Source: an uncultured Gammaproteobacteria bacterium (GTDB lineage: Bacteria; Patescibacteriota; Patescibacteriia; Patescibacteriales; GWC2-42-12). Taken from it: a stretch of 64,000 bases of DNA. Each line of letters opens with the position of its first letter. Position 1 is the stretch's first letter. The translations under genes and the position numbers were made by a program. The notes below the pieces were generated by a model. That model was not told the DNA's origin, ran no database searches, and saw nothing but the letters and a program-made list of their open reading frames with translations. This document shows, piece after piece, positions 1 to 64,000 of the stretch. Where the stretch lies: contig CAZHZE010000002.1 in assembly GCA_964537265.1 (NCBI GenBank), forward strand, positions 21,395 through 85,394, in the 5' to 3' direction.

Positions 1-131
1 TAGAACAATATAAAGGTAACGACGCCGTGGTTGAAAGAGTAAAGAGCCATGCCTATCATAATTATGTAGAAAATAATTTAACCGGAAAAAGGGTTGTAGA
101 AAAGTTAAGAGAGTGGAATATAATTAAATAA
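1..131 (+). CDS. 3' end of an upstream CDS (5'-truncated by window edge), product unknown
   Basis: Frame 3 is open from the window edge to TAA at 129-131 (...EQYKGNDAVVERVKSHAYHNYVENNLTGKRVVEKLREWNIIK*). It is absent from the ORF track because it has no start in the window. Confidence 0.4.
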   Translation, partial: EQYKGNDAVVERVKSHAYHNYVENNLTGKRVVEKLREWNIIK

Positions 132-138
132 AAATTTT

Positions 139-615
139 ATGTCTGTTTTGGCTGTCAACAAGCGAGCAAATTTTGATTATGACATCCAAGAGACTTATGA
201 AGCCGGCTTGGTATTATTAGGCTATGAAGTAAAATCAGTAAAAACCGGCCATGTAAGCCTTAAAGGCAGTTATGTAACTTTTAAGAAAGTTAAAAATAAA
301 AGTTTGCCAGAAGCTTATTTAACTAATGCGCATATTCCTTTATATAAGCACGCCGGTAAGATTGCTAATTATGATCCGACTAGACCTATAAAATTACTTT
401 TAAAAAAGAAAGAAATTTCTTATTTATTGGGGAAAAAAGATGAACAAGGCTTGACATTGGTGCCGATTAAAATATATACTAAGCGTAGTTTTATTAAACT
501 GGAATTCGGTGTTGGCAAAGGCAGAAAAAAATATGATAAACGGGAAGTAATAAAGAAAAGAGAGTTGGATAGAAGCATAAGAACATTAACAAAAAGTAGA
601 GTTAAAAATTTATAA
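139..615 (+). CDS. smpB: SsrA-binding protein SmpB
   Basis: 158-aa ORF. The N-terminus NKRANFDYDI..GLVLLGYEVKS..G is typical of SmpB, and it lies immediately upstream of the tmRNA. Confidence 0.93.
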   Translation: MSVLAVNKRANFDYDIQETYEAGLVLLGYEVKSVKTGHVSLKGSYVTFKKVKNKSLPEAYLTNAHIPLYKHAGKIANYDPTRPIKLLLKKKEISYLLGKKDEQGLTLVPIKIYTKRSFIKLEFGVGKGRKKYDKREVIKKRELDRSIRTLTKSRVKNL

Positions 616-678
616 AGTTATAAAGTTCATAAAGTATTTTTACTTTTAACTTTCAACTTTTTACTTTATAACTAATCT

Positions 679-1065
679 GGGGATGCTAGGCATCGATAAT
701 AAAATTTTCTTAAAAACATTCAGAAGCGAGTTTCAAGCAGTCGCTTTAATCACGCTTGAAAATTATAATAAGTGCCAAAAACTTATTAAGCAAAATGACA
801 TTTTCTTGGAAAATGCCAGCTTTTGCTCCTGTTGCCGCTTAATAGCCGCAACCATCCGCCCGGCTTAGCCTAAGGGTCGGATCACGGGTGTCATATTTTA
901 GGCTCGAACAAGCGGTTAGCTTTGACCGGTTGTTTTAAAAATTCAAAGCTGGTTAATTCCGATTTTGTTCGGTTTCTACGGAATTAATGAGATATTAAAT
1001 CGATCTACTCTGTAAATATGTTTTAAGAAATTTATTAGACAGGGGTTCAATTCCCCTCATCTCCA
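679..1065 (+). ncRNA. ssrA: tmRNA (SsrA), one-piece
   Basis: The 5' GGGGAUG (679-685) pairs with CAUCUCC (1058-1064) plus discriminator A, including the G3:U wobble. T-arm is GGGGUUCAAUUCCCC (1042-1056). An internal tag frame ends ..PAFAPVAA, followed by TAA TAG (840-845). smpB is adjacent. Confidence 0.9.
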
Positions 1066-1070
1066 CATAA

Positions 1071-1156
1071 GCCGCGGTGGCGGAACTGGTAGACGCGTTG
1101 GACTTAAAATCCAATTGCACTAATATGCAGTGAGGGTTCGATTCCCTCCCGCGGCA
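1071..1156 (+). tRNA. tRNA-Leu (anticodon UAA)
   Basis: Acceptor GCCGCGG/CCGCGGC, anticodon loop CTTAAAA, long variable arm, T-loop GGTTCGATTCC. Confidence 0.9.
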
Positions 1157-1168
1157 CAAAATTGTTTT

Positions 1169-1240
1169 GCGGGTATCGTATAATGGTTATTATATTACCT
1201 TGCCAAGGTAGAGATACGGGTTCGATTCCCGTTACCCGCT
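1169..1240 (+). tRNA. tRNA-Gly (anticodon GCC)
   Basis: Acceptor GCGGGTA/TACCCGC, anticodon loop TTGCCAA, T-loop GGTTCGATTCC. Confidence 0.9.
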
Positions 1241-1298
1241 CAGATATTTTACTCTTTTTTAAATTGACTTCCCCTCATTTTTATTATAAAATTTAATT

Positions 1299-1856
1299 AT
1301 GAGAAGAGTTTATCGCAGACCAAAACCTGATTTTGAAGAAAAAAGATTTAGAGTTAATCAACAAATCCGCGTGCCGGTGGTTTTTGTTATTGATGAAAAT
1401 GGCGTAGGCGCAGGCGAGATGTCGACCCAGCAAGCTTTAAGAATGGCCGAACAGGCTGGTTTAGATGTTGTAGAGGTTAACCCTAAAGTTCAACCGCCAG
1501 TAGTTAAAATTATGGATTATGGACAGTTTAAATACAAAAAAGAAAAAGAAGCGCAAAAACAGAAAGTAAAACAGAAAAAAGTGGAAATTAAAGGCATTAG
1601 ATTGTCGGTTAGAATTAGTCAGCATGATTTTGATTTTAGATTGGACCAAGCTAAGAGATTTTTAGAAAGAGGCGATAAATTAAAATTAGAATTGATTTTA
1701 AAAGGCCGTGAAAGACAGCATCCAGAAAAAGCCGAGGAGACTATGAAGAGGTTTTATCAAGCTTTAAAAGCTACGCCTAATTTAAATATGGAAATAGAAC
1801 AGGGCTTGACAAAACAGGGTGGAAGGTTTAATATAACATTGATAAATAAACAATAG
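1299..1856 (+). CDS. infC: translation initiation factor IF-3
   Basis: 185 aa with IF-3 N- and C-domain motifs (VFVIDENG.., GIRLSVRISQHDFDFRL). Canonical infC-rpmI-rplT order. Confidence 0.93.
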   Translation: MRRVYRRPKPDFEEKRFRVNQQIRVPVVFVIDENGVGAGEMSTQQALRMAEQAGLDVVEVNPKVQPPVVKIMDYGQFKYKKEKEAQKQKVKQKKVEIKGIRLSVRISQHDFDFRLDQAKRFLERGDKLKLELILKGRERQHPEKAEETMKRFYQALKATPNLNMEIEQGLTKQGGRFNITLINKQ

Positions 1857-1872
1857 CCAAGAATACGAAAAT

Positions 1873-1895
1873 CAGGTATTTTAGCCTGTTTTTTG
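1873..1895 (+). terminator. weak intrinsic terminator/attenuator after infC
   Basis: CAGGU-AUUUUA-GCCUG followed by UUUUUUG. The stem is only 5 bp. Confidence 0.4.
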
Positions 1896-1902
1896 TTTAA
1901 AA

Positions 1903-2025
1903 GGCCTTGAAAACTTTTTTCAAAAAAGTTTTCAATACTTTCAAAAATTAAAAGGTATCAAACAAAAATTTAATAGTGGGCGAAGTCCTACGGCCATTAA
2001 ATTTTTATTTGATTTTATTATAAAT
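1903..2025 (+). repeat. modular intergenic cassette, copy 1 (infC-rpmI spacer)
   Basis: Contains the A/T palindrome GAAAACTTTTTTCAAAAAAGTTTTC, the AATACTTTCAAAAATTAAAAGGTATCAAAC module, and the hairpin AAATTTAATAGT-GGGC-GAA-GTCC-TACG-GCCATTAAATTT. It ends 21 nt before the rpmI ATG. Confidence 0.85.
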
Positions 2026-2229
2026 ATGCCGAAAATAAAAACTCACAAAGCAACAGCTAAACGCTTTAAAGTAACTAGAAATGAAAAGATTTTAAAAAGA
2101 AAAGCCGGACAAGACCATTTTAATTCTCGTGAATCAGGTAATGTTACCAGAAATAAACGCAGAGACATTGGTATTTCTGAGACTGAAAGAAAAGTAATTA
2201 AACAATTAATGCCATATAATTACGCTTAA
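2026..2229 (+). CDS. rpmI: 50S ribosomal protein L35
   Basis: 67 aa, MPKIKTHKATAKRFKVT... Confidence 0.93.
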   Translation: MPKIKTHKATAKRFKVTRNEKILKRKAGQDHFNSRESGNVTRNKRRDIGISETERKVIKQLMPYNYA

Positions 2230-2339
2230 AAACTTTTTTAAAAAAGTTTTTAATATTTTCAAAAATATAATGTATCAAATAAAATTTAATAGCGAACAAA
2301 GTTCTACGGCCATTAAATTTTATTTGATTATAAATAATT
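2226..2339 (+). repeat. modular intergenic cassette, copy 2 (rpmI-rplT spacer)
   Basis: Same three modules as copy 1. The inner hairpin is GAAC-AAA-GTTC (compensated). The cassette includes the rpmI TAA stop. Confidence 0.85.
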
Positions 2340-2687
2340 ATGCCAAGAGTTAAGAGAGCAAAAATACATCTTAAAAAAAGGAGAAATTTACTTAAAAGAG
2401 CCAAAGGCTATAAATGGGGTAGAAAAAATTTAATGCGCGCCGCTTCAACCGCCGTGGTTAAAGCCGGAGTTCGCGCCTATATCGACCGCCGTTTAAAGAA
2501 ACGCGATAATCGCGCCTTATGGCAGATAAAAATCAGCGCTTTTACAAAAGAGCATGGTTTATCTTATTCAAAATTTATTCATTTGTTAAAAGTTAATAAA
2601 ATTGAAATAGATAGAAAAATTTTAGCTGATTTAGCTGTTAACAATAAAAAAGTTTTATCTAAAATTTTAGATAAAATAAAGAAATAA
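2340..2687 (+). CDS. rplT: 50S ribosomal protein L20
   Basis: 115 aa, MPRVKRAKIHLKKRRNLLKRAKGY... Confidence 0.93.
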   Translation: MPRVKRAKIHLKKRRNLLKRAKGYKWGRKNLMRAASTAVVKAGVRAYIDRRLKKRDNRALWQIKISAFTKEHGLSYSKFIHLLKVNKIEIDRKILADLAVNNKKVLSKILDKIKK

Positions 2688-2699
2688 TAAATTGCTTTC

Positions 2700-2921
2700 A
2701 TGAAAAATTTACAAATAGCACAAATTATTATAGCAGTTTTATTGATGGTAGGGATTCTTTTACAGAATCGTGGCGCCGGTTTATCGGGAGTTTTTGGCGG
2801 TACTGGCAATTTTTACCGAACTAAGAGAGGAATAGAAAAAAAATTATTTATTGCCACTATAATTTTAGGCGTTTTATTTTTTTCGGTCTCTTTAGCCATT
2901 ATTTTATTACATAAAGGCTAA
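2700..2921 (+). CDS. secG: preprotein translocase subunit SecG
   Basis: 73 aa with two TM helices flanking LLQNRGAGLSGVFGG, a SecG-like motif. Confidence 0.8.
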   Translation: MKNLQIAQIIIAVLLMVGILLQNRGAGLSGVFGGTGNFYRTKRGIEKKLFIATIILGVLFFSVSLAIILLHKG

Positions 2922-2995
2922 TTTTTAATGCTCAAGGAGGTTTAATTTATAAATATTTTTGTCAGCTTGTAATATAGCGGGCAGATTTTATCAAA

Positions 2996-4939
2996 GTGAA
3001 CTCATTAAGAGATAAAATAATACAATTTTTTAGTAAAATTAAAAATTTTATTTTTAATTTAAGTTTTTCTTGGCAAATTTTAAAGAATATTTTTAATCGC
3101 GATCACAAACAAACCGAGCTAGATAAAAAACTTGTTTTTTCTTTAGCTAAATCAAGGTGGCCAAGCTTAAAACAATTAAAGTATATAAAAAAATATTTAA
3201 ATCCAGCTGAGCGCATAGTAATAAGTTTTTGCTTGGTTATTATTTTTTTCAGCTCGATTTTTTTGGGTGTTAAATTTTATAAAAATCATTTGCAGATTAT
3301 CCCCGTTAATGGCGGAGATTATATTGAAGGAGTTACCGGCACCATAAAATATGTTAATCCTTTATATTCAAGCGTTAGTGATTTAAATAGCGATTTAGCT
3401 GAGTTAATTTATTCTTCATTATTTAAAAAAAATGGCAAAGATGGGTTAGCTAATGATTTAGCCGAGAGTTATGAAATAAGTAAAGATGGAAAAACCTATA
3501 TAATAAAAATTCGTTCAGACGCAATTTGGTCAGACGGCAGCCAGCTAACCATTGATGATATAATTTTTACTTTTGAAGCTATAAAAGATATCAGATATAA
3601 ATCTCCGTTAAGAGATTCTTTCGCTGGGGTAGAAATTGAAAAAATTGATGATAAGACTATAAAATTTATTTTGTCCGAACCATATGCCGCTTTTTTAAAT
3701 TTGTTAACCTTTGGAATTTTACCACAAAATCTTTGGCAACAAATTGAACCAAATTCGGCTAGTTTAGCCGAACTAAATTTAAAGCCAGTCGGCTCGGGAA
3801 AATATAAATTTAAATCATTGGTTAAAGATAAATCCGGGAATATTAAAACTTATACTTTAGTGCGTAATGAAAATTATTACAGCGATAAGCCTTTTATTGA
3901 CACCATTATTTTTAAGCTCTTTGCTAATTCCCAGGAGGCTATTTTAGCTTTAAATAATAATTTAATAAATGGCGTAAGCTATTTATTAGAACAAGATAAA
4001 AGCCAGGTGGCCTCACAAGATTCTTTAAACTTCTATAATTTAAATTATTCTAAAATTTCAGCAATATTTTTAAATACTAAGTCTAATACGGCTTTGGCTG
4101 ATAAAAAAATTCGTCAAGCCTTAGCTTATGCAATTGATAAACATAGTTTAATTGATGAAGTTTTAGGAGGAAATGCCCGTATTATAGATAGCCCAATTTT
4201 ACCGGATAGTTTTGCTTATTATAAAGATATTAAAAAGTATGATTATAATGTAGCTACTTCCAGCCGCTTATTAAATGAAGCTGGCTGGAAAATAGTTGAG
4301 CTGACTTCCGCAGACCTAGAACAAGCGAATAAGGATTTGTCCTCTAAAGATGAAGCTATTAAAAAACAGGCTGAAGCTAAAATTAAAATGGGCGTTGGCA
4401 AATGGCTTTCAAAAGATAAAAATTATTTAGCCATAACTTTAACTACTGTTGATAATCCAGAATATAGCAAGGTGGCTGAGATAGTCGCTAGATTTTGGAA
4501 AAATATTAATATAAAAACAGAAATTAATTTAGTTGCTCCTAACCAAATTCAAAATAATATTATAAAGTCAAGAAATTTTGACGCTTTGATTTACGGGGAA
4601 ATAACCGGTGCTGACCCAGACCCTTATGTTTTTTGGCATTCTTCACAAATTGGACAATCTGGTTTAAATATAGCTGATTATGGCAATAAAGAAGTTGACA
4701 AGTTGTTAGAAGACGGGCGTTTAAATATAGATATAAAAATTCGTCAAGAAAAATACAAAAAATTTCAAGAAATTATTGTTGATGAAGAGCCAGCTATATT
4801 TTTATACAGCCCAAACTATATTTATGTCCAATCAAAAAAAATTAAAGGTTTTAATGTTCAAAATATTATTTCACCGACTGATCGTCTCAGTAATATCGGC
4901 CAGTGGTATATAAATACCGGTAAAAAACTTATTTGGTAA
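2996..4939 (+). CDS. solute-binding protein, family 5 (OppA/DppA-like), membrane-anchored
   Basis: 647 aa (GTG start in the track). N-terminal TM segment followed by a peptide/nickel SBP-like sequence. No permease or ATPase genes are adjacent. Confidence 0.75.
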   Translation: MNSLRDKIIQFFSKIKNFIFNLSFSWQILKNIFNRDHKQTELDKKLVFSLAKSRWPSLKQLKYIKKYLNPAERIVISFCLVIIFFSSIFLGVKFYKNHLQIIPVNGGDYIEGVTGTIKYVNPLYSSVSDLNSDLAELIYSSLFKKNGKDGLANDLAESYEISKDGKTYIIKIRSDAIWSDGSQLTIDDIIFTFEAIKDIRYKSPLRDSFAGVEIEKIDDKTIKFILSEPYAAFLNLLTFGILPQNLWQQIEPNSASLAELNLKPVGSGKYKFKSLVKDKSGNIKTYTLVRNENYYSDKPFIDTIIFKLFANSQEAILALNNNLINGVSYLLEQDKSQVASQDSLNFYNLNYSKISAIFLNTKSNTALADKKIRQALAYAIDKHSLIDEVLGGNARIIDSPILPDSFAYYKDIKKYDYNVATSSRLLNEAGWKIVELTSADLEQANKDLSSKDEAIKKQAEAKIKMGVGKWLSKDKNYLAITLTTVDNPEYSKVAEIVARFWKNINIKTEINLVAPNQIQNNIIKSRNFDALIYGEITGADPDPYVFWHSSQIGQSGLNIADYGNKEVDKLLEDGRLNIDIKIRQEKYKKFQEIIVDEEPAIFLYSPNYIYVQSKKIKGFNVQNIISPTDRLSNIGQWYINTGKKLIW

Positions 4940-5005
4940 TATTACTATAAATCTTTAGCTTATTAGCTAGTATTCTTAATTGCTTCATCAATTATAAAAT
5001 TAGTT

Positions 5006-5089
5006 GCCGAAGTGGCGAAATTGGTAGACGCACTAGCTTCAGGAGCTAGCGGAGGCAACTCCATGGAGGTTCGAATCCTCTCTTCGGCA
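5006..5089 (+). tRNA. tRNA-Leu (anticodon CAG)
   Basis: Acceptor GCCGAAG/CTTCGGC, anticodon loop TTCAGGA, long variable arm, T-loop GGTTCGAATCC. Confidence 0.9.
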
Positions 5090-5109
5090 CAATTAATATA
5101 AATAAAAAT

Positions 5110-6912
5110 ATGATAACAAAATATAAACCAAGAAATAGAAGGCATCAGATGCCTGTTGCTAAAACTAGTGCGAATTTAACGCATAAAAGTTTTGAGCGCC
5201 CAGTAGTCAAAACAAGCGCTACTGCTGTAATAGAAAATAAATTAAAAGTTATAGTTTTAGGCGGGCTTGAAGAAGTCGGTCGCAATATGACTGTGCTTGA
5301 ATATGATGGAGAAATAATAATTATTGATATGGGTATACAGTTTCCAGAAGAAGATATGCCTGGCATCGATTATATTATTCCTAATATCAATTATTTAGAG
5401 AATAAAACTAAAATGATTAAAGGCATAATTATTACCCATGGCCATATGGATCATATTGGAGCTATTCCTCATTTAATGTCTAGGCTTGGTAACCCGCCAA
5501 TGTTTATGGGCAAGTTAACCGCCGGCATAGTTAGAAAAAGAGCAGAAGAGTTTAATAAATGCCCTAAATTAAATATTTCAGAAATAAATGAAACTTCAAA
5601 ATTGCAGTTAGGAAAATTTTTTAGAGTTGAAACTTTAAGAGTTAATCATTCTATACCTGATTGTTTTGCCGTTATTGTTCATACTCCCCTAGGAGCAATT
5701 ATTCATACCGGTGATTTTAAAATAGATTATTCTCCAGTTAATGATAAGCCGGCTGATTTAAATCGCATTGCTCAAATCGGCGGGCAAGGCGTATTGCTTT
5801 TAATGTCTGATTCCACTGATTCTACTCATCCCGGTTATCAAATCTCCGAATCTTCCATCGGAGATGAAATGAGTAAAATTTTTGAAAAGTTAGAAGGCAG
5901 AATTATTATTGGCACTTTTGCTTCTCAATTAAGCCGTGTGCAGAAACTTTTTGATTTAGCGGAAAAATTTGGTCGTAGAATAAATTTACAGGGCCGTACT
6001 ATGAATGACAATGTAGAAATCGCTCACCAAATTGGTTATCTTAAATTCAATCCTAAAATTTTAGTTGAAGATCGAGAATTAGATCGTTTGCCTGATAATA
6101 AAATTATTATTTTGGGTACCGGCGCGCAAGGCGAAAATAATGCCTTCTTAAGCAGAGTAGTTAATAATGAACATCGCAGCATAAATTTAAAGCCGGGTGA
6201 TACCGTTATTTTTTCTTCATCAGTAATTCCCGGGAATGAACGCAGTATTCAAACTTTAATGGATATGATGGTTAGACAAGGAGCTAAAGTTATAAATTAC
6301 GAAATGATGGATGTCCATGCTGGTGGTCACGCCAAACAAGAAGATTTAAAATTAATGATGCGTTTAATTAAACCAGAATATTTTATGCCAATTGAAGGCA
6401 ACCATTACATGTTGCGCGCGCAGGCTGAATTGGCCGAACAGGTTGGTACGCCAAAAAATAAAATATTTGTGGCTGATAATGGGCAAATTGTAGAATTTCA
6501 CAAAATTTCTAGCGGAGAAGTTATTGGCAAACTTACTAAAGAAAAAGTTTTAACTGATTATGTTATGGTTGATGGTTTGGGCGTAGGTGATGTTTCTAAC
6601 ATTGTTTTACGCGATCGTCGAGTTATGGCTGAAGATGGCATGATTGTTGTTATTGCCACTATTGATGCTAAAACAGGCGATACGATTGGCAATCCAGATA
6701 TTATTTCCCGAGGTTTTGTATATATGAAAGAAAACAAAGAATTAATACAAAAGACTAGAATGAAAGTTAAGAAGATAGTAAAAGATCATAATCCGCGCAC
6801 GCCAGCTGACGACGATTATATTAAAAATAAAATCAGAAATGATGTTGGGCAATTTCTTTTTAGCCAGACTAAACGTCGTCCGATGGTTTTACCGGTGGTT
6901 ATAAAAGTTTAA
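5110..6912 (+). CDS. rnj: ribonuclease J (metallo-beta-lactamase / beta-CASP)
   Basis: 600 aa. HGHMDHIGA motif, beta-CASP region and RNase J C-terminal domain. Confidence 0.9.
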   Translation: MITKYKPRNRRHQMPVAKTSANLTHKSFERPVVKTSATAVIENKLKVIVLGGLEEVGRNMTVLEYDGEIIIIDMGIQFPEEDMPGIDYIIPNINYLENKTKMIKGIIITHGHMDHIGAIPHLMSRLGNPPMFMGKLTAGIVRKRAEEFNKCPKLNISEINETSKLQLGKFFRVETLRVNHSIPDCFAVIVHTPLGAIIHTGDFKIDYSPVNDKPADLNRIAQIGGQGVLLLMSDSTDSTHPGYQISESSIGDEMSKIFEKLEGRIIIGTFASQLSRVQKLFDLAEKFGRRINLQGRTMNDNVEIAHQIGYLKFNPKILVEDRELDRLPDNKIIILGTGAQGENNAFLSRVVNNEHRSINLKPGDTVIFSSSVIPGNERSIQTLMDMMVRQGAKVINYEMMDVHAGGHAKQEDLKLMMRLIKPEYFMPIEGNHYMLRAQAELAEQVGTPKNKIFVADNGQIVEFHKISSGEVIGKLTKEKVLTDYVMVDGLGVGDVSNIVLRDRRVMAEDGMIVVIATIDAKTGDTIGNPDIISRGFVYMKENKELIQKTRMKVKKIVKDHNPRTPADDDYIKNKIRNDVGQFLFSQTKRRPMVLPVVIKV

Positions 6913-6933
6913 AATTAATAAATATTTTTAAAA

Positions 6934-6966
6934 AAGAAGGCATAATAAATAGGCCTTCTTTTTTAA
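6934..6966 (+). terminator. intrinsic terminator after rnj
   Basis: AGAAGGC-loop-GCCTTCT followed by TTTTTT. Confidence 0.75.
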
Positions 6967-6974
6967 TTTTATGT

Positions 6975-7003
6975 TTGACTAAACGATGTTAAGATGCTAT
7001 TAT
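6975..7003 (+). promoter_or_regulatory. sigma70-type promoter (TTGACT-17-TATTAT)
   Basis: TTGACT at 6975-6980, 17-nt spacer, TATTAT at 6998-7003. Lies upstream of the M23 peptidase gene. Confidence 0.55.
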
Positions 7004-7064
7004 AATGATGTTATTTTAATAAATTAATATTAAATATATTACTAGAAATTTTAAAAAAATATCG

Positions 7065-8399
7065 GTGAATTCACTGATATTTTTAGTAAAATTTTTTATC
7101 TTTTTGAAGAGGTTATTAACCGCTTTTTTTGTTAATATAATACTAAAACCAATTATATTTATTTTAAAATTTATATTTTATAAAATTTTAGTTAAATTAT
7201 ATTTATTTTATTTTTCTATTATAAATCGTTTAGGATTATTTGATAAAATAAGAAGTAGATCCACCTCTTTTTTTTCTAACCAAAGATTACTTCATATAAG
7301 TGTTGGTTTATTAACTGTATTTTTTATTATTTTTAATTTAACCCAAAAAACTCAAGCCATAGCTCCGGACGAGATTGCTGGCAAAACATTTTTATCAGAA
7401 ATATTCTCTAATGAATTTGGTGAAAATGAAGAATTAATAGAAGAGTATTTTGACGAGGAACAAACCATAACTCCAATTCAACAGACTTATTTAGATAATC
7501 TAACCGCTTTTAAATCTCAGCCAACGGCAGAAATGATAATCCCAGAAGATATGGGATATGATCTAGAGGATGTTATTCAAAACGGTGACGCTTTAATTAA
7601 AAAAGATACCGCCTCTACAAATAATAAAATAATTCGTCCTAGAGAAGGAATTGTTGATTATATAGTAAAAACTGGTGATACAATTAGCACAATTGCTGCC
7701 AGCTTTGGAATTAGCGTTAATACAATTTTGTGGGAGAATAACCTCAACGCTTATAGCTTAATTAGGCCGGGCAATAAGTTAGTTATTTTGCCTGTTAGCG
7801 GAGTTTCTCATCAGGTTGCTAAAGGAGATACTTTACTATCCATAGCCTCTAAATATGGGGTAGATTCTAATAAAATTATGGAAGTAAATAAATTGGCTAA
7901 TGCAGAGATGCTTTCTTCAGGTCAAAAATTAATTATTCCTGGTGGCAAAAAAAATTATTATGCCAGCAATTCAGCAAGCAGCGCTTCTAATATTTCCCTA
8001 AAAAATTTATTTAAGCCGGAAAATCTTAAATCAACAGCTAGCAATAAATTGGCTTGGCCGACTGTCGGCGCTAGAATTACTCAATATTATTCTTGGAGAC
8101 ATTATGCTATTGATATAGCCAATAAAATTGGCACGCCAATTTATGCTTGCGATTCTGGCGTAATTGAAGTGGCTGGTTGGGGCAAGGGTTATGGCAATCA
8201 AATTGTTGTAGACCATGGAGGCGGCAGAAAATCTCGCTATGCTCATTTATCAAAATTTTATGTAAAAAAAGGTGATGCGGTTGAAAAAGGAGAGGCTATT
8301 GGAGCTATGGGTTCGACCGGATATTCGACTGGTTCGCATTTACATTTTGAATATATTATTAATGGCGTAAAAACTAATCCTTTAAATTATTTAAAATAA
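7065..8399 (+). CDS. LysM-domain M23 family peptidoglycan endopeptidase
   Basis: 444 aa. N-terminal TM region, two LysM repeats (YIVKTGDTISTIA, HQVAKGDTLLSIA), and a C-terminal M23 motif (..GSTGYSTGSHLHFE). Confidence 0.9.
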   Translation: MNSLIFLVKFFIFLKRLLTAFFVNIILKPIIFILKFIFYKILVKLYLFYFSIINRLGLFDKIRSRSTSFFSNQRLLHISVGLLTVFFIIFNLTQKTQAIAPDEIAGKTFLSEIFSNEFGENEELIEEYFDEEQTITPIQQTYLDNLTAFKSQPTAEMIIPEDMGYDLEDVIQNGDALIKKDTASTNNKIIRPREGIVDYIVKTGDTISTIAASFGISVNTILWENNLNAYSLIRPGNKLVILPVSGVSHQVAKGDTLLSIASKYGVDSNKIMEVNKLANAEMLSSGQKLIIPGGKKNYYASNSASSASNISLKNLFKPENLKSTASNKLAWPTVGARITQYYSWRHYAIDIANKIGTPIYACDSGVIEVAGWGKGYGNQIVVDHGGGRKSRYAHLSKFYVKKGDAVEKGEAIGAMGSTGYSTGSHLHFEYIINGVKTNPLNYLK

Positions 8400-8519
8400 C
8401 CTTTAAAAACTTTTTCAAAAAAGTTTTTAATATTTTCAAAAAATATAAGGTATCAAATTAAAATTTAATAGCGGGCAAAGCCCTACGGCCATTAAATTTT
8501 TATTTAATTATATAAAATT
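8399..8519 (+). repeat. modular intergenic cassette, copy 3
   Basis: AACCTTTAAAAAC, the A/T palindrome, AATATTTTCAAAAAATATAAGGTATCAAAT, and the hairpin at 8461-8499 (AAATTTAATAGC-GGGC-AAA-GCCC-TACG-GCCATTAAATTT). Confidence 0.85.
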
Positions 8520-8774
8520 ATGTATATTTTATTTGGTTTTATTGTTTTAGCGATTGGTGCAGCGATAGTTATTAAATCCGAGGCTATGCTGAATTCTTTC
8601 GGCAGAATAGATTTTTTTGAACGTCATCTTGGAGCCGATGGCGGGTCAAGATTAGGTTATAAATTAATAGGTATGATTATTATTTTTATAGGCATATTAA
8701 TTATGACTAATATGATAGGAGGATTTTTAGAATGGATATTATGGCCAATTTTACGTTATAATAAAATTCAGTAA
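8520..8774 (+). CDS. small membrane protein, unknown function
   Basis: 84 aa with 3 predicted hydrophobic helices. Sits directly behind cassette copy 3. Confidence 0.6.
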   Translation: MYILFGFIVLAIGAAIVIKSEAMLNSFGRIDFFERHLGADGGSRLGYKLIGMIIIFIGILIMTNMIGGFLEWILWPILRYNKIQ

Positions 8775-8780
8775 ATAATT

Positions 8781-8853
8781 GGGCTGATAGCTCAGCTGGT
8801 AGAGCACCGCGTTTGCAACGCGGGGGTCTGGGGTTCGAATCCCCATCAGTCCA
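8781..8853 (+). tRNA. tRNA-Ala (anticodon UGC)
   Basis: GGGCTGA acceptor with the G3:U70 identity pair, anticodon loop TTTGCAA, T-loop GGTTCGAATCC. Confidence 0.92.
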
Positions 8854-8857
8854 CTCT

Positions 8858-9298
8858 ATGTTTTTACCAACTCATTTAGTTGCCGGTATGATTATTGGTA
8901 AAATAACCGGCAATTATAGTATCTCAATTTTAAGCTCTATAGTCATGGATTTAGATCATTTATTTGCTTATTACCGAGCTGGTATTCTTTTTAATTTTAA
9001 AAAGTTATTTAATATGGTTACCAGCAGATCTAACGACGTCATGCCGCAAAGAAATTTTTTTCATAATATATTTTTTTGTTTTTTAGTTTCAATATTGTTT
9101 TTAGCTATAAATTTTTCTGGCGGTTTAATTTTTTTCTTTGCTTATATTTTCCATTTATTTTTAGACTCATTAGATAATTCAAATTATTATCCAATGTATC
9201 CTAATAAAAAGATAAGGCTGCATGGTCCGATAAAATATTTTTCTAAGCAAGAAGTTTTTATTGCGTTTATTTTACTTTTAATTTTTTTTATCATTTAA
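8858..9298 (+). CDS. multi-pass membrane protein, possibly membrane-bound metal-dependent hydrolase (YdjM/DUF457-like)
   Basis: The track start at 8813 overlaps tRNA-Ala, so I trimmed to the first ATG after the tRNA (MFLPTHLVAG..). Hydrophobic with conserved His/Asp (DLDHLF, HLFLD). Confidence 0.55.
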   Translation: MFLPTHLVAGMIIGKITGNYSISILSSIVMDLDHLFAYYRAGILFNFKKLFNMVTSRSNDVMPQRNFFHNIFFCFLVSILFLAINFSGGLIFFFAYIFHLFLDSLDNSNYYPMYPNKKIRLHGPIKYFSKQEVFIAFILLLIFFII

Positions 9299-9301
9299 AA
9301 T

Positions 9302-12109
9302 ATGGTTGCTGGTAAACAAAAATTTATGATAATTGACGGCAACGCGTTGATCCATCGCAGTTTTCACGCTTTGCCGCCCTTAACTACAAAAAATGGAGAA
9401 ATTGTTAATGCGGTTTATGGTTTTACCACCGTTTTAATTAAGGCTTTGCGCGAATTTAGGCCAGAATATGTAGCTTTAACTTTGGATCGAAAAGAAAAAA
9501 CTTTCCGCCATAAACAATTTAAAGATTATAAAGCCACTCGTGTTAAAGCGCCAGATGAATTATATGAGCAAATTCCTAGAGTAAAAGAAATTGCGGAAAA
9601 TTTTAATATTCCGATTTTTGAACTGGCCGGTTTTGAAGCAGATGATTTAATTGGCACCTTGGCTAATAAAGTTGATGGCAAAGTTGAAAAAATAATCGTT
9701 ACCGGTGATATGGATACTATGCAGTTAATTAATGATCATACTAAAGTTTTTACCATGAAACGCGGTTTAACCGATTCTATGATTTATGATGAGAAAGGGG
9801 TTGAAGGAAGATATGGCTTAATACCTGAACAGATGATTGATTTTAAAGCTTTGCGCGGCGATCCATCTGATAATATTCCTGGCGTAAAAGGCATTGGTGA
9901 AAAGACGGCTACCGAACTTTTACAAAATTTTAAAACTCTAGACGGAGTTTATAAAAATATAAAATCTAAAAAAATAAAAGACCGCATTCGTGAATTGCTA
10001 ATACAGCATAAAAATAATGCTTATATGAGCAAAGAATTAGCTACTATAAAATGTGATGTTCCAATTAAATTTGATTTAAACGAGGCTCGTTTCGGGCAAT
10101 TTAATCAAGAAAAATTAGCTAAACTTTTTAATGAATTGGAATTTCGTTCGCTTTTACCAAGGTTGCAGGGGTTAGCGCAAGAGGCTGAAAAAAGATTAAT
10201 AAAAACCGCTGATCATGAACAGATTGATAAATTTAAGAGGAATTTAGAATTATTTAAATATGAGTTAGTTGATAATAATAAAAAATTTGATAATTTTTTA
10301 AAAAAATTGCAGGCACAAAAAGAATTTACTTTTGATACGGAAACAGCTAACTTTAATCCGGTAACAGCTGATTTATTGGGCATAAGTTTTAGTTGGAAAA
10401 CTGGTGAAGCATATTATATTAATTTTCAATTACGAATTAAAAATTACGAATTAAAAAATGCTGATTTGTTCAACTATAAGGAAAAAAAGCATGAAAAAGG
10501 GTTTGATAATGATTGGTTGAGCAAGCTAAAGCCAATTTTTGAAAACGAAAAAATAAAAAAATATGGTCATAACATAAAATTTGATATTGAAGTTATGGCC
10601 AGCCAAGGAATAAATATTAAAGGTGTGGTCGCTGATTCTATGATTGCCTCCTATCTTTTAAATCCCGGCAGCCGTCAGCATAATTTAGACGCGGTTACTT
10701 TTAGTGAATTTAACCATGTTAAAATTTCTAAAGAAGATTTATTGGGCAAAGGCAAAGATAAAATAGTTTTTTCTGAAGTACCGGTTGAAAGACTTTATAA
10801 TTATTCCTGCGAGGACGCTGATTTTACTAATCGCTTGATAAAAAAATTAATACCAGAATTAAAGACGCAGAAATTAATTAAATTATTTGAAGAAATGGAA
10901 ATGCCACTTGTTCTAGTTCTGGCTATTATGGAAATTAACGGCATTAAAATAGATAAAGAATTTTTAAGCGCCATGGGTAAATCGGTCAATAGAAAGATTG
11001 CACAGCTAACAAAAAAAATTCATGATTTAGCCGGCACGGAATTTAACATAAATTCTACCCAGCAATTAAGAGAAATTTTATTTGATAAACTGGCTATACC
11101 GGCTATGGGCATTACTAAAAATAAAACCGGACTTTCTACTGGCGCTGAAGAATTAGCCAAATTAAAAGGCCAGCATCCAATTATTGATTTAATTCAGGAA
11201 TATCGTGAATTAGTTAAATTATCCACGACTTATATTGAGGCTTTGCCCGAATTAATTAATAAAAAAACTGGCCGTTTGCACACCAGTTTTAACCAGACTG
11301 TAACGGCTACCGGACGTTTATCATCAACCGAACCTAATATGCAAAATATACCGATTCGCACTGAGCTAGGTCGGGAAATTCGTAAGTCTTTTATCGCCGA
11401 TAAAGGCTATAAATTATTAAGTTTAGATTATTCCCAAATTGAATTGCGTCTGGCCGCCCATATGTCTGGCGATAAAAAAATGATTAAAGCCTTTAAACAA
11501 GGCGAAGATATTCACACGGCCACAGCCGCGGAAATAAATCGGATTAAATTAGAGGATGTTACTTCGGAAATGCGCCGGGAAGCTAAGGCGGTAAATTTTG
11601 GTATTTTATATGGCCAAGGGCCGCACGGTTTATCACAGGGCGCGGATATTCCCTACGCCAGGGCCAAAGAATTTATTGATAAATATTTTTCTGTTTATAA
11701 AGATGTTAAAAAATTTGTTGATGAAACTATTGAGATGGCCAGAGAAAAAGGCTATACTGAAACTTTATTCGGCCGGCGTAGAATTTTACCGGAAATAAAT
11801 TCCTCGGTGATGCAAGTTAGAAAGGCGGCTGAGCGCATGGCAATTAATACTCCGCTTCAAGGCACGGCCGCGGATATTATCAAAGTGGCCATGGTAGAGG
11901 TTCAAAAAATGATAGATAAAGAATATGGGCAGGATGTAAAAATGCTTTTACAAGTTCATGACGAATTAGTTTTTGAAGCAAAAAAAGGTTTAGCTGAAAA
12001 TGCGGCTGAAAAAATTAAAAATATTATGGAAGAAGTAATAGAATTAAAAGTGCCGATTGTAGTTGATGCTAGTATTGGAGATAATTGGGGGGAGATGAAA
12101 AACCTTTAA
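9302..12109 (+). CDS. polA: DNA polymerase I
   Basis: 935 aa. 5'-nuclease domain (IIDGNALIHRSFHA), 3'-5' exo-like domain, and pol motifs (LLSLDYSQIELR, QVHDELVFE). Confidence 0.96.
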   Translation: MVAGKQKFMIIDGNALIHRSFHALPPLTTKNGEIVNAVYGFTTVLIKALREFRPEYVALTLDRKEKTFRHKQFKDYKATRVKAPDELYEQIPRVKEIAENFNIPIFELAGFEADDLIGTLANKVDGKVEKIIVTGDMDTMQLINDHTKVFTMKRGLTDSMIYDEKGVEGRYGLIPEQMIDFKALRGDPSDNIPGVKGIGEKTATELLQNFKTLDGVYKNIKSKKIKDRIRELLIQHKNNAYMSKELATIKCDVPIKFDLNEARFGQFNQEKLAKLFNELEFRSLLPRLQGLAQEAEKRLIKTADHEQIDKFKRNLELFKYELVDNNKKFDNFLKKLQAQKEFTFDTETANFNPVTADLLGISFSWKTGEAYYINFQLRIKNYELKNADLFNYKEKKHEKGFDNDWLSKLKPIFENEKIKKYGHNIKFDIEVMASQGINIKGVVADSMIASYLLNPGSRQHNLDAVTFSEFNHVKISKEDLLGKGKDKIVFSEVPVERLYNYSCEDADFTNRLIKKLIPELKTQKLIKLFEEMEMPLVLVLAIMEINGIKIDKEFLSAMGKSVNRKIAQLTKKIHDLAGTEFNINSTQQLREILFDKLAIPAMGITKNKTGLSTGAEELAKLKGQHPIIDLIQEYRELVKLSTTYIEALPELINKKTGRLHTSFNQTVTATGRLSSTEPNMQNIPIRTELGREIRKSFIADKGYKLLSLDYSQIELRLAAHMSGDKKMIKAFKQGEDIHTATAAEINRIKLEDVTSEMRREAKAVNFGILYGQGPHGLSQGADIPYARAKEFIDKYFSVYKDVKKFVDETIEMAREKGYTETLFGRRRILPEINSSVMQVRKAAERMAINTPLQGTAADIIKVAMVEVQKMIDKEYGQDVKMLLQVHDELVFEAKKGLAENAAEKIKNIMEEVIELKVPIVVDASIGDNWGEMKNL

Positions 12110-12219
12110 AAACTTTTTTAAAAAAGTTTTTAATATTTTCAAAAAATATAAGGTATTAAATAAAAATTTTATAGCGGGCAAAGCCCTGCGGCTATAAAAT
12201 TTATATTTGATGTAATTTT
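12101..12219 (+). repeat. modular intergenic cassette, copy 4 (overlaps polA stop)
   Basis: AACCTTTAAAAAC contains the last polA codons and the TAA stop. Palindrome at 12108-12131. Hairpin at 12164-12202 with a compensated outer stem (TATAGC/GCTATA). Confidence 0.85.
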
Positions 12220-13500
12220 ATGAATCTAAAGGATTTACAAAACAAAAAAATTGCTATTTTAGGTCTAGGTTTAGAGAATACAGCCTTGGTTAAGTATATA
12301 TTAAAACATAATATTAAATGCGAAATTACTGTTTGTGACAAGCGCACGGAAATAAAAAGTAAGTTGCCGGTTAGTTGGCAATTAGGGAAAAACTATAATA
12401 AAAATTTAGAGAAATTTGATATTCTATTTCGCGCACCAGGTTGGCCGATAAATGAAGTTAAAAGTAAAAAGTTAAAAGTTGAAAGTATAAATTCTCCAAT
12501 GAGATTATTTTTTGATTTATGCCCGACTAAAAATATTATCGGTGTAACCGGAACTAAAGGCAAGGGCACTACTTCTAGTTTGATTTACGAAATTTTAAAA
12601 ATTGCCGGTAAACGAGTTTGGTTGGGCGGGAATATCGGCATAGCGCCATTTAAATTTATAGATAAAATTAAAAAAACCGATTGGGTGGTTTTAGAATTAT
12701 CATCTTTTCAACTTGAAGATATGACCGTTAGTCCGCATATTTCAGTAATTACTAATTTTTATTCTGAACATTTAGCGCCGGCTGATCCTAATAACCCGAA
12801 CTTTCATAAATCACTTAATGATTATAAGAAGGCTAAGATGAATATTATTAAATATCAGGAGAAAGGCAATTGGACGGTATTGAATCATCAATTAAGAACC
12901 ACAAACTACAAATTAAAAAGTAAAAAAATATATTTTAAGAAATCGGAATTACTTTCAAAATTAATTGGTGAACATAATAAAGAAAATATCGGCGCGGCCG
13001 TAGAAGTAGCAAAAATTGTCGGCATTAAATCTGAAATAATAAAAAAAGCCGTAGCTAATTTTAAGGGTTTAGAACATCGTTTAGAATTTGTTAAAGAAGT
13101 TAAAGGTGTAAAATATTATGACGATAGTTTTGCTACTACGCCAGAAGCGGCTATTATTGCGTTAAAATCTTTTAACCAGCCAGTAATTATTTTACTTGGG
13201 GGAGCTGATAAAGGATCTGATTTTAAGAAGTTAGCCAAAGAAGTAAAAAAGCGATGCAAGTTTATAGTTTTGATAAATGGTAAAGCTACGCCGCAGATAA
13301 AAAAACAGCTTTTAAAAGCTGGATATGGAAGAAATAAAATAAAACAAGCGAATAATATTGAAGAGATAGTAAAGATTGCTAGGTCAAAAGCGGCGGCTGG
13401 AGATGTTGTATTATTATCAACGGCTTGCGCTAGCTTCGGTATATTTAAAAATTATAAAGAAAGAGGGAATTTATTTAAAAAACAAGTAAAAAAATTATAA
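12220..13500 (+). CDS. murD: UDP-N-acetylmuramoylalanine--D-glutamate ligase
   Basis: 426 aa. N-terminal Rossmann-like GLGLEN, P-loop GVTGTKGKGTTSS, Mur ligase C-domain. Confidence 0.88.
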   Translation: MNLKDLQNKKIAILGLGLENTALVKYILKHNIKCEITVCDKRTEIKSKLPVSWQLGKNYNKNLEKFDILFRAPGWPINEVKSKKLKVESINSPMRLFFDLCPTKNIIGVTGTKGKGTTSSLIYEILKIAGKRVWLGGNIGIAPFKFIDKIKKTDWVVLELSSFQLEDMTVSPHISVITNFYSEHLAPADPNNPNFHKSLNDYKKAKMNIIKYQEKGNWTVLNHQLRTTNYKLKSKKIYFKKSELLSKLIGEHNKENIGAAVEVAKIVGIKSEIIKKAVANFKGLEHRLEFVKEVKGVKYYDDSFATTPEAAIIALKSFNQPVIILLGGADKGSDFKKLAKEVKKRCKFIVLINGKATPQIKKQLLKAGYGRNKIKQANNIEEIVKIARSKAAAGDVVLLSTACASFGIFKNYKERGNLFKKQVKKL

Positions 13501-13501
13501 T

Positions 13502-13528
13502 AAAACAAAGCCATCACAGCTTTGTTTT
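13502..13528. terminator. bidirectional hairpin terminator between murD and the LysW-like gene
   Basis: AAAACAAAGC-CATCACA-GCTTTGTTTT. Confidence 0.6.
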
Positions 13529-13561
13529 AAAGCATTGAATAAATTAACTAGTTATTAACAT

Positions 13562-13738
13562 TTAATCGTTTTCGCCTTCTTCGTCCTGCTGTTCCTGAAG
13601 CGGATCTAGCTGTAATGGTTGCAGAGTAACGATTTCCAGCTCGGCGCCGCAGTTTAAGCAAGTAACTAAATCTTTTTCCGAAGCTTCTTCTTCAATTATA
13701 ATGTCGCTTAAACAGATCGGGCATTGAGTTGTTTGCAT
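13562..13738 (-). CDS. LysW-like zinc-ribbon small acidic protein (58 aa)
   Basis: Not in the ORF track (<60 aa). Sequence MQTTQCPICLSDIIIEEEASEKDLVTCLNCGAELEIVTLQPLQLDPLQEQQDEEGEND*. CPxC..CxxC ribbon plus acidic tail. Has its own TTGTAA-17-TATTAT promoter. Confidence 0.6.
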   Translation of the reverse strand: MQTTQCPICLSDIIIEEEASEKDLVTCLNCGAELEIVTLQPLQLDPLQEQQDEEGEND

Positions 13739-13777
13739 AGGTTGAACTTGTTTTTTAATAGTTATTAACCTAATATA

Positions 13778-13806
13778 ATAATAGCAAAAAAATAACCATT
13801 TTACAA
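13778..13806 (-). promoter_or_regulatory. sigma70-type promoter (TTGTAA-17-TATTAT) for the LysW-like ORF
   Basis: Read on the minus strand: -35 at 13801-13806, -10 at 13778-13783. Confidence 0.5.
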
Positions 13807-13810
13807 CATT

Positions 13811-14845
13811 ATGATAATTTTTCTTTACGGCCAGGATAGTTTTCGCAGCCGTTTAAAATTAAATGAATTAAAAGAAAAATACCTGCGCGAAGTTGATAAG
13901 TCGGGCAGTGGTTTAGAAATTATTGACGGAATTAAAGCTAATTTTTCTGAAATTACTGCAGCTATTAGCCCTTCTTCATTATTATCAAAAAAGCGTTTAG
14001 TTATTATTGAAAATATTTTTATTAATAAAGATAAAACTATTTTTGAAAAATTATTTGAGTATTTTAATAATAAAAAATTAGCGGACAATATTATTATTTT
14101 TTGGGAAGAAAATATTAAAATTAAAAAAGCTAAAAATGCCCAAACGCCGATGCTTATAGATTCAAGTGGGAAAGAAAAAGCTTTATTAAAAAAGCCGGCG
14201 GAGTTTTTTAAATTTTTAGCCGGTCAAAAATATGCTTATAGTTTTAATGTATTAAGTAACACTGAGGCGGCTATTTGGGTTAAAAAACAAACGGCTTTGC
14301 GTGGCGGAAAAATTGGAGTAAAAGCCGCTGAAATATTAGTTGGCTTAGTCGGTAATGATGGTTGGCAGATCAATAATGAGTTAGATAAACTAATAAGTTA
14401 TAAAATGGCCGGACAGCTAACTAAAGATAGCGCTGAGATAGAAGTCGATGATGTTAAAAAATTAGTAAGAGGAAATTTTAGTGATAACATTTTTGCTTTA
14501 ACCGATGCTTTAAGTTTAAAAAACAAAGTTTTAGCCGCTAGGCTTTTAGATGAGCAGGTTGAAGCTGGCTTAAGCGACGGCTATTTATTAAATATGTTCG
14601 TGAGACAAGTTAAAATTTTATTGCAGATTAAACAAGCGCTTGAATCAGGTTTAAGCCCGCGCCAAATAGCCAGTCATTTAAAAATTCATCCCTTCGTTGC
14701 GCAAAAAGGTATAGAGCAGGCGCGCTATTTCACTTTGCCTGTTTTAAAAAATATTTTAAACAATTTGGTAAAAATTGATTATAATGTTAAATCCGGGAGA
14801 GGCGATTATCTAACTGGCCTAAATATTCTTATCGCTAAATTATAA
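13811..14845 (+). CDS. holA: DNA polymerase III subunit delta
   Basis: 344 aa. N-terminal MIIFLYGQDSFRSR.. and an overall HolA-like layout. Confidence 0.8.
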   Translation: MIIFLYGQDSFRSRLKLNELKEKYLREVDKSGSGLEIIDGIKANFSEITAAISPSSLLSKKRLVIIENIFINKDKTIFEKLFEYFNNKKLADNIIIFWEENIKIKKAKNAQTPMLIDSSGKEKALLKKPAEFFKFLAGQKYAYSFNVLSNTEAAIWVKKQTALRGGKIGVKAAEILVGLVGNDGWQINNELDKLISYKMAGQLTKDSAEIEVDDVKKLVRGNFSDNIFALTDALSLKNKVLAARLLDEQVEAGLSDGYLLNMFVRQVKILLQIKQALESGLSPRQIASHLKIHPFVAQKGIEQARYFTLPVLKNILNNLVKIDYNVKSGRGDYLTGLNILIAKL

Positions 14846-14866
14846 TTTTTGTTTATAAAGCATAAT

Positions 14867-14890
14867 AAAAACCCCTTAGAAGGGGTTTTT
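14867..14890. terminator. bidirectional terminator (holA / rpsT)
   Basis: AAAAACCCCT-TAGA-AGGGGTTTTT. Confidence 0.8.
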
Positions 14891-14905
14891 ATATTTTAAA
14901 TTTAT

Positions 14906-15172
14906 TTATTTTTTTAAAGATTGATTTAATTTTTTATGCAGTCTGGATTTTTTGCGGTTATTGGTGTTCTTTTTTATTATACCTTTACCAGCCGCTTTAT
15001 CTAAAGCACGTAAAGTTTTTTCTACCAATTCTTTAGCCTTAGGATCTTTAGTTTCAATGGCTTTTCGGCATTTTTTAATTAAATCTTTTAAGTTGTCTTG
15101 GGTTTTTTTATTGCGCATTTGGCGTTTTTTTGATTTGCGCAACTCTTTTTTAGCTGATGCTGTATTTGGCAT
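14906..15172 (-). CDS. rpsT: 30S ribosomal protein S20
   Basis: 88 aa, MPNTASAKKELRKSKKRQMRNK... Confidence 0.92.
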   Translation of the reverse strand: MPNTASAKKELRKSKKRQMRNKKTQDNLKDLIKKCRKAIETKDPKAKELVEKTLRALDKAAGKGIIKKNTNNRKKSRLHKKLNQSLKK

Positions 15173-15211
15173 AAATTACTTTAATTAATTAATTTGTGTG
15201 AGAGATTTTAT

Positions 15212-15240
15212 AATACTAACATACCATTTATTATTTTTCA
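15212..15240 (-). promoter_or_regulatory. sigma70-type promoter (TTGAAA-17-TAGTAT) for rpsT
   Basis: Minus-strand reading: -35 at 15235-15240, -10 at 15212-15217. Confidence 0.5.
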
Positions 15241-15354
15241 AGACTTCTTTATGGTTTGGCTAAAACTTAGTTTATTTATAATTTTTAATTAAAAAAGCTC
15301 CCTGTTTATTTTAGGAAGCTTGTGAGGGAGATTTTTAGAGAAGCTTTTTTTAGT

Positions 15355-15747
15355 TTAAATTTTTAACCCGCCAAAGGGGTTATGGGTTAAATTTTGCTCA
15401 GTGCCAAGGCCCACTAATACATCATAAGCGTTGGCTTCGGAAAGATTTTCTTCCATTTTTGAAATGTGGATTTCATGCCCGGTTGAATTTTTCGGCTCAA
15501 CAAGCATATAAGTAATTTTTTTGTCATTGAGCATAAAAAATGTTTTTGTCCCGGTAACGCTTCCATTGCGGCTCAAACTTTCTTCGACAAACCCAGAAAA
15601 TTTTTTGCCATGTTTTTGTCTTATAAAATTTTTTAATTCTGCGGCCGCCCATTCTTTTCTTTTTGAACTATGGGAGTTAAAGATATCTTCTGGCATGATT
15701 ATGTTTCCGACAATATTTCCTTCAGTAAAAATATTAGACATAAACAT
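15355..15747 (-). CDS. hypothetical protein
   Basis: 130-aa ORF. I recognise no motif. A CTCCCT..AGGGAG hairpin plus T-run lies downstream (15290-15329). Confidence 0.6.
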   Translation of the reverse strand: MFMSNIFTEGNIVGNIIMPEDIFNSHSSKRKEWAAAELKNFIRQKHGKKFSGFVEESLSRNGSVTGTKTFFMLNDKKITYMLVEPKNSTGHEIHISKMEENLSEANAYDVLVGLGTEQNLTHNPFGGLKI

Positions 15748-15855
15748 ATCTTCTTTATTGAATTTTTATTGCATTTTTTAATGAACAGTTTATTATATTA
15801 TAGAATAAACAATTTGTCAATAATTATTAAATCTATGAGTTTGCAGTTTTAATTA

Positions 15856-16674
15856 TTAAACTCTATTTTTCTTTAAAATTTTATAAGCTAAGAAACCTAA
15901 GGATAATAAAATTATTGTGAGGCTAATAAATTGCGGGAAGCGTAAACCAGATAAAATTGGCGTGGTGTCGATGCGAATAAATTCTATAAAAAATCTTAAT
16001 AAAGAATATAAAACAGCGTAAATTATTACGCTTAATATATGGTTAAATTCTAAAAATTTTTGTTTTTTTATTAAACAAATTTGCCAGCAGATAAGAATAA
16101 AAAATATTATTAAATTTCCGATTGATTCATATAAAAAAGTCGGATGAAAATAAGTATAATCAAAATATTGCCAAGGCCTATGAATAATATCTATTGGTAT
16201 GCCCCAGGGTAAATTAGTCGGATAGCCAAATAATTCTTGATTAAAATAATTGCCAAATCGACCAAAAGCTTGCCCTAGCGGTAAAACCGTTGCGGTTATA
16301 GCGGCGAGCTGCCAAAAATTATAATTATATTTTTTCGCGTAAAAATAAAGAGCCAGACCGCCGCCGATTAAGGCGCCATGAATAGCCAGACCGCCTTGCC
16401 AAATTTTAAAAATATCTAAAAGATGATTTGAAAAATAAGACCATTCTAAAATAACATCATAAATTCGCGCGCCGATTATACCGCTAATAATCAGCCAAAA
16501 AGCCAGATCAATTATAATGTCTATTTTTAAATTATATAGCTTAGCTAAATACCAGGCCGCAATAATCGCGGCCACTGCACTTAGCAAAATAAAAAAACCA
16601 TACCAATAAATATTAAATCCATTGAATGAAAATAGAATTGGCGAGGGATTGAATGTATGAAAAAAGTTAACCAT
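15856..16674 (-). CDS. lgt: prolipoprotein diacylglyceryl transferase
   Basis: 272 aa, polytopic. Lgt motifs GIIGARIY, HPTFLYESI. Confidence 0.9.
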   Translation of the reverse strand: MVNFFHTFNPSPILFSFNGFNIYWYGFFILLSAVAAIIAAWYLAKLYNLKIDIIIDLAFWLIISGIIGARIYDVILEWSYFSNHLLDIFKIWQGGLAIHGALIGGGLALYFYAKKYNYNFWQLAAITATVLPLGQAFGRFGNYFNQELFGYPTNLPWGIPIDIIHRPWQYFDYTYFHPTFLYESIGNLIIFFILICWQICLIKKQKFLEFNHILSVIIYAVLYSLLRFFIEFIRIDTTPILSGLRFPQFISLTIILLSLGFLAYKILKKNRV

Positions 16675-16688
16675 GTTAATAAATTATT

Positions 16689-16718
16689 GTCATTCCGGCC
16701 TCAGAGCCGGAATCCAGG
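16689..16718 (-). repeat. GC-rich hairpin element (GTCATTCCGG..CCGGAATCCAGG) in the lgt 5' leader
   Basis: 8-bp stem ATTCCGGC/GCCGGAAT. On the lgt strand it reads CCTGGATTCCGGC-loop-GCCGGAATGAC and ends 14 nt before the ATG. Same family as 48414-48443. Confidence 0.7.
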
Positions 16719-17052
16719 ATTCAGTAGAATAAAATTGGTATTATCTATTTTCTAAGTAAACATTCTAATAAGTTTATTATACATTTTATTAATATAGTTA
16801 TTTGTGACGCTTCGCTAGGACTTACTTTTTATGACTAAAAAGTAAGCAAAAAGTCTCGGGGAGTTCCGATTGGCTATCACGTTGATTGTTATTAGTTCTG
16901 TAAGCAATGTCGCCAACTCCACTCCCCGAACCCCTATAGTGATTTTGAAATATTAACTATAATTTTTTAAACCTGGCCCTAAATTTAATAGGCCAGCAGA
17001 TACAATTTTATAATATATTCTTATTTTCCCCCGAAAGTAAAGTTTAGTCAAA

Positions 17053-17084
17053 TAAAAAAGAGGATCTTATAAAAACGATCCTCT
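17053..17084 (-). terminator. intrinsic terminator after the 17108-17386 gene
   Basis: Minus strand: AGAGGATC-loop-GATCCTCT followed by TTTTTTATTT. Confidence 0.75.
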
Positions 17085-17107
17085 GTTTGCCTTAGTTAAA
17101 AGGGAAA

Positions 17108-17386
17108 TTATTCGTTGGGTTGACAGGTTTTTCCGCTATGTTCTTTTAAAAAGTCATCCCAGTTGACTTCTTCCACTTTTACAAATTTTTTGAACAAGAA
17201 CAGTAATAAAGATGTTATAGCTACGAAACTGATTATGGTTTTTTCCACTACCGACGACCAGAATATCCGGTCATCAGGGCTCGCTTGGTTGAAATAAACA
17301 GTTAATAACATGCCAATAATCAATGAACCGCAAGTTATCACGACAAATACATAAAAAAACACCCAAAACTTAGAACTAGTTTTCAT
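17108..17386 (-). CDS. small two-TM membrane protein, unknown function
   Basis: 92 aa starting MKTSSKFWVFFYVFVV... Locally GC-rich (~45% in hand-counted samples). Confidence 0.6.
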   Translation of the reverse strand: MKTSSKFWVFFYVFVVITCGSLIIGMLLTVYFNQASPDDRIFWSSVVEKTIISFVAITSLLLFLFKKFVKVEEVNWDDFLKEHSGKTCQPNE

Positions 17387-17479
17387 TTTTTTACCATCCT
17401 TTCTTTTATTTTTATTTTAATTTTTTTAAAAGGTCATTAATTAATTACATTTTGCCTTAATTTATAATTTTAGTCAATA

Positions 17480-17516
17480 AAAGAAAACCGGTGATCTAAT
17501 GAAGATTGATCACCGG
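17480..17516 (-). terminator. intrinsic terminator after the 17540-17932 gene
   Basis: Minus strand: CCGGTGATC-loop-GATCACCGG followed by TTTTCTTTT. Confidence 0.75.
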
Positions 17517-17539
17517 CCGGATTTTGCCTGGATGCAGGG

Positions 17540-17932
17540 TTATCTCCAGGCTAGGCTCCTTCTTATTTTGGCTAAAGAACTGAGGTATTTTTCCTTCGCA
17601 ATTTCTGTGAAATATGAAATAAGAAGGCTGATTTTTTTCTTCAGATTTGGATTCTTTGTCCGGTAGGTGTAGACAAAAGATCCAACAGCTGAACCATTCT
17701 TGCGATTGCTGTTCATGACTATGGGTTGTTTTTTGGTTATATCATTTTTTTCTGAAACAAAATAAACGGCGCCGGCAATAGAAAAGAACATAGCTATTAC
17801 AATTGTAGCAATACCTAACGGCGCAATAAATTTGCCATTAATCTGACCCAATAATATGGTCAACACCGATAAAGTTATTATTGAAGAAATTCCTGCTATT
17901 GTAATTTTTTCTCTTGGACTTAAAGTTTTCAT
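17540..17932 (-). CDS. two-TM membrane protein with basic C-terminal tail, unknown function
   Basis: 130 aa starting MKTLSPREKITIAGISSIITL... GC-rich relative to its flanks. Confidence 0.6.
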   Translation of the reverse strand: MKTLSPREKITIAGISSIITLSVLTILLGQINGKFIAPLGIATIVIAMFFSIAGAVYFVSEKNDITKKQPIVMNSNRKNGSAVGSFVYTYRTKNPNLKKKISLLISYFTEIAKEKYLSSLAKIRRSLAWR

Positions 17933-18128
17933 GATTTTTCCTCCTAAAAAATTTTATTTTTATTACCCTGAAACTGCCAATAAATAAAAGTTAAATAGCA
18001 ATTTCAGGGTAATAAATGTTTGAAAAGAGCATAAAAGTATTATTTTAGTATATCATATTTATAATATTTTGTCAAGTTATTAAGATAAAATAAGAGCAGG
18101 TTATTAACCTACTCTTATTAAAAATGGC

Positions 18129-20504
18129 TTATTTTTGCAATTTTTTCTCTGTTTTTAAAATTGCTAAAGTTGTTTTTATCACTGTGTCAGGATTTAATGA
18201 AATACTGTCTATACGGCACTCAACTAACATTTGGGCAAAGTCAGGAAAATCGCTCGGAGCTTGACCGCAAATACCAACTTTTCTTTTAGTTTTTTTACTG
18301 ACCGAAATTAATTGTTTAATCAACATTTTTACAGATTCATTTTTTTCATTGCTGATGCCGGCGATTTTTAAAGTTCCGGCATCACGATCTATACCCATAG
18401 TCAGCTGAGTTAAATCGTTTGAACCAATAGAAAAACCGTCAAAGACTTTGGCAAATTCTTCTGCTAAAATTATGTTAGTTGGAATTTCAGCCATAACATA
18501 AACTTGCAATCCGTTTTTTCCTTGCTTTAGGCCGTTTTTACTCATAATGGAAATAACTTGTTTGCCTTCGTCAATCGTGCGACAAAAAGGAATCATAACT
18601 TTTAAGTTAGTCAAACCCATTTCATCGCGCACTTTTTTGCAAGCCATACATTCTAAAGCAAAGGCCGGCGCAAATTTCGGATCATAATAGCGTGAAGCGC
18701 CGCGCCAGCCGATCATGGGATTTGATTCAATCGGTTCATATTCTTTTCCGCCGATTAAATTAGCATATTCGTTAGTTTTAAAATCAGAAAATCTTATAAT
18801 TACGTCTTTAGGATAAAAGGCAGCGCAAATTATGGCGATACCTTCGGCCAGTTTGTCTATAAAATATTGTTTTTTGTCTTTATAGCCAGCGGTTAATTCG
18901 TCAATTTTCTTTTTAACTTTTTTATCTTTAAGTTTGGCATAATTTAATAAAGCCAGCGGGTGAATTTTTATTTGGTCGTTAATAATAAATTCTTCGCGCG
19001 CTAAGCCTACGCCGTCGTTGGGAATAAAAGAAGATTGAAAAGCAATATCCGGCGAGCCTATATTCATCATGATTTTAGTTTTTGGACGAGTTAAATTTTT
19101 AATGCTAGTTTTATTAATTTTAAACGGCAGTTTTCCTTCATAAACAAAACCCGCATCGCCTTCGGCGCAACTAACTGTTACATTTTGTCCGGTTTTAATT
19201 TTTTTAGAAACATCGCTTGTGCCTACAACACAAGGAATGCCTAATTCGCGAGAAACAATCGCCGCATGGCAGGTACGTCCGCCTTTATCAGTAACGATAG
19301 CCGAAGCGATTTTCATAATCGGCTCCCAATCCGGGTCGGTCATGTCAGTTACTAAAACTTCACCTGGTTTAAATTTAGCAATATCTTTTATATCCATAAT
19401 TCTATTGGCAATTCCGGCGCCTATGCGATTACCTACGCTTTTACCCTCGGAAATAACTCGACCCTTTTTTTCTAGGACATATTCTTCAATTACGCTATAA
19501 TCGCGCACGCTATGGATAGTTTCCGGGCGGGCTTGTATAATATAAAGTTGATTTTCTTGCCCGTCTAAAGCCCATTCGATATCCATGGGTCGGCCATAAT
19601 GTTTTTCTATTTTCATGGCCCAATCGCCTAATTTTGAAACTTGTGCGTCGGTAATTGATTGTTTGTTTTGCTCGTTGGTTGGCACTTTTACATCTTTAAC
19701 CGGATGTTTGGGGTCAGAGCTATAAACCATTTTTATTTTTTTAGTTGAGATAGAATGAGAAATTATTTTTTTAGTTGGTTTAAAAAAGTAAAATTCATCG
19801 GGGTCAACTTTACCCTGAACAATGTTTTCGCCTAAGCCATAAATTGAACTAATTAAAACAACTTTATTAAAGCCTGATTCAGTATCAATAGTAAAAATTA
19901 CGCCCGAGGAGGCCAAATCGGAACGAATCATTTTTTGTACGCCTACCGATAAAGCGATTTTAAAATGGTCAAAACCTTTATCCACGCGATAAGAAATAGC
20001 ACGGTTAGTAAATAATGAAGCAATACATTTTTTTACCGCCAATAACAGCTCAGCTTCCCCAGAAATATTTAAATAAGTTTCTTGTTGTCCGGCAAAACTA
20101 GCATCTGGCAAATCTTCGGCCGTGGCCGAAGAACGAACCGCTACATGAAGATTTTTAGTTTTATAAAATTGAGATAGTTTTTTATAAGCTTCAATAATTT
20201 CTTTACTTAAATCTTTAGGAAAATCAGTAGCCACAATTAATTTTCTGACTTCTGCGCCGCGCTTTACCAAGTCTATAACATTTCTTGTATTTAAACCGCT
20301 AAGAATTTTTTTAATATTTTTTTTAAGGCCAGTACTTTCTAAAAAATAATTATAAGCTTTAGCCGTAGTCGCAAAACCATTGGGCACTTTTATGCCTTGA
20401 CCGGCTAATTTTTTATACATTTCTCCGAGTGAAGCATTTTTTCCTCCGACTTGCGGCACGTCTTTAATATTTGTTTCATTAAAAAATTTAATAAATTTGG
20501 ACAT
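18129..20504 (-). CDS. ppsA: phosphoenolpyruvate synthase (pyruvate, water dikinase)
   Basis: 791 aa. ATP-grasp N-domain, phosphohistidine motif GGRTCHAAIVSRELGIPCVVG, PEP-utilising C-domain. Confidence 0.93.
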   Translation of the reverse strand: MSKFIKFFNETNIKDVPQVGGKNASLGEMYKKLAGQGIKVPNGFATTAKAYNYFLESTGLKKNIKKILSGLNTRNVIDLVKRGAEVRKLIVATDFPKDLSKEIIEAYKKLSQFYKTKNLHVAVRSSATAEDLPDASFAGQQETYLNISGEAELLLAVKKCIASLFTNRAISYRVDKGFDHFKIALSVGVQKMIRSDLASSGVIFTIDTESGFNKVVLISSIYGLGENIVQGKVDPDEFYFFKPTKKIISHSISTKKIKMVYSSDPKHPVKDVKVPTNEQNKQSITDAQVSKLGDWAMKIEKHYGRPMDIEWALDGQENQLYIIQARPETIHSVRDYSVIEEYVLEKKGRVISEGKSVGNRIGAGIANRIMDIKDIAKFKPGEVLVTDMTDPDWEPIMKIASAIVTDKGGRTCHAAIVSRELGIPCVVGTSDVSKKIKTGQNVTVSCAEGDAGFVYEGKLPFKINKTSIKNLTRPKTKIMMNIGSPDIAFQSSFIPNDGVGLAREEFIINDQIKIHPLALLNYAKLKDKKVKKKIDELTAGYKDKKQYFIDKLAEGIAIICAAFYPKDVIIRFSDFKTNEYANLIGGKEYEPIESNPMIGWRGASRYYDPKFAPAFALECMACKKVRDEMGLTNLKVMIPFCRTIDEGKQVISIMSKNGLKQGKNGLQVYVMAEIPTNIILAEEFAKVFDGFSIGSNDLTQLTMGIDRDAGTLKIAGISNEKNESVKMLIKQLISVSKKTKRKVGICGQAPSDFPDFAQMLVECRIDSISLNPDTVIKTTLAILKTEKKLQK

Positions 20505-20514
20505 AAATTAAATT

Positions 20515-20639
20515 GTCATTGCGAGGATAGCCGGCGATGAAGCAATTTCACAAATGATAAATTTGATTGATAAATTATATTTTAATCTAAGCTCATTGTT
20601 TGTGAGATTGCTTCGCTCCTTTTATTCGTTCGCAATGAC
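20515..20639. repeat. ~125-bp imperfect palindromic element (GTCATTGCGA termini)
   Basis: GTCATTGCGA (20515-24) pairs with TCGCAATGAC (20630-39). GAAGCAATTTCACAAA (20539-54) pairs with TTTGTGAGATTGCTTC (20599-614). On the ppsA strand it ends 10 nt before the ATG. Confidence 0.75.
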
Positions 20640-20646
20640 GATATGT

Positions 20647-20964
20647 TTACAGATTAATTTTTTTGCTAAGTTCGTAGATGTAAGGAATTTTCCACCAAGT
20701 TCCTTCCAGGGTTTTTAAAATGCCGATAATAGAGACGACAATAATAGCTAAGCCAAGTAGCCAACCGATTAAAGGAAACCAGGATAAAAAGCTCAAAATA
20801 AATAAAATCAAGCCTTGTTTGGCATGAAATTGGCAGAATTTTGAGTGTTTTTTACCTAAAAGCGGAATTAAAAACAAAATCCAAATATAAGATAAAACCG
20901 CCACGGTTTTATTCTTTTCTATATCTGGGTCTGGCGAAGTTTGCATATTTTTTTCTTCAACCAT
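20647..20964 (-). CDS. small membrane protein (DUF4870/TM-helix family-like)
   Basis: Start trimmed to the internal ATG (MVEEKNMQTS..), because the 5' part of the track ORF covers a + strand TTGACA promoter. Contains the YIWILFLIPLL..HAKQGL motif. Confidence 0.6.
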   Translation of the reverse strand: MVEEKNMQTSPDPDIEKNKTVAVLSYIWILFLIPLLGKKHSKFCQFHAKQGLILFILSFLSWFPLIGWLLGLAIIVVSIIGILKTLEGTWWKIPYIYELSKKINL

Positions 20965-21094
20965 AGTTTTATATTTAATAATTAATATTCTTATTATATA
21001 ATAGCATAATTTTTGATATAATTGAATTACAATTGACAAAAAGCTTTAGATAATTAAAAATGAGAAAATACGCCTTATTATTAAGGCAGTATAA

Positions 21095-21179
21095 GCAGGC
21101 GTGGCGGAATTGGTATACGCGCTAGCCTTAGGAGCTAGTGGATTTATCCATGAGAGTTCAAGTCTCTCCGCCTGCACCA
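21095..21179 (+). tRNA. tRNA-Leu (anticodon UAG), CCA encoded
   Basis: Acceptor GCAGGCG/CGCCTGC, anticodon loop CTTAGGA, long variable arm, T-loop AGTTCAAGTCT, 3' ACCA. Confidence 0.9.
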
Positions 21180-21215
21180 AAAAAACAAATAAAATAATTT
21201 TTTAGGAGGTGCAAT

Positions 21216-21359
21216 ATGAGAGGTAATGCTTCTGGCGTAAGGTGCAAAAATGGCAAAAGGCTTAATCGCGGCAGCAGTTCAATGACAAAAACAAAGGAGG
21301 ATAAAAATAAAAAAACAACATGGCTATTACGTATTGGCAGGGCCGATCAAATCAATTAA
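21216..21359 (+). CDS. small basic protein (47 aa), unknown
   Basis: Not in the track. Strong SD AGGAGG lies 6 nt before the ATG. Sequence MRGNASGVRCKNGKRLNRGSSSMTKTKEDKNKKTTWLLRIGRADQIN*. A terminator follows. Confidence 0.5.
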   Translation: MRGNASGVRCKNGKRLNRGSSSMTKTKEDKNKKTTWLLRIGRADQIN

Positions 21360-21379
21360 TTAAGAAGTATTTGTTTTTT

Positions 21380-21412
21380 AAAATCCCGTCATTTTAATCA
21401 CGGGATTTTTTA
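21380..21412 (+). terminator. intrinsic terminator
   Basis: AAAATCCCGT-loop-ACGGGATTTTTT. Confidence 0.8.
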
Positions 21413-21491
21413 TTTAATAAATTTAAATATAATTCAGTTGAAAACTAATTATATCTTTGCTAATATTAAAGCGTAATTAATTTAAATATTT

Positions 21492-22181
21492 ATGTCTCGT
21501 AAAAAAACTTATGTTATTTCTATCGGCGGTTCTCTAATAGTCCCGCCCGAAGGTGTTGATTGGCATTTTTTAAAAAATTTTCGCAGCTTAATTTTAGAAA
21601 AGATAAAACAGGGCAGCAAGTTTTTTTTAATTGCCGGCGGCGGCAAAACTAGCCGTAATTATGTCGAAGCGGCTTCACGAGTAGTAAAAATTGAACGCGA
21701 TGATTTGGATTGGTTAGGCATTCATGCTACCAGATTAAATGCGCATTTATTAAGAACAATTTTTCGCGATCAAGCTAATCCGGAAATAATAAAAAATCCG
21801 ACTTTTAGGCTATATAGCGAGAAAAATATTATGGTGGCTTCGGGCTGGAAACCGGGTTGGTCGACTGATTATGTCGCTACCATGATAGCGCAGGAATATG
21901 ATGCAAAAACAATTTTAAATTTGTCCAACATTGATTATGTTTATGACAAAGATCCAAATAAACATAAAGACGCGAAAATTAAAACTAAAATGAATTGGGT
22001 TGAATTTAGAAAATTGGTGGGGAATAAATGGTCGCCGAGCTTAAATGCGCCGTTTGATCCGATTGCTTCTAAAAAAGCTCAGGAATTAGGTTTAGAAGTT
22101 ATTATTATGAACGGTAAAAATATAGCCAATTTAAAAAATTGCTTAGAAGGAAAAAAATTTAAAGGTACGGTAATAAAATAA
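21492..22181 (+). CDS. pyrH: UMP kinase, archaeal-type (amino-acid kinase fold)
   Basis: 229 aa. ISIGGSLIVP, LIAGGGKTSRNY, GIHATRLNAHLL, GWKPGWSTDYVA. Confidence 0.8.
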   Translation: MSRKKTYVISIGGSLIVPPEGVDWHFLKNFRSLILEKIKQGSKFFLIAGGGKTSRNYVEAASRVVKIERDDLDWLGIHATRLNAHLLRTIFRDQANPEIIKNPTFRLYSEKNIMVASGWKPGWSTDYVATMIAQEYDAKTILNLSNIDYVYDKDPNKHKDAKIKTKMNWVEFRKLVGNKWSPSLNAPFDPIASKKAQELGLEVIIMNGKNIANLKNCLEGKKFKGTVIK

Positions 22182-22200
22182 TTTATAATAATAAATTTTT

Positions 22201-25200
22201 ATGTGCAAAAAAGGAGGGTTTTTTTATTTGATAAAAATTATTGTAATCCTGGCGTTAGTTGGCGCGGGATTTTTTTGTGCTAAAAAAATTGCTGCCAGCC
22301 AGAGTATTTTAATTAATGAAATTCAAATTTATCCGACTGAAAGCAGATTTATAGAATTATATAACCCTAATGATTTCCCCGTGGATTTAACGGATTGGTA
22401 TTTACAAAGAAAAACGCAGACCGGCAGCAGTTTTACTTCACTTGTTTCTAAAACTTATTTTAATGGTAAATCGATAGGCGCTTACGGGTATTTTTTAATT
22501 TATAGAAGCGCTTTATCTAATAGCGATATTGTTTTAAATACTTTAACTTTAAGTGAAGCTAATACTTTGCAACTAAAAAATTCCGACGGTGATATAGTTG
22601 ATAAAGTCGGTTGGGGCGCGGTTAGCGATTGTGAAGGATCTTGTGCATTATCTCCAACGGAAAATCAAAGTCTCCAAAGAAAGTTTCAGAATAATATTTT
22701 TGTAGACGCCGGCAATAATGCCGAAGATTTTGAAATTAAAAGTTGTCCAAGCCCTAAAGCGCAGGAGGCTATCTGCCAGGATGAAAATTCTAATAATTCT
22801 GGCGATGGAAATAATAATGCTACTTCAACACCAATTATATCAACCGACGAAAATACAGCTACATCAACTAGCCAGTCGGAAAGCGCGTCAGACTCTTCTT
22901 CGGCTGATATGCAAAGTAATAATTTTGGCGATTTAGTAATTAATGAATTGGTATCCGATCCAGCTGATAATGACGTGGAGTGGATAGAAATATACAATAA
23001 AACCAGCCATAATATTGATTTAAGCGGTTGGTGGATTGAAGACGGTAGCAAAACTAAAACTATTTTAAGCGAAGAATTAGGAGTTAGCGGGTCTGATCGT
23101 TATAAAGTTATTGAAAAACCTAATGGAAATTTAAATAATAGCGGAGACATAATAATTTTATATGATTCTACCGGAAAAATAATTGATCAAGTTGTTTATG
23201 GAAATTGGAACGACGGCAATATAGAAGATAACGCGCCGGCAGCGGCAGATCCAGGCAGCACAGCTAGAAAATTTGATGGCAATAATACTTACAATAATTT
23301 TTATGATTTTGATTTTACTTTAAAACCAACCAAAGGTTCAAGCAACATTATCCAAAAAGAAGATGAGACTAGCGCACAAGCTAAAATAGGCTTGGATTTT
23401 AGCAATGATATTTTAATTTCTGAAATATTGCCAAATCCGATCGGCGATGATACTAAACTTGAATTTATAGAAATCTATAATGCCGGTCAAAGAGAAATAA
23501 ATTTAACCGGTTGGAGTTTAAGTAATGAGAATAATAAAAAGGTTAATTTAGAAAAAATTGCTACCAGCACGATTATCAAAGCCGGAGAATATTTGGCTTT
23601 TTACCGGCCACAGACAAAGATAGTTTTATATAATGATCAGGGACAAATAAAATTATTTCAGCCTTTAGCTGAAAAACCATTTATGGAAGTAAATTATAAA
23701 AACGTCAAAGAAGGTCAAAGTTATAATCTGATAAATATAAAAATAATAAATGAATGGGTTTGGAGTGAAACAATTACTCCGGGAGCTGCTAATATTGCCA
23801 AAGCCATAAACCATGCGCCAGAAGCGGAATTTAGTTTGCCTCAAGCAGTTTTAACCGGCCAGCCGATTATTTTTGACAGTTCAGATAGTGCCGATCAGGA
23901 TAATGACAAATTAACATTTAGCTGGGATTTTGGCGATGGATTTAAAAATAATTTAGCTAATCCCGAACATACATATTTAAAAGCTGGAATTTATAAAATT
24001 AAATTAGAAGTTAGCGACGGTCAGACCGCGGTGCAAAAAGAAAAAAGCATAACAGTTGTTAATACGGTTGGAGAATTGCAAAAAATTAATGAATTTAATT
24101 TAGATCTAGAAGCCATTGAAGTTTATAGCGGACTAATAATTAATGAATTTATGCCAAATCCGTCTGGAGCAGATATAAATAATGAATGGATAGAATTTAA
24201 AAATCAAAGTTTAGAGAAGATAGATTTATTAAATTGGCGAATTGAGAATAGCAATGGTAAATATAGGTTTAGCGAAAGTAAAATCATAGAGCCGGGCGCT
24301 TTTTATATTTTAAAAAACAGTCAAAGCAAATTAGCCTTAAAAAATTCCGATGATTTTATAAATTTATATAATAATAAAAATGAATTAGTTGATAGCGTTG
24401 AGTATTTAGACGCAATTGAAAAAGCATCTTACGCGCGCGGCGCTAATAATAAATGGTTTTGGACGACCAAATTGACCCTTGAGCAAGAAAATATTATTAG
24501 TTTATCAGATAATGCATTAGTTCAGGTTTTAGGCTCTAAAATAAGCGCATCCGGCTATATAGAAATTGATTTGGAAAAAGTCAAAGAGCTGGAAATCGGC
24601 AGCCAGGTTAAAATAAAAGGAGTAGTAGCGGTTGAGCCAGGAATTTTAGGCGCGCAATTTTTTTATATTATCAGTTTGCCTATTAATATAGAAGACATGG
24701 TTAATAAGCCGGGTCTGCAAATTTATAATTATAAAAAAGATTTCCCAGTTTTAAGAATTGGCGATTATATAGAAGTAGCTGGAGAATTGGCGCAAACACA
24801 AGGTGAGTTAAGAATAAAAACTAAAAATAAAGACGATATTAAAATATTAGAAGCTAACCAGCAAGCATTATCCTTAGCTTTAAAAGCAGATGAAATCGGC
24901 GAAGGAAATATCGGGCAACTTTTAACTATCAGCGGAGAAATTACCGACAAAAAAAGCACTTCATTATATATTGATGATGGCAGTGATGAAATTTTTGTTT
25001 ATATAAAAAGTAATACCGGCATAAGTCTAAAAGATTTTTCGGTCGGACAAAAAGTTATGGTAACCGGCATTTTATCTAAAACTCAAACCGGCCTTAGATT
25101 ATTGCCACGTTGTCAGGAAGATATTGTTTTAAATAATTCTAATAACGAATTAAATCCCCGAGTTTTAGGCGAAGTAACTTCGTCTGAAGAATGGGATTTG

Positions 25201-25308
25201 GCTAAGCGCGATAAAAAATTAGAACTATTTAAATACTTATTAATTATCTCTAGCGGCGTGATAATTTTATTAACGTTTTTATTTGTTAGAGCTAAAAGAA
25301 AAAGTTAA
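22201..25308 (+). CDS. large surface protein: 4 lamin-tail domains + PKD domain + OB-like modules + C-terminal TM anchor
   Basis: 1035 aa. N-terminal signal/TM. LTD repeats (LINEIQIYP.., LVINELVSDP.., ILISEILPNP.., LIINEFMPNP..). PKD (FSWDFGDG..YKIKLEVSDG). C-terminal hydrophobic helix plus RAKRKS. Confidence 0.85.
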   Translation: MCKKGGFFYLIKIIVILALVGAGFFCAKKIAASQSILINEIQIYPTESRFIELYNPNDFPVDLTDWYLQRKTQTGSSFTSLVSKTYFNGKSIGAYGYFLIYRSALSNSDIVLNTLTLSEANTLQLKNSDGDIVDKVGWGAVSDCEGSCALSPTENQSLQRKFQNNIFVDAGNNAEDFEIKSCPSPKAQEAICQDENSNNSGDGNNNATSTPIISTDENTATSTSQSESASDSSSADMQSNNFGDLVINELVSDPADNDVEWIEIYNKTSHNIDLSGWWIEDGSKTKTILSEELGVSGSDRYKVIEKPNGNLNNSGDIIILYDSTGKIIDQVVYGNWNDGNIEDNAPAAADPGSTARKFDGNNTYNNFYDFDFTLKPTKGSSNIIQKEDETSAQAKIGLDFSNDILISEILPNPIGDDTKLEFIEIYNAGQREINLTGWSLSNENNKKVNLEKIATSTIIKAGEYLAFYRPQTKIVLYNDQGQIKLFQPLAEKPFMEVNYKNVKEGQSYNLINIKIINEWVWSETITPGAANIAKAINHAPEAEFSLPQAVLTGQPIIFDSSDSADQDNDKLTFSWDFGDGFKNNLANPEHTYLKAGIYKIKLEVSDGQTAVQKEKSITVVNTVGELQKINEFNLDLEAIEVYSGLIINEFMPNPSGADINNEWIEFKNQSLEKIDLLNWRIENSNGKYRFSESKIIEPGAFYILKNSQSKLALKNSDDFINLYNNKNELVDSVEYLDAIEKASYARGANNKWFWTTKLTLEQENIISLSDNALVQVLGSKISASGYIEIDLEKVKELEIGSQVKIKGVVAVEPGILGAQFFYIISLPINIEDMVNKPGLQIYNYKKDFPVLRIGDYIEVAGELAQTQGELRIKTKNKDDIKILEANQQALSLALKADEIGEGNIGQLLTISGEITDKKSTSLYIDDGSDEIFVYIKSNTGISLKDFSVGQKVMVTGILSKTQTGLRLLPRCQEDIVLNNSNNELNPRVLGEVTSSEEWDLAKRDKKLELFKYLLIISSGVIILLTFLFVRAKRKS

Positions 25309-25318
25309 TTTTATTAGC

Positions 25319-25347
25319 TTGACATCAGGCAATTTTTTGGTTAATGT
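25319..25347 (+). promoter_or_regulatory. sigma70-type promoter (TTGACA-17-TAATGT)
   Basis: TTGACA at 25319-25324, 17-nt spacer, TAATGT at 25342-25347. Confidence 0.55.
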
Positions 25348-25353
25348 TTAAAT

Positions 25354-25707
25354 AATTTAAACGGAATTAATTGGGATAATTATTAATCTATAACTGTAAA
25401 AAATTTAGTAAACACTATTAATAAGGTCGTGTCCAACACAAGCGGGTGAGAAGGACTATGCGTCATAAAAGATTAATTATTCTATAAATTTTATACGGAG
25501 GTCGTTATACAGCAGTATAAAAAACCAAAAATTCCATACCAACAAAGGAACATAAATGAAGCAATTTTACGGGCAAAAAGCACCTTAAGACAGGGAAAAA
25601 AGTAAGAGTGATTTTATAAACAAAATAGCCCATATTTTATTCCCGATATCTTAAAAATCAAAAAGCAAATTGCTCCCGCTCAAATTAAAATTAGGGCGGG
25701 TTTTTTT
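25354..25707 (+). ncRNA. orphan non-coding transcription unit or long ftsK leader with terminator
   Basis: ~350 nt between the promoter and the CCCGC..GCGGG+T7 terminator (25675-25707). The longest ORFs are 9-10 codons. Contains local hairpins, e.g. TTATAC-AGCA-GTATAA (25505-25520). Confidence 0.4.
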
Positions 25708-25817
25708 ATTGGCAAAATATGTTATAATTAATAATGGCGAAACAGATTGTGAATTTGCCAGTTTATTTTAATTAAAAACTGTCGCGCTCGTTTAGGCGGG
25801 TTGGCGGCAATAAAAAA

Positions 25818-28292
25818 ATGGCTAGACGCAGAAGAAAATTTAACTCATTGGATTATATAAAATTACCTAAAGTCGATATAGACCCTGAAATGAAAAGGGG
25901 TATTTTTATTATTCTTATTTTAGCCTTTGGCGCGATTAGTTTTTTAAGCCTGTTTGGTTTAGCTGAAGGTTTAGGCAAATACTTAGAGCAAGGTATTATA
26001 TTTTTATTTGGTTGGGGTAAATGGTTATTTCCTTTAACTGTTATGGCGCTTGGCTTTTTAATGTATAATCGGGATAAAGATTGGTTTAGAGGAGCAAATT
26101 ATTTAGGTTTATTTATTTTTCTTTTATCTTTTAGCGCTTTTTTACATATTTTAGTCGGGCAGGATAATTGGCAGTCGGCGATAGAACAGGGCGCAGGCGG
26201 TGGTTATATTGGTTACGGCATTCTTAATATTTTTAATAAAATCATGGGTTTTTGGGCTAGTTTGATTGTTGTAGTATGTCTGATTTTAATTTCGTTAATG
26301 CTTATGCTTAACGCCACTTTAGAATCTTTAATCGGCAGAGAAAGTTGGTTTATTAAAATGTTTTATCCAATTAATTTTATCTATAATAAAATTTTTAATA
26401 GAAATAGAAATCAGGAGTTTGAAGATGAATCTGAATTTGACGAGCCTGAGCCAGAAGAAGAGGAAGAAGAAATTATAGAAAGTGAAGATGACGTGCAAGC
26501 TATAAGCGAAGTTCCAGAATTTTTTAAACATAAAGTTAAAAATACTGCTGATGAAAGTGAAGATAAAATCAAAGAAGATAAAACAGCAGCTAAAGGCAGC
26601 GGTTGGAAACAAACTCATGTACAAATTGATTTACCTATAGATTTGTTAAATGCTAAAATTGGCAAACCGACTTCTGGGGATATTAAAAATAACATGATGA
26701 TTATTCAACGCACTTTAGAAAACTTTGGCATTCCGGTAGAAATGGGAGAGGTTAATGTAGGGCCAACCGTAACTCAATATACTTTAAAACCGGCCGAGGG
26801 TATAAAATTAACTAAAATTACTACTTTAAGTAATGATTTAGCCTTGTCTTTAGCCGCTCATCCAATCAGAATTGAAGCGCCAATTCCGGGTAAATCTTTA
26901 GTGGGCGTTGAAGTGCCTAATCAGACTAAGGCGATTGTCGGTTTAAGAGAAGTTTTATCCGGAGATTTATTTAAAAATAGGAAAAACAACGTTATGGTTG
27001 CTTTAGGTAAGGATGTGGCCGGTAAAGTTTGGTTAGACGATTTATCAAAAATGCCTCATTTGCTCGTAGCTGGTGCAACTAATTCCGGCAAATCAGTTTG
27101 TTTAAATGCCATTATTATAAGTTTACTTTATCAAAATAATCCGGATGATTTACGTTTTATTATGGTTGATCCTAAGCGAGTTGAATTACCGGTTTATAAC
27201 GGCATACCTCATCTTTTAACGCCGGTTATTACTGAAGTTGGAAAAACTATCAATGCTTTAAAATGGTGTTTAAATGAGATGGATCGCCGTTTTGAAATTT
27301 TAGCTAAATCAGGGAAAAGAAATATTGCGAGTTATAATGAAATAGGTAAAGAAAAAATGCCATATATTATTTTTATTATTGATGAATTAGCCGATTTAAT
27401 GGTTGCGGCCGGGCGAGACGTGGAAGCTAGTATTATAAGATTAGCGCAGATGGCGCGAGCCGTAGGTATACATTTGATTTTAGCCACACAAAGACCAAGC
27501 GTTGATGTTATTACTGGGTTAATTAAAGCTAATATGCCAGCGCGCATTGCATTTTCCGTGGCTTCGGGCATTGATTCGCGCACTATTTTAGATGCATTAG
27601 GCGCGGAAAAATTATTAGGCCGGGGCGATATGTTGTTTACTACGGCGGAAATTTCTAAGCCAAGAAGATTACAAGGCGCTTTTGTCAGTGATAATGAAAT
27701 TAAAAGAATTGTAAATTATATTAAAGATCGTTCTAATGAACCGCAATACATCGAAGGTATAACCGATCATCAAAAAGTTAAAGGTATCGCCGGCGTTGGT
27801 TTAGCTGGAAGCGGCGAAGATTCGGATGAATTATTTGAGGAAGCTAAAGAATTAATTATTAATTCAGGTAAAGCCTCGGCGTCATATTTGCAGCGTCGTC
27901 TAAGCATCGGTTATGCACGTGCGGCCCGACTTTTAGATTTATTAGAAGAGGCCGGCGTTATAAGCGCTGGCAATGGCGCTAAACCAAGAGAAATCTTGAT
28001 AACCCGTGAGCAGTATGATAATATGATAAACCAAGGAATTAGCGGAGTAAATTTGCATAAACGCGAAGAATCAGTAGCGCCAGATGAATATTTGCCGGAT
28101 GAAGAAGAGGTAGAAGAAGTCTCGGAAGATGAAGTTGATTTAGAAGAAGAAAGCATCGAAGAAGAATCATCTTCACAACAAGATGTTGACGAAGAAGCTG
28201 ATGATGAGGCAGCAGAATTAATGGATGATCCGGCAAAAAATTCCAGCGGCGTAAAATCGCAGGATGACGAAGGAAAATATTTTTCAAGATAA
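25818..28292 (+). CDS. ftsK: DNA translocase FtsK/SpoIIIE
   Basis: 824 aa. N-terminal TM helices, acidic linker, Walker A GATNSGKS, gamma domain SASYLQRRLSIGYARAARLLD, then a long acidic C-tail. Confidence 0.93.
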   Translation: MARRRRKFNSLDYIKLPKVDIDPEMKRGIFIILILAFGAISFLSLFGLAEGLGKYLEQGIIFLFGWGKWLFPLTVMALGFLMYNRDKDWFRGANYLGLFIFLLSFSAFLHILVGQDNWQSAIEQGAGGGYIGYGILNIFNKIMGFWASLIVVVCLILISLMLMLNATLESLIGRESWFIKMFYPINFIYNKIFNRNRNQEFEDESEFDEPEPEEEEEEIIESEDDVQAISEVPEFFKHKVKNTADESEDKIKEDKTAAKGSGWKQTHVQIDLPIDLLNAKIGKPTSGDIKNNMMIIQRTLENFGIPVEMGEVNVGPTVTQYTLKPAEGIKLTKITTLSNDLALSLAAHPIRIEAPIPGKSLVGVEVPNQTKAIVGLREVLSGDLFKNRKNNVMVALGKDVAGKVWLDDLSKMPHLLVAGATNSGKSVCLNAIIISLLYQNNPDDLRFIMVDPKRVELPVYNGIPHLLTPVITEVGKTINALKWCLNEMDRRFEILAKSGKRNIASYNEIGKEKMPYIIFIIDELADLMVAAGRDVEASIIRLAQMARAVGIHLILATQRPSVDVITGLIKANMPARIAFSVASGIDSRTILDALGAEKLLGRGDMLFTTAEISKPRRLQGAFVSDNEIKRIVNYIKDRSNEPQYIEGITDHQKVKGIAGVGLAGSGEDSDELFEEAKELIINSGKASASYLQRRLSIGYARAARLLDLLEEAGVISAGNGAKPREILITREQYDNMINQGISGVNLHKREESVAPDEYLPDEEEVEEVSEDEVDLEEESIEEESSSQQDVDEEADDEAAELMDDPAKNSSGVKSQDDEGKYFSR

Positions 28293-28310
28293 AAATTAAA
28301 AAATAAATTT

Positions 28311-28955
28311 ATGTATATAACTTGGTTAGGACAATCATGTTTTAAATTACAAGACAAAACCGGCTCAGACGGAATAATTTTAGTTACTGATCCATATAAT
28401 GATGCAGGAGGTTTAAAAATGCCGCATTTTGAAGCTGATATCGTGACGGTTTCTCATAATCATGCTGATCACAATAATACCGGCGCTTTGCGTGGCAACC
28501 CTTTTTTAATAAATATGGCTGGTGAATATGAAATTAAAAATGTTTTTGTTGAGGGCGTAGAATCGTGGCATGATGAAAAAAATGGTGATGAAAAAGGCGG
28601 TAATATTATTTATCGGATTGAAATGGAAGATATATCAATTACTCATCTGGGCGACTTAGGCCATGTTTTAGACGCTAAGCAGTTAGAAAAATTAGAAGGC
28701 ACAGACATATTATTAATCCCGGTTGGAGGTAAATATACAATTAATGCTGCTAAGGCAGTTGAAGTTATTTCCCAGATTGAACCGCGCATTGTTATCCCAA
28801 TGCACTATAAAATACCGGGCTTAAAAATAGATATTGACGGTTTAGAAAAATTTGTAAAAGAATTAGGAATTAAGCCAAGAAACGAAGAAAAATTAAAAAT
28901 TACTAAAAAAGATTTGCCGCAGGAAGATATGGAATTAGTAGTGTTGAGCGTATAA
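28311..28955 (+). CDS. metallo-beta-lactamase-fold hydrolase (UPF0173-like)
   Basis: 214 aa. MYITWLGQSCFKLQ.., SHNHADH. Confidence 0.8.
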   Translation: MYITWLGQSCFKLQDKTGSDGIILVTDPYNDAGGLKMPHFEADIVTVSHNHADHNNTGALRGNPFLINMAGEYEIKNVFVEGVESWHDEKNGDEKGGNIIYRIEMEDISITHLGDLGHVLDAKQLEKLEGTDILLIPVGGKYTINAAKAVEVISQIEPRIVIPMHYKIPGLKIDIDGLEKFVKELGIKPRNEEKLKITKKDLPQEDMELVVLSV

Positions 28956-29155
28956 AATTATTTTTTAAAATTTTAAAACATAAAACTCCGTTTAAGCGGA
29001 GTTTTATAGTATCAAATTTATTTAATATTAGCCATAAAAATGTATTTTATAAGACATTATTTTTTGTGGTAAAAAGTGTTTACTTTTTAAAATTTTTTTG
29101 TTATAATTTAAGTAGTTTTAAACTCTTTTAAAGAGTAATTTTTAAGTATTATTTT

Positions 29156-29620
29156 ATGGTAAAAGGGGGGCGAAAAAAATTAAAAGTCAATATAAAAAAC
29201 GATAAGAAAAGTAATAAAAAAACCAGTGAAGAGATTTTAGAAAAAAGAACTAATGAAGATATAGAAATGGAAAAAATAGTTTTTATGCGGATTGGCGTAG
29301 CTTGTTTTATGGTTATTTTTTTTATTGTTTGGATTTTTAATTTAAAATATCAGTTTAAAATTAATTCTAATAATATCAGCAAAAATTCTTTCGATTGGCA
29401 GCAAACCAGAACTGAATTGGATAAAACTTTTAAACAAATTAAAGATGGTATGGCACAAATTAAAGAAACGCAAACGGTTGCACAGAATTCTGCTGCTAGC
29501 GAAACAACCTTAACTAATAAACAGATAGATTCGTTAAAAATAAAGTTAATGAATGAAGTTGTGGCTACAAGTACGATAGCTAGCACAACGGCTACAAGTA
29601 CGATAATTAATATTAAATAA
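29156..29620 (+). CDS. membrane-anchored hypothetical protein
   Basis: 154 aa. Basic N-terminus, one TM helix, Thr/Ser-rich C-terminus. Confidence 0.55.
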   Translation: MVKGGRKKLKVNIKNDKKSNKKTSEEILEKRTNEDIEMEKIVFMRIGVACFMVIFFIVWIFNLKYQFKINSNNISKNSFDWQQTRTELDKTFKQIKDGMAQIKETQTVAQNSAASETTLTNKQIDSLKIKLMNEVVATSTIASTTATSTIINIK

Positions 29621-29632
29621 AAATTTTTATAT

Positions 29633-32368
29633 ATGCCTAAAAAAATATTAAAGTCCTCTTCCACTAAAGCTATGAAGGCCAAGAAGAAAAAAATTAGCTC
29701 ACTTCGCCAGCCAGTCTCACCGAGCCTAAATAAAAAAAGCGAGGTAAAAAAACAACCAGCTAAAAAATTTGAAATTCAAAAATCTAAACTAAAAAAAGAT
29801 ATAGAAATTGAACAAACGGAAAAAAAAGTTGAAGTTGCTTCCGAGGCGATTGAACAACAGGAAGGAAAAAATGGCGTTGGATCAATTGCTAATTTAACGG
29901 TGGTAAAAAAAGAAAAAACTGAATATGGCATAGTAGAGCCGCAGCCGATTAACGATGAAATGCGTAAGTCATATTTGGATTATGCTATGAGCGTAATCGT
30001 TTCTCGAGCTTTACCTGATGTGCGCGATGGTCTTAAACCTGTCCATAGAAGAATTTTATATGCCATGTGGAACATCGGCTTAAGATCAGGAGCAAAATTT
30101 AGAAAATCAGCTACAGTAGTCGGAGAAGTTTTAGGTAAATATCACCCTCATGGCGATAGCGCAGTTTACGATTCCATGGTGAGAATGGCCCAAGATTTTT
30201 CTATGCGTTATACTTTGGTCCGTGGCCAGGGAAATTTTGGCTCTATGGATGGAGATAGCGCCGCGGCTATGCGTTATACTGAGGCTAAATTATCTTCTAT
30301 TTCTGAGGAATTATTATTTGATATTGAAAAAAATACTGTTGATTTTATTCCTAATTTTGATGGCTCACATCAGGAACCTCGCGTTCTGCCGGCTAAACTT
30401 CCTAATTTACTTTTAAACGGAACAATGGGCATAGCCGTGGGCATGGCTACTAATATTCCGCCGCATAATTTAAAAGAATTAGCCGATGCCATAATTTATT
30501 TGATTGGCAAGCCAGATGCTACGGTTGAAGATTTAATGCAGTTTGTTAAAGGTCCTGATTTTCCGACTGGCGGCGTGATTTATAATCAAAAAGATATTTT
30601 ACAGGCCTATGCCACGGGTAAAGGAGGCATTGTTATGCGCGGCGTGGCTGAAGTTGTAGAAAGTAAAAATGGCACATTTCAAATAGTTATTTCCGAAATA
30701 CCTTACCAAGTTAACAAAGCGGCTTTGGTTGAAAAAATTGCTGAGTTAGTAAAAGATAAAAAAATAGAGGGCATAAAAGATTTGCGCGATGAATCAGATA
30801 AAGATGGAGTGCGCGTTGTAGTTGATTTAAAAAAAGATGCCTATCCTAAAAAGATTTTAAACAGTTTGTTTAAAATGACTCAACTACAGGAAACTTTTCA
30901 TGTTAACATGCTAGCTTTAGTTGATGGCATTCAGCCTAAAGTTTTAACTTTAAAGATGGTTTTAGAAGAATATATCAAACATCGCATAGAAGTAGTGAAA
31001 CGCCGCACTCAATTTGATTTAGATAAAGCTAAAGAGCGCGCTCATATTTTAGAAGGTTTAATGATCGCTTTAAACAATATTGACGCGGTTATTAAAGTAA
31101 TAAAAGCTTCAAAAGATAAAGAAGTAGCCAAAGTTAATTTAATTAAGAAGTTTAAATTATCTGAACGGCAAGCCTTAGCTATTTTGGATATGAAATTATC
31201 CACTTTAGCTAATTTAGAAAGATTAAAAATTGAAAATGAATTAAAAGATAAGCGCGCTCTTATAAAAGAACTAGACGCTATTTTAAAATCAGCAGTTAAA
31301 ATAAAAGATATTATTAAGAAAGAAACAAAAGACTTAACAGAAAAATTTGGTGATGATAGAAAAACTAAAGTTTTAGCGCATGGCGTTAAAGAATTTTCGG
31401 TTGAAGATTTAGTTCCTAATGAAGACGCAGTGGTTATGATGACGCGCGATGGCTATATTAAACGTACGGCCCCGGATACTTTTAAGGTGCAGGGACGTGG
31501 CGGCAAAGGCGTTATAGGGTTAACCACCAAAGAGGAAGATATGGTTGATTTTATGTTTACCACTCTAACTCATAATGATTTATTATTTTTTACTACTAAA
31601 GGTAGAGTTTTTCAGCTTAAGGCCTATGAAATTCCCCAAGCCACTAGGACGGCCAAAGGTACGCCGATAGTTAATTTTTTGCAATTGGCGGGAGGAGAGA
31701 AAGTCACTTCAATTTTGCCTTTAGACAAATTATCTAAAAATAAATATTTATTTTTTGCTACCGAAAAAGGCTTAGTCAAGAAAGTTGAAATAAACGCTTT
31801 TTCAAACGTTAGGCGTTCAGGTTTAATTGCTATTAAAATAAAAGAAGATGATTCTCTTATTTGGGCTAAGCCAACTGACGGCGATGATCATATTGAATTA
31901 GTTACGGCTCAAGGCCAGGCGATTAGATTTAAAGAAAAAGATGTTCGCGATATGGGGCGCAATGCTGCCGGCGTTCGCGGAATTAGATTAAAAAAGAAAG
32001 AAGATACAGTCGTCGGTATGGGTATTATTAAAAATGATAAAGAAAAAATGAAAAAGTTTCAGTTATTAGCCATTTCGGAAAATGGTTTTGGCAAACGCAC
32101 CCCGATTAATTTATATAAAGTTCAAGGCCGGGGTGGGTCAGGAATCAAAACTGCTAAAGTAACTTCTAAAACAGGTAAAATAATTAACGCTTTTGTTGTT
32201 AATGCTGAAGTTATGGCTGAAAAGGATTTGGTTATTATTTCAGAAAAAGGCCAAGTTATAAGATTAAAATTTAAGACAGTCAATCAATTGGGTCGCGATA
32301 CTCAAGGAGTAAGGTTGATGAGATTTAAAGAAAGTTCTGATAAAGTCGCTTGCGTTACTTGGGTCTAA
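29633..32368 (+). CDS. gyrA: DNA gyrase subunit A (with ~100-aa Lys-rich N-terminal extension)
   Basis: 911 aa. [27 protein letters not shown], active-site region AAMRYTEA, C-terminal beta-pinwheel repeats. Confidence 0.95.
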
Positions 32369-32414
32369 AATTTAAAGATAAATTTATTCTATTTATAATT
32401 TAACCCTTAATTAT

Positions 32415-33221
32415 ATGAAGAAAATTTTAATTGTGGAAGACGAACAATTTTTATCTGACATGTACAAAATGAAATTTGAACACGAGGGTTATAAAGCGGT
32501 GGTGGCTAAAGACGGACCGGAGGGTTTAGAATTAGCAAAAAAAGAAAAACCAGATTTAGTGCTTTTAGATTTGGTTTTGCCCGGCATGGATGGTTTTAAG
32601 GTTTTGTCAGAATTAAAAAAAGACTCAGCTACTAAAGGCATAAAAGTATTTATTTTTTCCAATCTCGGCCAGAATAGTGAAATAGAAAAAGGGGAAAAAA
32701 CAGGCGCTGACGGGTATTTTATAAAAGCTAATATGACGCCTAGTCAATTAATGGAAAAGATAAATGGCCTTTTTAATGATAAAAAGGAAATTAAAAAGGA
32801 TAAAAGTACACAGGTTAAAAAAGAAGATGATTATAAAATAGTTGAGAAAAAATCCGCTAGAATTTTATTAATTGAAGATGAGGAAGCGATTATAAATATG
32901 TATCAATTACGTTTTGAAAAAGAAGGTTTACAAATTGAAGTAGCACGCAATGGCGCCTGGGGTCTAAAATTGGCTAAGCAAAAAAAATTTGATGTTATAC
33001 TTTTAGATATGGTTATGCCGGCCATGAATGGCTATGAAGCGATTAAAATTTTAAAGTCTGATGAAAATACTAAAAATTTACCAGTTATAATTTTATCTAA
33101 TAGCGCGCAAGATGGGGACATTAAAAAAGCTAAAAAATTAGGCGCCGCCAACTACTTGTTAAAATCCATGATTACGCCGGCGAAATTAGTCGAGGAAGTT
33201 AAAAAATACTTAATTCTTTAA
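32415..33221 (+). CDS. tandem response-regulator receiver (REC-REC) protein, no output domain
   Basis: 268 aa. Two CheY-like modules (ILIVEDE..LLDLVLPGMDG and LLIEDEE..LLDMVMPAMNG). Confidence 0.85.
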   Translation: MKKILIVEDEQFLSDMYKMKFEHEGYKAVVAKDGPEGLELAKKEKPDLVLLDLVLPGMDGFKVLSELKKDSATKGIKVFIFSNLGQNSEIEKGEKTGADGYFIKANMTPSQLMEKINGLFNDKKEIKKDKSTQVKKEDDYKIVEKKSARILLIEDEEAIINMYQLRFEKEGLQIEVARNGAWGLKLAKQKKFDVILLDMVMPAMNGYEAIKILKSDENTKNLPVIILSNSAQDGDIKKAKKLGAANYLLKSMITPAKLVEEVKKYLIL

Positions 33222-33294
33222 AAATCTTTTTAGAAGGGGTTTTTAATATCCGCCAGCTGGGGAATTAAAAAATATAATATATCAAATAAAAATT

Positions 33295-33471
33295 ATGTCT
33301 GTAAAAATAAATAAGGATTTATGCATCGGTTGCGGAACTTGCGAAGCTTTATGCCCAGCAGTTTTTAAATTAACCGAAGAAGGTAAAGCTAGTGTCATTA
33401 ACGAGGAACAAGCGCCATGCGCTAAAAATGCGGCAGAAAGCTGCCCGACGCAAGCGATAGAAGTAAAATAG
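33295..33471 (+). CDS. small single-cluster ferredoxin (58 aa)
   Basis: Not in the track (<60 aa). Sequence MSVKINKDLCIGCGTCEALCPAVFKLTEEGKASVINEEQAPCAKNAAESCPTQAIEVK*. CxxCxxC...CP motif. A terminator follows. Confidence 0.8.
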   Translation: MSVKINKDLCIGCGTCEALCPAVFKLTEEGKASVINEEQAPCAKNAAESCPTQAIEVK

Positions 33472-33481
33472 TATTAAAGAA

Positions 33482-33508
33482 AACAACCCTGGATAGGGTT
33501 GTTTTTTA
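33482..33508 (+). terminator. intrinsic terminator after ferredoxin
   Basis: AACAACCCT-GGAT-AGGGTTGTT followed by TTTTT. Confidence 0.85.
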
Positions 33509-33540
33509 TTACTTAAGATGATATATTATAATAAATTTTT

Positions 33541-34809
33541 ATGAATTTATATGATATAAAAAAATTAAATATTCCGTCATCGCCTGGTAGCTACCAATTT
33601 TATAATAGCAAAGGTGAAATTATTTATATTGGCAAAGCGGCTAATTTAAAAAGCCGCGTTTTATCTTATTGGCAAAAAAGTGCGAATCATACGCCAGCTA
33701 AAAATAAAATGCTTAAGGAAATAAAAAAAATAAAATTAATTAAAACTGATAGTGAAATAGAGGCTTTGCTTTTGGAAGCTAATCTTATAAAAAAATATCA
33801 GCCATATTACAATGTTCTGTTGCGCGATGACAAAAGATTTTTGTATATTAAAATTTCTTTAGCTGACGAAATCCCCGGAGTTTTTTTAACTAGGACCGTT
33901 GATAAATCAGGAAAGTATTTTGGGCCGTTTACTAGCTCGCAGGCAGCCAAAGAAACTATTCGCGCACTTAGAAAAATTTTTCCTTACTGTAATATGAAAA
34001 AAATGCAGAAACGCCCTTGTTTTTATTATCAAGTTGGCCGTTGTTTGGGAGTTTGCGCTAATAAAATTAACCGGCAAGAATATTTAAAATTAGTAATTAA
34101 GCCGCTTATATTACTTCTAGAAGGAAAAAAGAAAAATGTAGTTAAAAATTTAGAAACAAGAATTAAAAAAATAGAAAAAAGTCATTGCGAAAATGAAGAA
34201 TTGATAAAATTAAAGTATGAACTTAAAAACATTAAGTATGTTTTAGAAAATTCCAGAGTATTGAGCGTGGGAGAAAAATATGCCAATGATGTATTGGAAT
34301 TAACAAAAATTTTAAATTTGCCAAAAATTCCTAAAAGAATAGAAGGTTATGACATAGCTAATATTTTTGGTAAAAACGCCGTTGGGTCAATGGTAGTATT
34401 TAGTGATGGTGAAGTTGATAAAAATCAGTATAGAAAATTTAAAATTAAAGTCGGGCAAGGCCAAGCTAATGATGTTGGTATGTTAAAAGAAATTTTAGAA
34501 AGAAGGTTTAATAATGATTGGCTATTGCCGGATTTAATAATTGTCGATGGTGGCAAGGCGCAATTAAATGCGGCTGGGCAAGTTATAAAAAAAAGAGGGT
34601 TAACAATTCCTCTTATTGCTATTTCCAAAGGAGAGGGTTTAAGATCTGCTTTAGCGGCTGATAAATTATTTTTTCCCGGGGAAAAGAAACCCCTGGTATT
34701 GCCTTTAGCTTCGCCAGCTTTACATTTAATTAAACGAGTACGTGATGAAGCGCACAGATTTGCTATTGGTTATCATAAAAAATTAAGAAGTCGTAGTTTT
34801 ATAAAATAA
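33541..34809 (+). CDS. uvrC: excinuclease ABC subunit C (short form, no C-terminal HhH2 region)
   Basis: 422 aa. GIY-YIG (YQFYNSKGEIIYIGKAANLKSRV), Cys-rich region, C-terminal endonuclease domain (IEGYDIAN..DGGKAQL). Confidence 0.88.
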   Translation: MNLYDIKKLNIPSSPGSYQFYNSKGEIIYIGKAANLKSRVLSYWQKSANHTPAKNKMLKEIKKIKLIKTDSEIEALLLEANLIKKYQPYYNVLLRDDKRFLYIKISLADEIPGVFLTRTVDKSGKYFGPFTSSQAAKETIRALRKIFPYCNMKKMQKRPCFYYQVGRCLGVCANKINRQEYLKLVIKPLILLLEGKKKNVVKNLETRIKKIEKSHCENEELIKLKYELKNIKYVLENSRVLSVGEKYANDVLELTKILNLPKIPKRIEGYDIANIFGKNAVGSMVVFSDGEVDKNQYRKFKIKVGQGQANDVGMLKEILERRFNNDWLLPDLIIVDGGKAQLNAAGQVIKKRGLTIPLIAISKGEGLRSALAADKLFFPGEKKPLVLPLASPALHLIKRVRDEAHRFAIGYHKKLRSRSFIK

Positions 34810-34833
34810 AAACATGATTGATAAAGAATTTAT

Positions 34834-36657
34834 TTATACTATATTTTCATGAAATTCAGCAATAATTTGGCGCGGTGTAATACCGTGTTTTTTGTTATAT
34901 AACTCTTGAAAATTGCGACGGCGCTTAGTTTCATTGATGGCATAGTGCATGGCTGGCGTAACTTTATCGGCGTACATAATAACTTTACCTTCAAGATGGC
35001 GTGCAGCGCGTCCCATAGTCTGGATTAAAGATGTTTCATTGCGTAAAAAACCGGCCATATCAGCATCTAAAATAGCTACGAGCGAAACTTCAGGCAAGTC
35101 CAAACCTTCGCGCAAAAGATTTATGCCAACTAAAACATCATATTTACCTAAACGTAAATCGCGTAAAATATCTACCCGTTCTAAGGTTTCCACCTCGCTA
35201 TGTAAATATTGGACTCTAATATCTTGCTCTCGCAAAAAAATAGTCAACTCTTCGGCCATGCGTTTTGTTAAAGTTGTAACTAAAGTTCTTTGACCCTTAT
35301 TAGTTCTAATTTTTATTTCTTGTATAAGATTTTTAATTTGATCGCTGCTAGGCCTTACTTCAATTTCTGGGTCTAAAAGTCCAGTCGGTCTGATTAATTG
35401 TTCAACTACTTGGCGCGAATTTTTTATTTCATATTCAGATGGTGTGGCGCTAACATAAATAACTCGATTAATTTTTTTATTAAATTCTTCAAAGTTTAAC
35501 GGTCGGTTATCACGAGCGCTAGGCAAGCGAAAACCAAAATCAATTAAAGTTTGTTTGCGCGATTGGTCGCCGGCGTACATACCGCGAATTTGCGGAATTG
35601 TAGCATGTGATTCGTCAATAAATATTAAAAAATCATTGGCGAAAAAATCAACTAATGTTTCTGGCGGCGAGCCGGGCGCGCGGCCCGAGAAATGTCTGGA
35701 ATAATTTTCTATGCCATTACAATATCCAATTTCTTCGATCATTTCTAAATCATAATTAGTTTTTTTCTCTAATCGGTAAGCTTCAACTTCTTTACCTTGT
35801 TTAAGAAGTTCTTTAAGTCTTATTTTTAATTCTTGGCGGATAGTTTTTAAGCCGCGTTTTTGCTTTTCTTCTGGAGTTATAAAATGTTTGGCCGGTAAAA
35901 TTGTTATTTCTTTTAGCTGGTGGCTGTTTTTAGCTTCAAATTGTTCGGCCCAAAGCGGTTGATTTTGTCCGGGCCGGGTATTATAAATTAGAATTTTTTC
36001 AATTTTTTCTCCAAAAACAGATATTTTTATAACACCTTCACCAGTAGCTAGATGAATATCAACATTTTCTCCTTTAACGCGAAAACTGCCACGTTTAAAT
36101 TCTTTATCATCACGCGTATATTGGATTTTTACCAAATTTCTTAAAAGCTGGTTGCGTTTTATTGTTTGCCCAACCTTAAAATGTTGGCTCATAGCCTCAT
36201 AATCGGCTCTTTCTCCTAAACCGTAAATGCAAGAAACGCTGGCTATAATTAAGACATCTTCACGATTTAGTAAAGATTGAGTGGCGGCATGGCGCAAGCG
36301 ATCAATTTCTTCGTTAATAGTTGCTTCTTTTTCTATATAAGTATCGGTTTGCGGAATATAAGCCTCCGGCTGGTAATAATCGTAATAAGAAACAAAATAA
36401 TGTACAGCGTTATCGGGAAAAAATTTTTTAAATTCTCCGTAGAGCTGGGCGGCTAAAGTTTTGTTATGAGAAATTATTAAAGTTGGTTTTTGAATCTTTT
36501 CTATTATTCCGGCCATAGTAAAAGTTTTTCCTGATCCTGTTACGCCTAATAATGTTTGGTCGCGGTAGTTTTTTTTCAGACCGTTAACAAGTTTAGCGAT
36601 GGCTTCGGGCTGATCACCAGTAGGTTTAAATTTACTTTTGAGCAAAAATTTCGGCAT
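34834..36657 (-). CDS. uvrB: excinuclease ABC subunit B (short form)
   Basis: 607 aa. Walker [15 protein letters not shown] box ([11 protein letters not shown]), helicase C motifs. Ends shortly after ..HGITPRQI. Confidence 0.93.
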
Positions 36658-36709
36658 AGCGATTTAATTAAGGTTTTTAACTAACTAAGTATAGCAAAAA
36701 CTAAATAAC

Positions 36710-36738
36710 TTGACAAGATTGTTTAGTTATGATAAACT
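36710..36738 (+). promoter_or_regulatory. sigma70-type promoter (TTGACA-17-TAAACT)
   Basis: TTGACA at 36710-36715, TAAACT at 36733-36738. Confidence 0.55.
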
Positions 36739-36744
36739 ATAAAA

Positions 36745-36892
36745 TCACTTAAAAAACATATAAGAAAGGCCGATTTAAGCGGGTTAGGCACGACAAGCAT
36801 GGGGATCTTCTTATAAGGCATAACATGGTTTACGAACTGTGTTTCGCCTTGTAGAAATTTTCTTGCCTGCCCGCTCAAGTCGGTCTTTTTTT
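36745..36892 (+). ncRNA. ~145-nt small RNA candidate with a 22-bp closing helix and U-tract
   Basis: GGCCGATTTAAGCGGGTTAGGCA (36768-36790) pairs with TGCCTGCCCGCTCAAGTCGGTC (36864-36885), then T8. No ORF. Lies between the divergently oriented uvrB start and the convergent VanW end. Confidence 0.55.
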
Positions 36893-36920
36893 AAAATGCT
36901 TCCTTTTTAGGAAGCATTTT
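36893..36920 (-). terminator. hairpin terminator after the VanW gene
   Basis: AAAATGCTTCC-TTTTTA-GGAAGCATTTT, abutting the stop codon. Confidence 0.7.
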
Positions 36921-38806
36921 TAATTAGTTATAGTTTCTGGCGTTGAAGTTGCAGTAATATTTGCCGTAGAAGTAGCCGTATCGACTGGCGGCGTAGTTAT
37001 TTTTTCTACGCCTAAAAGACAAACTTCTTGCCAAGGTACATAATGAGAAGAAAATCTTTCTTGTTTAATTTCTCCGTTTGAGTAAGTAACTTTATAATCA
37101 AAGTAGGCATCGGCGCCGTTATGGGCATGCTCGGTACATTTTTTTTCACCAGGTTTTAGATCGGTAGTCTCAATTATTTTAGTTGGCGCTGGTTTTACAA
37201 TATTATAAATTGTCGGTTTTGTATTTTCGACTATTCGTCCGTCTTTAGTGCCCCAGAATTCAAAGGAGATATTGTCTCCAGAAAATTTTTGTTGGATTAA
37301 AATGTAATTAGATGTGTCGTTCATAAAACGAAAATCCGGCCAAGGGTCATAAATTGTAGCATCCGTGCCAGCCGGCTCATAATAAGAGACGCGGTAAGAA
37401 TGATTACGGCGCATGGTTATTGGTAGACCACTGTTAATAGCCGCTCTAAATACTGTTGTGCCAATTTGACATAATCCGCCGCCATATTCCGGTATGGTTT
37501 TTCCTTCTTTTATTACTAGCTCCGGCAGATAGCCGGTAGCTCCGCTTACTTCGCCCAGCACTTTTAACAAAGAAAATTCTTCCCCAGGTTTTATTAGAGT
37601 TCCGTTTACTGCATTAGCGCCAATTTTTATATTATGGCGTCGATTTGTCGGTGAACCGGAAAAGTTTGAAGTGCCTACCCCGACAATTTCTTTAATACCA
37701 AAACTATTTATATCGCCAGCGTTAACTAAAACAGACTGAGTTTCAACTATTAATTCAATTGGTTTGCCGCTATTTATTTCGTTTTCAATTTTTTTAAGGC
37801 TAGCCTCTATATTTAATGCTATGCCGTCTTGGCCATTTTGAAACTCACTAACTTTATTGTTGTTAATTTCAAATTTGGCTTCCATCGGCTCTTTATCTAT
37901 TTGTTTAGAAATATTTTCTTTCAGATAAGCGCCAGCTTTCATTTTATCAAAGCCAATATCAATTTTATCAATTCCCAAATCTTTTAACTTTAAGCCAATA
38001 AGCTCAGCTAATTGTTCTTTATTAATAATCCATTGTTTATCGCCATAAATTAAAGTTAGAGGGGCGGCGTTTAAAAAATTTATAGCCTTACTTTCGATAT
38101 TTAGACAATCTTTGGCTAAAATTTTTGGATATTCGGTTATAGTAGAAAGTTTTATCTCCTGATTATTAAGATAGGATAAATTATTAAATATTTTTTTTAT
38201 AACTTCTTCAACATCAATAATTTTTCCTAATTTTTCTTCGGTTATAGAAAATTTATAAAAACCGGAAGTTTGAGTTTTGCTAACAATTAATTTTGCGTCT
38301 TCGGCTGGCTGAAAAATTTCATTAAAACTACTTTTTAATATTTTTTCAATCTGACTTTGGTTTATAGTAATGGGCAATAATATTTTTTTATTGCCCATTA
38401 ATAATAATAATTTTTTTTCTAAATTTATAAAATAATTATTATTTCTAGCATAATTCAAAGCTTTGTTAGCCGCAGAATCGGTATCAAAATCTATAATGCG
38501 AACAGCTAAATCGGCGTTAATTGAAGTGACCACCGGCATAATAGTTGTTTTTTTGCCTTTATATGAAAGTATTATTCCATTTTGGTTTATTTTATTTATT
38601 TCATTATTTATTTCTTCTCTGGCTTGTTCAATGGTTTTGCCGCCTAAATTTAAATTGCCAATAAAAATATGGGGGTAAATTTTACCTTGATAAAGTTTAT
38701 CAAATATTAATAAGCCGCCGGCGGTTAAAACCAGCAAAATAAAAAAAATGATTGCCGAAATAAGCAACCATCGCAGTTTATACATTTTTTTATTAGTCTC
38801 CAACAT
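36920..38806 (-). CDS. VanW/YoaR-family protein, membrane-anchored
   Basis: 628 aa. N-terminal TM, VanW domain motif GGGLCQIGTTVFRAA..RRNHSY. Confidence 0.88.
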   Translation of the reverse strand: MLETNKKMYKLRWLLISAIIFFILLVLTAGGLLIFDKLYQGKIYPHIFIGNLNLGGKTIEQAREEINNEINKINQNGIILSYKGKKTTIMPVVTSINADLAVRIIDFDTDSAANKALNYARNNNYFINLEKKLLLLMGNKKILLPITINQSQIEKILKSSFNEIFQPAEDAKLIVSKTQTSGFYKFSITEEKLGKIIDVEEVIKKIFNNLSYLNNQEIKLSTITEYPKILAKDCLNIESKAINFLNAAPLTLIYGDKQWIINKEQLAELIGLKLKDLGIDKIDIGFDKMKAGAYLKENISKQIDKEPMEAKFEINNNKVSEFQNGQDGIALNIEASLKKIENEINSGKPIELIVETQSVLVNAGDINSFGIKEIVGVGTSNFSGSPTNRRHNIKIGANAVNGTLIKPGEEFSLLKVLGEVSGATGYLPELVIKEGKTIPEYGGGLCQIGTTVFRAAINSGLPITMRRNHSYRVSYYEPAGTDATIYDPWPDFRFMNDTSNYILIQQKFSGDNISFEFWGTKDGRIVENTKPTIYNIVKPAPTKIIETTDLKPGEKKCTEHAHNGADAYFDYKVTYSNGEIKQERFSSHYVPWQEVCLLGVEKITTPPVDTATSTANITATSTPETITN

Positions 38807-38832
38807 CTTCAGGCGGTTAATAATAAAGATAT

Positions 38833-39048
38833 TTAAGAATTTTTAATAATTTCATTAATAATATCTTTGGCTGTTTGCTTGTCTTTTTTTTCTTGTTCAG
38901 CTTCTTCTATAATATTAAAGCTTAAGGCCGAACCCTCATGAATACTATCAGGCAATTTTTTTTTCGGCCAAACAATAGTCGAACCGTCATTTAATACTAA
39001 AACAGCTTTATCTCCTTCAATCCGATCAACAGTTAATTTAATTAACAT
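38833..39048 (-). CDS. DUF3006-like small protein
   Basis: 71 aa, TVDRIEGDKAVLVLNDGS.. Confidence 0.7.
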   Translation of the reverse strand: MLIKLTVDRIEGDKAVLVLNDGSTIVWPKKKLPDSIHEGSALSFNIIEEAEQEKKDKQTAKDIINEIIKNS

Positions 39049-39051
39049 AAA

Positions 39052-39516
39052 TTATTTTTCTTTTACTTTAATGGAAAATTGCTTAGCGCTTTTTGCTTTA
39101 GGTAAAATTACAGTTAAAACGCCATTATCTAAAGACGCCTCAACTTTTTCTACCTCAACCTCTACCGGTAAAATAATAGAACGAGAAAATCCTCCCCAAT
39201 AACATTCTTTAATTAAGTAATTTTCTTCGGAGATTCTTTCTTGGATTTCTCTTCTGCCTCTGATGGTTAGCATGTCATTATTAATAGAGATATCAATATC
39301 GCCGGGTTTAACTCCGGCTATGGTTGATTTTACGATAATATTCTCCGGGCTTTGAAAAACGTCAATAGAAAGTTGACCCTCGTCATAATCGCCACCCAAC
39401 CATTCGCCGTTTGCTATATTTTCTCCTTCTAGAAGTTGTTCAACAATGTCTTTCTCTTCATTTTTTTTATTTTTTTTATCATCTAAACCGGATAATTTTT
39501 TGAAAAAATTTGCCAT
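39052..39516 (-). CDS. Hsp20/alpha-crystallin small heat-shock protein
   Basis: 154 aa. Alpha-crystallin domain (DVFQSPENIIVKS.., LDNGVLTVILPK). Confidence 0.9.
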   Translation of the reverse strand: MANFFKKLSGLDDKKNKKNEEKDIVEQLLEGENIANGEWLGGDYDEGQLSIDVFQSPENIIVKSTIAGVKPGDIDISINNDMLTIRGRREIQERISEENYLIKECYWGGFSRSIILPVEVEVEKVEASLDNGVLTVILPKAKSAKQFSIKVKEK

Positions 39517-39550
39517 ATATTTTTAAAGTTATATCAATATTATAATGTTT

Positions 39551-39579
39551 ATTATAATATTTAACAAGAGTGCATGCAA
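39551..39579 (-). promoter_or_regulatory. sigma70-type promoter (TTGCAT-17-TATAAT) for hsp20
   Basis: Minus strand: -35 at 39574-39579, -10 at 39551-39556. Confidence 0.6.
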
Positions 39580-39604
39580 ATAATTATAATTTTTATTTCT
39601 GATA

Positions 39605-39862
39605 TGAAGTCTGTCAATTCAAGTGGACAACGCAGGACTCGAAGCGCCTCTGTGCTTACCTTGGAGCCGAATTTTCAAAACAGGGTTGGCCTCCACAATA
39701 TTTATTGTCTTTTTGGTGGACCTCTCGCTCACAGGTTGGAACCGAATTATCATAGAAATGATACAGTGGCAAAAAGTAAGAGAGGAATTTGACTTTGTTT
39801 CAGGCAAAAAATCCATAAATCAAGAACTGCTTTATTATATACTGTCAAAATAAAATCGGCAA
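39605..39862 (-). ncRNA. unclassified structured RNA candidate containing a broken tRNA-Val 3'-half copy (includes its TTGCCG-17-TATAAT promoter)
   Basis: Only mutually overlapping ORFs on both strands. Shares TTGTGGAGGCCA, TTCGAGTCCTG and TTGTCCA with the tRNA-Val at 41427-41500. 5'/3' pairing CCUCUCUUAC with GUAAG(CAC)AGAGG, and GUCAAAUUC with GAAUUGAC. Confidence 0.4.
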
Positions 39863-39904
39863 GAGTCTTTGGTGTTTAATATAACATATAACAGATAAGG
39901 CTGT

Positions 39905-39944
39905 TAATAAAATAACGGGCTGTCCTATCGCGGATCAGCCCGTT
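39905..39944 (-). terminator. hairpin terminator after the 39982-40323 gene (possibly bidirectional)
   Basis: AACGGGCTG-13 nt-CAGCCCGTT with T-rich flanks on both strands. Confidence 0.65.
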
Positions 39945-39981
39945 TATCTTTACCTTAAGTGCTAAATAATTTTTGGCAATT

Positions 39982-40323
39982 TTATTTCGATAAGACTTTC
40001 ACCCAGTTTATTGTTTTTTGCTCTCTCACCAAGAATATGCCGCCATATACTCTTGGAAATAATTGTATTTTTACATGATTTCCCAATTTAAGCTCCGATA
40101 AAGTAATCTTGTCCCCGTCGCTGTTGTAGAAGCGTGATTTGTCTTCAAGCTTCAATACATAAGCAGGATCATAAGGACCATCACCTTGAAGAACTATTGC
40201 GTCTTCCCTTATGTCTACAATAGTTCCGATTCTGCTATATTTTAAATAAAAATTAAAAGAAAAAACCAAACCAATTAACACAGAAAGGACTGTATAAATA
40301 ATTCTTTTTAGTATACTTTTCAT
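39982..40323 (-). CDS. membrane-anchored hypothetical protein
   Basis: 113 aa with an N-terminal TM helix. ~43% GC in a hand-counted sample. Confidence 0.6.
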   Translation of the reverse strand: MKSILKRIIYTVLSVLIGLVFSFNFYLKYSRIGTIVDIREDAIVLQGDGPYDPAYVLKLEDKSRFYNSDGDKITLSELKLGNHVKIQLFPRVYGGIFLVREQKTINWVKVLSK

Positions 40324-40337
40324 GATATATTGATTTT

Positions 40338-41075
40338 TTATTTAATAACACAACATTGAGGTAATTTACCATTCGTCTCAAAACTATCTTCAATGGATCC
40401 CAAATCGTTCCAGTCTGATCCACACGCTGTACCATCAGCTTTAATTTGAGTAGCTTTTCCACTTTGTTGTAAACATTTTTCAAATGTAATTTTTGTTTTC
40501 GTATTTGCAGCAGAAAAAGATGTTGGCGTTGCTGCTTGCTTTAAAAAATTAACATAAGTTCCGGAACAATTTTCTCTGATTGTTTTTTCAAATATTCCTT
40601 TCGTAAAAACTTGCTGCATTAAATCATTGCTAAGCTCACAATGTATGGCAAGCCCATTAAAACCAACTGCACCTCCTGAAGCAATAATTTTCCCATCATA
40701 TATGCATTTACTATCTCTTGATCCTGCAATTGTATGTTCAACTTGAAATTTTGTATTGGCATCAAATGATGGATCGTCATAAGAAACAATTCCTTTCGTC
40801 GGAGAACAATTTGCGGCAAGATCATAAAGACATTGTTTTGTTTCTTTGCAATTTGCCACTAGGCAAGTACGATCTTCCCCACAATCAAAAACATTATTAT
40901 TCGCAGCAGCTGTATTATTTTGTTCTTTTGAATTGTTCTGAGTATTAGTTTGCTGATTTTGGGTAGAATCTTTTTGTTGAATTTGTTGATTTGCATTATC
41001 GGTCTGTTTTCCACAACCTGATAACACGACAACTCCTCCTAGTAAAATTACTAAAGTTAGAGTTTTTTTAATCAT
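40338..41075 (-). CDS. Cys-rich lipoprotein, unknown function
   Basis: 245 aa. Lipobox LSGC, Gln/Asn-rich linker, then about 11 Cys. ~45% GC in a hand-counted sample. Confidence 0.7.
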   Translation of the reverse strand: MIKKTLTLVILLGGVVVLSGCGKQTDNANQQIQQKDSTQNQQTNTQNNSKEQNNTAAANNNVFDCGEDRTCLVANCKETKQCLYDLAANCSPTKGIVSYDDPSFDANTKFQVEHTIAGSRDSKCIYDGKIIASGGAVGFNGLAIHCELSNDLMQQVFTKGIFEKTIRENCSGTYVNFLKQAATPTSFSAANTKTKITFEKCLQQSGKATQIKADGTACGSDWNDLGSIEDSFETNGKLPQCCVIK

Positions 41076-41309
41076 ATTTTTATTATTAAGTTAATTACTA
41101 TCGCATTACTTATGCATATATTATAACATGAGAGATTAATTAATACATGGCAAACAAAGTTTCAGCTCGACTTTGCGCGGATTTCAAATTATTTGATTGC
41201 CTCAAAATCCAGCCAAATTCGTTATAATGTAAATATAGGTCAAGTGTACTTCCGCAACTAAATGACCCGAAACACGCTATAATTAGAATAGAGGCAGATT
41301 CTGCGGTTA

Positions 41310-41338
41310 AAACAAAAAACACTATCTGAAAAGATAGT
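41310..41338 (-). terminator. intrinsic terminator downstream of the tRNA pair
   Basis: Minus strand: ACTATCT-TTTC-AGATAGT followed by GTTTTTTGTTTT. Confidence 0.7.
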
Positions 41339-41426
41339 ATCTTAAGTGAGTATTTCTCAAGGGGGTGTTCAAACCCTTACTTAGACCTTGGTAAAGCCAT
41401 TAGTAGGGTATTTAAACATGGATTTG

Positions 41427-41500
41427 TGGACAATACAGGACTCGAACCTGTGGCCTCCACAATGTCAATGTGGCGCTCTAACCAACTGAGCTAATTGTCC
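41427..41500 (-). tRNA. tRNA-Val (anticodon GAC)
   Basis: Reverse complement: GGACAAT..CCACA-TTGACAT-TGTGG..ACAGG-TTCGAGT-CCTGT-ATTGTCC-A. Confidence 0.9.
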
Positions 41501-41518
41501 ATTATATTTATTTTTAGG

Positions 41519-41592
41519 TGCGCGTGGATGGACTTGAACCATCGACCCCCGCCTTATAAGGGCGGTGCTCTAACCAGCTGAGCTACACGCGC
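41519..41592 (-). tRNA. tRNA-Ile (anticodon UAU)
   Basis: Reverse complement: GCGCGTG-TA-GCTC..GAGC-A-CCGCC-CTTATAA-GGCGG-GGGTC-GATGG-TTCAAGT-CCATC-CACGCGC-A. Positions 34-36 are TAT. Confidence 0.85.
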
Positions 41593-41600
41593 TTAAATCT

Positions 41601-41627
41601 AAAAGAAAAAAAGGAGCTAATCCTTTT
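41601..41627 (-). terminator. intrinsic terminator after the DHH gene
   Basis: Minus strand: AAAGGA-TTAGC-TCCTTT followed by TTTTTCTTTT. Confidence 0.5.
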
Positions 41628-41663
41628 TAATAATTTAACATTGTTTTTATGTTTTTTCAAGTG

Positions 41664-42830
41664 CTATAACGGCAATTTGTTTAATTTATCTTGTATAGTT
41701 TCAATAATGGTTTTTTCCGCTTCAATAATGGGTAAATTTATAATTGCCCGAGACAAACTTTTTGTTCCGGTCGGATTAAATTCTTTTATTAAACCTAATG
41801 AATCAATATTTTTTATAGTATAAAGTAATAAGTTTGTTTTATTAATTGATTCGTTAGAACTTTCTTTATTTTCAATGTTTTCATAAATAATGGCGATAAC
41901 TTTAGCCTGGGGAATGCTGACAATCAATTCGTCTATTACATCGGTTAAATCTTTTTCCGAAGAATTAGTTTTTAAAAAGTCAGCTGCTGATAAAGTTGAC
42001 CAAACCAATTTATTATCTAAACTACTAGATAATCTAGCTAAAACTCGCCCCCAAAGTTTTAAGACGTTAATACTTTTAGAGCGATAAAGATTATTAACGA
42101 TTTCTTCGCGTCTGGCGCCTAGCGACATAAGCTGTGAAGCGGTAAGCAAGGCGCGTGGTGTGACATTATTAGTTTTGAAACTTTTAGTTTCCGCGATCAT
42201 GCCGGTTAAAAGGCAAGTGGCTATATTATCATCAATAAAGTCTTGCCCAAAACTTTCCATTAAAGAGAAAACAATTTCCGAGGTTGAAACAGCGGTAAGT
42301 TCAATAAAATCAATTTGACCATAACCTTCATTATTTGAACTATGATCAATATTTATAATTGGAGTATGGTAAAAAAATTCAGTGTCATTGTCATAAATAG
42401 TGCCTAAAGATTCTAAATCCGGAGTATCGATCGTAATAATTAAATCATATTTAAATCCGCTTGCGCCAGAAGTTATATCCGATGAACTAAAAAAACCATC
42501 TTTAGGTGAGATAATAAAATTTAATTGATTTTTTTCTTGGGTATATTTGATTTGGCTTACTTTAGTATTGGTGACGTCTAAAGAAATAATAAATTTTCTT
42601 AAATTATCCAGCTTATGTTTTATTTCAGTATAGCCGGGTAAAAATGAATAAAGTTTATTTAAACTGAATTTTTCCGCTACCACATCAACGTTTTTATCCA
42701 TTTTTTTTAAAAATAAAAATATAGCCAAAGCCGAAGCTACGGCATCGCCGGTCCAAGTTTTTTTGAAAGTAATCAAAATATTTGAAGCTTTCTTAATTTG
42801 TTCAAAAATTTGTTGTTCTTGAGTTAACAT
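41664..42830 (-). CDS. DHH-family phosphoesterase (NrnA-like)
   Basis: 388 aa. DHH/DHHA1 layout (GDAVAS.., NIDHSSNN, GGH-like C-domain). Confidence 0.8.
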   Translation of the reverse strand: MLTQEQQIFEQIKKASNILITFKKTWTGDAVASALAIFLFLKKMDKNVDVVAEKFSLNKLYSFLPGYTEIKHKLDNLRKFIISLDVTNTKVSQIKYTQEKNQLNFIISPKDGFFSSSDITSGASGFKYDLIITIDTPDLESLGTIYDNDTEFFYHTPIINIDHSSNNEGYGQIDFIELTAVSTSEIVFSLMESFGQDFIDDNIATCLLTGMIAETKSFKTNNVTPRALLTASQLMSLGARREEIVNNLYRSKSINVLKLWGRVLARLSSSLDNKLVWSTLSAADFLKTNSSEKDLTDVIDELIVSIPQAKVIAIIYENIENKESSNESINKTNLLLYTIKNIDSLGLIKEFNPTGTKSLSRAIINLPIIEAEKTIIETIQDKLNKLPL

Positions 42831-42931
42831 TTTTTTCTTGCTTTATTAATCGCATGAAGACTATAAGGTAATTAGTAAATATATATCATATTAAATAGGG
42901 TGTCAAGAGAATGAAAATATCTTTATTTTTC

Positions 42932-42960
42932 TTGCAAAATAAGGCTAATTTTGTTATTGT
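42932..42960 (+). promoter_or_regulatory. sigma70-type promoter (TTGCAA-17-TATTGT) for valS
   Basis: TTGCAA at 42932-42937, TATTGT at 42955-42960. Confidence 0.5.
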
Positions 42961-43012
42961 TAAGTTATAAAAACACTGGAAATTTAGTGTTAATTTCAAG
43001 TGAATTTTTAAT

Positions 43013-45628
43013 ATGTCAAACAAAGAATTACCAAAAACATATAATCCGGCTGATTACGAAGATGCGATTTATGCCAAATGGGAAAAATCTGATTTTTTTA
43101 ATCCGGATAATCTTAAAGGCGATCCTTATTCTATAATGATGCCGCCGCCGAATGTTACCGGCGTGCTTCATCTTGGTCATGCTTTAGAAAATTCTTTAAT
43201 GGATGTTATGGCGCGTTATCAAAGAATAAATGGTAAAAAAGTATTATTACTTCCTGGTACTGATCATGCGGCCGTAGCTACGCAGGCTAAAGTAGAAAAA
43301 GTATTAGTTGAGCAGGGTATAAAAAATCCGCGTCAAGAATTAGGCCGGGAAAAGTTGCTAGAAAAAATTCGTGAGTATGCTGAAGAATCTAAATCTACGA
43401 TTTTAAAACAAATTAGAAAAATGGGAACTAGTTGCGACTGGTCGCGATTGGCTTATACTTTTGATGAAAAACGTAGCCAGGCGGTTAATGAAGTTTTTAT
43501 AAAAATGTATAATGATGGATTAATTTATCGCGGCAACCGCGTGGTTAATTGGTCGGTTAAAGGTCAATCAACTTGTTCTGATGATGAGCTCGTGCATGTA
43601 GAAAGGCCAGCTAAATTTTACACTTTTAAATATGCTAAAGATTTTCCTGTTGCCGTAGCTACAACTCGGCCGGAAACTAAGTTAGGCGATACAGCCGTGG
43701 CGGTAAATCCTAATGATAAAAGGTATAAAAAATATATTGGACAAATTTTTACGGTTGATATTGGCGCGGCCAAACCTTTGGAAATAAAATTTATTGCCGA
43801 TGAAGCGGTGGACATGAATTTCGGCACCGGAGCAGTTGGCGTTACGCCGGCGCACAGCATGGTTGATTTTGAAATGTATGAAAAACAAAAAACTAAAGGT
43901 GATCCGATTAATTTAATTCAAGTAATTGACCAAAATGGAAAAATGACCGAAGCCGCTGGGAAAGAGTACGTCGGCCTGTCAGTTTTAGAAGCTCGGGAGA
44001 AATTTATCGCTTGGCTTAAAAAAGAGAAATTATTAGAAAAAGAAGAAGATATTATGCAAAACGTAGGCACTTCTGATCGTTTTAGCGATGCGATTGAAGT
44101 TTTACCTATGACGCAGTGGTTTATTGATGTTAATAAAAAAATTACCGGTAAAGATAAAAGTTTAAAAGATTTAATGCGCGAAGCCGTAACTACCGGGCAT
44201 AATGGAGATAAAAAACAAAAAGTAAAAATTACGCCAGAAAGATTTGAAAAAATATATTTAAATTGGATTGATAATTTGCGCGATTGGTGCATTTCTCGCC
44301 AAATTTGGTGGGGACATAGAATTCCAGTTTGGTATAAAGGTGAAGAAATATTTATTGGCTCTGAGGCGCCAGATGGAAAAGATTGGATCCAAGATGAAGA
44401 CACTTTAGATACTTGGTTTTCTTCAGGTCTTTGGACATTTTCTACTTTGGGTTGGCCAGAAAAAAATTGGGAACAAAATTTTCATCCAACAAGCTGGATG
44501 CAAATGGGTTATGAAATTTTATTTTTTTGGATGGCGCGCATGATTTTAATGTCGACTTATGCTTTAGATCAAATTCCGTTTAGAGACGTTTATATTCATG
44601 GCATGCTAAGAAGCGAATCAGGCAAGAAATTTTCTAAATCATCAGGTAATAATATTGATCCGATTGAAGTTATTTCTAAATTCGGTACTGACGCTTTACG
44701 ACTAAGTTTGATTAGCGGTATTGCTCCGGGCAATGATGCAAAGTTTTATGAAGAAAAAGTTGAGGGCGCGAGAAATATGGTGAATAAGTTATGGAATATT
44801 TCTAGGTATATTTTACCCAATATTGAAAAAGGTGAAATTAATTTTGATGCCGATGAATTAACAATGGCTGAAGATTGGATATTGATAAAATTACATGTTT
44901 TATTTAAAGAAGTAACAGAAGATTTTAATAATTATAATTTTTCATCAGCCGCAGAGAGATTAAGAACATTTACTTGGAACGATTTAGCTGATTGGTATTT
45001 AGAAGCAAATAAATTTGAAAAAACAGAACAAAAAGGAAAAATTTTATATCATATTTTAAGAAATTTATTAATATTATGGCATCCTTTTATTCCTTTTGTA
45101 ACCGAAACAATATGGCGAGAGTTAGGAGAAGATAATTTATTAATAGTTGAAAAATGGCCAAAAATTATTTCAGATAGAATAGAAAATAATTTTGAATTAA
45201 TTAAGGAAGTTATTACAGCAATTCGTAACGCGCGCGCAGAGAATAATGTTGAACCAGCTAAAAAGATTAAGGCAGTAATTTATGCAGGCAACCAAAAAGA
45301 ATTAATTGAATCGCAAGCGCATTTAATTAAAAATTTACGCACGGGGATAAGTGAATTAGAAATTTTAGATAAAGGTGAAAAATTATCCGATGCTATTTAT
45401 GTTGCCGTTGGTGATATTGAAATTTATTTATTAGGCGCGGTTGACGCGGCTAAAGAAAAGATCAGAATAAAAAAAGAAATTGCTAATTTAGAAAAAATAA
45501 TTGCCTCGGCTAAAGTTAGATTGTCTAATAAAGAATTTACGGATAAGGCGCCAGCCGAAATTGTAAAGAAAGAAAAAGAGAAATTAAAAAATTGGCAGGC
45601 AGAATTAAAAAGTTTAAAGAGTAAGTAA
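43013..45628 (+). CDS. valS: valyl-tRNA synthetase
   Basis: 871 aa. HLGHA, KFSKSSGN (KMSKS) and a C-terminal coiled coil. Confidence 0.96.
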   Translation: MSNKELPKTYNPADYEDAIYAKWEKSDFFNPDNLKGDPYSIMMPPPNVTGVLHLGHALENSLMDVMARYQRINGKKVLLLPGTDHAAVATQAKVEKVLVEQGIKNPRQELGREKLLEKIREYAEESKSTILKQIRKMGTSCDWSRLAYTFDEKRSQAVNEVFIKMYNDGLIYRGNRVVNWSVKGQSTCSDDELVHVERPAKFYTFKYAKDFPVAVATTRPETKLGDTAVAVNPNDKRYKKYIGQIFTVDIGAAKPLEIKFIADEAVDMNFGTGAVGVTPAHSMVDFEMYEKQKTKGDPINLIQVIDQNGKMTEAAGKEYVGLSVLEAREKFIAWLKKEKLLEKEEDIMQNVGTSDRFSDAIEVLPMTQWFIDVNKKITGKDKSLKDLMREAVTTGHNGDKKQKVKITPERFEKIYLNWIDNLRDWCISRQIWWGHRIPVWYKGEEIFIGSEAPDGKDWIQDEDTLDTWFSSGLWTFSTLGWPEKNWEQNFHPTSWMQMGYEILFFWMARMILMSTYALDQIPFRDVYIHGMLRSESGKKFSKSSGNNIDPIEVISKFGTDALRLSLISGIAPGNDAKFYEEKVEGARNMVNKLWNISRYILPNIEKGEINFDADELTMAEDWILIKLHVLFKEVTEDFNNYNFSSAAERLRTFTWNDLADWYLEANKFEKTEQKGKILYHILRNLLILWHPFIPFVTETIWRELGEDNLLIVEKWPKIISDRIENNFELIKEVITAIRNARAENNVEPAKKIKAVIYAGNQKELIESQAHLIKNLRTGISELEILDKGEKLSDAIYVAVGDIEIYLLGAVDAAKEKIRIKKEIANLEKIIASAKVRLSNKEFTDKAPAEIVKKEKEKLKNWQAELKSLKSK

Positions 45629-45643
45629 TAAATTAAAAATAAA

Positions 45644-47062
45644 ATGGGAGTAGAAAATAATTTTGGTTTTAGACCAGTTACACACGAAAAGCCGAAGAAA
45701 ATTAAACATATAAAAGAAGAAGGCGGAATAACTCGCCGAGGTTTTTTAAAAGGTATGTTCGCGGTTGCCGGCGCAGTAGTCGTTGGTAAAGGCGTAGATT
45801 ATTTTATTAATAATTTCGGCGATGAAGCCGATAAAGAAGAAAAAGAAAAATCTGAGATTATAGAAGAGCCGACCGAAGAACAAAAAGAAATTGAAACTCA
45901 AGATAGCATATCTTCACAAGAAATTTTAAATTTAGAAAAAGAGGGGCCGATAGAATTTAATTTAAAAACTGTTGAGGCTATAAAAAATAACTGGAAAGAC
46001 AAATATCGCAATAATCCTAAATTAAGAGAAAGTTTTATTAATGCTTATAAAGAAATAGGTTGCTGGCAGCCCTATTTAGAAAAAATATTTGAAAAAAAAG
46101 GCGTGCCTAAAGAATTTATATTTTTAGCTATTCCTGAATCTCATTGGCAACCTAATGCTGTGTCCAGAACCGGCGCGGCCGGACCCTATCAATTTATGCC
46201 GAAAACAGCTAAACTTTATGATTTAAAAGTAAGTATTGATTATGATCAAAGAAAAGATCCGCTAGATAGCGCGCGAGCTTGCGCCGACTTATTGAGCGAT
46301 TTATATAAAGCAACTAAAGATTGGTCGTTGGCATTATCCGGCTATAATGGCGGTTTTATTTGGCAGTATTTAAAAGAATCAAAGGCGGAAAAAGCAGAAG
46401 TTTCTTATGAAGGTTTTTTAAAATTTATTGAGAATAAATTAAATGCGGCTAAAGATGATATTAAAAGTTTAGATAGTTATACTAGAAAAGTTCAAAGAGG
46501 CGATACCTTAGAAAGCATCGCAGCTCAAAGCGATGTTAGCGTGGCTGAGTTAGCTAGTTGTAATAAAATTAGTAATTATAGAAATATAAAAGCAGGCCAA
46601 ATTTTGATTGTGCCTTTTAGTAAAATGAGAAAGCAGGCCATGTTTAATAAGGAAGTCAGCGGTTTTTCGGAAAATTTGAATTATCCGGCTAAGTATTATG
46701 CCATCATGGAATTAATCGAAGAAGGTTTGGCCAAAGAGCAGAAAGATCCGATACATTTTCACATAAAAGAAGTTGAGCCATCAATTCCTAGGTATAATAT
46801 CTATACGGCTAAATATTTTGATAAAAATTTATTTAGAATTGCTAAAAAGCTTAAAATTGATCCTAAAAAATTAGCTGAAGCCAACCCCGAAGCTATTAGA
46901 AATTTAAAGCCAGGATTAAAAATAAAAATACCAAACAAAGTCAATCAAATAACTTTAGCTGATATTGCCAAGGAAACAAGCCAGCCGATTTCTAGATTAG
47001 AATTTTTAAATCCAGCCATAAAGAAAAATGCACCTATCTTAGCTAAACAAGTTAGAGTCTAA
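45644..47062 (+). CDS. lytic transglycosylase (SLT domain) with LysM repeats and a twin-arginine-type signal
   Basis: 472 aa. ITRRGFLKGMFAVAGAVVVG, SLT motif AIPESHW..AAGPYQFMP, LysM (KVQRGDTLESIA..). Confidence 0.85.
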   Translation: MGVENNFGFRPVTHEKPKKIKHIKEEGGITRRGFLKGMFAVAGAVVVGKGVDYFINNFGDEADKEEKEKSEIIEEPTEEQKEIETQDSISSQEILNLEKEGPIEFNLKTVEAIKNNWKDKYRNNPKLRESFINAYKEIGCWQPYLEKIFEKKGVPKEFIFLAIPESHWQPNAVSRTGAAGPYQFMPKTAKLYDLKVSIDYDQRKDPLDSARACADLLSDLYKATKDWSLALSGYNGGFIWQYLKESKAEKAEVSYEGFLKFIENKLNAAKDDIKSLDSYTRKVQRGDTLESIAAQSDVSVAELASCNKISNYRNIKAGQILIVPFSKMRKQAMFNKEVSGFSENLNYPAKYYAIMELIEEGLAKEQKDPIHFHIKEVEPSIPRYNIYTAKYFDKNLFRIAKKLKIDPKKLAEANPEAIRNLKPGLKIKIPNKVNQITLADIAKETSQPISRLEFLNPAIKKNAPILAKQVRV

Positions 47063-47163
47063 TTAATATTCAAAATATAATATATTAAATAAAAATATTC
47101 ACCCCGTTAGATAAAATTTTAATAATTTTAATTTTATTTTTAACATAGGGTGTTTAAAATTAT

Positions 47164-48411
47164 ATGGTAATTAAAAAAAGTGAAATATCTAACGGGGTAA
47201 AAATAACAACCGATAAAAATAAAGTTCAAGAAGTTTTAATGCGCGGAGTGGAAAATATTTATCCTAATCGCGAAATTTTTGAGCGTGTTTTATTATCCGG
47301 AAAAAGAATTAGAATTTATTGCGGTTTTGATCCGAGCGCGCCGGCTTTACATATCGGCAACGCTATTTCTTTAATGAAATTAGGTCAGTTTCAGGAATTA
47401 GGCCATGAAATAATATTTTTAGTCGGCGATTTTACCGGAATGATTGGCGACCCGACTGATAAAACAGCGGCCAGAAAAAAGTTAACCCGCAAAGAAGTTT
47501 TAGCTAATGCAAAAAATTATAAAAAACAGGCCAGCGCTTATATAAAATTTAACGGTGCTAATCCGGCTAAAATAATGTATAACAGTAAATGGCACGATAA
47601 ATTAAGTTTTAAAGATTTAATTGAAGTGACTTCGAATTTTACAGCACAGCAAATGTTTGCCCGCGATATGTTTCAGGAAAGAATAAAAGCGGAAAAGCCG
47701 ATTTATTTGCATGAATTTTTATATCCAGTAGCGCAAGCTTATGATAGCGTAGTTATGGATGTTGATTTAGAGGTCGGCGGAAATGACCAAACTTTCAATA
47801 TGCTTTGTGGCCGCGATTTAATGAGGGCCATGAAAAATAAAGAAAAGTTTGTTTTAACCATGAAATTATTAGTTGATGCTAGTGGTAAAAAAATGGGAAA
47901 AACCGAAGGTAATATCGTAAATTTAGATGAAACCCCGGAAAATATGTATGGGCAGGTTATGTCTTGGCCAGACGGCGTGCTTGAAGCCGGTTTAGAATTA
48001 TGCACTAATTTATCGTCAGCCGAAGTTAAAGGCATGGTTGAACAAATTAAAAAAGGTTTAAATCCGCGTGATATAAAAATGCGTTTGGCCTACGAGATAA
48101 CTAAAATAAATCATGGTGATAAAAAAGCCGCGGCTGCCGAGGAGTATTTTGTAAAAACTGTGCAGAAGAAAGAAGTGCCGGAAGAAATTACAAATTACGA
48201 ATTATCAATTACGAATTGGAAAATAGTAGATCTTTTAGTGGAAGTTAGGTTGGCTGGTAGCAAGGGCGAGGCCAGAAGATTGGTTGAACAAGGCGGAGTA
48301 AAATTAGATGGTAATGTTGTTAAAGATATAAATAAGATAATTAAAATTACTAAAAGTGGTATGTTATTGCAAAAAGGCAAAAGAGGATTTGTTAAAGTAA
48401 CTAAAAAATAA
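47164..48411 (+). CDS. tyrS: tyrosyl-tRNA synthetase
   Basis: 415 aa. HIGN, KMGKT, C-terminal S4 domain (GSKGEARRLVEQGGVKLDG). Confidence 0.95.
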   Translation: MVIKKSEISNGVKITTDKNKVQEVLMRGVENIYPNREIFERVLLSGKRIRIYCGFDPSAPALHIGNAISLMKLGQFQELGHEIIFLVGDFTGMIGDPTDKTAARKKLTRKEVLANAKNYKKQASAYIKFNGANPAKIMYNSKWHDKLSFKDLIEVTSNFTAQQMFARDMFQERIKAEKPIYLHEFLYPVAQAYDSVVMDVDLEVGGNDQTFNMLCGRDLMRAMKNKEKFVLTMKLLVDASGKKMGKTEGNIVNLDETPENMYGQVMSWPDGVLEAGLELCTNLSSAEVKGMVEQIKKGLNPRDIKMRLAYEITKINHGDKKAAAAEEYFVKTVQKKEVPEEITNYELSITNWKIVDLLVEVRLAGSKGEARRLVEQGGVKLDGNVVKDINKIIKITKSGMLLQKGKRGFVKVTKK

Positions 48412-48413
48412 TT

Positions 48414-48443
48414 CTGGATTCCGGATCAAGACCGGAATGACAG
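48414..48443 (+). repeat. GC-rich hairpin element (CTGGATTCCGG..CCGGAATGACAG) in the murI 5' leader
   Basis: 7-bp stem ATTCCGG/CCGGAAT. Ends 11 nt before the murI ATG. Reverse complement of the element at 16689-16718. Confidence 0.7.
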
Positions 48444-48452
48444 CGGAGATTT

Positions 48453-49259
48453 ATGATTGGAGTTTTTGATTCAGGATTTGGCGGCTTAACCGTCTTAAAG
48501 GAATTTTTACGAGTTTTACCTGATTATGATTATATCTATTTAGGCGATAATGCGCGCGCGCCATACGGAAATAAGTCTGATGAAGCGATTTATGAATATA
48601 CAAAACAAGCGGTTGATTTTTTATTTAAACAGGGTTGCGAATTAATAATTATTGCTTGCCACACGGCTTCGTCTAAAGCTTTGCGACGCATTCAACAAGA
48701 ATATTTACTGACAGCCTATCCTGATAAGCGAGTTCTAGGAGTAGTAGTCCCGATTGTTGAAGAAGCTATAAAACTAAGTCGTTATCATAAATTGGGAATA
48801 ATTGGAACAAAAGCCACAATTAACTCCGGCGTTTATAAAAAAGAGTTGGAAAAATTAAGAAACGATTTGGAAATTTATGATCAAGCCTGCCCTTTGCTTG
48901 TACCGTTAGTTGAAGAAGGTTGGATCGGCAAACCAGAAACTAATAAAATTTTAAAAAAATATTTGTTGCCGCTGAAAATTAAAAAAATAGACACTTTAAT
49001 TTTAGGCTGTACCCATTATCCATTAATGATGAAAGATATAGAAAGAATTATAGGAAAAAATGTTAAAGTTATTAATACGGCCGTGGCCGTTGCGGAAAAA
49101 TTAAAAGATTATTTAAAGCGGCACGAAGAAATTGAAAAAAAGTTAGAAAAAAATGGGAAAATAATTTTTTATACAACTGATGAAGTAAATAAATTTAAAG
49201 AATTAGGAAAAAAGCTTTTAGTAAGAGAATTAAAAGATGTTAAAAAAGTTATTTTATAA
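48453..49259 (+). CDS. murI: glutamate racemase
   Basis: 268 aa. IGVFDSGFGGLTV, IACHTAS, GCTHYP. Confidence 0.93.
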   Translation: MIGVFDSGFGGLTVLKEFLRVLPDYDYIYLGDNARAPYGNKSDEAIYEYTKQAVDFLFKQGCELIIIACHTASSKALRRIQQEYLLTAYPDKRVLGVVVPIVEEAIKLSRYHKLGIIGTKATINSGVYKKELEKLRNDLEIYDQACPLLVPLVEEGWIGKPETNKILKKYLLPLKIKKIDTLILGCTHYPLMMKDIERIIGKNVKVINTAVAVAEKLKDYLKRHEEIEKKLEKNGKIIFYTTDEVNKFKELGKKLLVRELKDVKKVIL

Positions 49260-49261
49260 AT

Positions 49262-50989
49262 ATGATTGCTTTAGAAAAAATAAAACAAAATATTGCTGAT
49301 GCGATTAATCAGGCTTTAAAAAAGAAAATAATTAAGGCATCAGATTTAGTTTATCCGCCTAACCCAACATTCGGGGATTTAAGTTTGCCTTGCTTTCATT
49401 TAGCTAAAGAATTAAATAAGACGGCTGTAGAAGTCGGAGAGTTTTTAGTGGGTAAAATTAAAACTAATGATACAGTAATAGCGGTTAAAGCTATTGGGCC
49501 ATTCTTAAACTTTACTTTTAATAAAACTAAGTTAGCACAAGGCGTGATTGAAGAAATATTAAAAAATAAGAATAAATATGGCGTAAATAATGCTGGCCAG
49601 AATAAAAAAGTTATGATTGAGTTTTCTAATGCCAATACGCATAAAGAATATCATGTCGGGCATTTAAGAAATATTTGTTATGGCGATACTATTACTAAAA
49701 TTTTAAACGCCAACGGTTATAAAGCTATGCCAGTTTCTTATATTAATGATTTCGGTATTCATGTGGCAAAAACTTTATGGGCCTTAGAGAAATTTAAGAA
49801 AGACCTCACCCCGGCCCTCTCCTTGGCAATGAGAGGGGGTAATAAAGGGTATTTTTTAGGCAAAGTTTATGTTCGAGCTTGCCAGGAACTAGAAAATAAT
49901 GAAAACGCCAAAACTGAAGTAGGAGAAATTATGAAAAAAATTGAGAGTCGGAAGGGTGGCGAATATAAAATTTGGCAAAAAACCAGAAAATGGAGCATTG
50001 ATGGTTTTAATAAAATTTATAAAGAATTAGGCGTTAAATTCCAGCATACTTTTTATGAAAGCGAAGAAATAGGTAAGGGGTTAGATATGGTAACTAAGCT
50101 TTATGCCGAACATTTTTTAATTAAAAGCCAAGGCGCAGTTATTGCTGATTTAAATAAATATGATTTAGGCATATTAGTTATTTTAAGGGGCGATGGTACG
50201 GCTTTATATCCGGTAGCCGATTTACCGTTAGCCGAGGAAAAATTTAAAAAGTATAAAATTGATAAATCAATTTATGTCGTTGACGTTAGGCAAAGTTTAT
50301 ATTTTAAGCAACTATTTAAGATTTTAGAATTATTGGGTTATAAAAAAGAAATGAAACATTTAGGCTACGAATTTGTTAAATTGCCTGATGGCATGATGTC
50401 GTCTCGTACGGGCAATGTTATAACTTATGAAGATTTACGTTCTTTAGCTTTCAAAAAAGCTGCCAGCGAAACTAAAAAAAGACATAAAAACTGGAGTGAG
50501 AAAAAAGTTAATGAAGTGGCTAATAAATTAATTAATGGAGCCATGAAGTTTGAAATGCTTAAAGTTGGGGCCGGCAAGGTAATTACTTTTGACATTAATC
50601 AGGCCCTACGTTTTGATGGTTATACAGCGGCCTATTTGCAATATACTTGCGCCAGAATAAAAAGTATTATGCGCAAGTCAAACGCTGAAAAGAAAAAAAT
50701 AAAAATCAATTATAAAAATTTAATTAATAAAAAAGAAAATCAATTAATTAATAAATTATCTAAATATCCAGAAATTATTATTACAGCCGGAAAAAATTAT
50801 GACCCTTCGGAGATTGCTAAATATCTATTTGAGTTAGCCCAGGAATTAAACGATTATTATCATGCCGTGCCGGTTTTAAAATCAAAAACAGATGTAAAAA
50901 TTGCTAGATTAGCTCTAATAGATGCTATTAGCCAGGTAATTAAAAATGGTTTAGAAATTTTAGGCATAGAAGTAATGGAGGAAATGTAA
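49262..50989 (+). CDS. argS: arginyl-tRNA synthetase
   Basis: 575 aa. HVGHLRN (HIGH), class I core, C-terminal DALR anticodon-binding domain. Confidence 0.93.
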   Translation: MIALEKIKQNIADAINQALKKKIIKASDLVYPPNPTFGDLSLPCFHLAKELNKTAVEVGEFLVGKIKTNDTVIAVKAIGPFLNFTFNKTKLAQGVIEEILKNKNKYGVNNAGQNKKVMIEFSNANTHKEYHVGHLRNICYGDTITKILNANGYKAMPVSYINDFGIHVAKTLWALEKFKKDLTPALSLAMRGGNKGYFLGKVYVRACQELENNENAKTEVGEIMKKIESRKGGEYKIWQKTRKWSIDGFNKIYKELGVKFQHTFYESEEIGKGLDMVTKLYAEHFLIKSQGAVIADLNKYDLGILVILRGDGTALYPVADLPLAEEKFKKYKIDKSIYVVDVRQSLYFKQLFKILELLGYKKEMKHLGYEFVKLPDGMMSSRTGNVITYEDLRSLAFKKAASETKKRHKNWSEKKVNEVANKLINGAMKFEMLKVGAGKVITFDINQALRFDGYTAAYLQYTCARIKSIMRKSNAEKKKIKINYKNLINKKENQLINKLSKYPEIIITAGKNYDPSEIAKYLFELAQELNDYYHAVPVLKSKTDVKIARLALIDAISQVIKNGLEILGIEVMEEM

Positions 50990-51019
50990 ATTTTTTTATA
51001 CTCATATAATAAAAAATAA

Positions 51020-51640
51020 ATGATAAGTTCAATTATTTTTTTCATAACAAATTTTATAGTTAATGCCATTTCTTCTTTGGGTTATTTAGGTGTTGGCGCT
51101 ATGATGGCGATTGAGAGCGCTTGTATACCTTTGCCTTCGGAAATAATTATGCCGTTTGCCGGATTTTTAGTTGCTCAAGGGAAATTTACTCTTTTAGGCG
51201 TTACTTTAGCCGGAGCATTAGGTTGCGTTGTTGGTTCAATCGTGGCTTACGCGGTTGGAATTTATGGCGGGCGAGCATTTATTGAAAAATACGGAAAATA
51301 CATTTTAATTTCTAATCATGATTTAGAAGTAGCTGATAAATTTTTTAATAAATACGGTTCAAGCGCGATTTTTTTATCACGGCTTTTGCCAGTAGTACGA
51401 ACTTTTATATCTTTACCGGCCGGTATTGCTAAAATGAATTTTTTAAAATTTGTTATTTATACTTTTTTAGGCTCTCTACCTTGGTGCTATGTTTTGGCTT
51501 ATATTGGCAAAAAATTAGGAGATAATTGGGATACACTCGGAGTTTATTTCCATAAGTTTGATGTTGTTATTTTGCTGATTATATTATTTGGGGTAGTTTG
51601 GTATATAAGGAGACATTTAAAACAGGAAAAAATTAATTAA
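51020..51640 (+). CDS. DedA-family membrane protein
   Basis: 206 aa. ..ESACIPLPSEIIMPFAGFL.., SRLLPVVRTFISLPAG. Confidence 0.88.
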   Translation: MISSIIFFITNFIVNAISSLGYLGVGAMMAIESACIPLPSEIIMPFAGFLVAQGKFTLLGVTLAGALGCVVGSIVAYAVGIYGGRAFIEKYGKYILISNHDLEVADKFFNKYGSSAIFLSRLLPVVRTFISLPAGIAKMNFLKFVIYTFLGSLPWCYVLAYIGKKLGDNWDTLGVYFHKFDVVILLIILFGVVWYIRRHLKQEKIN

Positions 51641-51646
51641 TATATT

Positions 51647-53011
51647 ATGGAATTAAATTTAGAGTTTCTATCTATTCAAAATCCCTGGTGGCATAATTCC
51701 AAAAAATCTCTTTACCAGGGAGAAAATTTAAAATTTGATACAAAAATTGAATATTATAATCACCAGGCTTTAAAATGGCGGCCGGCAGTTTTAGATGAAA
51801 TAAATTTTAATAAAGATAATGTTTATTGTTTAAGTGGCGCTAAGGGCGTAGGTAAAACTACGTTATTAAAATTGATGATTAAAAAATTAATTGAAGAAGA
51901 TCATGTTAATCCGGATAATATATTTTTTTATTCCTGCCAAAATTTAGACAGCTTTGAACAACTTAATGAAATGATTAAGTTGTTTTTAAGTTTAAAGGCA
52001 GTAAAAAAACAACGCCATTATATTTTTATTGACGAGATTGCCATGCTAAAAAATTGGCAGAAGGGTATTAATTTTTTAATCAAGGCTAATAAATTAACTA
52101 ATGCGATTGCAGTTCTTTCAGCCTCGTCTTTAACTGAAAATAAGTTTAATAATATAAAAAATATTTTTATAGATAATTTATCTTTTAGCGAATTTGGCAG
52201 TTTAATAAATCCAGAACTCTTTAAAAATTTAGGTGAAGAAAATTATTTACTTAAGCAAAATAAACTAGAATATTATTTAGATATTTATTTTTTGACCGGC
52301 GGTTTTATTTCCGCTATTAACAACTACAAAGAGCATGGTTCAGTCAGGCAAAATATTTATAGCGGTTTTTTACATTGGTTTTTAATCCAAATCGCTAAGT
52401 CAAACAGAGATATAGCTTTAGCTAGGCAAATAATGGAAAGATTGATTTTAAATTTAGGTCAACCGGTTGGCTATCAAACCTTAACTCATAAAACTAAAGC
52501 TAAAACTCATTTAACAGCGGCTGAATATTTAAATATTTTAGAATCAACGCTAGCTATCAAAACGGTTTATCAATCGAATGGCGGAGAAGTGTCTAGCCGC
52601 AAAGCTAAAAAGGTTTATTTTAGGGATCAGTTTATTTTTTGGCTTTTTTATTCTTATATTTATGGTTCGCTTAATTATTATCAATTAGCCCGCGAACGGT
52701 TGCATAATCAAAAAGTTTTTTCTGTTTTAGCCGAAAACGTTGTTTTTAGCCATTTAATTAAAAATAAAGAAAATATAATAACTTATTGGCGAGATAACAT
52801 TAAACAAATAGAAATTAATTTTTTAGTTAAAAAAGGCAAAAAAATTATGCCTATTTTAGTCAGATATAATAAAGAAATCACCAAGTCGGATTTAAATATT
52901 TTTAAACAAGCCGGGTTTAAAAATGGCTTGATTATTAGTAAAGATAAATTAGAAAATAATAACGGCATAAGCATAATGCCGCTTTCTTATTTTTTATTAT
53001 TTTATAGATAG
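51647..53011 (+). CDS. AAA-family ATPase with DUF4143-like C-terminal domain
   Basis: 454 aa. Walker A GAKGVGKTT, Walker B IFIDEI. The C-terminal half resembles the DUF4143 / restriction-endonuclease-like region seen in this family. Confidence 0.75.
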   Translation: MELNLEFLSIQNPWWHNSKKSLYQGENLKFDTKIEYYNHQALKWRPAVLDEINFNKDNVYCLSGAKGVGKTTLLKLMIKKLIEEDHVNPDNIFFYSCQNLDSFEQLNEMIKLFLSLKAVKKQRHYIFIDEIAMLKNWQKGINFLIKANKLTNAIAVLSASSLTENKFNNIKNIFIDNLSFSEFGSLINPELFKNLGEENYLLKQNKLEYYLDIYFLTGGFISAINNYKEHGSVRQNIYSGFLHWFLIQIAKSNRDIALARQIMERLILNLGQPVGYQTLTHKTKAKTHLTAAEYLNILESTLAIKTVYQSNGGEVSSRKAKKVYFRDQFIFWLFYSYIYGSLNYYQLARERLHNQKVFSVLAENVVFSHLIKNKENIITYWRDNIKQIEINFLVKKGKKIMPILVRYNKEITKSDLNIFKQAGFKNGLIISKDKLENNNGISIMPLSYFLLFYR

Positions 53012-53013
53012 TC

Positions 53014-53042
53014 TTGACAAAAATTTATATATAAGGTATTAT
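53014..53042 (+). promoter_or_regulatory. sigma70-type promoter (TTGACA-17-TATTAT)
   Basis: TTGACA at 53014-53019 (3 nt after the ATPase stop), TATTAT at 53037-53042. Confidence 0.6.
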
Positions 53043-53048
53043 GTAATA

Positions 53049-53513
53049 CTATTATGTTCTTTATTTAATGCCGCTGTCGCGCATGCGGGTACATGCGCGT
53101 GAAACTAACCGTCTCTTCAGTGGCATAGGTTGACCCGGTTAATAAAATTCCGGGTCAACTTACTTAATTAAATAAAATTCGGTAATTATTACAATCAGCG
53201 ATAACCCCTTATTAAATTTGATTGTAATATAGCCTTCTGCCAGGCGCGCCGAATTTTAAAGGAGCCTGCTGTAATTTCGTGGCTTGCCCCGGCAAAGGGT
53301 TTCACCACGGTCCTTTCAGCAGCGGGCTCCTTCCCTGAATATTACTGGATTTATAAAAATTTTAAATCCAGACTAAATTTTGAGGGGTCTTTGCTATCTT
53401 CAAGAAGGCATCGCTTCGTCCATCAACGAAACTTTGCTCCACAACTTCTTTTAGCAGAGACTTCTCGCCATAATAAAAACCCCTTTTTCTTTTTAGAAAA
53501 GGGGTTATTTTTT
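53049..53513 (+). ncRNA. ~460-nt highly structured RNA candidate, unclassified
   Basis: No ORF of 60 aa or more on either strand. At least 9 helices, several perfect at 9-10 bp (53129-38/53150-59; 53188-97/53219-28; 53345-53/53363-71; 53261-71/53317-30). Ends in the bidirectional terminator at 53476-53513. Confidence 0.6.
53476..53513. terminator. bidirectional terminator (ncRNA candidate / uvrA)
   Basis: AAAAACCCCTTTT-loop-AAAAGGGGTT with T-runs on both strands. Confidence 0.85.
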
Positions 53514-53514
53514 A

Positions 53515-56376
53515 TTAAAGTATTTTAGACAAATATTGCCCAGTGTATGATTTTTTATTATTAGCAATTTGTCGCGGTGTGCCTTGAGCCACGATTTCTC
53601 CGCCTTTTTCTCCGCCTTCAGGGCCAAGATCTATAATCCAATCGACCGATTTAATTACATCTAAATTATGTTCAATAATTAAAACCGTGTTGCCTTTATC
53701 AACTAATTGATTTAAAACATGGAGAAGTTTTTTAATATCATCAAAATGCAAACCCGTAGTCGGCTCATCAAGTATGTATAAAGTTTTTCCAGTGGCGCGG
53801 CGTGATAATTCGGTGGCTAATTTTACCCTTTGGGCTTCGCCCCCTGATAAAGTAGTGGCTGATTGACCGAGCTTAACATAACTTAATCCGACTTGGTTCA
53901 GGGTAGAAAGTTTTTGCTCAATAGCCGGAATATTTTTAAAGAAATTTAATCCTTCTTCAACCGTCATATTTAAGACATCAGAAATATTTTTTTCTTTATA
54001 ATGAATTTCTAAAGCTTCTTTATTGTAGCGCCGGCCATGGCAGACTTCGCATTCAACATAAATATCAGGCAAAAACTGCATTTCTATTTTTACCATGCCG
54101 TCGCCGCTGCAAGCTTCGCAGCGCCCGCCCGGAACGTTAAAAGAAAATCGTCCAGTTTTATAGCCTCTAATTTTAGCTTCCGGCAACGAGGCGAATAAAT
54201 CGCGAATCGGAGTAAAAGCTCCGGTATAAGTAGCTGGATTGGAGCGTGGGGTGCGGCCGATTGGCGACTGATCAATATTAATTACTTTATCAATATTTTC
54301 CAAGCCTTGAATTTCTTGATGTTTGCCTGGCGCAAGTTTTGCTCGGTAAAGTTTTTGGTTTAAAGCGTTGGCTAAAATATCAGTCATTAGGGTTGATTTA
54401 CCTGACCCGGAAACGCCGGTGATAGCAATAAGTTTTCCTAAAGGAAATTCGACATCAATATTTTTTAAATTATGCTCGCTGGCTTTTACAATTTTTAATT
54501 TTTTTCCGTTGCCGGAGCGGTATTTTTCCGGCGCGGGAATAAATTTTTTACCACTTAAATATTGACCGGTTAAAGATTTGACGTTTTTCTTTATAGCCAA
54601 CGGAGTTCCAGCAGCTACAATTTTACCGCCATGTTCGCCAGCTCCAGGGCCAATATCAACAAGCCAATCAGCTTCCAGCATAGTAGCTTCATCATGCTCA
54701 ACAACTATAACAGTATTTCCTAAGTCGCGCAGTTTTTTAAGCGTGCCGATTAATTTACTGTTATCACGTTGATGTAAACCAATAGACGGTTCGTCTAAAA
54801 TGTAAATTACGCCCATTAAAGCTGAACCAATTTGCGTGGCCAGCCTAATGCGCTGAGCTTCGCCTCCGGATAAAGTGTTAGCCGAACGGCCGAGCGTTAA
54901 ATAATCTAAGCCAACATTGGAAAGAAAATCTAGACGGGCGCAAATTTCTTTTAAAATTTGGGCGGCTATTTTTTTATCGCGAATAGATATTATTTTTGAA
55001 TTAGCTAATTCGCTGAAGAATTTTTTTTCTTGATCAATAGTTTTTGAAGAAATGTCATAAATTGATAAATCGGCAATTTTTACAGCTAGCATCTCCGGTT
55101 TTAAACGTTTTCCAGAGCAAGTCGGGCAAATTAAGACTCGCATATACTGTTCAATTTCTTTTCTGACATAATCAGATTCGGTTTGTTGAAAGCGGCGCTC
55201 TAAATTAGGAATTACGCCCTCAAATTCAGTGGTTAATTCTCCGGAAAAACGGTCGCTTTGGTAATCAACATTATAATTTTTTTCGCCTGAACCATAAAGA
55301 ACTATGTCTAATTGTTTTTTCGTCAGATCTTTAATTGGAGTATTTAAATCAAAACCTTGCGCTTGAGCAACCGTGCCTAAAATACGCATCATCCAGCCTT
55401 GGCTGCCGGCAGTGCTATGAGCCCATGGCCTGATTGCGCCTTGGGCAATGGTTAAATTAGTATTGATAATTAATTTCGGGTCGATTTCTAATTTTGTGCC
55501 TAAACCAGCACAATCAGGGCAAGCGCCATGAGGAGAATTAAAAGAGAAATTACGTGGTTCAAGTTCGGGCAGGCTTATGCCGCATTTAGAACAGGCGGAA
55601 AGTTTTGAAAAAATAGTTTCTTTTAATATTTCCTGCTTGGCTTTTTGCGGAGCCGTAGAAATCATAACTAAACCATTGCCTAATTCCAAAGCTTTTTCTA
55701 CGCTTTCAGTCAATCGCGCCAAATCTTCTTTATTTTTATTTATGGTTAAACGATCAATAACGATTTCTACATTATGTTTTTTTTGTTTGTCTACATTTAA
55801 ATCGCGAATTTCTTCTAAAGGATAAATTATTTTATCATATCTTAAACGCGCATAGCCGGCCTTAGCCACGCTATCTACTAAGCCTTTATGTTCTCCTTTT
55901 TTATCTTTAATTAAAGGAGCTAAAATTATCACATCTTTTTCATTAAAGCCGTCAGTAATTTGTCCGACTATTTCATCGATAGACATGGGTTTAATTTTTT
56001 CTCCGCAAGTTGGGCAATGAGGTATTCCGATACGGGCATAAAGTAAACGCAGATAATCATAAATTTCCGTAATAGTGCCTACGGTTGAACGTGGATTATG
56101 GGTAGTAGATTTTTGATCAATGGAAATGGCCGGTGAAAGTCCATCGATAGAATCAACGTCAGGCTTATTCATTTGACCAATAAATTGTCTGGCATAAGCC
56201 GATAAAGATTCAACATAACGGCGCTGGCCTTCGGCATAAATAGTATCAAAAGCCAAAGAAGATTTTCCCGAGCCAGATAGGCCGGTCAATACAACTAATT
56301 TATCGCGAGGTATTTCTATATCAATATTTTTTAAATTATGAACGCGCGCGCCTTTAATTTTTATATAGTTGGACAT
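53515..56376 (-). CDS. uvrA: excinuclease ABC subunit A
   Basis: 953 aa. Two ABC modules ([18 protein letters not shown]), LSGGEAQR signatures, zinc-finger Cys clusters. Confidence 0.97.
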
Positions 56377-56586
56377 AAGTAAAATATAAGAAGTTAAAAC
56401 AATGCAATCAATTATATACTAAAAAAGCGTTCTTGGCAAGAAGAAATGATAAATAATTTTTAATTGACGAAAAATAAATTTTATGCTAATTTAATATGTT
56501 TAATAGTTCTTTAATAAAAATTTTATTTTTGACTAATTTTAAAAATTAAAATTTATAAAAATAATTTTATATAAGGAGAAGGGGAA

Positions 56587-57258
56587 ATGAAAAATAAATT
56601 TTGTCTGATTGTTTTTTTGGTAGTTATTTTTTTATTTTTTTCTGCAATTTGTCGAGCGGAAGAAGATGTATTTATCGGAAATCTTAATTTAACAGAGGAA
56701 ATTGTCTCACAAGAAAAAAAATTGGCGCAAAAAGAGAATATAAATCTTGCCGCTATAAAAAAATCTAATTTAGAAGCTAAAGATTTTGCGCTTTTTTTAT
56801 GTGGTGGCGTGGCCGGAGCATTATTTCATGAAGGAGGCCATATTTTAGCCGCTCGTTTGCAAGGCGTAGAATTAGATTATGTAGATAGCAGAGGCTGGCT
56901 TATGTTTAGTTCTTCTCCGTCGCAATCTCGAATTATTTCTTTAGGAGGGTTTGGCGCTCAGATATTAAGCCAAGAAGTAATTTTGGGCGCAGATATTATA
57001 AACCCTTTTACTGTGGGATGGGTGGCATTTAATAATGTTAATACTATCGCATATATAATTACGGATAGTGTTGTTAAGGGTGGTCACGGAGATTTCAAAT
57101 TTATGCGCGAAAGCGGCATAAATACGGATGTTGTTAAAGTGGTTCTTCTGGCTTATACTGCTTTCAGCGCTTATAGAGTTTCTAAAAATCCCAAAATTAT
57201 GCCATATTTTGAGATTGCTAAAGATGAGCTTTTTTTCGGCTTAGGCTGGGAATGGTAG
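56587..57258 (+). CDS. secreted/membrane protein with HExxH motif (putative zinc metalloprotease-like)
   Basis: 223 aa. Signal-like N-terminus, FHEGGHILAARLQG, hydrophobic C-half. SD AAGGAG upstream. Confidence 0.6.
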   Translation: MKNKFCLIVFLVVIFLFFSAICRAEEDVFIGNLNLTEEIVSQEKKLAQKENINLAAIKKSNLEAKDFALFLCGGVAGALFHEGGHILAARLQGVELDYVDSRGWLMFSSSPSQSRIISLGGFGAQILSQEVILGADIINPFTVGWVAFNNVNTIAYIITDSVVKGGHGDFKFMRESGINTDVVKVVLLAYTAFSAYRVSKNPKIMPYFEIAKDELFFGLGWEW

Positions 57259-57270
57259 GCGGAATTTTAA

Positions 57271-57313
57271 CCCGGCAATATGCACAATAGATGCTATGTT
57301 GCCGGGCTTTTTT
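57271..57313 (+). terminator. intrinsic terminator
   Basis: CCCGGCAA-20 nt-TTGCCGGG followed by CTTTTTT. Confidence 0.8.
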
Positions 57314-57473
57314 ATAAAATTAGCTTTATTGAAAATTTTTATAAAAAGTGATAGGGTAATTATGCTGGGATTTTCGCCAATTTTCATATTCGTTCTAAAT
57401 TTCCTTGAAATTATAAAATTTATATCTAAAAGAGGAATTGGCCAAAATCCCATATAATTTTTAGTCTTATTTT

Positions 57474-58529
57474 ATGGAAAATTATTTGTTAATTATATTT
57501 TTTGTTGTTTTAATTATTTTTACTGCTATTGTTATTTTTTTTCTAACAAAGCGTAGGGGCGGTGTTGATAATGAGAAGTTAACTATTATGATGGAGAGGT
57601 TGGCGCAATTATCTGAACAAAATAAAGAATTAAGGCAGGCGGTTGATGGAAAATTATCTGAAACTCATCGTGCCACCCAAGTTCAATTTGGTCAAACCGC
57701 AAAAATTATTTCCGAAGTTACAGAAAAGCTTACTAAATTAGACGAAACCAATAAGCAGGTAATTAATTTTTCCGCCCAATTAGCCAGCCTGCAGGATATT
57801 TTGAAAAATCCCAAACAGCGCGGTGTTTTAGGAGAGTATTTTTTAGAAGAAACTTTAAAAAATGTTTTGCCGCCTAATTCTTATCAGATGCAATATGGTT
57901 TTAAAGATGGCACCATAGTTGATGCGGTAGTGTTCGTTAAAGATAAAATTATTCCAGTGGATTCAAAATTCAGTTTAGAAAATTATGAAAAGATTTTAAA
58001 TAGTTCCGATCAAGCAGAAAGAGAAAAATTTGAAAAACTTTTTAAACAGGACTTAAAATTGCGTATTGATGAAACCGCTAAATATGTAAAACCGGGTGAA
58101 AAAACCATGGATTTTGCTTTTATGTTTATTCCTTCTGAAGCGATTTATTATGATTTGTTAATTAATAAAGTAGGAGCAGTACAGATTAACACTCGCGATT
58201 TAATTGAGTATGCTTTTAAAGAAAAGCATGTTATCATCGTTTCGCCGACTTCATTTTTAGCCTATTTACAAACGGTTTTGCAGGGGTTAAGAGCTTTACA
58301 AATTGAAGAAAGCGCTAAAGATATTTTGGTTAATGTACAGAAATTAAGCAAGCATATTTTAAGCTATGAAGATTTTATGAAAAAATTAGGCGTTAGCATG
58401 AGCACGACAGTCAATCATTATAATAATGCTTATAAGGAATTTGGAAAAATCGATAAGGATGTAGTAAAAATTATAGGAACCGATAAAAAAATTGAACCGA
58501 TGTTAATTGATAAGCCTAACATAGAATAA
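57474..58529 (+). CDS. rmuC: DNA recombination protein RmuC
   Basis: 351 aa. N-terminal TM, coiled coil, RmuC nuclease-like core (VVFVKDKIIPVDSKF, MFIPSEAIYY). Confidence 0.9.
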   Translation: MENYLLIIFFVVLIIFTAIVIFFLTKRRGGVDNEKLTIMMERLAQLSEQNKELRQAVDGKLSETHRATQVQFGQTAKIISEVTEKLTKLDETNKQVINFSAQLASLQDILKNPKQRGVLGEYFLEETLKNVLPPNSYQMQYGFKDGTIVDAVVFVKDKIIPVDSKFSLENYEKILNSSDQAEREKFEKLFKQDLKLRIDETAKYVKPGEKTMDFAFMFIPSEAIYYDLLINKVGAVQINTRDLIEYAFKEKHVIIVSPTSFLAYLQTVLQGLRALQIEESAKDILVNVQKLSKHILSYEDFMKKLGVSMSTTVNHYNNAYKEFGKIDKDVVKIIGTDKKIEPMLIDKPNIE

Positions 58530-58532
58530 TTT

Positions 58533-59471
58533 ATGTTAGAAAACATAAATAATAAAGTAGTCCTAAAGGAGGCGATCATTAAAGTGATTGCTTTTTTTGA
58601 CATATTTAATTATCCATTAACCGTAAGGGAAATTTGGTTTAATCTAAGCGTTAGATGCGAATTAAATGAAGTTATGGAAGTTTTAAACAGCATAGAAAAA
58701 ATTAGTTATTTTAACGGTTTTTATTTTTTAGCCGGCCAAGGAAAAAATGTTACCGAAAGACTAAATCGTTATAGTTTTGCCGACAGAAAATTTAAACGCG
58801 CTATTTTAGTGGCTAAAATTTTTAGGTTTATTCCTTGGATAAAAATGATCGCCATCGGCAATTTATTAGGCGCTCATAATTTAAAAGACGATAGCGACAT
58901 AGATTTTTTTATTGTTACCGAAGATAAGCAAATTTGGTTAACTAGATTTTTTTGCGCTAGCATCGCTAAGCTTTTAGGTTTGCGTCCGCGTCCAGAAAAA
59001 TCGCGTGATAAAATTTGCTTAAGTTTTTATGTCAGCGACAAAGCTATGGATCTTAAAAATTTAATGTTTAATTATAGCGGAGTTGATAATAAAGACATTT
59101 ATTTTATTTATTGGTTAGCCGGTCTGACTCCGATTTTTGAAATCGGAGATGCTTATAATAAATTTCTTGAAGTAAATTCATGGATAAAAGAATATTTACC
59201 TAATTGGCAGCCGGCTAATGTTTCTGACAAAAGAAAAGTCAAGCCGTTTTTATCTGAATTTTACCATGACTTAATTAGTTTATTTATAGGCGGTTTAGAG
59301 CCGCAATTTAAGAGCCTACAATTAAAATGGCTGCCGGCGCAATTAAAAATTTTAATGGATCAGCCAGACAGCCGTGTAGTCATTAATAATCAAGTTATAA
59401 AAATGCACGCTAACGACAGGCGAGAAGAATATAAAAGTAAATTTGAGCAAAAAATAAGAGGTTTAAACTAA
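58533..59471 (+). CDS. hypothetical protein with nucleotidyltransferase-like core
   Basis: 312 aa. G..(x)..DSDIDFFIV resembles a Pol-beta-type NTase motif. N-terminal region is winged-helix-like. Confidence 0.55.
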   Translation: MLENINNKVVLKEAIIKVIAFFDIFNYPLTVREIWFNLSVRCELNEVMEVLNSIEKISYFNGFYFLAGQGKNVTERLNRYSFADRKFKRAILVAKIFRFIPWIKMIAIGNLLGAHNLKDDSDIDFFIVTEDKQIWLTRFFCASIAKLLGLRPRPEKSRDKICLSFYVSDKAMDLKNLMFNYSGVDNKDIYFIYWLAGLTPIFEIGDAYNKFLEVNSWIKEYLPNWQPANVSDKRKVKPFLSEFYHDLISLFIGGLEPQFKSLQLKWLPAQLKILMDQPDSRVVINNQVIKMHANDRREEYKSKFEQKIRGLN

Positions 59472-59474
59472 AAT

Positions 59475-60818
59475 ATGAAATATTTATCTAAAATTATTGA
59501 ATATGGCTTGTATATATTGGTGTTTTTACTGCCTATCCAGACAAGATGGATTATTAGCCCAGGATTAAACGAATATCAAACTTTTAGTTTGTATGGAGTG
59601 GATATATTATTAGTTTTATTATTAGCGTTGTTTGTTATTAGCAGATTATTTTCTAGTTATAGTCAGACCGCCGAGCAGGAAGGCTTTTTAGGCAATGAAA
59701 AATGGGGTAAATGGCTTACGTCCGGTTTATTTTTAATTTTAGTTTTTTCCGTCTTGTCGGCGGGTAATAAATCATTAGCTTTATATAAATTTAGTTGGTT
59801 AATTTTAGGAGTAGGGTTGTTTTGGCTAATAAATAGCGTCGGCTATAATAAATTAAAGTTAATTTATTCATTTTTATTCGGAATTTTTTTACAGGCGATT
59901 TTAGGCATTTGGCAGTTTTTAGTTCAAAATAGTTTTTCTAATAAATGGTTGGGTTTAGCTTATCATGATCCGGCTCAATTAGGCGCTTCGGTTGTTGAGT
60001 TTATCGCCAAAGACGGAGTAGGCGAACGCTGGCTTAGAGCTTACGGCGGTTTTGATCATCCGAATATTTTAGGTGGAGTATTGGCTATAGCCTTATTAAT
60101 TTTAATATCAGAGATTATTATTAATCAGGTTTTTAATTATAAATTTTTAAAATTAATAAATTGGATTTTTTTGGGCACATTTTCCGTAGCTTTATTTTTT
60201 ACTTTTTCGCGCGCGGCCTGGCTGGCATTTTTTGTCGGCGTGTTAATTATTTTAGCCGGCTTTACATTTAAACATAATTTAAAAGCGCAGAAAGAAATAC
60301 TCTCAGCTATTTTAATCTCTGGAATTTTAATTGGTGTTTTATTTTTTCAATACAATGAGTTGGTGGCAACTAGAATGTTGAATGATTCACGCTTAGAACA
60401 AAAATCAAAAATCGAGAGAATAACTTCTTATCAAGAAGCTTTGAGTATGATAAAAAAATATCCGCTGGCTGGCGTGGGTTTAGGAAACTATACTTTAGCT
60501 TTAAAAAAAATAGTTCCAAATCAAGAAAATTTTTATTATCAACCAGCGCATAATATTTTTCTATTAGTCTTTGCCGAGTCAGGGTTTTTAGGCTGGCTAT
60601 TATTTATGGGGCTAATTTTATATTTAGCCTTTTTTATTTTTTTTAGAAGCGAAAAATACAAAGATAAAATAACCAAAATATCTATATTAGTTGGCTTGGT
60701 TATTTTAATGTTTTTTGATCATTGGCTTTGGAGTCTGCATTTCGGCATTTTATTTTTATGGTTGATTTTAAGTTTGGTGTCAGATAAAAAAATTGATAAA
60801 AAATTATTGTCTAATTAG
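59475..60818 (+). CDS. O-antigen ligase/polymerase-family membrane protein
   Basis: 447 aa, about 10 TM helices. Wzy_C-like FSRAAWLAF and H-containing loop (QPAHNIFL). Confidence 0.85.
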   Translation: MKYLSKIIEYGLYILVFLLPIQTRWIISPGLNEYQTFSLYGVDILLVLLLALFVISRLFSSYSQTAEQEGFLGNEKWGKWLTSGLFLILVFSVLSAGNKSLALYKFSWLILGVGLFWLINSVGYNKLKLIYSFLFGIFLQAILGIWQFLVQNSFSNKWLGLAYHDPAQLGASVVEFIAKDGVGERWLRAYGGFDHPNILGGVLAIALLILISEIIINQVFNYKFLKLINWIFLGTFSVALFFTFSRAAWLAFFVGVLIILAGFTFKHNLKAQKEILSAILISGILIGVLFFQYNELVATRMLNDSRLEQKSKIERITSYQEALSMIKKYPLAGVGLGNYTLALKKIVPNQENFYYQPAHNIFLLVFAESGFLGWLLFMGLILYLAFFIFFRSEKYKDKITKISILVGLVILMFFDHWLWSLHFGILFLWLILSLVSDKKIDKKLLSN

Positions 60819-61100
60819 AATCCATATTTTCTTTTTGGCTGGTTAAATCATAATCTTCTGTGGATAAATCAGCTAAAATATGTTTTAACGATTCGTCTCT
60901 TAGTGGGCGATTTTTTATTTGCTATATTAACCTGTTTTATTATTAAAAATTTATACAAAAAATATGTTTTAAATTTTTAACTAAAATAAGAGAAAAAAAC
61001 ACACAATCATGATCAAATTAATGTTTAAAGAATATTTATATATTAAAAAATTCGTTTAATTTATTTATTTTAAAATATATTATAATTTTTAGCATTTTTA

Positions 61101-61109
61101 TGGTATAAT
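61101..61109 (+). promoter_or_regulatory. extended -10 promoter element (TGgTATAAT)
   Basis: TGGTATAAT lies in an extremely AT-rich spacer, 118 nt upstream of the 61227 ATG. Confidence 0.4.
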
Positions 61110-61226
61110 ATAAACATAAAATTTGATAAGCATTTGATAATAGCAATAGTAAGTTTGCCCTAAAATTAAATAAATAAATTAAATATATAGTTTGAGCTTT
61201 TAATAAGCTCAAAACGATACATCCCC

Positions 61227-64000
61227 ATGCGTCGTTTACAATCTGATAATTATAAAAAGTTAGTGCCTCTTAAAAGGATAGCCGAAGCCAGTTCTTATAG
61301 TTTGGGCTATGTTTCTATTTTGGTGCAAAGAAAGAAGCTCAAGGCTAAAAAAATTGGCAACAAATATTATTCAACGCAAGAATGGTTCAATCAATATTTA
61401 GAACTCCATGCGCGAGACGAAAAACGAATAACCTCGGAAATGACGAAAGATTTGCCGTTAGACATTTCAGAAAGCCAGTTAGACAAGAAACTAGATGAAT
61501 CCAATAAAGCAAAAAATTATATTGATAGCTTAGTTGAACAAGCGGTTGAAGAAAAAATAAATTTATTTGAGAAAAAAATATTTTCCGAAAGAAAAAGTGG
61601 CATTAAAAATTCTTATATAACCCCTAGCGGTCAATTAAAAACCGAAGAAAAAAATTTAGCTGAAATTTTAAATAGCGCCATTGATGTTCCCGAAGCAAGA
61701 CTGATCGCTGACTTTATTGAACCAGAAATAAGATTAGGAGTTAAATGGCAAAAAAATTTGCATCAAGAAACAAAAGATTTTTTAGCCCAGCAAAAGCAAG
61801 CCGTTAAAAAAAATAACGTCTTTAATAGAAAAGAAAAGGCAATTAATTTATTAGAAAAAACAAACAAAATATTTTTACCCGTTGCTTTATTGGCGAGCGA
61901 AAATTTAAAAGGACTAAAAAAATTATTTGATTTAGCTAAAAATAAATTTTTAATTTTAGGCGCTTATTTTATAAAGGCTATTTCTAATAGCATAAAAGCA
62001 GTTGATAATTTTTTCTCTGAAGTTAAAACGCTAATCAAAGAAAAAATAAAACCGAATTTATTTTTTAAAACTAGATATTTAAAAACCGCTGTTGCAACTT
62101 TAATTATAATTTTAGCTTTAGTTTCTTTAGCTTCTCTAAAGCAAACCGCTATCTTTAACCAAAACACTAAAAGAATTTTTAATAATATAGCCGCGCAGAT
62201 AGACAAACCGCTAGATAATTTTAAAAAACTTTTCATTAACAATAGCCATGTAATCCCGGGAGAGTCTTTAGTAAAAAATAGCAAGAACTCTTTAGATAGT
62301 TTATTTTTAAATTTAGCCGATCAAACAAGGTCGGCTAGTTTAAGTTTGGAAAATAATATTAGCTACCGTAATAAAGTTTTAGCTAGAAGGTTAGGTAGTA
62401 TAAAAAATCAAGTTTTATTTATAGTTGGTTTTTGGCAGGATAAATATGAAAATAATATTAGCCAGCCAGTTGGGTTAATCGGCAACCAATTTTTTAGCTT
62501 AAAGACAACTTTAAATATTTTACCTGATAAAATTTCTAATTTTAGTAAAGGAAGTTTGGCGGTTTTACATAGTTTTATAAATTATCAAGGCGAGTCAATC
62601 GGCGATATAGCTTATTTAATTCAAGAAAAATTTAACATTTTTTATTTGCCAGCGCAGACAAATAAAATCAGCCAAACAAAAGGCAGGGTTGCTGGAGTTT
62701 CTGAAGCTGCTCCGGCTTTTTCTTCTCCGATTCCGCGCCTTTTAGCTTTGGCCGATATAACTTCCCGACGCGGCCAGCAGGTTATTAGTAACACAAAATA
62801 TAATACAGTAGCGGTTTTAGAGGGCGTAGCTGATAAGCAAAAATCTTTATCTTTGGATTTAGGAAAAAAATTAGCCAGACTTACTTTATCTGCGGCTAAG
62901 GGAGTTGGTTTTGTATCGCAGAGTAGCCAAGACAAATTAGCGCAAGCCGAAGATACAATTAATCAGACAAATAGTTCAATTCAAGAATATAATAACAATG
63001 GAAAAAAATATTTAACTTTTGAGGCCAATCGTTCTTTATGGTCTATTTACAACCTATATTCAAAATTTATTGATAAAATTTTGCCAGATCAAATAAAAGA
63101 AAAATATGCGAAATATTATTTTGTCCCCCAAGAGGATCAAAATAATAAATCAGATAATAAAATTAGCGCACAACAGCAAATAGTTGTAGAAAAGCCGATA
63201 AAGCAAACCGCGATTATTCAAAGTAGCCCGCAACTTAGCAATTCAATTAAAAATTTATCTATCTCTGACAATACCGCTATCGGCGGGGCTTTAAATGTTA
63301 GCGGCCCGGTTAGTTTTAAAGATAATTTAACGGTTGTCGGCCAAAGCGAATTTTTAAACGATGTATTAGTACATACTTCTCTAACAGTTAAAGATCTAAT
63401 AATCACCGGTTCAATTAAATTTGCCGGTTCCACCATAACCGGCTGGCCATTAGCTACCAGTACGCAAATAACTTACAACAATACTATTATTAACAGCACT
63501 GTTTCAGCCGGCCATACTGAAGTCCCAAGCCTAGGCTCTACCGGCCCGGTCGGTTCGCAAAGCCTATCGGCCGGAGAAGGCGGATTAACCGTTGGCGGTG
63601 ATACTCATTTAAACGGCGAAAATGTTTTAATCGCCGGAGCGGTTGATTTAAATAATTTGTTAGACATAGATCACAATGGCTTAGCTTTAAGCATCGGCGA
63701 CGGCACTACTGATACTTTTACGGTTAATACCAGCGATGATATAGTTACTATCGCCGCCACTTTAAACCATACCGGTGTCTCTCAATTTACCGGCGATATG
63801 GATTTAAACGGCGCCCTGGATTTAGACGTAGCTTCAACTTCAGCTTTGACTGTGGGTGACGGCGCTAATAACAATATCAATATTGATACTATTAATGACA
63901 TTTTAACTTTCGGTAATAGTTCAACTACGGACCAAATGATTTTAAATATTAAGGATTTAACTCTTAATTCCGCCAGTTCCACTACGGCTTTAACCGTCAG
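61227..64000 (+). CDS. giant protein (3'-truncated by window): N-terminal excisionase-type HTH, TM helix, long extracytoplasmic region ending in beta-helix/fibre-like repeats
   Basis: Missing from the ORF track because there is no stop in the window. I read the frame (positions = 0 mod 3) codon by codon from ATG 61227 to 64000 and found no stop (>924 aa). The four minus-strand track ORFs in this region are shadows of it. Confidence 0.85.
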   Translation, partial: MRRLQSDNYKKLVPLKRIAEASSYSLGYVSILVQRKKLKAKKIGNKYYSTQEWFNQYLELHARDEKRITSEMTKDLPLDISESQLDKKLDESNKAKNYIDSLVEQAVEEKINLFEKKIFSERKSGIKNSYITPSGQLKTEEKNLAEILNSAIDVPEARLIADFIEPEIRLGVKWQKNLHQETKDFLAQQKQAVKKNNVFNRKEKAINLLEKTNKIFLPVALLASENLKGLKKLFDLAKNKFLILGAYFIKAISNSIKAVDNFFSEVKTLIKEKIKPNLFFKTRYLKTAVATLIIILALVSLASLKQTAIFNQNTKRIFNNIAAQIDKPLDNFKKLFINNSHVIPGESLVKNSKNSLDSLFLNLADQTRSASLSLENNISYRNKVLARRLGSIKNQVLFIVGFWQDKYENNISQPVGLIGNQFFSLKTTLNILPDKISNFSKGSLAVLHSFINYQGESIGDIAYLIQEKFNIFYLPAQTNKISQTKGRVAGVSEAAPAFSSPIPRLLALADITSRRGQQVISNTKYNTVAVLEGVADKQKSLSLDLGKKLARLTLSAAKGVGFVSQSSQDKLAQAEDTINQTNSSIQEYNNNGKKYLTFEANRSLWSIYNLYSKFIDKILPDQIKEKYAKYYFVPQEDQNNKSDNKISAQQQIVVEKPIKQTAIIQSSPQLSNSIKNLSISDNTAIGGALNVSGPVSFKDNLTVVGQSEFLNDVLVHTSLTVKDLIITGSIKFAGSTITGWPLATSTQITYNNTIINSTVSAGHTEVPSLGSTGPVGSQSLSAGEGGLTVGGDTHLNGENVLIAGAVDLNNLLDIDHNGLALSIGDGTTDTFTVNTSDDIVTIAATLNHTGVSQFTGDMDLNGALDLDVASTSALTVGDGANNNINIDTINDILTFGNSSTTDQMILNIKDLTLNSASSTTALTV

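Follow-up and report, generated by a model that had tools for sequence, protein, structure and literature searches.

The window analysed here, a stretch of 64,000 nucleotides (64 kb), carries a cassette of about 110 nt between a gene for an M23/LysM peptidase (ending at 8399) and an 84-aa ORF without a Pfam match (ATG 8520), and the same cassette recurs elsewhere on the same strand. Is it an ordinary dispersed repeat or an RNA element of use to its host? The first-pass annotation of this DNA had treated the two as mutually exclusive, but our results indicate that the family is both. It is best read as a new, selected, MITE-like RNA cassette that would process, stabilise or insulate the downstream cistron, by a mechanism that we infer.

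Copies and architecture of the cassette

The four + strand copies listed in the first-pass annotation are all present, with covariance-model scores between 87.3 and 106.9 bits (Table 1), and a degenerate hairpin pattern matches only these four in the window, where none are expected (100 shuffles). All four are full-length, but a fifth, partial copy had been missed. It directly precedes the ATG of a ferredoxin gene at 33295; the ferredoxin gene of another locus, L022, has a full cassette. The earlier description of every copy as filling the whole spacer does not apply to copy 1, which has a terminator-like hairpin and a TTGACA-17-TAATAT motif upstream, and the element, said to end 17-21 nt before the downstream ATG, in fact has its final hairpin ending 8-12 nt before it. 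The first bases of copies 2 and 4 include the stop codon of the gene before them (polA for copy 4). Copy 2, in the rpmI-rplT spacer, has orthologous counterparts in loci L008 and L059.

Table 1. Cassette copies, their hairpins (H1, H2) and adjoining features in the window
Feature	Position	Strand	Remarks
Cassette copy 1	1906-2015	+	106.9 bits (covariance model); before rpmI (L35, ATG 2026; Pfam L35)
Copy 1, H1	1907-1935	+	
Copy 1, H2	1957-2013	+	
Upstream of copy 1, promoter-like TTGACA-17-TAATAT	1806-1834	+	within the end of infC
Upstream of copy 1, terminator-like hairpin	1873-1888	+	followed by a T-run; region to 1895
Cassette copy 2	2225-2330	+	87.3 bits; between rpmI and rplT (L20, ATG 2340)
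Copy 2, H1	2226-2253	+	
Copy 2, H2	2274-2328	+	
Cassette copy 3 (focal)	8402-8510	+	105.9 bits (covariance model)
Copy 3, H1 (module i of the first-pass annotation)	8403-8430	+	TTAAAAACTTTTT / AAAAAGTTTTTAA
Copy 3, A/U linker, single-stranded	8431-8451	+	TATTTTCAAAAAATATAAGGT; TATAAK box; invariant G 2 bases before H2
Copy 3, H2	8452-8508	+	13-bp covarying lower stem, AUAGC/GCCAU with A.C, UACG 3' bulge, GRRC/GYYC, AAA triloop
Copy 3, spacer between H2 and ATG	8509-8519	+	11 nt, A/U only, no Shine-Dalgarno
Cassette copy 4	12105-12213	+	101.5 bits; between polA and a Mur ligase gene (ATG 12220; Pfam)
Copy 4, H1	12106-12133	+	
Copy 4, H2	12155-12211	+	
Fifth copy, partial	33218-33294	+	degenerate H1, GC-rich insert, linker with TATAAT, 5' arm of H2 only

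The cassette consists of an AT-rich hairpin (H1), a conserved A/U linker of 21 nt with a TATAAK box, and a second hairpin (H2) of 21-22 bp. H2 spans 57 nt, is preceded by (K)GT, carries an RAA triloop and is built as 12-13 + 5 + 4 bp, with constant length and variable sequence. Among 173 distinct copies, the lower-stem pairs are 92-99% Watson-Crick and of several pair types, while the A.C mismatch is kept in 170 and the TACG bulge in 162. This hairpin is longer than first described: its 5' arm begins at the ATC of 'GGTATCAAAT', which had been assigned to a separate second module, and its 3' arm extends to ...ATTTGAT. H1, previously described as an A/T-only palindrome, also contains other bases and forms a hairpin with covariation of its own: 11 of 13 pairs vary on both sides across the family, with compensations such as A-U to G-C (model pair 4/28) and U-A to C-G (pair 10/22). 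The substitutions noted earlier in the H2 stem had been read correctly, both in the inner part (GGGC/GCCC, GAAC/GTTC, GGGC/GTCC) and in copy 4 (AAT..ATT to TAT..ATA, A.C to A-T).

RNAalifold, applied to an ungapped MAFFT alignment, predicts exactly H1 and H2, with 15 of 37 pairs compensated. Over 72 copies, 97.9% of cells are paired, compared with 87.9% in shuffles and 40-58% when the partners are slid, and 26 of the 37 pairs show changes on both sides. Between the rplT cassettes of the window and of L059, all stem substitutions form compensatory pairs. The linker columns of the alignments are invariant or nearly so. Four further features were considered and rejected: an outer helix ACCUU/AAGGU closing a three-way junction (RNAfold, copies 3 and 4), whose CC/GG pairs do not covary across copies; a linker hairpin AUAUUUU/AAAAUAU, in which an ATAC variant breaks the pairing without compensation; a pseudoknot pairing the UACG bulge with the GUA that precedes H2, which shows no real covariation and is geometrically implausible, the GUA abutting the base of a 22-bp helix; and an upstream ORF from the ATG of TATAATG, which is present in only about half of the copies.

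Distribution of the family

The family has at least 206 copies in 17 species genomes of Patescibacteria/Parcubacteria and in many metagenomes. An exact pattern gave 63 matches among the 17 species genomes; running the covariance model on the pattern-matched loci and the window yielded 72 full copies, and the addition of 120 metagenome loci brought the number of non-overlapping copies to 206. Two single MAGs contain at least 13 and at least 16 pattern matches, and the genes downstream of cassettes belong to at least 86 different families. The cassette is specific to one clade of Parcubacteria, a small group with tiny genomes. Viral contigs contained no matches, and a phage origin was rejected. 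Logan contigs with the exact L20 of the window are short and begin inside the cassette, as expected of a repeat.

The first-pass annotation had recognised no known RNA family in the cassette. This holds at the Rfam 15 gathering level, where neither the window nor 37 loci had a match on a cassette, and in an E-value search of an L020 stretch that includes one, where the only match on the cassette was a spurious microRNA family (E = 0.47); a further search likewise gave nothing on cassettes, and assignment to a known RNA family was consequently rejected. Full-text literature searches found no description of the element, and it lends itself readily to proposal as a new Rfam family.

Repeat-like behaviour and purifying selection

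The family counts as a repeat as well, because it shows presence/absence polymorphism, modular insertions, and copies that are partial or inverted. Orthologous sites are often empty: cassette-free matches to flank pairs number 186, or about 95 distinct empty sites after deduplication, and the corresponding intergenic spacers in sister genomes measure 5-30 nt. Partial copies comprise H1 only, H1 with a GC mini-hairpin, the linker only, or the 3' half of H2; one locus (L050) has tandem cassettes, in L073/L137 the hairpin tip alone is flipped, and some copies have acquired a GC hairpin of 16-19 nt, either between H1 and the box or immediately before the A-run. Other spacers of the same genomes are filled by other repeat families. 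All this would suit a selfish or neutral DNA repeat of the MITE/REP kind without host function, whose hairpins serve a transposase or recombinase, or stay perfect through template-switch mutation in quasi-palindromes, and whose orientation bias reflects merely which insertions are harmless. The many dispersed copies, polymorphic between related genomes, are indeed a trait of Correia-like MITEs.

Other hallmarks of such elements are absent or not clear. Terminal inverted repeats are absent (left end (C)TTTAAAAAC, right end ATTTGAT(TATAA)), the inverted repeats being internal, with H1 and H2 each pairing with itself. No clear target-site duplication was found in the filled/empty pairs L046 versus L081/L042/L091 and L030 versus L149/L003; a TATAA motif often flanks H2 on both sides, inconsistently. 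The cassette is not of REP/BIME type either, as H2 has 57 nt and follows (K)GT with no GTAG, nor does it resemble an integron attC site, which would have RYYYAAC...GTTRRRY ends, an array of promoterless cassettes and an integrase, as its arms read ATCAAAT...ATTTGAT and its neighbours are core genes such as those for r-proteins, rRNA, polA and aminoacyl-tRNA synthetases.

Sequence conservation also speaks against a neutral repeat. In 111 orthologous pairs, proteins are 75%, four-fold sites about 50% and cassettes about 91% identical, and cassette identity exceeds third-position identity in all 111. Arms of the lower stem are 90% identical in orthologous and 74% in non-orthologous pairs (p about 5e-26, an inflated value because pairs of copies are phylogenetically non-independent), and rare stem variants are common to orthologous copies. 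Judged from these comparisons, resident copies at orthologous loci are vertically inherited, and each is held by purifying selection, since they remain about 91% identical across distances at which four-fold sites have dropped to about 50%. With such sites near saturation, decay would be expected of neutral copies. Further, copies retain the A.C mismatch, the 4-nt bulge and the loop and are not 'corrected' to a perfect palindrome, and conservation is no lower in the unpaired linker than in the stems. Together with the lack of terminal repeats, of a clear target duplication and of viral matches, these points make a repeat without host function unlikely in our judgement.

Orientation, gene context and the transcribed strand

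About 85-90% of the copies are co-directed with the gene they precede. A co-oriented ORF lies downstream of 173 of 206 copies, and in 119 of the 206 co-oriented genes sit tightly on both sides. The census of copies proposed in the first-pass annotation thus finds a non-random orientation along with the compensatory stem changes. Cassettes occur inside operons (rpmI-rplT, rpsL-rpsG, rpsF-ssb, 23S-5S), and also downstream of regulatory leaders. In L177, an L10 leader (RF00557, 50.2 bits, gathering score 44) has its attenuator hairpin abutting the cassette, which is followed by rplJ; L106 has an L10 leader match of 50.1 bits upstream of the cassette and rplJ, and L069 a weaker one of 37 bits. In L020 and L068, a T-box-like leader with its terminator precedes the cassette and then thrS, with T-box-like matches of 33.5 and 48.2 bits that stay under the Rfam gathering score of 93. 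The order promoter, U-run hairpin, cassette is seen in copy 1 and in seven further loci (L027, L028, L031, L150, L177, L020, L068). Because it lies inside operons and downstream of promoters and attenuator leaders, the cassette should be transcribed as 5' UTR or intercistronic RNA.

The first-pass annotation had argued for an RNA-level role on the sense strand from G.U pairs. This argument fails, as G.U and A.C pairs are equally frequent in the 173 distinct copies (27 versus 28). Only one non-canonical pair is conserved; the sense strand has A.C there, where the antisense strand would have G.U. In 176 of 186 copies the more stable fold is that of the antisense strand. We therefore rejected any strand call from wobble pairs. 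The RNA-level role remains the best reading, but on the basis of genomic context: the case for sense-strand RNA follows from the location of cassettes between promoters or attenuator leaders and the genes these control. The conserved A.C mismatch and the poorer fold relative to the antisense strand count against action on the sense strand. A further point concerns some 13 copies (about 8 loci) that are inverted and yet conserved, for example between rpsO and a NYN gene in five assemblies, with a reverse copy also at the infA-rpmJ junction; any strictly strand-specific action must tolerate these or explain them separately.

The equal wobble counts are what symmetry at the DNA level predicts, and they count in favour of the MITE/REP explanation as well as of a site acting as DNA, that is, a cruciform or a palindrome bound by a nucleoid, recombination or replication factor. 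AT-rich palindromes would extrude easily and the hairpin tip flips on its own, both in keeping with a DNA site. Yet the strong bias towards the neighbours' direction of transcription would be unexpected for a symmetric site, and covariation with free choice of sequence in the lower stem argues for pairing, not for base-specific recognition of a duplex. We consider a DNA-level site very unlikely.

Promoter, terminator and antiterminator functions

The box raises the question whether the cassette could be a portable promoter, with TATAAK as -10 element, the A/T tracts as UP-like sequences and H2 as a stabiliser at the 5' terminus. Across the family the box has the consensus TATAAT and never varies from A at position 2, the cassettes are co-oriented with the downstream gene, the ferredoxin copy in the window retains modules i and ii with no hairpin, and a terminator-like hairpin precedes several copies. 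The box, however, varies in its last base (TATAAT, TATAAG, TATATT, TATAAC, TATAAA), and no -35 hexamer was found 16-18 nt upstream of it in three registers, nor a TG extension, the box being preceded by AA (model positions 20-27, AAAGTTTT). Canonical TTGACA-N16-18-TATAAT sites, including ones with N17, are present elsewhere in the same DNA, and a 2025 promoter survey that included one CPR species found ordinary -35/-10 elements in most species (PMC12641261).

The architecture of the cassette points the same way. The covarying stem begins 2 nt past the box, so that a normal start site would remove paired bases; a register shifted by 2 (TAAKGT) keeps T-A...T, but the start site would then lie deep in the covarying stem. 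H1 covaries too, although it lies upstream of the box, and the inserted 16-19-nt GC hairpins described above count against a promoter as well. Downstream of L10 or T-box-like leaders, a constitutive promoter would bypass the control exerted by the leader. Moreover, conventional promoters lie upstream at the unit starts examined in detail (L071 and L101, in divergent regions, and L027, L020 and L177), and canonical ones (at least 10/12) occur upstream of 9 of 28 copies with long non-coding upstream DNA, against a background of 6.9%. The earlier judgement that the cassette is not a standard promoter is borne out by the missing -35 and TG extension and by its position after leaders and inside operons. 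A promoter function is unlikely, and as a full explanation of the cassette very improbable, but the near-perfect TATAAT and a linker conserved beyond what is usual for RNase cleavage sites would be compatible with some promoter activity.

A terminator scan of window positions 1-16000 flagged none of the four cassettes on either strand, and an intrinsic terminator, which would need a G+C-rich stem with a U-tract directly after it, was rejected. Sense cassettes cannot terminate efficiently in any case, because they are placed between leaders and their genes. The opposite function, a transcription-level RNA element that modifies RNA polymerase, such as a processive antiterminator (put/EAR-like) or a nut-like site of rRNA operons, would agree with positions after promoters and leaders, in the rRNA leader and spacer and inside long operons, and with the two-hairpin architecture. 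The Rfam searches showed no similarity to boxA/boxB, put or EAR, though, many copies precede single short genes with no obvious terminator downstream, and inverted copies are conserved, so that we give this explanation very little weight.

Proximity to start codons

Across the family, most spacers between H2 and the ATG measure 6-17 nt, the commonest lengths being 8 and 11, and reverse copies adjoin a start codon too, at 3-8 nt. Shine-Dalgarno (SD) motifs are almost absent in cassette-bearing genomes, and many of the target genes are highly expressed (r-proteins, HPF, enolase, SSB, ATP synthase, pilins). These observations could be explained by an enhancer of translation initiation or ribosome standby site, in which the open A/U linker or H2 recruits 30S/S1 to an SD-less start. 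They are weakened by the shortness of the spacers, in which any tolerated insertion must touch a start codon. In addition, there is no ORF that could benefit from the cassettes before 23S rRNA and within the 23S-5S spacer of two genomes, and most SD-less genes in these genomes manage without a cassette. We regard a translation enhancer as improbable.

Proposed function

We place at somewhat below an even chance the reading that the cassette is a selected, co-transcribed RNA module acting post-transcriptionally. It would be a lineage-specific, multi-copy, cis-acting module, dispersed like a miniature repeat element and transcribed from upstream, either together with the preceding operon gene or by transcripts that start at a conventional promoter and pass through a regulatory leader. 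The transcript would fold into two hairpins with the conserved A/U-rich single strand between them, ending 6-17 nt before the start codon. The mechanism we favour is endonucleolytic processing, as a tentative and rather doubtful proposal. Cleavage could occur within the 21-22-bp H2, by an RNase III-type enzyme, or at the invariant G of the A/U linker that immediately precedes H2, by one of RNase Y/E type. A putative RNase III gene, recognised by an N-terminal motif, lies upstream of the cassette in L034, L037 and L043. With either cut, the downstream cistron or rRNA would be freed from the upstream RNA and would gain a 5' end that is standard and protected, along with an A/U start region devoid of structure; the latter would suit these organisms because they hardly use Shine-Dalgarno sequences. 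RNase III substrates comprise about two turns (20-22 bp) of dsRNA, often with an asymmetric internal loop that restricts cleavage. H2 has the shape of such a substrate, with 12-13 + 5 + 4 bp, a UACG 3' bulge and an A.C mismatch.

Quite unlikely, in our estimate, is a more specific role as a 'cistron-start module' that the nearly SD-less Parcubacteria need for internal or long-leadered genes. Here, the linker and the H2 tip would be bound by a factor or RNase peculiar to the lineage, and a cut would yield a short, 5'-proximal, unstructured start that renders the gene quasi-leaderless; alternatively, the ribosome would be loaded directly.

Comparison with known elements

Among the closest parallels to the cassette are the Correia repeats (CREE/NEMIS) of Neisseria, which are multi-copy intergenic elements of about 100-150 bp that are co-transcribed, form long hairpins and are reported to be cut by RNase III. 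They share with the cassette their size, a frequent location just upstream of genes, promoter-like boxes and presence/absence polymorphism. The cassette differs in showing no sequence similarity to them, in ends that are not inverted repeats of each other, the hairpins being internal, in the lack of a clear TA target duplication in filled/empty pairs, in the strong purifying selection across species and in its CPR host with a tiny genome.

ERIC/IRU, pneumococcal BOX and RUP, and enterobacterial REP/BIME are small extragenic palindromes that are transcribed within operons and affect mRNA stability depending on orientation; BOX (boxA-B-C) and BIME are modular mosaics. REP units have 20-40 nt, a 5' GTAG and a RAYT partner, whereas H2 has 57 nt and is preceded by a conserved GU, not by GTAG. 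Unlike in ERIC, BOX, RUP and REP, an unpaired linker sequence is conserved across species, and more than 85% of copies have one orientation.

At RNase III sites between cistrons of phage T7 and in E. coli (rpsO-pnp, secE-nusG and rplJL-rpoBC leaders), cleavage sets the fate of the downstream RNA. These sites resemble H2 in length, about two helical turns, and in their asymmetric internal loop or bulge, and the cassette in lying between cistrons or in leaders of translation-related operons; operons of these very types carry the cassette. They are single-locus sites, whereas the cassette forms a dispersed family with 90% identity, for which cleavage is only predicted. In B. subtilis cggR-gapA, cut by RNase Y, and with the 5' hairpin of ompA, a hairpin is left at the extreme 5' end and protects the mRNA; these cases share with the cassette a stable hairpin, directly preceded by A/U-rich single-stranded RNA, in front of a cistron with high expression.

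Significance

CPR/Patescibacteria have genomes below 1 Mb with very short spacers, are thought to contain few repeats, and nearly none are cultured; to our knowledge, almost nothing is known about the control of their gene expression. Here, a structured element of 110 nt occupies many spacers, in r-protein operons, in an rRNA operon and between attenuator leaders and their genes. Its identity of about 90%, while silent sites approach saturation, marks it as a functional RNA (or RNA + protein) system of one Parcubacteria clade. It is also a clear example of selection at the level of the host acting on an element that resembles a repeat. In practical terms, the repeat breaks assemblies, and its covariance model could double as a lineage marker. 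For the organisms themselves, the cassette offers a testable route into post-transcriptional control and SD-independent initiation. If the role in starting cistrons were true, it would represent a new way of defining translation starts, carried on a domesticated mobile repeat.

Anatomy of the cassette

The four copies of the cassette described in the first-pass annotation are present in the window. A degenerate pattern of the hairpin core matches exactly these four sites in 64 kb and none in 100 shuffles, and patterns for the annotation's modules i and ii occur at frequencies well above chance. Folded singly, the full window cassettes are far more stable than their shuffles (z −3.7 to −6.4). 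Together with related copies from other genomes and metagenomes (L-numbers, with their own coordinates), they define a cassette of about 110 nt with four parts: a first hairpin (H1), a linker, a second hairpin (H2) and a spacer (see table). Two details of the earlier description change: GGTATCAAAT, assigned there to module ii, is partly the 5′ arm of H2, and the distance from the end of H2 to the ATG is 8–12 nt in the window instead of 17–21 nt. A partial fifth copy has the ATG of a ferredoxin gene directly 3′ of it. In two window copies the TAA stop codon of the upstream gene (rpmI, polA) lies within the first cassette bases (CTTAAAAAC / TTTAAAAAC), so that the cassette supplies or overlaps the stop. 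Logan contigs encoding the window's exact L20 (L180-L182) start within the cassette, 48 or 91 nt ahead of the ATG; short-read assemblies are broken by the repeat at this locus.

Parts of the cassette, and coordinates of cassette copies and neighbouring features
Feature	Location	Description
Copies 1-4	window 1906-2015, 2225-2330, 8402-8510, 12105-12213	First two before rpmI and rplT
Partial fifth copy	window 33218-33294	Degenerate palindrome, GC-rich insert, TATAAT linker, only the 5′ arm of the hairpin
H1		The annotation's palindrome; 13-bp AT-rich hairpin TTWAAAACTTTTT / AAAAAGTTTTWAA, loop 3 nt
Linker		21-nt A/U single strand ATAYTTTCAAAAAATATAAKGT with TATAAK box and invariant G
H2		57 nt; lower stem 12-13 bp, free sequence
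H2, upper part		AUAGC/GCCAU with A·C mismatch, UACG 4-nt 3′ bulge, 4-bp GRRC/GYYC stem, RAA triloop
Spacer, H2 to ATG		A/U only
Upstream TAA stops	window 2227-2229, 12107-12109	rpmI, polA
Flipped H2 tips	L073 2593-2738; L137 6519-6664	ATGGCCGTAGAGCTTTGCTCGCTAT
Divergent subfamily	L050 1139-1362, 2668-2774	Loop flank TTCG, GTATTTTTT arm
GC hairpin module	L008 5965-6107, 6317-6443; L018 1368-1457; L051 6725-6815; L032 4801-4860; window 33250-33262	TTTT, CCCC-N3-5-GGGG, ATAAA(Y); 16-19 nt
Second palindromic repeat	L112 13400-13522; L146 4489-4616; L088 1701-1848; L066 4508-4622; L031 ~2200-2330	~110 nt; GTCATTGCGAGC...GAAGCAATCTC...GAGATTGCTTCGTCGC...CTCGCAATGAC
Short-repeat runs	L001 ~7420-7490 (- strand, downstream of cassette); L156 2050-2158; L091 9581-9636; L034 6807-6907	8-11-nt repeats of TTACGAAT, TTACAAAT or ATTATCCCA types
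Listed with short-repeat runs	window 10421-10459, 12883-12921, 48186-48224	Related strings within window ORFs
Inverted repeat around ATG 47164	window 47071-47198; arms 47101-47111, 47188-47198	Module-ii-like box (CAAAATATAATATATTAAAT), then 11-nt arms CCCCGTTAGAT / ATCTAACGGGG; predicted structure that could sequester the start codon
Linked 23S and 5S	L027 3720-7366; L036 1-647	No adjacent 16S at these listed loci
Group I introns (Rfam)	L017 422-662; L034 54-499	Upstream of tRNA gene 811-884; at 3′ edge of 23S match

Family size and covariation

The cassette represents a new family, restricted to one clade, in which both hairpins covary. When the core pattern was run against 185,579 species, each represented by one genome, it had 63 matches at 59 loci in 17 assemblies, all of them Patescibacteria/Parcubacteria MAGs, of which some are mislabelled 'uncultured Gammaproteobacteria' and one is named Falkowbacteria; two single MAGs have at least 16 and at least 13 matches. 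The related loci repeat the entire cassette, beyond the hairpin alone. With a covariance model built from 23 copies, 72 full copies scored above 63 bits in the species-genome loci and the window, and a metagenome scan of at least 120 loci added at least about 134 copies. An nhmmer census comprises at least 206 non-overlapping copies, 189 of full length, among the matches listed. Viral contigs yielded no match to the cassette and our literature search no description of it; nor did the cassettes match Rfam, in agreement with the initial remark that the cassette was not recognised as a known RNA family.

The compensatory changes first noted in the window copies are upheld across the family. RNAalifold, applied to 23 copies in an ungapped MAFFT alignment that was not structure-fitted, returned exactly the 37 pairs of H1 and H2. 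In the 72-copy alignment, which is fitted to the model, 97.9% of cells are paired, compared to 87.9% with shuffled partners and 40–58% with partners slid by 1–3 columns, and 26 of the 37 pairs show changes on both sides. An ungapped count extending outwards from the exact core, and therefore independent of the covariance model, agrees with this picture: positions of the H2 lower stem are 92–99% Watson-Crick with two to four pair types each (e.g. CG 32 / TA 28), and the inner stem has GC 32 / AU 30. One-nucleotide changes in H2 arm length occur on both arms together. H1 covaries at pairs 4/28 (A-U to G-C) and 10/22 (U-A to C-G), and the rplT cassettes of L059 and the window, which are orthologous, differ in their stems only by compensatory pairs.

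The strand is a different matter. The first-pass annotation had taken G·U pairs as evidence for a sense-strand RNA, an argument that fails on the larger set: variable positions of 173 distinct copies hold 27 G·U and 28 A·C pairs, the sole conserved non-canonical pair is A·C (170 of 173 copies), which would be G·U on the other strand, and the antisense fold is the more stable in 176 of 186 copies (mean −36.2 vs −32.0 kcal/mol). Wobble pairs thus give no indication that the active form is the sense RNA. A role at the DNA level, which the symmetric counts of wobble pairs would favour, we consider extremely unlikely. The UACG bulge is kept in 162 of 173 copies, and the A·C mismatch and loop are likewise conserved instead of being 'repaired' to a perfect palindrome, which argues for selection on an asymmetric shape.

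Genomic context

The orientation of the cassette to its neighbours, for which a census had been proposed, is non-random: the downstream ORF is co-oriented in 173 of the 206 listed copies and on the opposite strand in about 22, and several apparent exceptions are small genes (L36, L31, L33, L2) below the 60-aa ORF cut-off. In 119 of these 206 matches a co-oriented gene ends within 40 nt upstream and another starts within 60 nt downstream. The distance from H2 to the ATG is mostly 6–17 nt, peaking at 8 and 11. Downstream of the 162 forward copies that have an ORF, 86 gene families are represented, whose products include L35, L20, S12, S7, S6, L10, HPF, SecE, ThrRS, ferredoxin and Mur ligase (confirmed by Pfam) and, judged by N-terminal sequence only, S18, L13, L24, L6, L18, Ctc, SSB, enolase, NDK, ATP synthase subunits, GatA, NusB, pilins and PilT; a large number of the remainder are membrane proteins or have no known function. 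Cassettes also lie within rpmI-rplT (window), rpsL-rpsG (L028) and rpsF-ssb (L007/L045), pairs that are co-transcribed in almost all bacteria. At L027, one cassette is located 145 nt upstream of the 23S rRNA and a second in the 23S-5S spacer, a position also occupied at L036. The cassette is oriented with transcription and present in an rRNA operon as well.

Promoters and leaders upstream of the cassette

The key result for the mechanism is the placement of promoters and leaders. At L177, the terminator of the upstream gene is followed by TTGACA-16-TATTAT, an L10 leader (RF00557, 50.2 bits, gathering score 44) whose 3′ end is an attenuator hairpin with a U-run, the cassette and rplJ. L106 has an L10 leader match of 50.1 bits upstream of cassette and rplJ, and L069 a weaker one of 37 bits. 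L020 and L068 share another arrangement, in which a TTGACA promoter is followed by a T-box-like leader, a terminator, the cassette and thrS. The T-box consensus GGGUGGAACCACG aligns there at high posterior probability; the matches score 33.5 and 48.2 bits (E = 8e-6 and 1e-7, respectively), short of the gathering score of 93. A promoter match of 10/12 or better occurs within 250 nt for 9 of the 28 distinct copies whose upstream non-coding sequence is at least 90 nt long (background 6.9% of random windows), and most of these matches contain a perfect TTGACA. Two copies in divergent regions, L071 and L101, were examined in detail, and both are preceded by a conventional extended -10 promoter.

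If the cassette contained a constitutive promoter, the L10 leader and T-box-like attenuators would be bypassed; the cassette is therefore transcribed, as 5′ UTR or intercistronic RNA. It is embedded in transcripts between a leader or upstream cistron and the next start codon. The linker's TATAAK box might still be read as a weak promoter, which we judge very unlikely: it has neither a -35 nor a TG extension, its last base varies, a covarying stem begins 2 nt after it, H1 upstream of it covaries too, and about a quarter of copies carry a GC hairpin insert of 16–19 nt between H1 and the box. The earlier view that the cassette is not a standard promoter is thus borne out. Antitermination appears very unlikely as well, if anything slightly more so.

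In 213 well-delimited cassette-free genes, SD motifs are nearly absent, and -10-like boxes are most frequent with their last base at -7 relative to the A of the ATG, suggesting a sizeable subset of leaderless mRNAs. Only a few window genes have a strong SD, e.g. 17540-17932 (- strand) and 56587.

Repeat-like behaviour and constraint

The cassette also behaves as a repeat. Orthologous gene pairs in sister genomes often have no cassette and spacers of 5–30 nt, and partial forms occur (H1 only, H1 with a GC mini-hairpin, linker only, 3′ half of H2). Thirteen copies at about eight loci are inverted, with H1 3–8 nt from the ATG of the other-strand gene at all loci but L050. The rpsO-NYN gene junction holds an inverted copy in five assemblies and a forward one in L015; other inverted copies adjoin infA, a prfA-like gene, a TypA-like gene and rpmJ. 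At L073 and L137 only the H2 tip is flipped while H1 and linker keep one orientation, which shows that this inverted repeat is capable of inverting its own centre. Relative to the adjacent infA, the flipped tip has the sense orientation. The L050 copies, two in tandem 117 nt apart and a third, all lie antisense to clustered genes for small secreted or membrane proteins.

Other repeats occur in intergenic spacers too. A small GC hairpin module is inserted in about a quarter of cassettes at three places (H1 loop, after AGTTTT, after ATATTTT) and also stands alone before start codons; when L008 is compared with the window rplT copy, it stands out as a lineage-specific insertion. An unrelated second palindromic repeat occupies other intergenic spacers of the same genome set, often where a sister genome has the cassette, and runs of short repeats occur in still others.

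On these grounds the cassette could be a purely selfish or neutral repeat, a reading we find doubtful in view of the constraint on resident copies. Grouping copies by downstream protein gave 111 orthologous pairs from different genomes, with identities of 75% for proteins, 63% for third positions of identical codons, about 50% for four-fold sites and 91% for cassettes; in every one of the 111 the cassette is the more conserved. Identity among random paralogous cassettes is 88%, which indicates strong family-wide constraint. In the free-sequence lower-stem arm, identity is 90% for orthologous and 74% for non-orthologous pairs (p ~5e-26, only indicative since the pairs are not independent), so same-locus copies were inherited vertically and not re-inserted. 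The cassette is under purifying selection in place.

Possible function and relation to known elements

The known elements nearest to the cassette in their way of working are co-transcribed intergenic repeats (Correia/NEMIS, ERIC, BOX, REP/BIME) and intercistronic RNase III sites. The cassette ends inspected lack the terminal inverted repeats expected of a MITE, and the filled and empty sites show no clear target duplication; the cassette differs from REPs in GTAG and size, and lacks defining features of promoters, terminators, attC sites and every Rfam family. Unlike typical repeats, the cassette has an unpaired sequence that is conserved across species and resident copies that are strongly constrained, and it is placed between attenuators and their genes.

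We infer a post-transcriptional function in cis. Processing and stabilisation would fit both the mRNA and the rRNA contexts; a role as a platform for translation is improbable. RNase III sites typically have a stem length like that of H2 with an asymmetric bulge or mismatch, and H2 may be such a site, with 21–22 bp conserved in length while the sequence drifts, an asymmetric bulge and a mismatch. Alternatively, the invariant G of the linker, unpaired among A/U and immediately ahead of the strong hairpin H2, resembles RNase Y-type sites; a cut there would leave a protective 5′ hairpin on the downstream RNA. We regard both resemblances as leads towards processing and stabilisation, and the cassette as being of real interest to RNA and CPR specialists.

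Follow-up and report, generated by a model that had tools for sequence, protein, structure and literature searches.

Our reading, held with slightly better than even confidence, is that positions 36745-36892 (+) of the 64-kb window (the whole stretch of DNA analysed; coordinates are positions in it, on the + strand unless stated otherwise) are the gene for a stable, strongly transcribed rod RNA, of which no transcript has been observed, that acts as a protein-binding scaffold or decoy and belongs to a family outside Rfam. This new RNA family has been seen so far in Patescibacteria/CPR (contig labels Falkowbacteria, Uhrbacteria and Komeilibacteria) and in phage-like contigs. The element is not a chance hairpin: it is conserved with covariation in approximately 100 distinct homologues.

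The TTGACA-17-TAAACT promoter described in an earlier note on this DNA is present at 36710-36738 (+), where a −35 TTGACA (36710-36715) and a 17-nt spacer precede an extended −10, TGaTAAACT (36730-36738; TG at 36730-36731, TAAACT at 36733-36738), with 10/12 matches to the consensus. From the promoter position, transcription is predicted to start at ~36745, and the same position together with the fold implies an A/U-rich, single-stranded 5´ leader (36745-36761) that may be trimmed in the mature RNA; the distance between the −10 and the closing helix differs among homologues. At the other end, a tract of seven U (36886-36892), rather than the eight counted previously, likely constitutes with the closing helix an intrinsic terminator and the 3´ end of the RNA. 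Both signals recur in relatives: a sigma-70-type promoter-like site with at least 9/12 matches lies upstream in 104 of 113 homologous loci (~92%; perfect TTGACA in 99, TG of the extended −10 in 102), and a run of at least five U directly follows the closing helix in 79 of 99 homologues (~80%). GC content is 0.45 in the RNA element vs 0.24 in the adjoining spacer. These signals establish, as far as sequence can, a separate transcription unit and, together with the covariation reported below, support the proposal of a stand-alone structured sRNA with its own promoter and terminator that is neither a leader nor a 3´ UTR.

As proposed, and as confirmed by Pfam, the RNA gene sits between the start of the divergent uvrB (34834-36657, −) and the end of a convergent VanW gene (36920-38806, −). 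In some relatives the uvrB neighbour is replaced and the RNA retained, so that the RNA is not tied to uvrB. A distinct hairpin of 11 bp, AAAAUGCUUCC-N6-GGAAGCAUUUU, with flanking A and U runs (36893-36920; an inverted repeat with 15-nt arms, 93% complementary), overlaps the VanW stop codon, and likely terminates transcription in both directions, closing the convergent VanW mRNA and serving as a backup to the terminator of the RNA itself. Relatives carry equivalent hairpins of different sequence at this place. Weak terminator-like Rfam matches fall on it; the only matches obtained, scattered and sub-threshold (tsr26, Phe_leader, STnc230), lie on this hairpin, and none recurs at the RNA.

Such a locus might hold no RNA gene at all: the element could instead be merely a DNA palindrome, or an unusually long terminator working in both directions, between convergent units, or the − strand could encode a small protein. 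The A-rich run 5´ and the U run 3´ of the hairpin would allow two-way termination, 93 of 103 loci have a convergent gene downstream, and a 51-aa ORF with a TTG start runs on the − strand at 36723-36878. However, we find this scarcely credible: the conserved promoter is directed into the element, strand asymmetry is strong, a terminator needs no 20-nt invariant loop, VanW has a terminator hairpin of its own, and the element is also found within a tRNA array and in phage operons lacking a convergent gene. The − strand ORF, which qualifies the earlier statement that there is none (true on the + strand), is broken by stops and frameshifts in homologues and was rejected as a small protein; a + strand small protein was likewise rejected, its reading frames being broken.

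The RNA at 36762-36891 (+) is predicted to fold into one long unbranched rod, with a body of ~125 nt within a predicted primary transcript of ~145 nt (36745-36892). A 146-nt stretch reached −62.5 kcal/mol vs −31.3 ± 3.5 for shuffles (z = −9.0), and none of 200 shuffles folded as well. In the MFE fold, the closing helix is formed by 36762-36790 and 36864-36891 and is interrupted by a single 1-nt bulge and a single mismatch, and several of its pairs are G.U; the ends thus pair as the earlier note described, over a helix slightly longer than its 22 bp, and the interior of ~73 nt that it gave is indeed 73 nt (36791-36863). The 5´ arm ends in AGGCA (36786-36790) and the 3´ arm, backed by covariation as well, starts with UGCCU (36864-36868). 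Adjoining the 5´ arm is an invariant one-sided 10-nt bulge, CGACAAGCAU (36791-36800), opposed by zero unpaired bases, and then GGGGA (36801-36805), which pairs with UUUCU (36859-36863) in the fold and in the alignment. The conserved core consists of this bulge between the GGCA:UGCC helix and the G.U-rich GGGGA:UUUCU helix. Beyond it, the distal stem (36808-36857) comprises sequence-variable, covarying helices, in which AGG (36816-36818) pairs with CCU (36847-36849); near the apex, which in the window is a UACG loop (36831-36834), lies an invariant step, G36827.U36838 / G36828-C36837.

The + strand is the functional strand. The reverse complement folded to only −42.4 kcal/mol (z = −4.4), and many of the conserved G.U pairs would turn into A.C mismatches on the opposite strand, both of which support the + strand as the RNA strand. 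Furthermore, the RNA lies on the same strand as the flanking tRNAs in one locus (L093) and as 23S-5S in three loci (L109, L141, L172).

Covariation was assessed in an alignment of 97 distinct sequences and 45 base pairs (4338 cells), in which 92.6% of the cells were paired and 34 of the 45 pairs showed compensatory changes (510 cells). No shuffle out of 500 reached any covariation measure, and slid controls were only 35-62% paired. Helix 1 had compensatory changes in 18 of its 22 pairs, with 94% of cells paired, helices 3 and 4 in 12 of 14 pairs, and the 10-sequence unbiased seed alone yielded 12 compensatory pairs. These changes demonstrate selection for the predicted fold, and the spacers of relatives, which the earlier note had wanted compared, keep the long helix through them. 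A different behaviour was seen in the GGGGA:UUUCU helix, whose pairs were G.U in 96/97, G-C in 93/97, G.U in 95/97, G.U in 96/97 and A-U in 97/97 sequences; replacement of these wobbles by G-C is almost never seen, which places both strands under sequence constraint. The apical step was equally fixed, with G.U in 97/97 at alignment columns 67-123 and G-C in 97/97 at columns 68-122.

A homologue was found in every VanW-syntenic relative fetched (n = 10), all obtained without use of the RNA sequence. The bulge CGACAAGCAU was identical in 10/10 of these and in tandem second copies detected solely by the covariance model, tandem double copies being present in three loci (L107, L123, L174). Further homologues came from at least 120 metagenome stretches, from contigs carrying the three labels given above and from three phage-like contig types. 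The 120 metagenome loci were retrieved by a 20-mer from the RNA core, and core invariance among them is therefore partly built in; unbiased support for it comes only from the 10 syntenic homologues and the 3 tandem second copies. UUUCU, though outside the search pattern, is at least 90-97% conserved. The internal-loop module, compact in form, is under demonstrable and extreme sequence constraint. Body length among homologues peaks sharply at 122-125 nt, whereas the apical loop varies and takes 30-75-nt insertions in some lineages. The window copy, which scores 139 bits with covariance model R1 and is among the sequences from which R1 was built, meets all the features of the proposed family (GGCA:UGCC closing end, 5´ bulge CGACAAGCAU, GGGG:UUCU wobble helix and distal hairpin).

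The RNA is unique in the window, and each listed metagenome stretch had one exact match, including those from contigs of 976, 831 and 376 kb. Its gene contexts varied among loci. The commonest neighbour was the convergent VanW gene (61 of 103 loci), which is not an obvious RNA-binding protein, and no consistently adjacent candidate partner gene was found among the loci; methyltransferases linked to the RNA in L093 and L148 were discarded as generic class I SAM enzymes that are not homologous to each other. In some loci the RNA lies downstream of 23S-5S, and in L093 it lies within a phage-like array of 21 tRNAs with spacers of 2-4 nt, a position in which its ends would be made by tRNA-processing enzymes. 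Uniqueness in the window, varied contexts, placement in a tRNA array or after 23S-5S and tandem copies together suggest housekeeping-like behaviour. Only the core is retained in the phage forms, which are 83 and 92 nt long. The closing stem is 11 bp in L093 and the apical part ~15 nt in L094. A 16-mer scan of IMG/VR returned 21 stretches, of which 20 were chance matches inside coding sequence and L223 alone was a true homologue at the 16-mer site; in L229, a covariance-model match lay away from that site and lacked the core. GenBank phages gave no match to the RNA.

Invariance of the bulge and the wobble helix amid freely covarying helices is a pattern like that of a protein site. We propose that the RNA would be a protein-binding RNA, either the RNA subunit or a decoy of a ribonucleoprotein, a role that is inferred, with no partner observed. 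A conserved cell protein would dock at the invariant asymmetric loop (GGCA / CGACAAGCAU / GGGG over UUCU-UGCC). The remainder of the rod would form a handle of controlled length that bears a further, smaller recognition step (G.U/G-C) close to its apex, and the cut-down phage copies, which keep the core module, may serve to supply or to titrate the partner. This mechanism is inferred from the conservation pattern alone, in the absence of any observed transcript, partner or phenotype, and an invariant loop of unpaired bases would fit equally well with a seed for base pairing, a pocket for a ligand or a catalytic site.

If the loop were a seed, the RNA would be a trans-acting base-pairing sRNA whose exposed bulge CGACAAGCAUGGGG pairs with an mRNA or another RNA, for instance near a CCCCAUGC start region. 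A stand-alone sRNA gene with an intrinsic terminator and a conserved run of 10 or more unpaired nucleotides would suit such a role, and the seed contains CAUG, so that a target could span the start codon. We nevertheless judge it unlikely, since the single 10-nt complementary site in the 64-kb window is the chance expectation and no Watson-Crick run of at least 8 nt was found against 16S, 23S and 5S of the RNA-bearing contigs, where the best G.U-allowed runs were at shuffle level; an rRNA guide or antisense role was rejected as well. Moreover, seeds rarely remain unchanged across so wide a phylogenetic range when the target is not itself invariant, a seed RNA has no need of the conserved body length, the wobble helix or the apical G.U/G-C step, and placement in a tRNA array or at the tail of an rRNA operon fits a stable RNA, not a regulator.

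A catalytic or ligand-binding RNA, with the invariant loop and the wobble helix as active site or pocket, would account for extreme conservation limited to a compact internal-loop module amid covarying helices, and for tandem G.U pairs that are never repaired, which are typical of metal-binding or tertiary-contact sites. We also infer that the GA-CAA-GC of the bulge could form a mini-hairpin, giving a three-way junction. Still, we give this possibility little weight: no Rfam ribozyme or riboswitch family matches, most hosts have no same-strand downstream gene and thus no expression platform to control, and no repeated-element or satellite context hints at self-cleavage.

We also suggest tentatively, and with confidence well short of even, that the RNA may be the RNA subunit of an undescribed ribonucleoprotein, or of an undescribed RNA-based regulatory device, specific to a large branch of the CPR; phages would copy its core to hijack or titrate the partner. 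If this is true, it would add a class to the housekeeping or regulatory RNAs of bacteria, beside 6S, SRP, tmRNA and Y RNAs, important enough for a near-invariant core to be kept in genomes of ~1 Mb. CPR/Patescibacteria account for much of bacterial diversity and have very small genomes, and to our knowledge their non-coding RNAs are almost undescribed apart from rRNA, tRNA, tmRNA and introns. An RNA with a strong promoter, single-copy in the sequence examined, and with a 20-nt core that is the same in several candidate phyla is probably not dispensable; the cut-down copies in at least three phage-like lineages point the same way. Identification of the partner could bring to light a new ribonucleoprotein or an additional route by which phages manipulate CPR hosts. 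With the covariance model, a further RNA gene can be annotated in CPR genomes, at a locus otherwise read as empty spacer or as a spurious small ORF.

With regard to known families, the Rfam comparison recommended in the earlier note gave no match for 6S, SRP or any other family: Rfam 15 yielded none to the RNA at the gathering score in the whole window, or at E ≤ 10 in the locus (36600-36960) and in 14 homologous loci. A full-text search of the literature found no description of it. 5S rRNA was rejected, as the fold is unbranched and lacks the three-helix junction of RF00001; canonical 5S genes (84-89 bits) co-occur with the RNA on contigs L109, L172 and L141. tRNA and tmRNA were rejected too: ARAGORN called the 21 tRNAs flanking the RNA in L093 but not the RNA, and the Rfam tRNA and tmRNA models had no match at the locus. 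An RNA of a type III toxin-antitoxin system was ruled out by the single ~125-nt unit (two in three loci) without tandem short repeats, the convergent downstream gene and the lack of a recurrent same-strand partner gene. The core resembles 16S positions around 756-778 (19/23 identities with the 16S of L110); this apparent rRNA mimicry was treated as chance, because 11% of shuffled RNAs align equally well. Some short resemblances, to RNase P CR-V CACGACAGAAC, to 5S UCCCCAUGC (on the wrong strand), to the S15 G.U/G-C motif and to the CsrA GGA motif, are no more than leads.

The rod had earlier been likened to 6S and 4.5S RNAs, an analogy that survives for the shape but not for the defining features of either family. 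6S RNA (ssrS; RF00013, RF01685) is likewise a stand-alone rod, in which a long closing stem and a distal stem flank an interrupted middle with an internal unpaired region; it has one or two gene copies per genome, and is highly expressed, which for the CPR RNA is inferred, with no transcript observed. As a highly divergent, shortened 6S RNA, the element would mimic an open promoter and sequester the sigma-70 RNA polymerase holoenzyme, the bulge templating short RNAs. The strong stand-alone promoter and the single or tandem gene would agree with this, the weak GGGGA:UUUCU helix, if open, would leave an unpaired region of ~17 nt over ~7 nt, and a decoy for RNA polymerase could benefit a phage. 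In addition, E. coli 6S AAGCGGGCCAG and ACCACAAGAAUGUGG resemble AAGCGGGCCAGGCACGACAAGCAUGGGG, a short resemblance that is a lead only. We nonetheless consider a 6S identity improbable, as the 6S and 6S-Flavo models (RF00013, RF01685) had no match at E ≤ 10 on the 361-nt region or the 14 loci, and none at the gathering score. Known 6S RNAs are ~150-200 nt long and have a two-stranded central bubble, whereas the CPR RNA has a body of 122-125 nt (83 and 92 nt in the functional-looking phage forms) and a one-sided bulge, 10 over 0. Either arm of the CPR RNA is dispensable, and the drastic shortening seen in L093 and L094 argues against a fixed polymerase footprint; a 20-nt sequence invariant across candidate phyla would also be atypical for 6S. 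Neither canonical 6S nor RNase P RNA was found on RNA-bearing contigs, which is uninformative given that only the gene neighbourhood was sampled.

The bacterial small SRP RNA (4.5S; RF00169) is comparable as a hairpin rod of ~115-125 nt with a highly conserved asymmetric internal loop, as a housekeeping-like gene and in the possibility of processing from polycistronic stable-RNA transcripts. E. coli 4.5S RNA is 114 nt long. A remodelled SRP RNA that binds Ffh would be in keeping with the ~120-nt length of the rod, a strongly asymmetric loop on the 5´ strand, core conservation comparable to that of SRP domain IV and gene contexts of the stable-RNA type. Neither the window nor ~0.8 Mb of RNA-bearing loci contains a canonical SRP RNA, an absence that might favour this identity but carries no information, as again only the gene neighbourhood was sampled. 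We regard a remodelled SRP RNA as very unlikely, however. The bacterial SRP models RF00169 and RF01854 had no match at E ≤ 10 (locus, 14 homologous loci) or at the gathering score, and the conserved module lies mid-rod, not at the apex. The domain IV motif (GNRA tetraloop with symmetric, …AGG…GNRA…AGCA…, and asymmetric loops) is absent from the RNA, as the earlier note had observed, its regular expression giving only coding or 23S chance matches in ~1.0 Mb of loci. The apex, UACG in the window, is variable and accepts 30-75-nt insertions, and refolding into an SRP-like form is excluded by the position of AGGCA in a covarying helix.

Bacterial and phage Y RNAs of the YrlA type have a long end stem with a conserved protein-binding bulged helix and a U tract, may occur as tandem copies, and have phage copies near tRNA arrays. 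The CPR RNA shares the end stem with its bulged helix, the U tract, the tandem copies and the copies in phages and a tRNA array, but lacks the tRNA-like domain and has a helix and bulge unrelated in sequence to the Ro-binding site; no rsr (Ro) gene lies beside it in ~100 loci, and no Rfam Y-RNA match was obtained in the locus or the 14 homologous loci at E ≤ 10. Species 1 and 2 RNAs of phage T4 are small stable RNAs of unknown function in a phage tRNA cluster. The L093 copy resembles them in lying within a phage-like tRNA array, in the same orientation as the tRNAs, whereas for the CPR RNA there is, in addition, a conserved homologue on the host chromosome that has a promoter of its own. Finally, lineage-specific orphan structured RNAs that comparative genomics has revealed, such as Bacteroidales-1 and other candidate motifs (PMC11109978, PMC8632094) are, like the CPR RNA, GC-rich, intergenic and covarying, with their own promoter and terminator and no known function; those surveys did not cover CPR (PMC11109978 does not mention Patescibacteria/CPR), and the CPR RNA differs from these motifs in having truncated, phage-borne copies.

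The rod RNA, a putative non-coding RNA gene at 36745-36892 (+), lies between uvrB (34834-36657, −) and a VanW/PG_binding_4 gene (36920-38806, −); Pfam confirmed both flanks as named in the earlier note. The promoter described there, with TTGACA at 36710-36715, a 17-nt spacer and TAAACT at 36733-36738 (+), was present and additionally carries a TG extended -10 ahead. The proposed pairing of the ends was recovered in the fold as a closing helix between 36762-36790 and 36864-36891 (+), while the U8 tract proved to be U7 (36886-36892, +). A separate second hairpin (36893-36920) reaches into the VanW stop codon and looks like a bidirectional terminator of the VanW mRNA. Folded as RNA, 36750-36895 formed a single unbranched rod of −62.5 kcal/mol (z = −9.0; dinucleotide shuffles −31.3 ± 3.5). 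Its reverse complement reached −42.4 kcal/mol at best, which argues for a + strand RNA rather than a symmetric DNA palindrome. The sequence occurs once within the window, with a GC content of 0.45 versus 0.24 in the adjacent spacer. The statement that no ORF exists held only in part, as a 51-aa ORF is present on the − strand but is broken in relatives; that the element is a mere terminator or small ORF was considered scarcely credible.

With regard to the flanks, the uvrB promoter (TTGTCA-17-TATACT, 36716-36688, −) diverges from that of the RNA (+), and within the shared stretch 36688-36738 their -35 hexamers overlap back to back in a common palindromic region, CTTGACAAG (36709-36717), also retained in relatives with a neighbour other than uvrB. 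On the other side of uvrB, uvrC (33541-34809, +) converges with it across a gap of just 24 nt.

The Rfam search proposed in the earlier note matched no known family to the rod RNA. At gathering thresholds, Rfam 15 detected nothing near the locus in the window, and elsewhere a tmRNA and seven tRNAs. At E ≤ 10, the 361-nt locus gave merely sub-threshold matches to unrelated sRNAs and leaders, all on the terminator hairpin, and no family recurred at the RNA across 14 homologous loci. We found no account of this RNA in the literature, and recent systematic ncRNA surveys do not cover CPR bacteria. We rate it as a new RNA family within a known kind, the stand-alone structured bacterial RNA.

The organism is a CPR/Patescibacteria bacterium, and the VanW proteins most similar to its own carry the labels Falkowbacteria or Patescibacteria. 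The first relatives were fetched by VanW protein (77% to 54% identity), and so independently of the RNA sequence. All of them carried the RNA, convergent and immediately 3' of VanW, including three loci in which other genes replace uvrB (L087, L090 and L091). Across ten VanW-syntenic sequences AGGCACGACAAGCAUGGGGAU was identical and the helices varied by compensation, with double changes in 12 of 45 pairs. A covariance model built from these ten unbiased sequences aligned 99 sense-strand hits (97 distinct). In the 97-sequence alignment, 92.6% of cells were paired, compensatory changes affected 34/45 pairs (510 cells), none of 500 shuffles attained any measure, and sliding the partners by 1-3 columns lowered pairing to 35-62%. 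Preservation of the long helix in homologous spacers was thus borne out by compensatory changes, and there is strong evidence that the structure is under selection, with the caveat that the sequences were aligned by fitting them to the model.

At least 120 metagenome stretches were matched by an exact 20-mer from the conserved core, a retrieval that under-samples the family's breadth and true variability. Each listed stretch held one exact match, including those from contigs of 976, 831 and 376 kb. Exact-protein look-ups labelled neighbouring genes as Candidatus Uhrbacteria, Komeilibacteria, Falkowbacteria and the Parcubacteria group, and therefore the family spans several CPR candidate phyla. 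In a synteny-limited test, loci of Saccharibacteria and other Patescibacteria had no such RNA within 4 kb of uvrB. The only close relative in the genome collection, L001 (CAZGKM010000007.1; UvrB 85% identical), is labelled 'uncultured Gammaproteobacteria bacterium', probably wrongly, since gene content and VanW relatives point to a Patescibacteria/Falkowbacteria-like organism.

A sigma-70-type promoter preceded the RNA in 104 of 113 loci, with a perfect TTGACA in 99 and a TG extended -10 in 102, and a run of at least five U directly followed the closing helix in 79/99. In line with the stand-alone unit claimed earlier, these signals, in the absence of expression data, mark the rod RNA as a putative independent gene with a strong promoter. 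Among 103 loci with sufficient downstream DNA, the convergent gene was VanW in 61, where it usually closes an hsp20-DUF3006-vanW block, and DAGK_cat-like in 32, where RNase J lies upstream; the context differed in the other 10. VanW convergence persisted even with very divergent RNA variants (loci L109, L174 and L182), and may reflect old synteny alone or a functional link. The hsp20-DUF3006-vanW (PG_binding_4) block stands tail to tail with the RNA gene in the window (36920-39516, −) and in the homologous loci L081-L091. A tRNA pair immediately precedes hsp20 in the relatives' synteny blocks; two adjacent tRNA genes at 41427-41592 (−) are probably a tandem duplicate, because their Rfam scores are identical (74.9 bits each).

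Three loci held two tandem copies: L107 (209-464, −) and L123 (8134-8392, +), spaced by 8-12 nt, and L174 (8527-8865, −), by ~100 nt. No U tract follows the upstream copy of L107 or of L123. Within one lineage the RNA is located downstream of 23S-5S and on their strand, ~450 nt away in L109 (1628-2772, −; VanW still convergent downstream) and ~4.4 kb away in L141 (1-5689, +) and L172 (279-8015, +). Canonical 5S genes at all three rule out that the RNA is itself a 5S rRNA. A seed-pairing sRNA was judged unlikely, as neither the window nor the rRNAs yielded a complementary partner.

The closing helix (~25 bp) covaries freely and terminates in AGGCA:UGCCU. It is followed by an invariant 10-nt bulge, CGACAAGCAU, without unpaired bases on the opposite strand, and by a 5-bp wobble helix, GGGGA:UUUCU, whose three G.U wobbles were retained in 95-96 of 97 sequences and not 'repaired' to G-C, so both strands are sequence-constrained. 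Beyond lie a covarying middle helix, AGG:CCU, an internal loop, a distal helix whose G.U/G-C step is invariant (97/97 each) and a variable apical loop, which some lineages extend by insertions of 30-75 nt. Body length peaked sharply at 122-125 nt (outliers 83, 92 and 151-199 nt). For the metagenome set, the search pattern itself accounts for part of the core's invariance; this invariance is independently supported by the ten syntenic sequences and by tandem second copies that only the model detected. In these second copies, such as the downstream copies of L107 and L123, AGACA:UGUCU replaces AGGCA:UGCCU and the bulge is unaltered. A remodelled SRP RNA is very improbable: the conserved part sits mid-rod, the domain IV motif is absent and the apex is expandable.

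Three phage-like contig types also carry the RNA. The first, L093, which is probably part of a large phage that infects CPR bacteria, has a 21-tRNA array (156-3352, −) covering most amino acids, including tRNA-Ile(UAU), with interspersed small ORFs, one matching phrog_1454; an 83-nt copy (2435-2517) is flanked by tRNA-Ile and tRNA-Gly, shares their strand and is separated from them by 2-4 nt. In the window, a tmRNA gene (679-1068, 129.7 bits) followed within 2 nt by tRNA genes at 1071-1156 and 1169-1240 (679-1240, +) forms a compact stable-RNA operon of similar style. The second type (L094, L148 and L199) has a 92-nt minimal form beginning 4 nt past the gene of a class I SAM methyltransferase (with a weak PHROG match to 'tRNA methyltransferase'; region 46-686, +, in L148), and its contig also encodes a RuvC-like resolvase and 16 or more tRNAs. 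A methyltransferase also heads the tRNA array of L093, without detectable homology to the L148-type enzyme. The third, L223 from IMG/VR (2499-4638, +), encodes a small terminase subunit, ParB-methyltransferase and GroES/GroEL, and its divergent copy, lacking a U tract, lies directly 5' of a small ORF-groES-groEL operon. A chaperone neighbourhood is thus common to L223 and the host copy (hsp20 operon), which may be coincidence. The short phage forms retain the core module alone, and L223 additionally the apical step, as CCGGC-GAAA-GCUGG. As natural deletion experiments, the short forms indicate that function centres on the internal-loop module.

Taken together, these sequence signals establish that the fold is under selection, that the RNA is read from the + strand and that the gene has a promoter and terminator of its own. 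They also show an asymmetric internal loop that is hyper-conserved, a conserved length, contexts like those of stable RNAs, and mimicry by phages. A protein docking site is the best fit to this pattern, in which the loop and wobble helix are invariant, the handles covary freely, the ends are dispensable and phages carry minimal copies. On balance, and with little more than even confidence, we infer that a conserved protein would bind the invariant loop, with the rod RNA serving as the RNA component of a ribonucleoprotein or as its decoy. That it constitutes a new class of ribonucleoprotein RNA, with a housekeeping or regulatory role, is a more tentative proposal; a ribozyme or aptamer seems quite unlikely.

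Each genome was sampled only around the RNA gene, and co-occurrence with SRP or 6S RNA would be the cleanest discriminator. The rod RNA lacks the testable features that define 6S, SRP, 5S and tRNA/tmRNA, and the resemblance to 6S- and 4.5S-like rods raised in the earlier note survives in shape only. A shortened 6S RNA, which as a polymerase decoy would be useful to a phage, remains improbable despite that shape, given the lack of a covariance-model match, the one-sided bulge, the insufficient length and the tolerated loss of either arm. The rod RNA is alike in shape to 6S and 4.5S RNA, and it has in common with Y RNAs a bulged stem resembling a protein site and copies in phages.

Follow-up and report, generated by a model that had tools for sequence, protein, structure and literature searches.

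A small lineage-specific islet, probably gained at a tRNA-Val/hsp20 hotspot in Candidatus Falkowbacteria

Overview of the locus

The 64-kb stretch of DNA analysed here (the window) carries a segment of ~1.7 kb that is probably a small lineage-specific islet of Candidatus Falkowbacteria (Patescibacteria/CPR), gained at a tRNA-Ile(tat)/tRNA-Val(gac)-hsp20 hotspot and presumably delivered by a recombinase (Table 1). Such an islet is an ordinary small tRNA-linked genomic islet, a known phenomenon. The CPR/Patescibacteria have tiny genomes, in which classical mobile elements are thought to be few; the route by which they acquire strain-specific surface proteins is therefore poorly understood. The locus is a concrete case. 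The hotspot swaps small cargo clade-wide in Falkowbacteria, including envelope proteins, toxin-antitoxin pairs, and GIY-YIG nucleases, and some members of the clade have serine recombinases at these tRNAs. The islet adds two strain-specific predicted cell-envelope proteins. It might be used as a marker for strain-level cell-surface variation, and as an entry point to arrays of tRNA fragments and modules that seem not to have been described before.

Table 1. Features of the islet and its flanks, listed from the DHH gene to hsp20.
Feature	Position	Strand	Evidence and context
DHH-family gene	41664-42830	-	Pfam DHH; conserved flank, proximal side; query for the 47 related loci
tRNA-Ile(tat)	41517-41592	-	ARAGORN; Rfam tRNA 74.9 bits; first of the tRNA pair downstream of the DHH gene; kept in relatives
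tRNA-Val(gac), intact	41426-41500	-	ARAGORN, Rfam; proximal islet boundary
Islet proper, lineage-specific insert, ~1.7 kb	39710-41425	-	No DNA homologue in the 47 related loci (blastn); strongest k-mer outlier of the window
Terminator-like hairpin and U-run	41309-41343	-	-14.3 kcal/mol, z = -3.6, then GUUUUUUGUUUU; downstream of tRNA-Val, within the inserted DNA
Cargo gene 1, 245-aa Cys-rich putative lipoprotein	40338-41075	-	ORF; lipobox LSGC
Cargo gene 2, 113-aa orphan protein	39982-40323	-	ORF; N-terminal membrane helix and small beta domain
Intrinsic terminator of the two-gene operon, strong	39905-39944	-	9-bp G+C-rich stem, then AUUUUAUU; -26.1 kcal/mol, z = -6.1
Unit (i), tentative decayed module-bearing tRNA-Val-derived copy	39712-39775	-	..GCCAC..AATTCGGTTCCAAC..GAGAGG TCCACC; read by eye against L007
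Unit (ii), tRNA-Val-derived pseudo-copy (the "remnant" of the original prediction)	39623-39711	-	Homologous to units in L006 (84.5% over 71 nt) and L007
hsp20 promoter, conserved	39539-39567	-	TTGTTA-17-TATAAT; directly abuts the tRNA-Val 3' end in L003 and L004
hsp20	39052-39516	-	Pfam HSP20 1.5e-19 and synteny; conserved flank, distal side of the hotspot

Comparison with related loci

The comparison set consisted of 47 related Falkowbacteria loci found with the DHH query, and 23 of them share the synteny ValRS|DHH-tRNAIle-tRNAVal-hsp20-DUF3006-VanW. Only three parts of the window have DNA homologues in these relatives by blastn (39451-39575, 39623-39709, and 41423-41696). On the proximal side, the homology stops at 41423-41426, the last bases of tRNA-Val; the inserted DNA starts at the first base past the tRNA. 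The intact minus-strand tRNA-Val of the original prediction was found by both ARAGORN and Rfam, and its sequence is 100% identical to the copies in L003 and L004. On the distal side, the islet proper ends near 39710-39775, and not at 39600 as had been proposed. The suggested comparison with relatives found the islet absent from all 47 loci, and tblastn identified no homologue of either cargo gene in any of them.

A neighbour-joining (NJ) tree of DHH and VanW placed the window as sister to L003/L004. In these two loci, tRNA-Val lies ~55 nt from hsp20, against the hsp20 promoter, which is an empty site. In the outgroups L005-L007 and L042, tRNA-Val-derived units directly follow tRNA-Val, with no trace of the cargo. 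Given the tree position and the cargo-less outgroups, the data can be accounted for by one gain on the window's side of the tree. Between DHH and hsp20, the relatives have a gap of 294 nt to 6.2 kb. Elsewhere the site holds unrelated cargo, such as HigB/HigA-IrrE, Bro-N, HAD, GIY-YIG, a DUF5666 secreted protein, and a large uncharacterized membrane protein.

Entry of the cargo

The cargo probably went in right at the 3' edge of tRNA-Val, and so separated from the tRNA an older array that consists of two degenerate tRNA-Val-derived units (39623-39775). Since the units predate the cargo, as described below, the insertion is placed between the tRNA 3' end and the pre-existing array. Delivery might have been by an element that carried a site-specific recombinase and targeted the tRNA 3' end; the recombinase part may later have been lost, or was perhaps never fixed. 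The resulting islet reads from the tRNA as the tRNA-operon terminator, ~230 nt of upstream sequence, the lipoprotein gene, the gene for the small membrane-anchored protein, and the strong terminator. The repeat flanking the cargo is short and imperfect (ATTGTCCAC ... TTTG-CCAC only), and may be due to chance. No extended fresh direct repeat of the tRNA 3' end was found around the cargo. Integrase-mediated entry would be a plausible mechanism. The tRNA-targeted insertion proposed originally was thus retained as a lineage-specific insert at a tRNA 3' end, without its GC contrast and without the fragment as a product of the insertion.

A recombinase gene, or a remnant of one, occurs at the same tRNA pair in each of three relatives. 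Genes for large serine recombinases (Resolvase+Recombinase+Zn_ribbon_recom), antisense to the tRNAs, extend into the 3' end of tRNA-Val in L019 and into that of tRNA-Ile in L010; a serine recombinase remnant lies against the tRNA pair in L013. The contigs of L010, L013, and L019 end inside the recombinase genes. The islet itself contains two ORFs only and no recombinase domains (Pfam, NCBIfam), in agreement with the earlier remark that no integrase remains. For a recombinase pseudogene, tblastn with the serine recombinases of the relatives returned only a trivial match to an antisense-tRNA tail. None of the nine variable gaps examined contains a recombinase.

The main alternative, which is possible but clearly the less likely account, is that linear DNA from a related cell replaced the segment through homologous recombination in the flanks, after natural transformation or transduction and with no site-specific recombinase. 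Recombination would have taken place in the tRNA genes and the tRNA-like units at one end and in hsp20 at the other, as in a 'replacement flexible island'. The flanks are indeed highly conserved, as in the tRNA-Val identical to that of L003, and the cargo borders have neither a recombinase nor a clean att repeat. The insertion point, however, coincides with the tRNA 3' end to the base, and serine recombinase genes adjoin the same tRNAs in the three relatives. Big islets without tRNA-fragment borders are consistent with flank replacement: tRNA fragments do not flank those of L008, L015, and L041, and the only one in L048 is a short 5'-side fragment of tRNA-Val that lies upstream of the tRNAs, while the distal end of its islet has none. 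ValRS, DHH, and VanW rank the relatives differently (the window ValRS is 93.6% identical to that of L004 and 85.4% to that of L003), which suggests recombination in the neighbourhood. The tRNA-Val on a jumbo-phage contig matches that of the host exactly in its acceptor and T arms, and this also fits the replacement. Against it, no donor with the cargo at this locus was found among the 47 loci, and the nearest lipoprotein homologue is in another context. Delivery by a recombinase-bearing element is the preferred hypothesis.

tRNA-Val-derived units and the conserved module

The tRNA-Val-like fragment noted originally was confirmed as TTCGAGTCCTGCGTTGTCCA at 39624-39643 on the minus strand, with 18 of 20 nt identical and 0.01 chance matches expected in the window. 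A second tRNA-Val match (13/13 at 39687-39699) is collinear with it, and corresponds to the 3' strand of the anticodon stem and the variable loop. Both pieces have the orientation of the tRNA, and ~43 nt of non-tRNA sequence lie between them. Unit (ii) consists, in order, of GACAAT.., ATTGTGGAGGCCA (39687-39699), a ~41-nt module (39646-39686), and the T-loop to 3' end TTCGAGTCCTGCGTTGTCCAC (39623-39645); the D arm and the 5' strand of the T-stem are absent. Unit (i) may form the distal edge of the inserted DNA, an assignment that is tentative because it has no blastn homologue. Module-bearing tRNA-Val-derived units lie directly after tRNA-Val in the cargo-less outgroups L005, L006, L007, L042, and L033; the units are therefore older than the cargo. 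The fragment had been read as a 3' end displaced by the insertion, which does not hold, since the module-bearing unit was already present in these outgroups.

Sequence conservation of the ~45-nt module extends over nine copies, and the genomes that carry them share only 56-88% identity in their DHH proteins. Its position is constant, at the junction of the variable loop and the T-loop, and its pattern is RCCCCGTTTT..TTCGGCNCCGAGGA..GCACCGAGGAGC. The module was found beside tRNA-Val(gac), in a tRNA-Ile-like copy, beside tRNA-Val(cac), and next to tRNA-Arg (unrelated metagenome contigs). The pattern used on the metagenome contigs was too loose; of the 120 matches, 115 lay in contigs with 45% GC or more and were set aside unexamined, and only two of the other five, all low in GC, are real (L077, L136). 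Viral contigs gave no module matches, and the remnant allele TCCTGCGTTGTCCA was found neither in any of the loci nor in the viral contigs. Relatives contain GC-rich palindromic mini-elements, and the possibility that the module is a decayed copy of these is not supported, as the scores of the modules against an nhmmer profile built from 16 such elements were no better than those of shuffles.

It is improbable that 39623-39775 is instead a functional tRNA-mimic small RNA gene, with no recombination scar and no relation to the islet. The nine module copies with their invariable position might point to a function, and on the minus strand the stretch is preceded by promoter-like sites (39907-39878 and 39862-39834). 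However, unit (ii) matched no tRNA in ARAGORN or Rfam, at the gathering score or at E <= 10, and its single-sequence fold is no better than shuffles (z = 0.03). Eight aligned module copies give a weak fold (-7.7 kcal/mol) and hardly any covariation (a double change in 3 of 14 pairs). The 5' strand of the T-stem is missing, the truncation of the copies varies from genome to genome, and L003 and L004 have no copy. Apart from the two tRNAs, Rfam at E <= 10 reported nothing over 39400-41700 but artefacts from antisense tRNA and a single weak match to a group-II fragment. This last match (19.8 bits) sits over the terminator hairpin and was rejected.

The age of the units also bears on whether the cargo is ancestral and was deleted independently in the relatives, for example through recombination between the repeated ..TTGTCCACC ends, which we regard as slightly more improbable still. 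L003/L004 have clearly lost the units that the outgroups and the window keep, so deletions between TCCACC repeats do occur at the locus; one deletion in the ancestor of L003/L004 could have taken the cargo and the units together. The outgroups L005, L006, L007, and L042, however, show the units right after tRNA-Val, and the ancestral reading therefore needs losses in all 47 loci. In addition, no genes in the window are more atypical in composition than those of the cargo, which also have almost no homologues anywhere. A gain of the cargo by the window's lineage thus remains the preferred reading.

Nested arrangements of a tRNA 5' half, an intact tRNA, and a 3' half were found in L028, L033, L036, and L077. 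It is conceivable, though rather doubtful, that the module-bearing units are traces of a family of elements, so far undescribed, that disrupt tRNA genes in Patescibacteria, and that the islet is the leftover cargo of one event. Such elements, possibly driven by a serine recombinase, would inactivate the resident tRNA gene by insertion at its T-arm and provide a substitute for it. T-arm insertion together with a replacement copy would explain the four nested arrangements.

Base composition

The islet had been described as GC-rich, and this difference disappears when computed properly. The interval 39600-41426 has 34.0% GC, compared with 32.8% for the whole window, and falls at the 74th percentile of same-size windows (mean 32.7%, sd 2.3% within the 64 kb). 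The two cargo genes have 32.7% and 33.6% GC, and their neighbours are alike; the G+C content is native. The hand counts of 60-nt samples were correct as numbers (43.3% at 40081-40140, 45.0% at 40381-40440, and 25.0% at 12221-12280), but the samples are unrepresentative because GC scatters widely at this size: the sd is 9.2%, 15% of 60-nt windows have at least 43% GC, and 22% have at most 25%. The reported cluster of spurious ORFs is a weak signal, with 10 ORFs of at least 40 aa compared with 6.7 +/- 2.0 in same-size windows (90th percentile).

A compositional shift does exist, of a type other than that described. The dinucleotide relative-abundance distance of 39710-41425 is 0.18, compared with 0.067 +/- 0.026 (99.7th percentile), and the top tetranucleotide-distance windows of the entire 64 kb fall in the same segment. 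The k-mer signal comes from the lipoprotein gene, which has a CpG value of 0.82 (1.31 genome-wide) and a GC3 of 0.17, the lowest among 41 genes. The synonymous codon use of the 113-aa gene is atypical (z = -3.3). The islet is thus typical in G+C and atypical in oligonucleotide signature and GC3; the anomaly of the cargo could be partly due to its Cys/Gln/Asn-rich protein composition. The native GC and the modest ORF count would suit ordinary native DNA and a signal made of GC sampling noise, a reading refuted by the variable presence of the segment among relatives, its unique DNA, its status as a k-mer outlier, and the significance of the match to a tRNA fragment.

The two-gene cargo operon

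The cargo is a self-contained operon of two near-orphan envelope-protein genes, bracketed by terminators. The ORFs are the same two that had been described as a membrane-anchored protein and a Cys-rich lipoprotein. The 245-aa putative lipoprotein contains MIKKTLTLVILLGGVVVLSGC, by sequence an N-terminal signal peptide with a lipobox Cys (LSGC), followed by a Q/N-rich linker and two Cys-rich modules. The HMM and structure searches that had been suggested supported the lipoprotein signal region only, and revealed no further family or PDB fold. In NCBIfam, sub-threshold matches to the signal regions of ~10 lipoprotein families were found, all in residues 3-58; outside this region there is no Pfam or NCBIfam match. 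The AF2 model (pLDDT 78) gave no fold match in the PDB by Foldseek, with nothing better than E = 1.5. The family is sparse, with 25 representatives among 1.84 billion proteins. The closest homologue has 57% identity and a different genomic context, with no tRNA nearby.

The 113-aa protein has no Pfam match, and no homologue but itself among 5.8 billion proteins; its AF2 model (pLDDT 63) is too poor for a fold search. Neither cargo protein has homologues in the viral contigs, and searches of the phage and plasmid collections with the islet DNA gave no match. Exact protein matches were found only in Logan contigs of 1-3 kb from three samples (SRR11845623-25).

Comparison with known systems

Prophages and islands reportedly insert into tRNA 3' ends by means of an integrase. 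The islet resembles such insertions in its start at a tRNA 3' end and in the direct-orientation copy of the tRNA 3' end on its far side. It differs in that there is no integrase, and in that the repeat is interrupted, with a 43-nt non-tRNA insert in place of the T-stem 5' strand. The tRNA-like repeat is also older than the cargo, and the true flanking repeat is at most 8-9 nt and imperfect.

In the model described for the tRNA islands of Prochlorococcus, a transient element leaves its cargo beside a tRNA (Hackl et al., bioRxiv 10.1101/2020.12.28.424599). These islands and tycheposons share several features with the islet: streamlined genomes, variable cargo adjoining a specific tRNA, and the newest material nearest the tRNA with older partial-tRNA remnants distal to it. 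The Prochlorococcus islands are mostly without an integrase, and their elements are rare and transient; the islet is similar. It is, however, tiny (1.7 kb, two genes), and the recombinases of its relatives are of the large serine type, whereas those of tycheposons are tyrosine recombinases. Unlike in Prochlorococcus, the partial tRNA copies of Falkowbacteria contain a conserved non-tRNA module, and GC-rich hairpin insertions occur in relatives. Also unlike tycheposons, no active element with the window cargo was found.

Non-canonical tRNA gene fragments left by mobile elements have been described, mainly from archaeal gene sets (van der Gulik et al. 2023, PMC9897764). Like the units of the window, they are partial and tRNA-like, lie beside a canonical tRNA, and have no tRNA score. 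The window units differ from them in being tandem, with a common module across a CPR clade.

Gene order and related loci

The DHH-family protein adjoining the islet (39710-41425, minus strand) was used as the query to scan a genome collection for related loci. The 47 loci retrieved are in Patescibacteria MAGs, of which many bear the name Candidatus Falkowbacteria, and they share 50-91% protein identity with the query. Therefore, the window (32.8% G+C overall) is a Falkowbacteria-like CPR chromosome segment. Seven local proteins were compared with these loci by tblastn; the order ValRS|DHH ... hsp20-DUF3006-VanW was found in 23 of 47. Both predicted tRNA genes were confirmed at the site. The tRNA-Ile keeps the anticodon TAT (UAU) beside tRNA-Val throughout the clade, in the window and in all relatives. 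AUA is decoded in most bacteria by a lysidine-modified CAU tRNA, and it is uncommon for a genome to encode a tRNA-Ile with UAU. The window also holds a tight RNA cluster (679-1241), consisting of a tmRNA gene (679-1066), tRNA-Leu(taa) 4 nt on, and tRNA-Gly(gcc).

Features of the window and of related sequences (L004-L048, related loci; L077 and L136, metagenome contigs)
Sequence	Feature	Position	Strand	Basis or remark
Window	DHH-family gene	41664-42830	-	domain search
Window	tRNA-Ile(tat)	41517-41592	-	tRNA search
Window	tRNA-Val(gac)	41426-41500	-	tRNA search
Window	gene-free gap, 350 nt	between tRNA-Val(gac) and 245-aa ORF	-	
Window	245-aa ORF	40338-41075	-	ORF call
Window	113-aa ORF	39982-40323	-	ORF call
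Window	gene-free gap, 465 nt	between 113-aa ORF and hsp20	-	
Window	hsp20	39052-39516	-	then DUF3006 and VanW-family genes, both -
Window	tRNAs and DHH end	41423-41696		homologs in relatives (blastn)
Window	tRNA-like unit	39623-39709		84.5% to L006, 79% to L007 (blastn)
Window	hsp20 start and promoter	39451-39575		homologs in relatives (blastn)
L008	extra DNA			DUF5666 secreted protein, large uncharacterized membrane protein
L024	extra DNA			HAD hydrolase, GIY-YIG nuclease
L041	extra DNA			HigB/HigA-IrrE pair, two large secreted proteins
L048	extra DNA			Bro-N and DUF6804 proteins
L019	recombinase gene	11297-12646	-	Resolvase+Recombinase+Zn_ribbon_recom; contig ends inside gene
L010	recombinase gene	9817-10701	-	zinc-ribbon recombinase domain; ORF cut at contig end
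L013	recombinase remnant	1531-1860	-	short, internal
L017	module			within tRNA-Ile-like pseudo-copy
L077	module			beside tRNA-Val(cac)
L136	module			beside tRNA-Arg
L004	mini-element	18035	-	
L005	mini-element	17146	-	
L006	mini-elements	16709 and 8243	-	
L009	mini-element	6190	-	
L015	mini-elements	7660 and 12264	-	

Lineage-specific cargo

Comparison with relatives supports a lineage-specific presence of the islet. Neither cargo protein was found by tblastn at any of the 47 loci; the sole matches were short contigs from the same organism. When 39400-41700 was searched against the related loci by blastn, homologs were obtained for just three pieces (table), and 39710-41425 had no DNA match. 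L003 and L004, the sister genomes, have the tRNA-Val 3' end (..ATTGTCCACC) joined directly to the hsp20 promoter (CTTGTTAAATATT..). The NJ tree (DHH+VanW) placed the window as sister to these two; L005-L007 branched next, as a clade, and L008 and L042 fell outside. The DHH-to-hsp20 distance varies among genomes between 294 nt and 6.2 kb, and the extra DNA at the other sites is unrelated to the window's cargo. The interval from tRNA-Ile/tRNA-Val to hsp20 is a recombination hotspot, where the two cargo genes are a lineage-specific gain.

Small GIY-YIG nuclease genes also lie beside the tRNAs of some relatives: abutting the tRNA-Val 5' end in L024 (gap 1433-1708), and just before tRNA-Ile in L036 (gap 512-814). 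L031 has a decayed copy with a 5' tRNA-Val fragment on its far side. These genes look like homing-endonuclease-type cassettes inserted beside tRNAs.

The islet is a complete transcription unit. A hairpin with a U-run (41309-41343; -14.3 kcal/mol, z = -3.6) lies 85-115 nt past tRNA-Val, upstream of both genes, and a strong terminator (39905-39944; -26.1 kcal/mol, z = -6.1) lies downstream of both. In the 245-aa protein, a lipoprotein signal (LSGC) is combined with a Q/N-rich linker and two Cys-rich modules. Its family is sparse (25 representatives among 1.84 billion proteins), and several representatives have N-terminal membrane anchors. The nearest homolog (57% identity) is in another gene context with no tRNA close by, and the alignment-based AF2 model (pLDDT 78) had no fold match in the PDB. 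The 113-aa protein, a predicted membrane helix plus small beta domain, had no homolog among 5.8 billion proteins. The cargo products are predicted to be strain-specific envelope proteins.

Base composition

The original prediction of a GC-rich islet was not upheld: 39600-41426, the extent then assumed, is 34.0% GC, at the 74th percentile of same-size windows over the 64 kb (mean 32.7%, sd 2.3%). The 60-nt counts behind it were correct (43.3%, 45.0%, and 25.0%), but they are no sign of a GC-rich islet, since 60-nt windows of this genome have an sd of 9.2%, with 15% at or above 43% GC and 22% at or below 25%. The proposed cluster of spurious ORFs (10 ORFs of 40 aa or longer vs 6.7 +/- 2.0 expected) reaches the 90th percentile only. 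The suggested k-mer analysis showed that no part of the window deviates more in oligonucleotide signature than 39710-41425. Its dinucleotide relative-abundance distance is 0.18 vs 0.067 +/- 0.026 (99.7th percentile), and the top five tetranucleotide windows of the whole 64 kb all overlap it. It is the 245-aa gene that produces the signal (CpG 0.82 vs 1.31 genome-wide), also when the Q/N-rich linker is left out. This gene has the lowest GC3 among 41 genes (0.17, z = -3.0), and the 113-aa gene has the second-worst synonymous codon fit to the window (z = -3.3). The unusual amino-acid composition of the cargo proteins may be the source of part of this anomaly. The worst codon fit (z = -3.6), with high GC3, belongs to a 131-aa ORF at 17540-17932 (minus strand), which may likewise be foreign, or may be a spurious ORF.

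tRNA-derived units

The tRNA-Val-like fragment is real: 18 of 20 nt match at 39624-39643 (0.01 such matches expected by chance), and a further 13/13 match, collinear with the first, covers the 3' strand of the anticodon stem plus the variable loop (39687-39699). It was not seen as a tRNA by ARAGORN or by Rfam, even at E <= 10. One or two such units lie directly 3' of tRNA-Val in L005, L006, L007, L042, and L033. Each consists of the anticodon-stem 3' strand and variable loop, a ~45-nt non-tRNA module, and the T-loop, T-stem 3' strand, acceptor 3' strand, and CC. The tRNA-derived parts match the tRNA-Val of their own genome; the module is conserved between genomes (RCCCCGTTTT..TTCGGCNCCGAGGA..GCACCGAGGAGC) and also occurs elsewhere (table). 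Folding tests gave no convincing RNA structure for it. The window has one clear unit (39623-39711); a second, more decayed one (39712-39775) was assigned by eye and has a TCCACC end as in the L007 unit.

The units are present in cargo-less outgroups and are therefore older than the cargo; they have been lost in L003 and L004. Thus, an array of units already followed the tRNA-Val 3' end when the cargo was inserted between the two.

Extra tRNA fragments surround intact tRNA-Ile/tRNA-Val in L018, L023, L028, L029, L031, L033, L034, L036, L039, L040, and L077. Those upstream are 5' fragments and those downstream are copies from the D-loop to the 3' end; L028, L033, L036, and L077 have a nested arrangement (5' half, intact tRNA, 3' half). 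The fragments are full of perfect, GC-rich hairpins, located at the D-loop, T-loop, and anticodon stem.

Arrival of the islet

The integrase geometry proposed for the islet holds in part: it starts at the tRNA-Val 3' end, but the unit was ruled out as attR of this insertion, being already present in outgroups without cargo. The inserted DNA itself is bordered by no more than ATTGTCCAC at the tRNA end and TTTG-CCAC at about 39766-39775, a repeat too short to count as evidence. As predicted, ORFs, domain searches, and tblastn revealed no recombinase in the islet; the variable gaps of nine relatives likewise showed none. Flanking tRNA fragments are absent from the large islets of L008, L015, and L041; for L048 there is just one, a short piece of the tRNA-Val 5' side that lies upstream of the tRNAs.

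Three relatives with synteny broken after the tRNAs have large serine recombinase genes or a remnant (table). These ORFs run antisense into the tRNA-Val or tRNA-Ile 3' end, with the final ~10-20 codons encoded by the complementary strand of the tRNA. Therefore, recombinase-bearing elements use these tRNAs in this clade. Such an element might have brought the cargo to the tRNA-Val 3' end, and its recombinase would have been lost subsequently. This route is tentatively favoured, at somewhat below even probability; plain homologous replacement via the conserved flanks is rather less probable, and other routes make up the remainder. In the Prochlorococcus tRNA-island model, the youngest DNA lies by the tRNA, older tRNA-like remnants are distal, and islands are mostly integrase-free (bioRxiv 10.1101/2020.12.28.424599). 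The window's islet has a matching layout. It belongs to a known kind, the small genomic islet at a tRNA hotspot, of which few examples have been dissected in this phylum. Because the defining integrase is missing and the att repeat is undecisive, it is classed as working like an integrase island and not as a proven member.

A jumbo-phage-sized viral contig (L172, IMG/VR UViG_3300037755_000305, 184 kb) has 13 tRNA genes within 10 kb (720-10480). Its tRNA-Val(gac) has acceptor and T arms identical to those of the window's tRNA-Val, and tRNA-Ile(tat) is also present. The contig probably represents a phage that infects this clade.

Insertions in protein genes of relatives

The ValRS tblastn matches in L009, L011, L019, L025, L030, L035, L042, and L048 fall into two blocks, 240-530 nt apart, with the break around residues 443-458; therefore, many relatives have an insertion there, which is absent from the window. 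Protein genes of relatives also contain in-frame insertions of palindromic, GC-rich mini-elements (~27-36 nt; table), with the consensus CCCGCC(T/A)(T/A)CGC..AAGCT(T/A)CGGCGG(G/A)CAAG. The sites are uninterrupted in the window, with one empty site at ~34453 (gene 33541-34809). The module had no significant match to these mini-elements, and one full-text search of a paper library found no report of them in CPR. Together with the module-bearing units, they are the more unusual observations here. The added peptides are ASAKATADKP or AFAKATAGKP in ValRS, and such as PAFAKASAGK in a gene product resembling UvrC by eye. This behaviour is similar to that of the Rickettsia palindromic elements.
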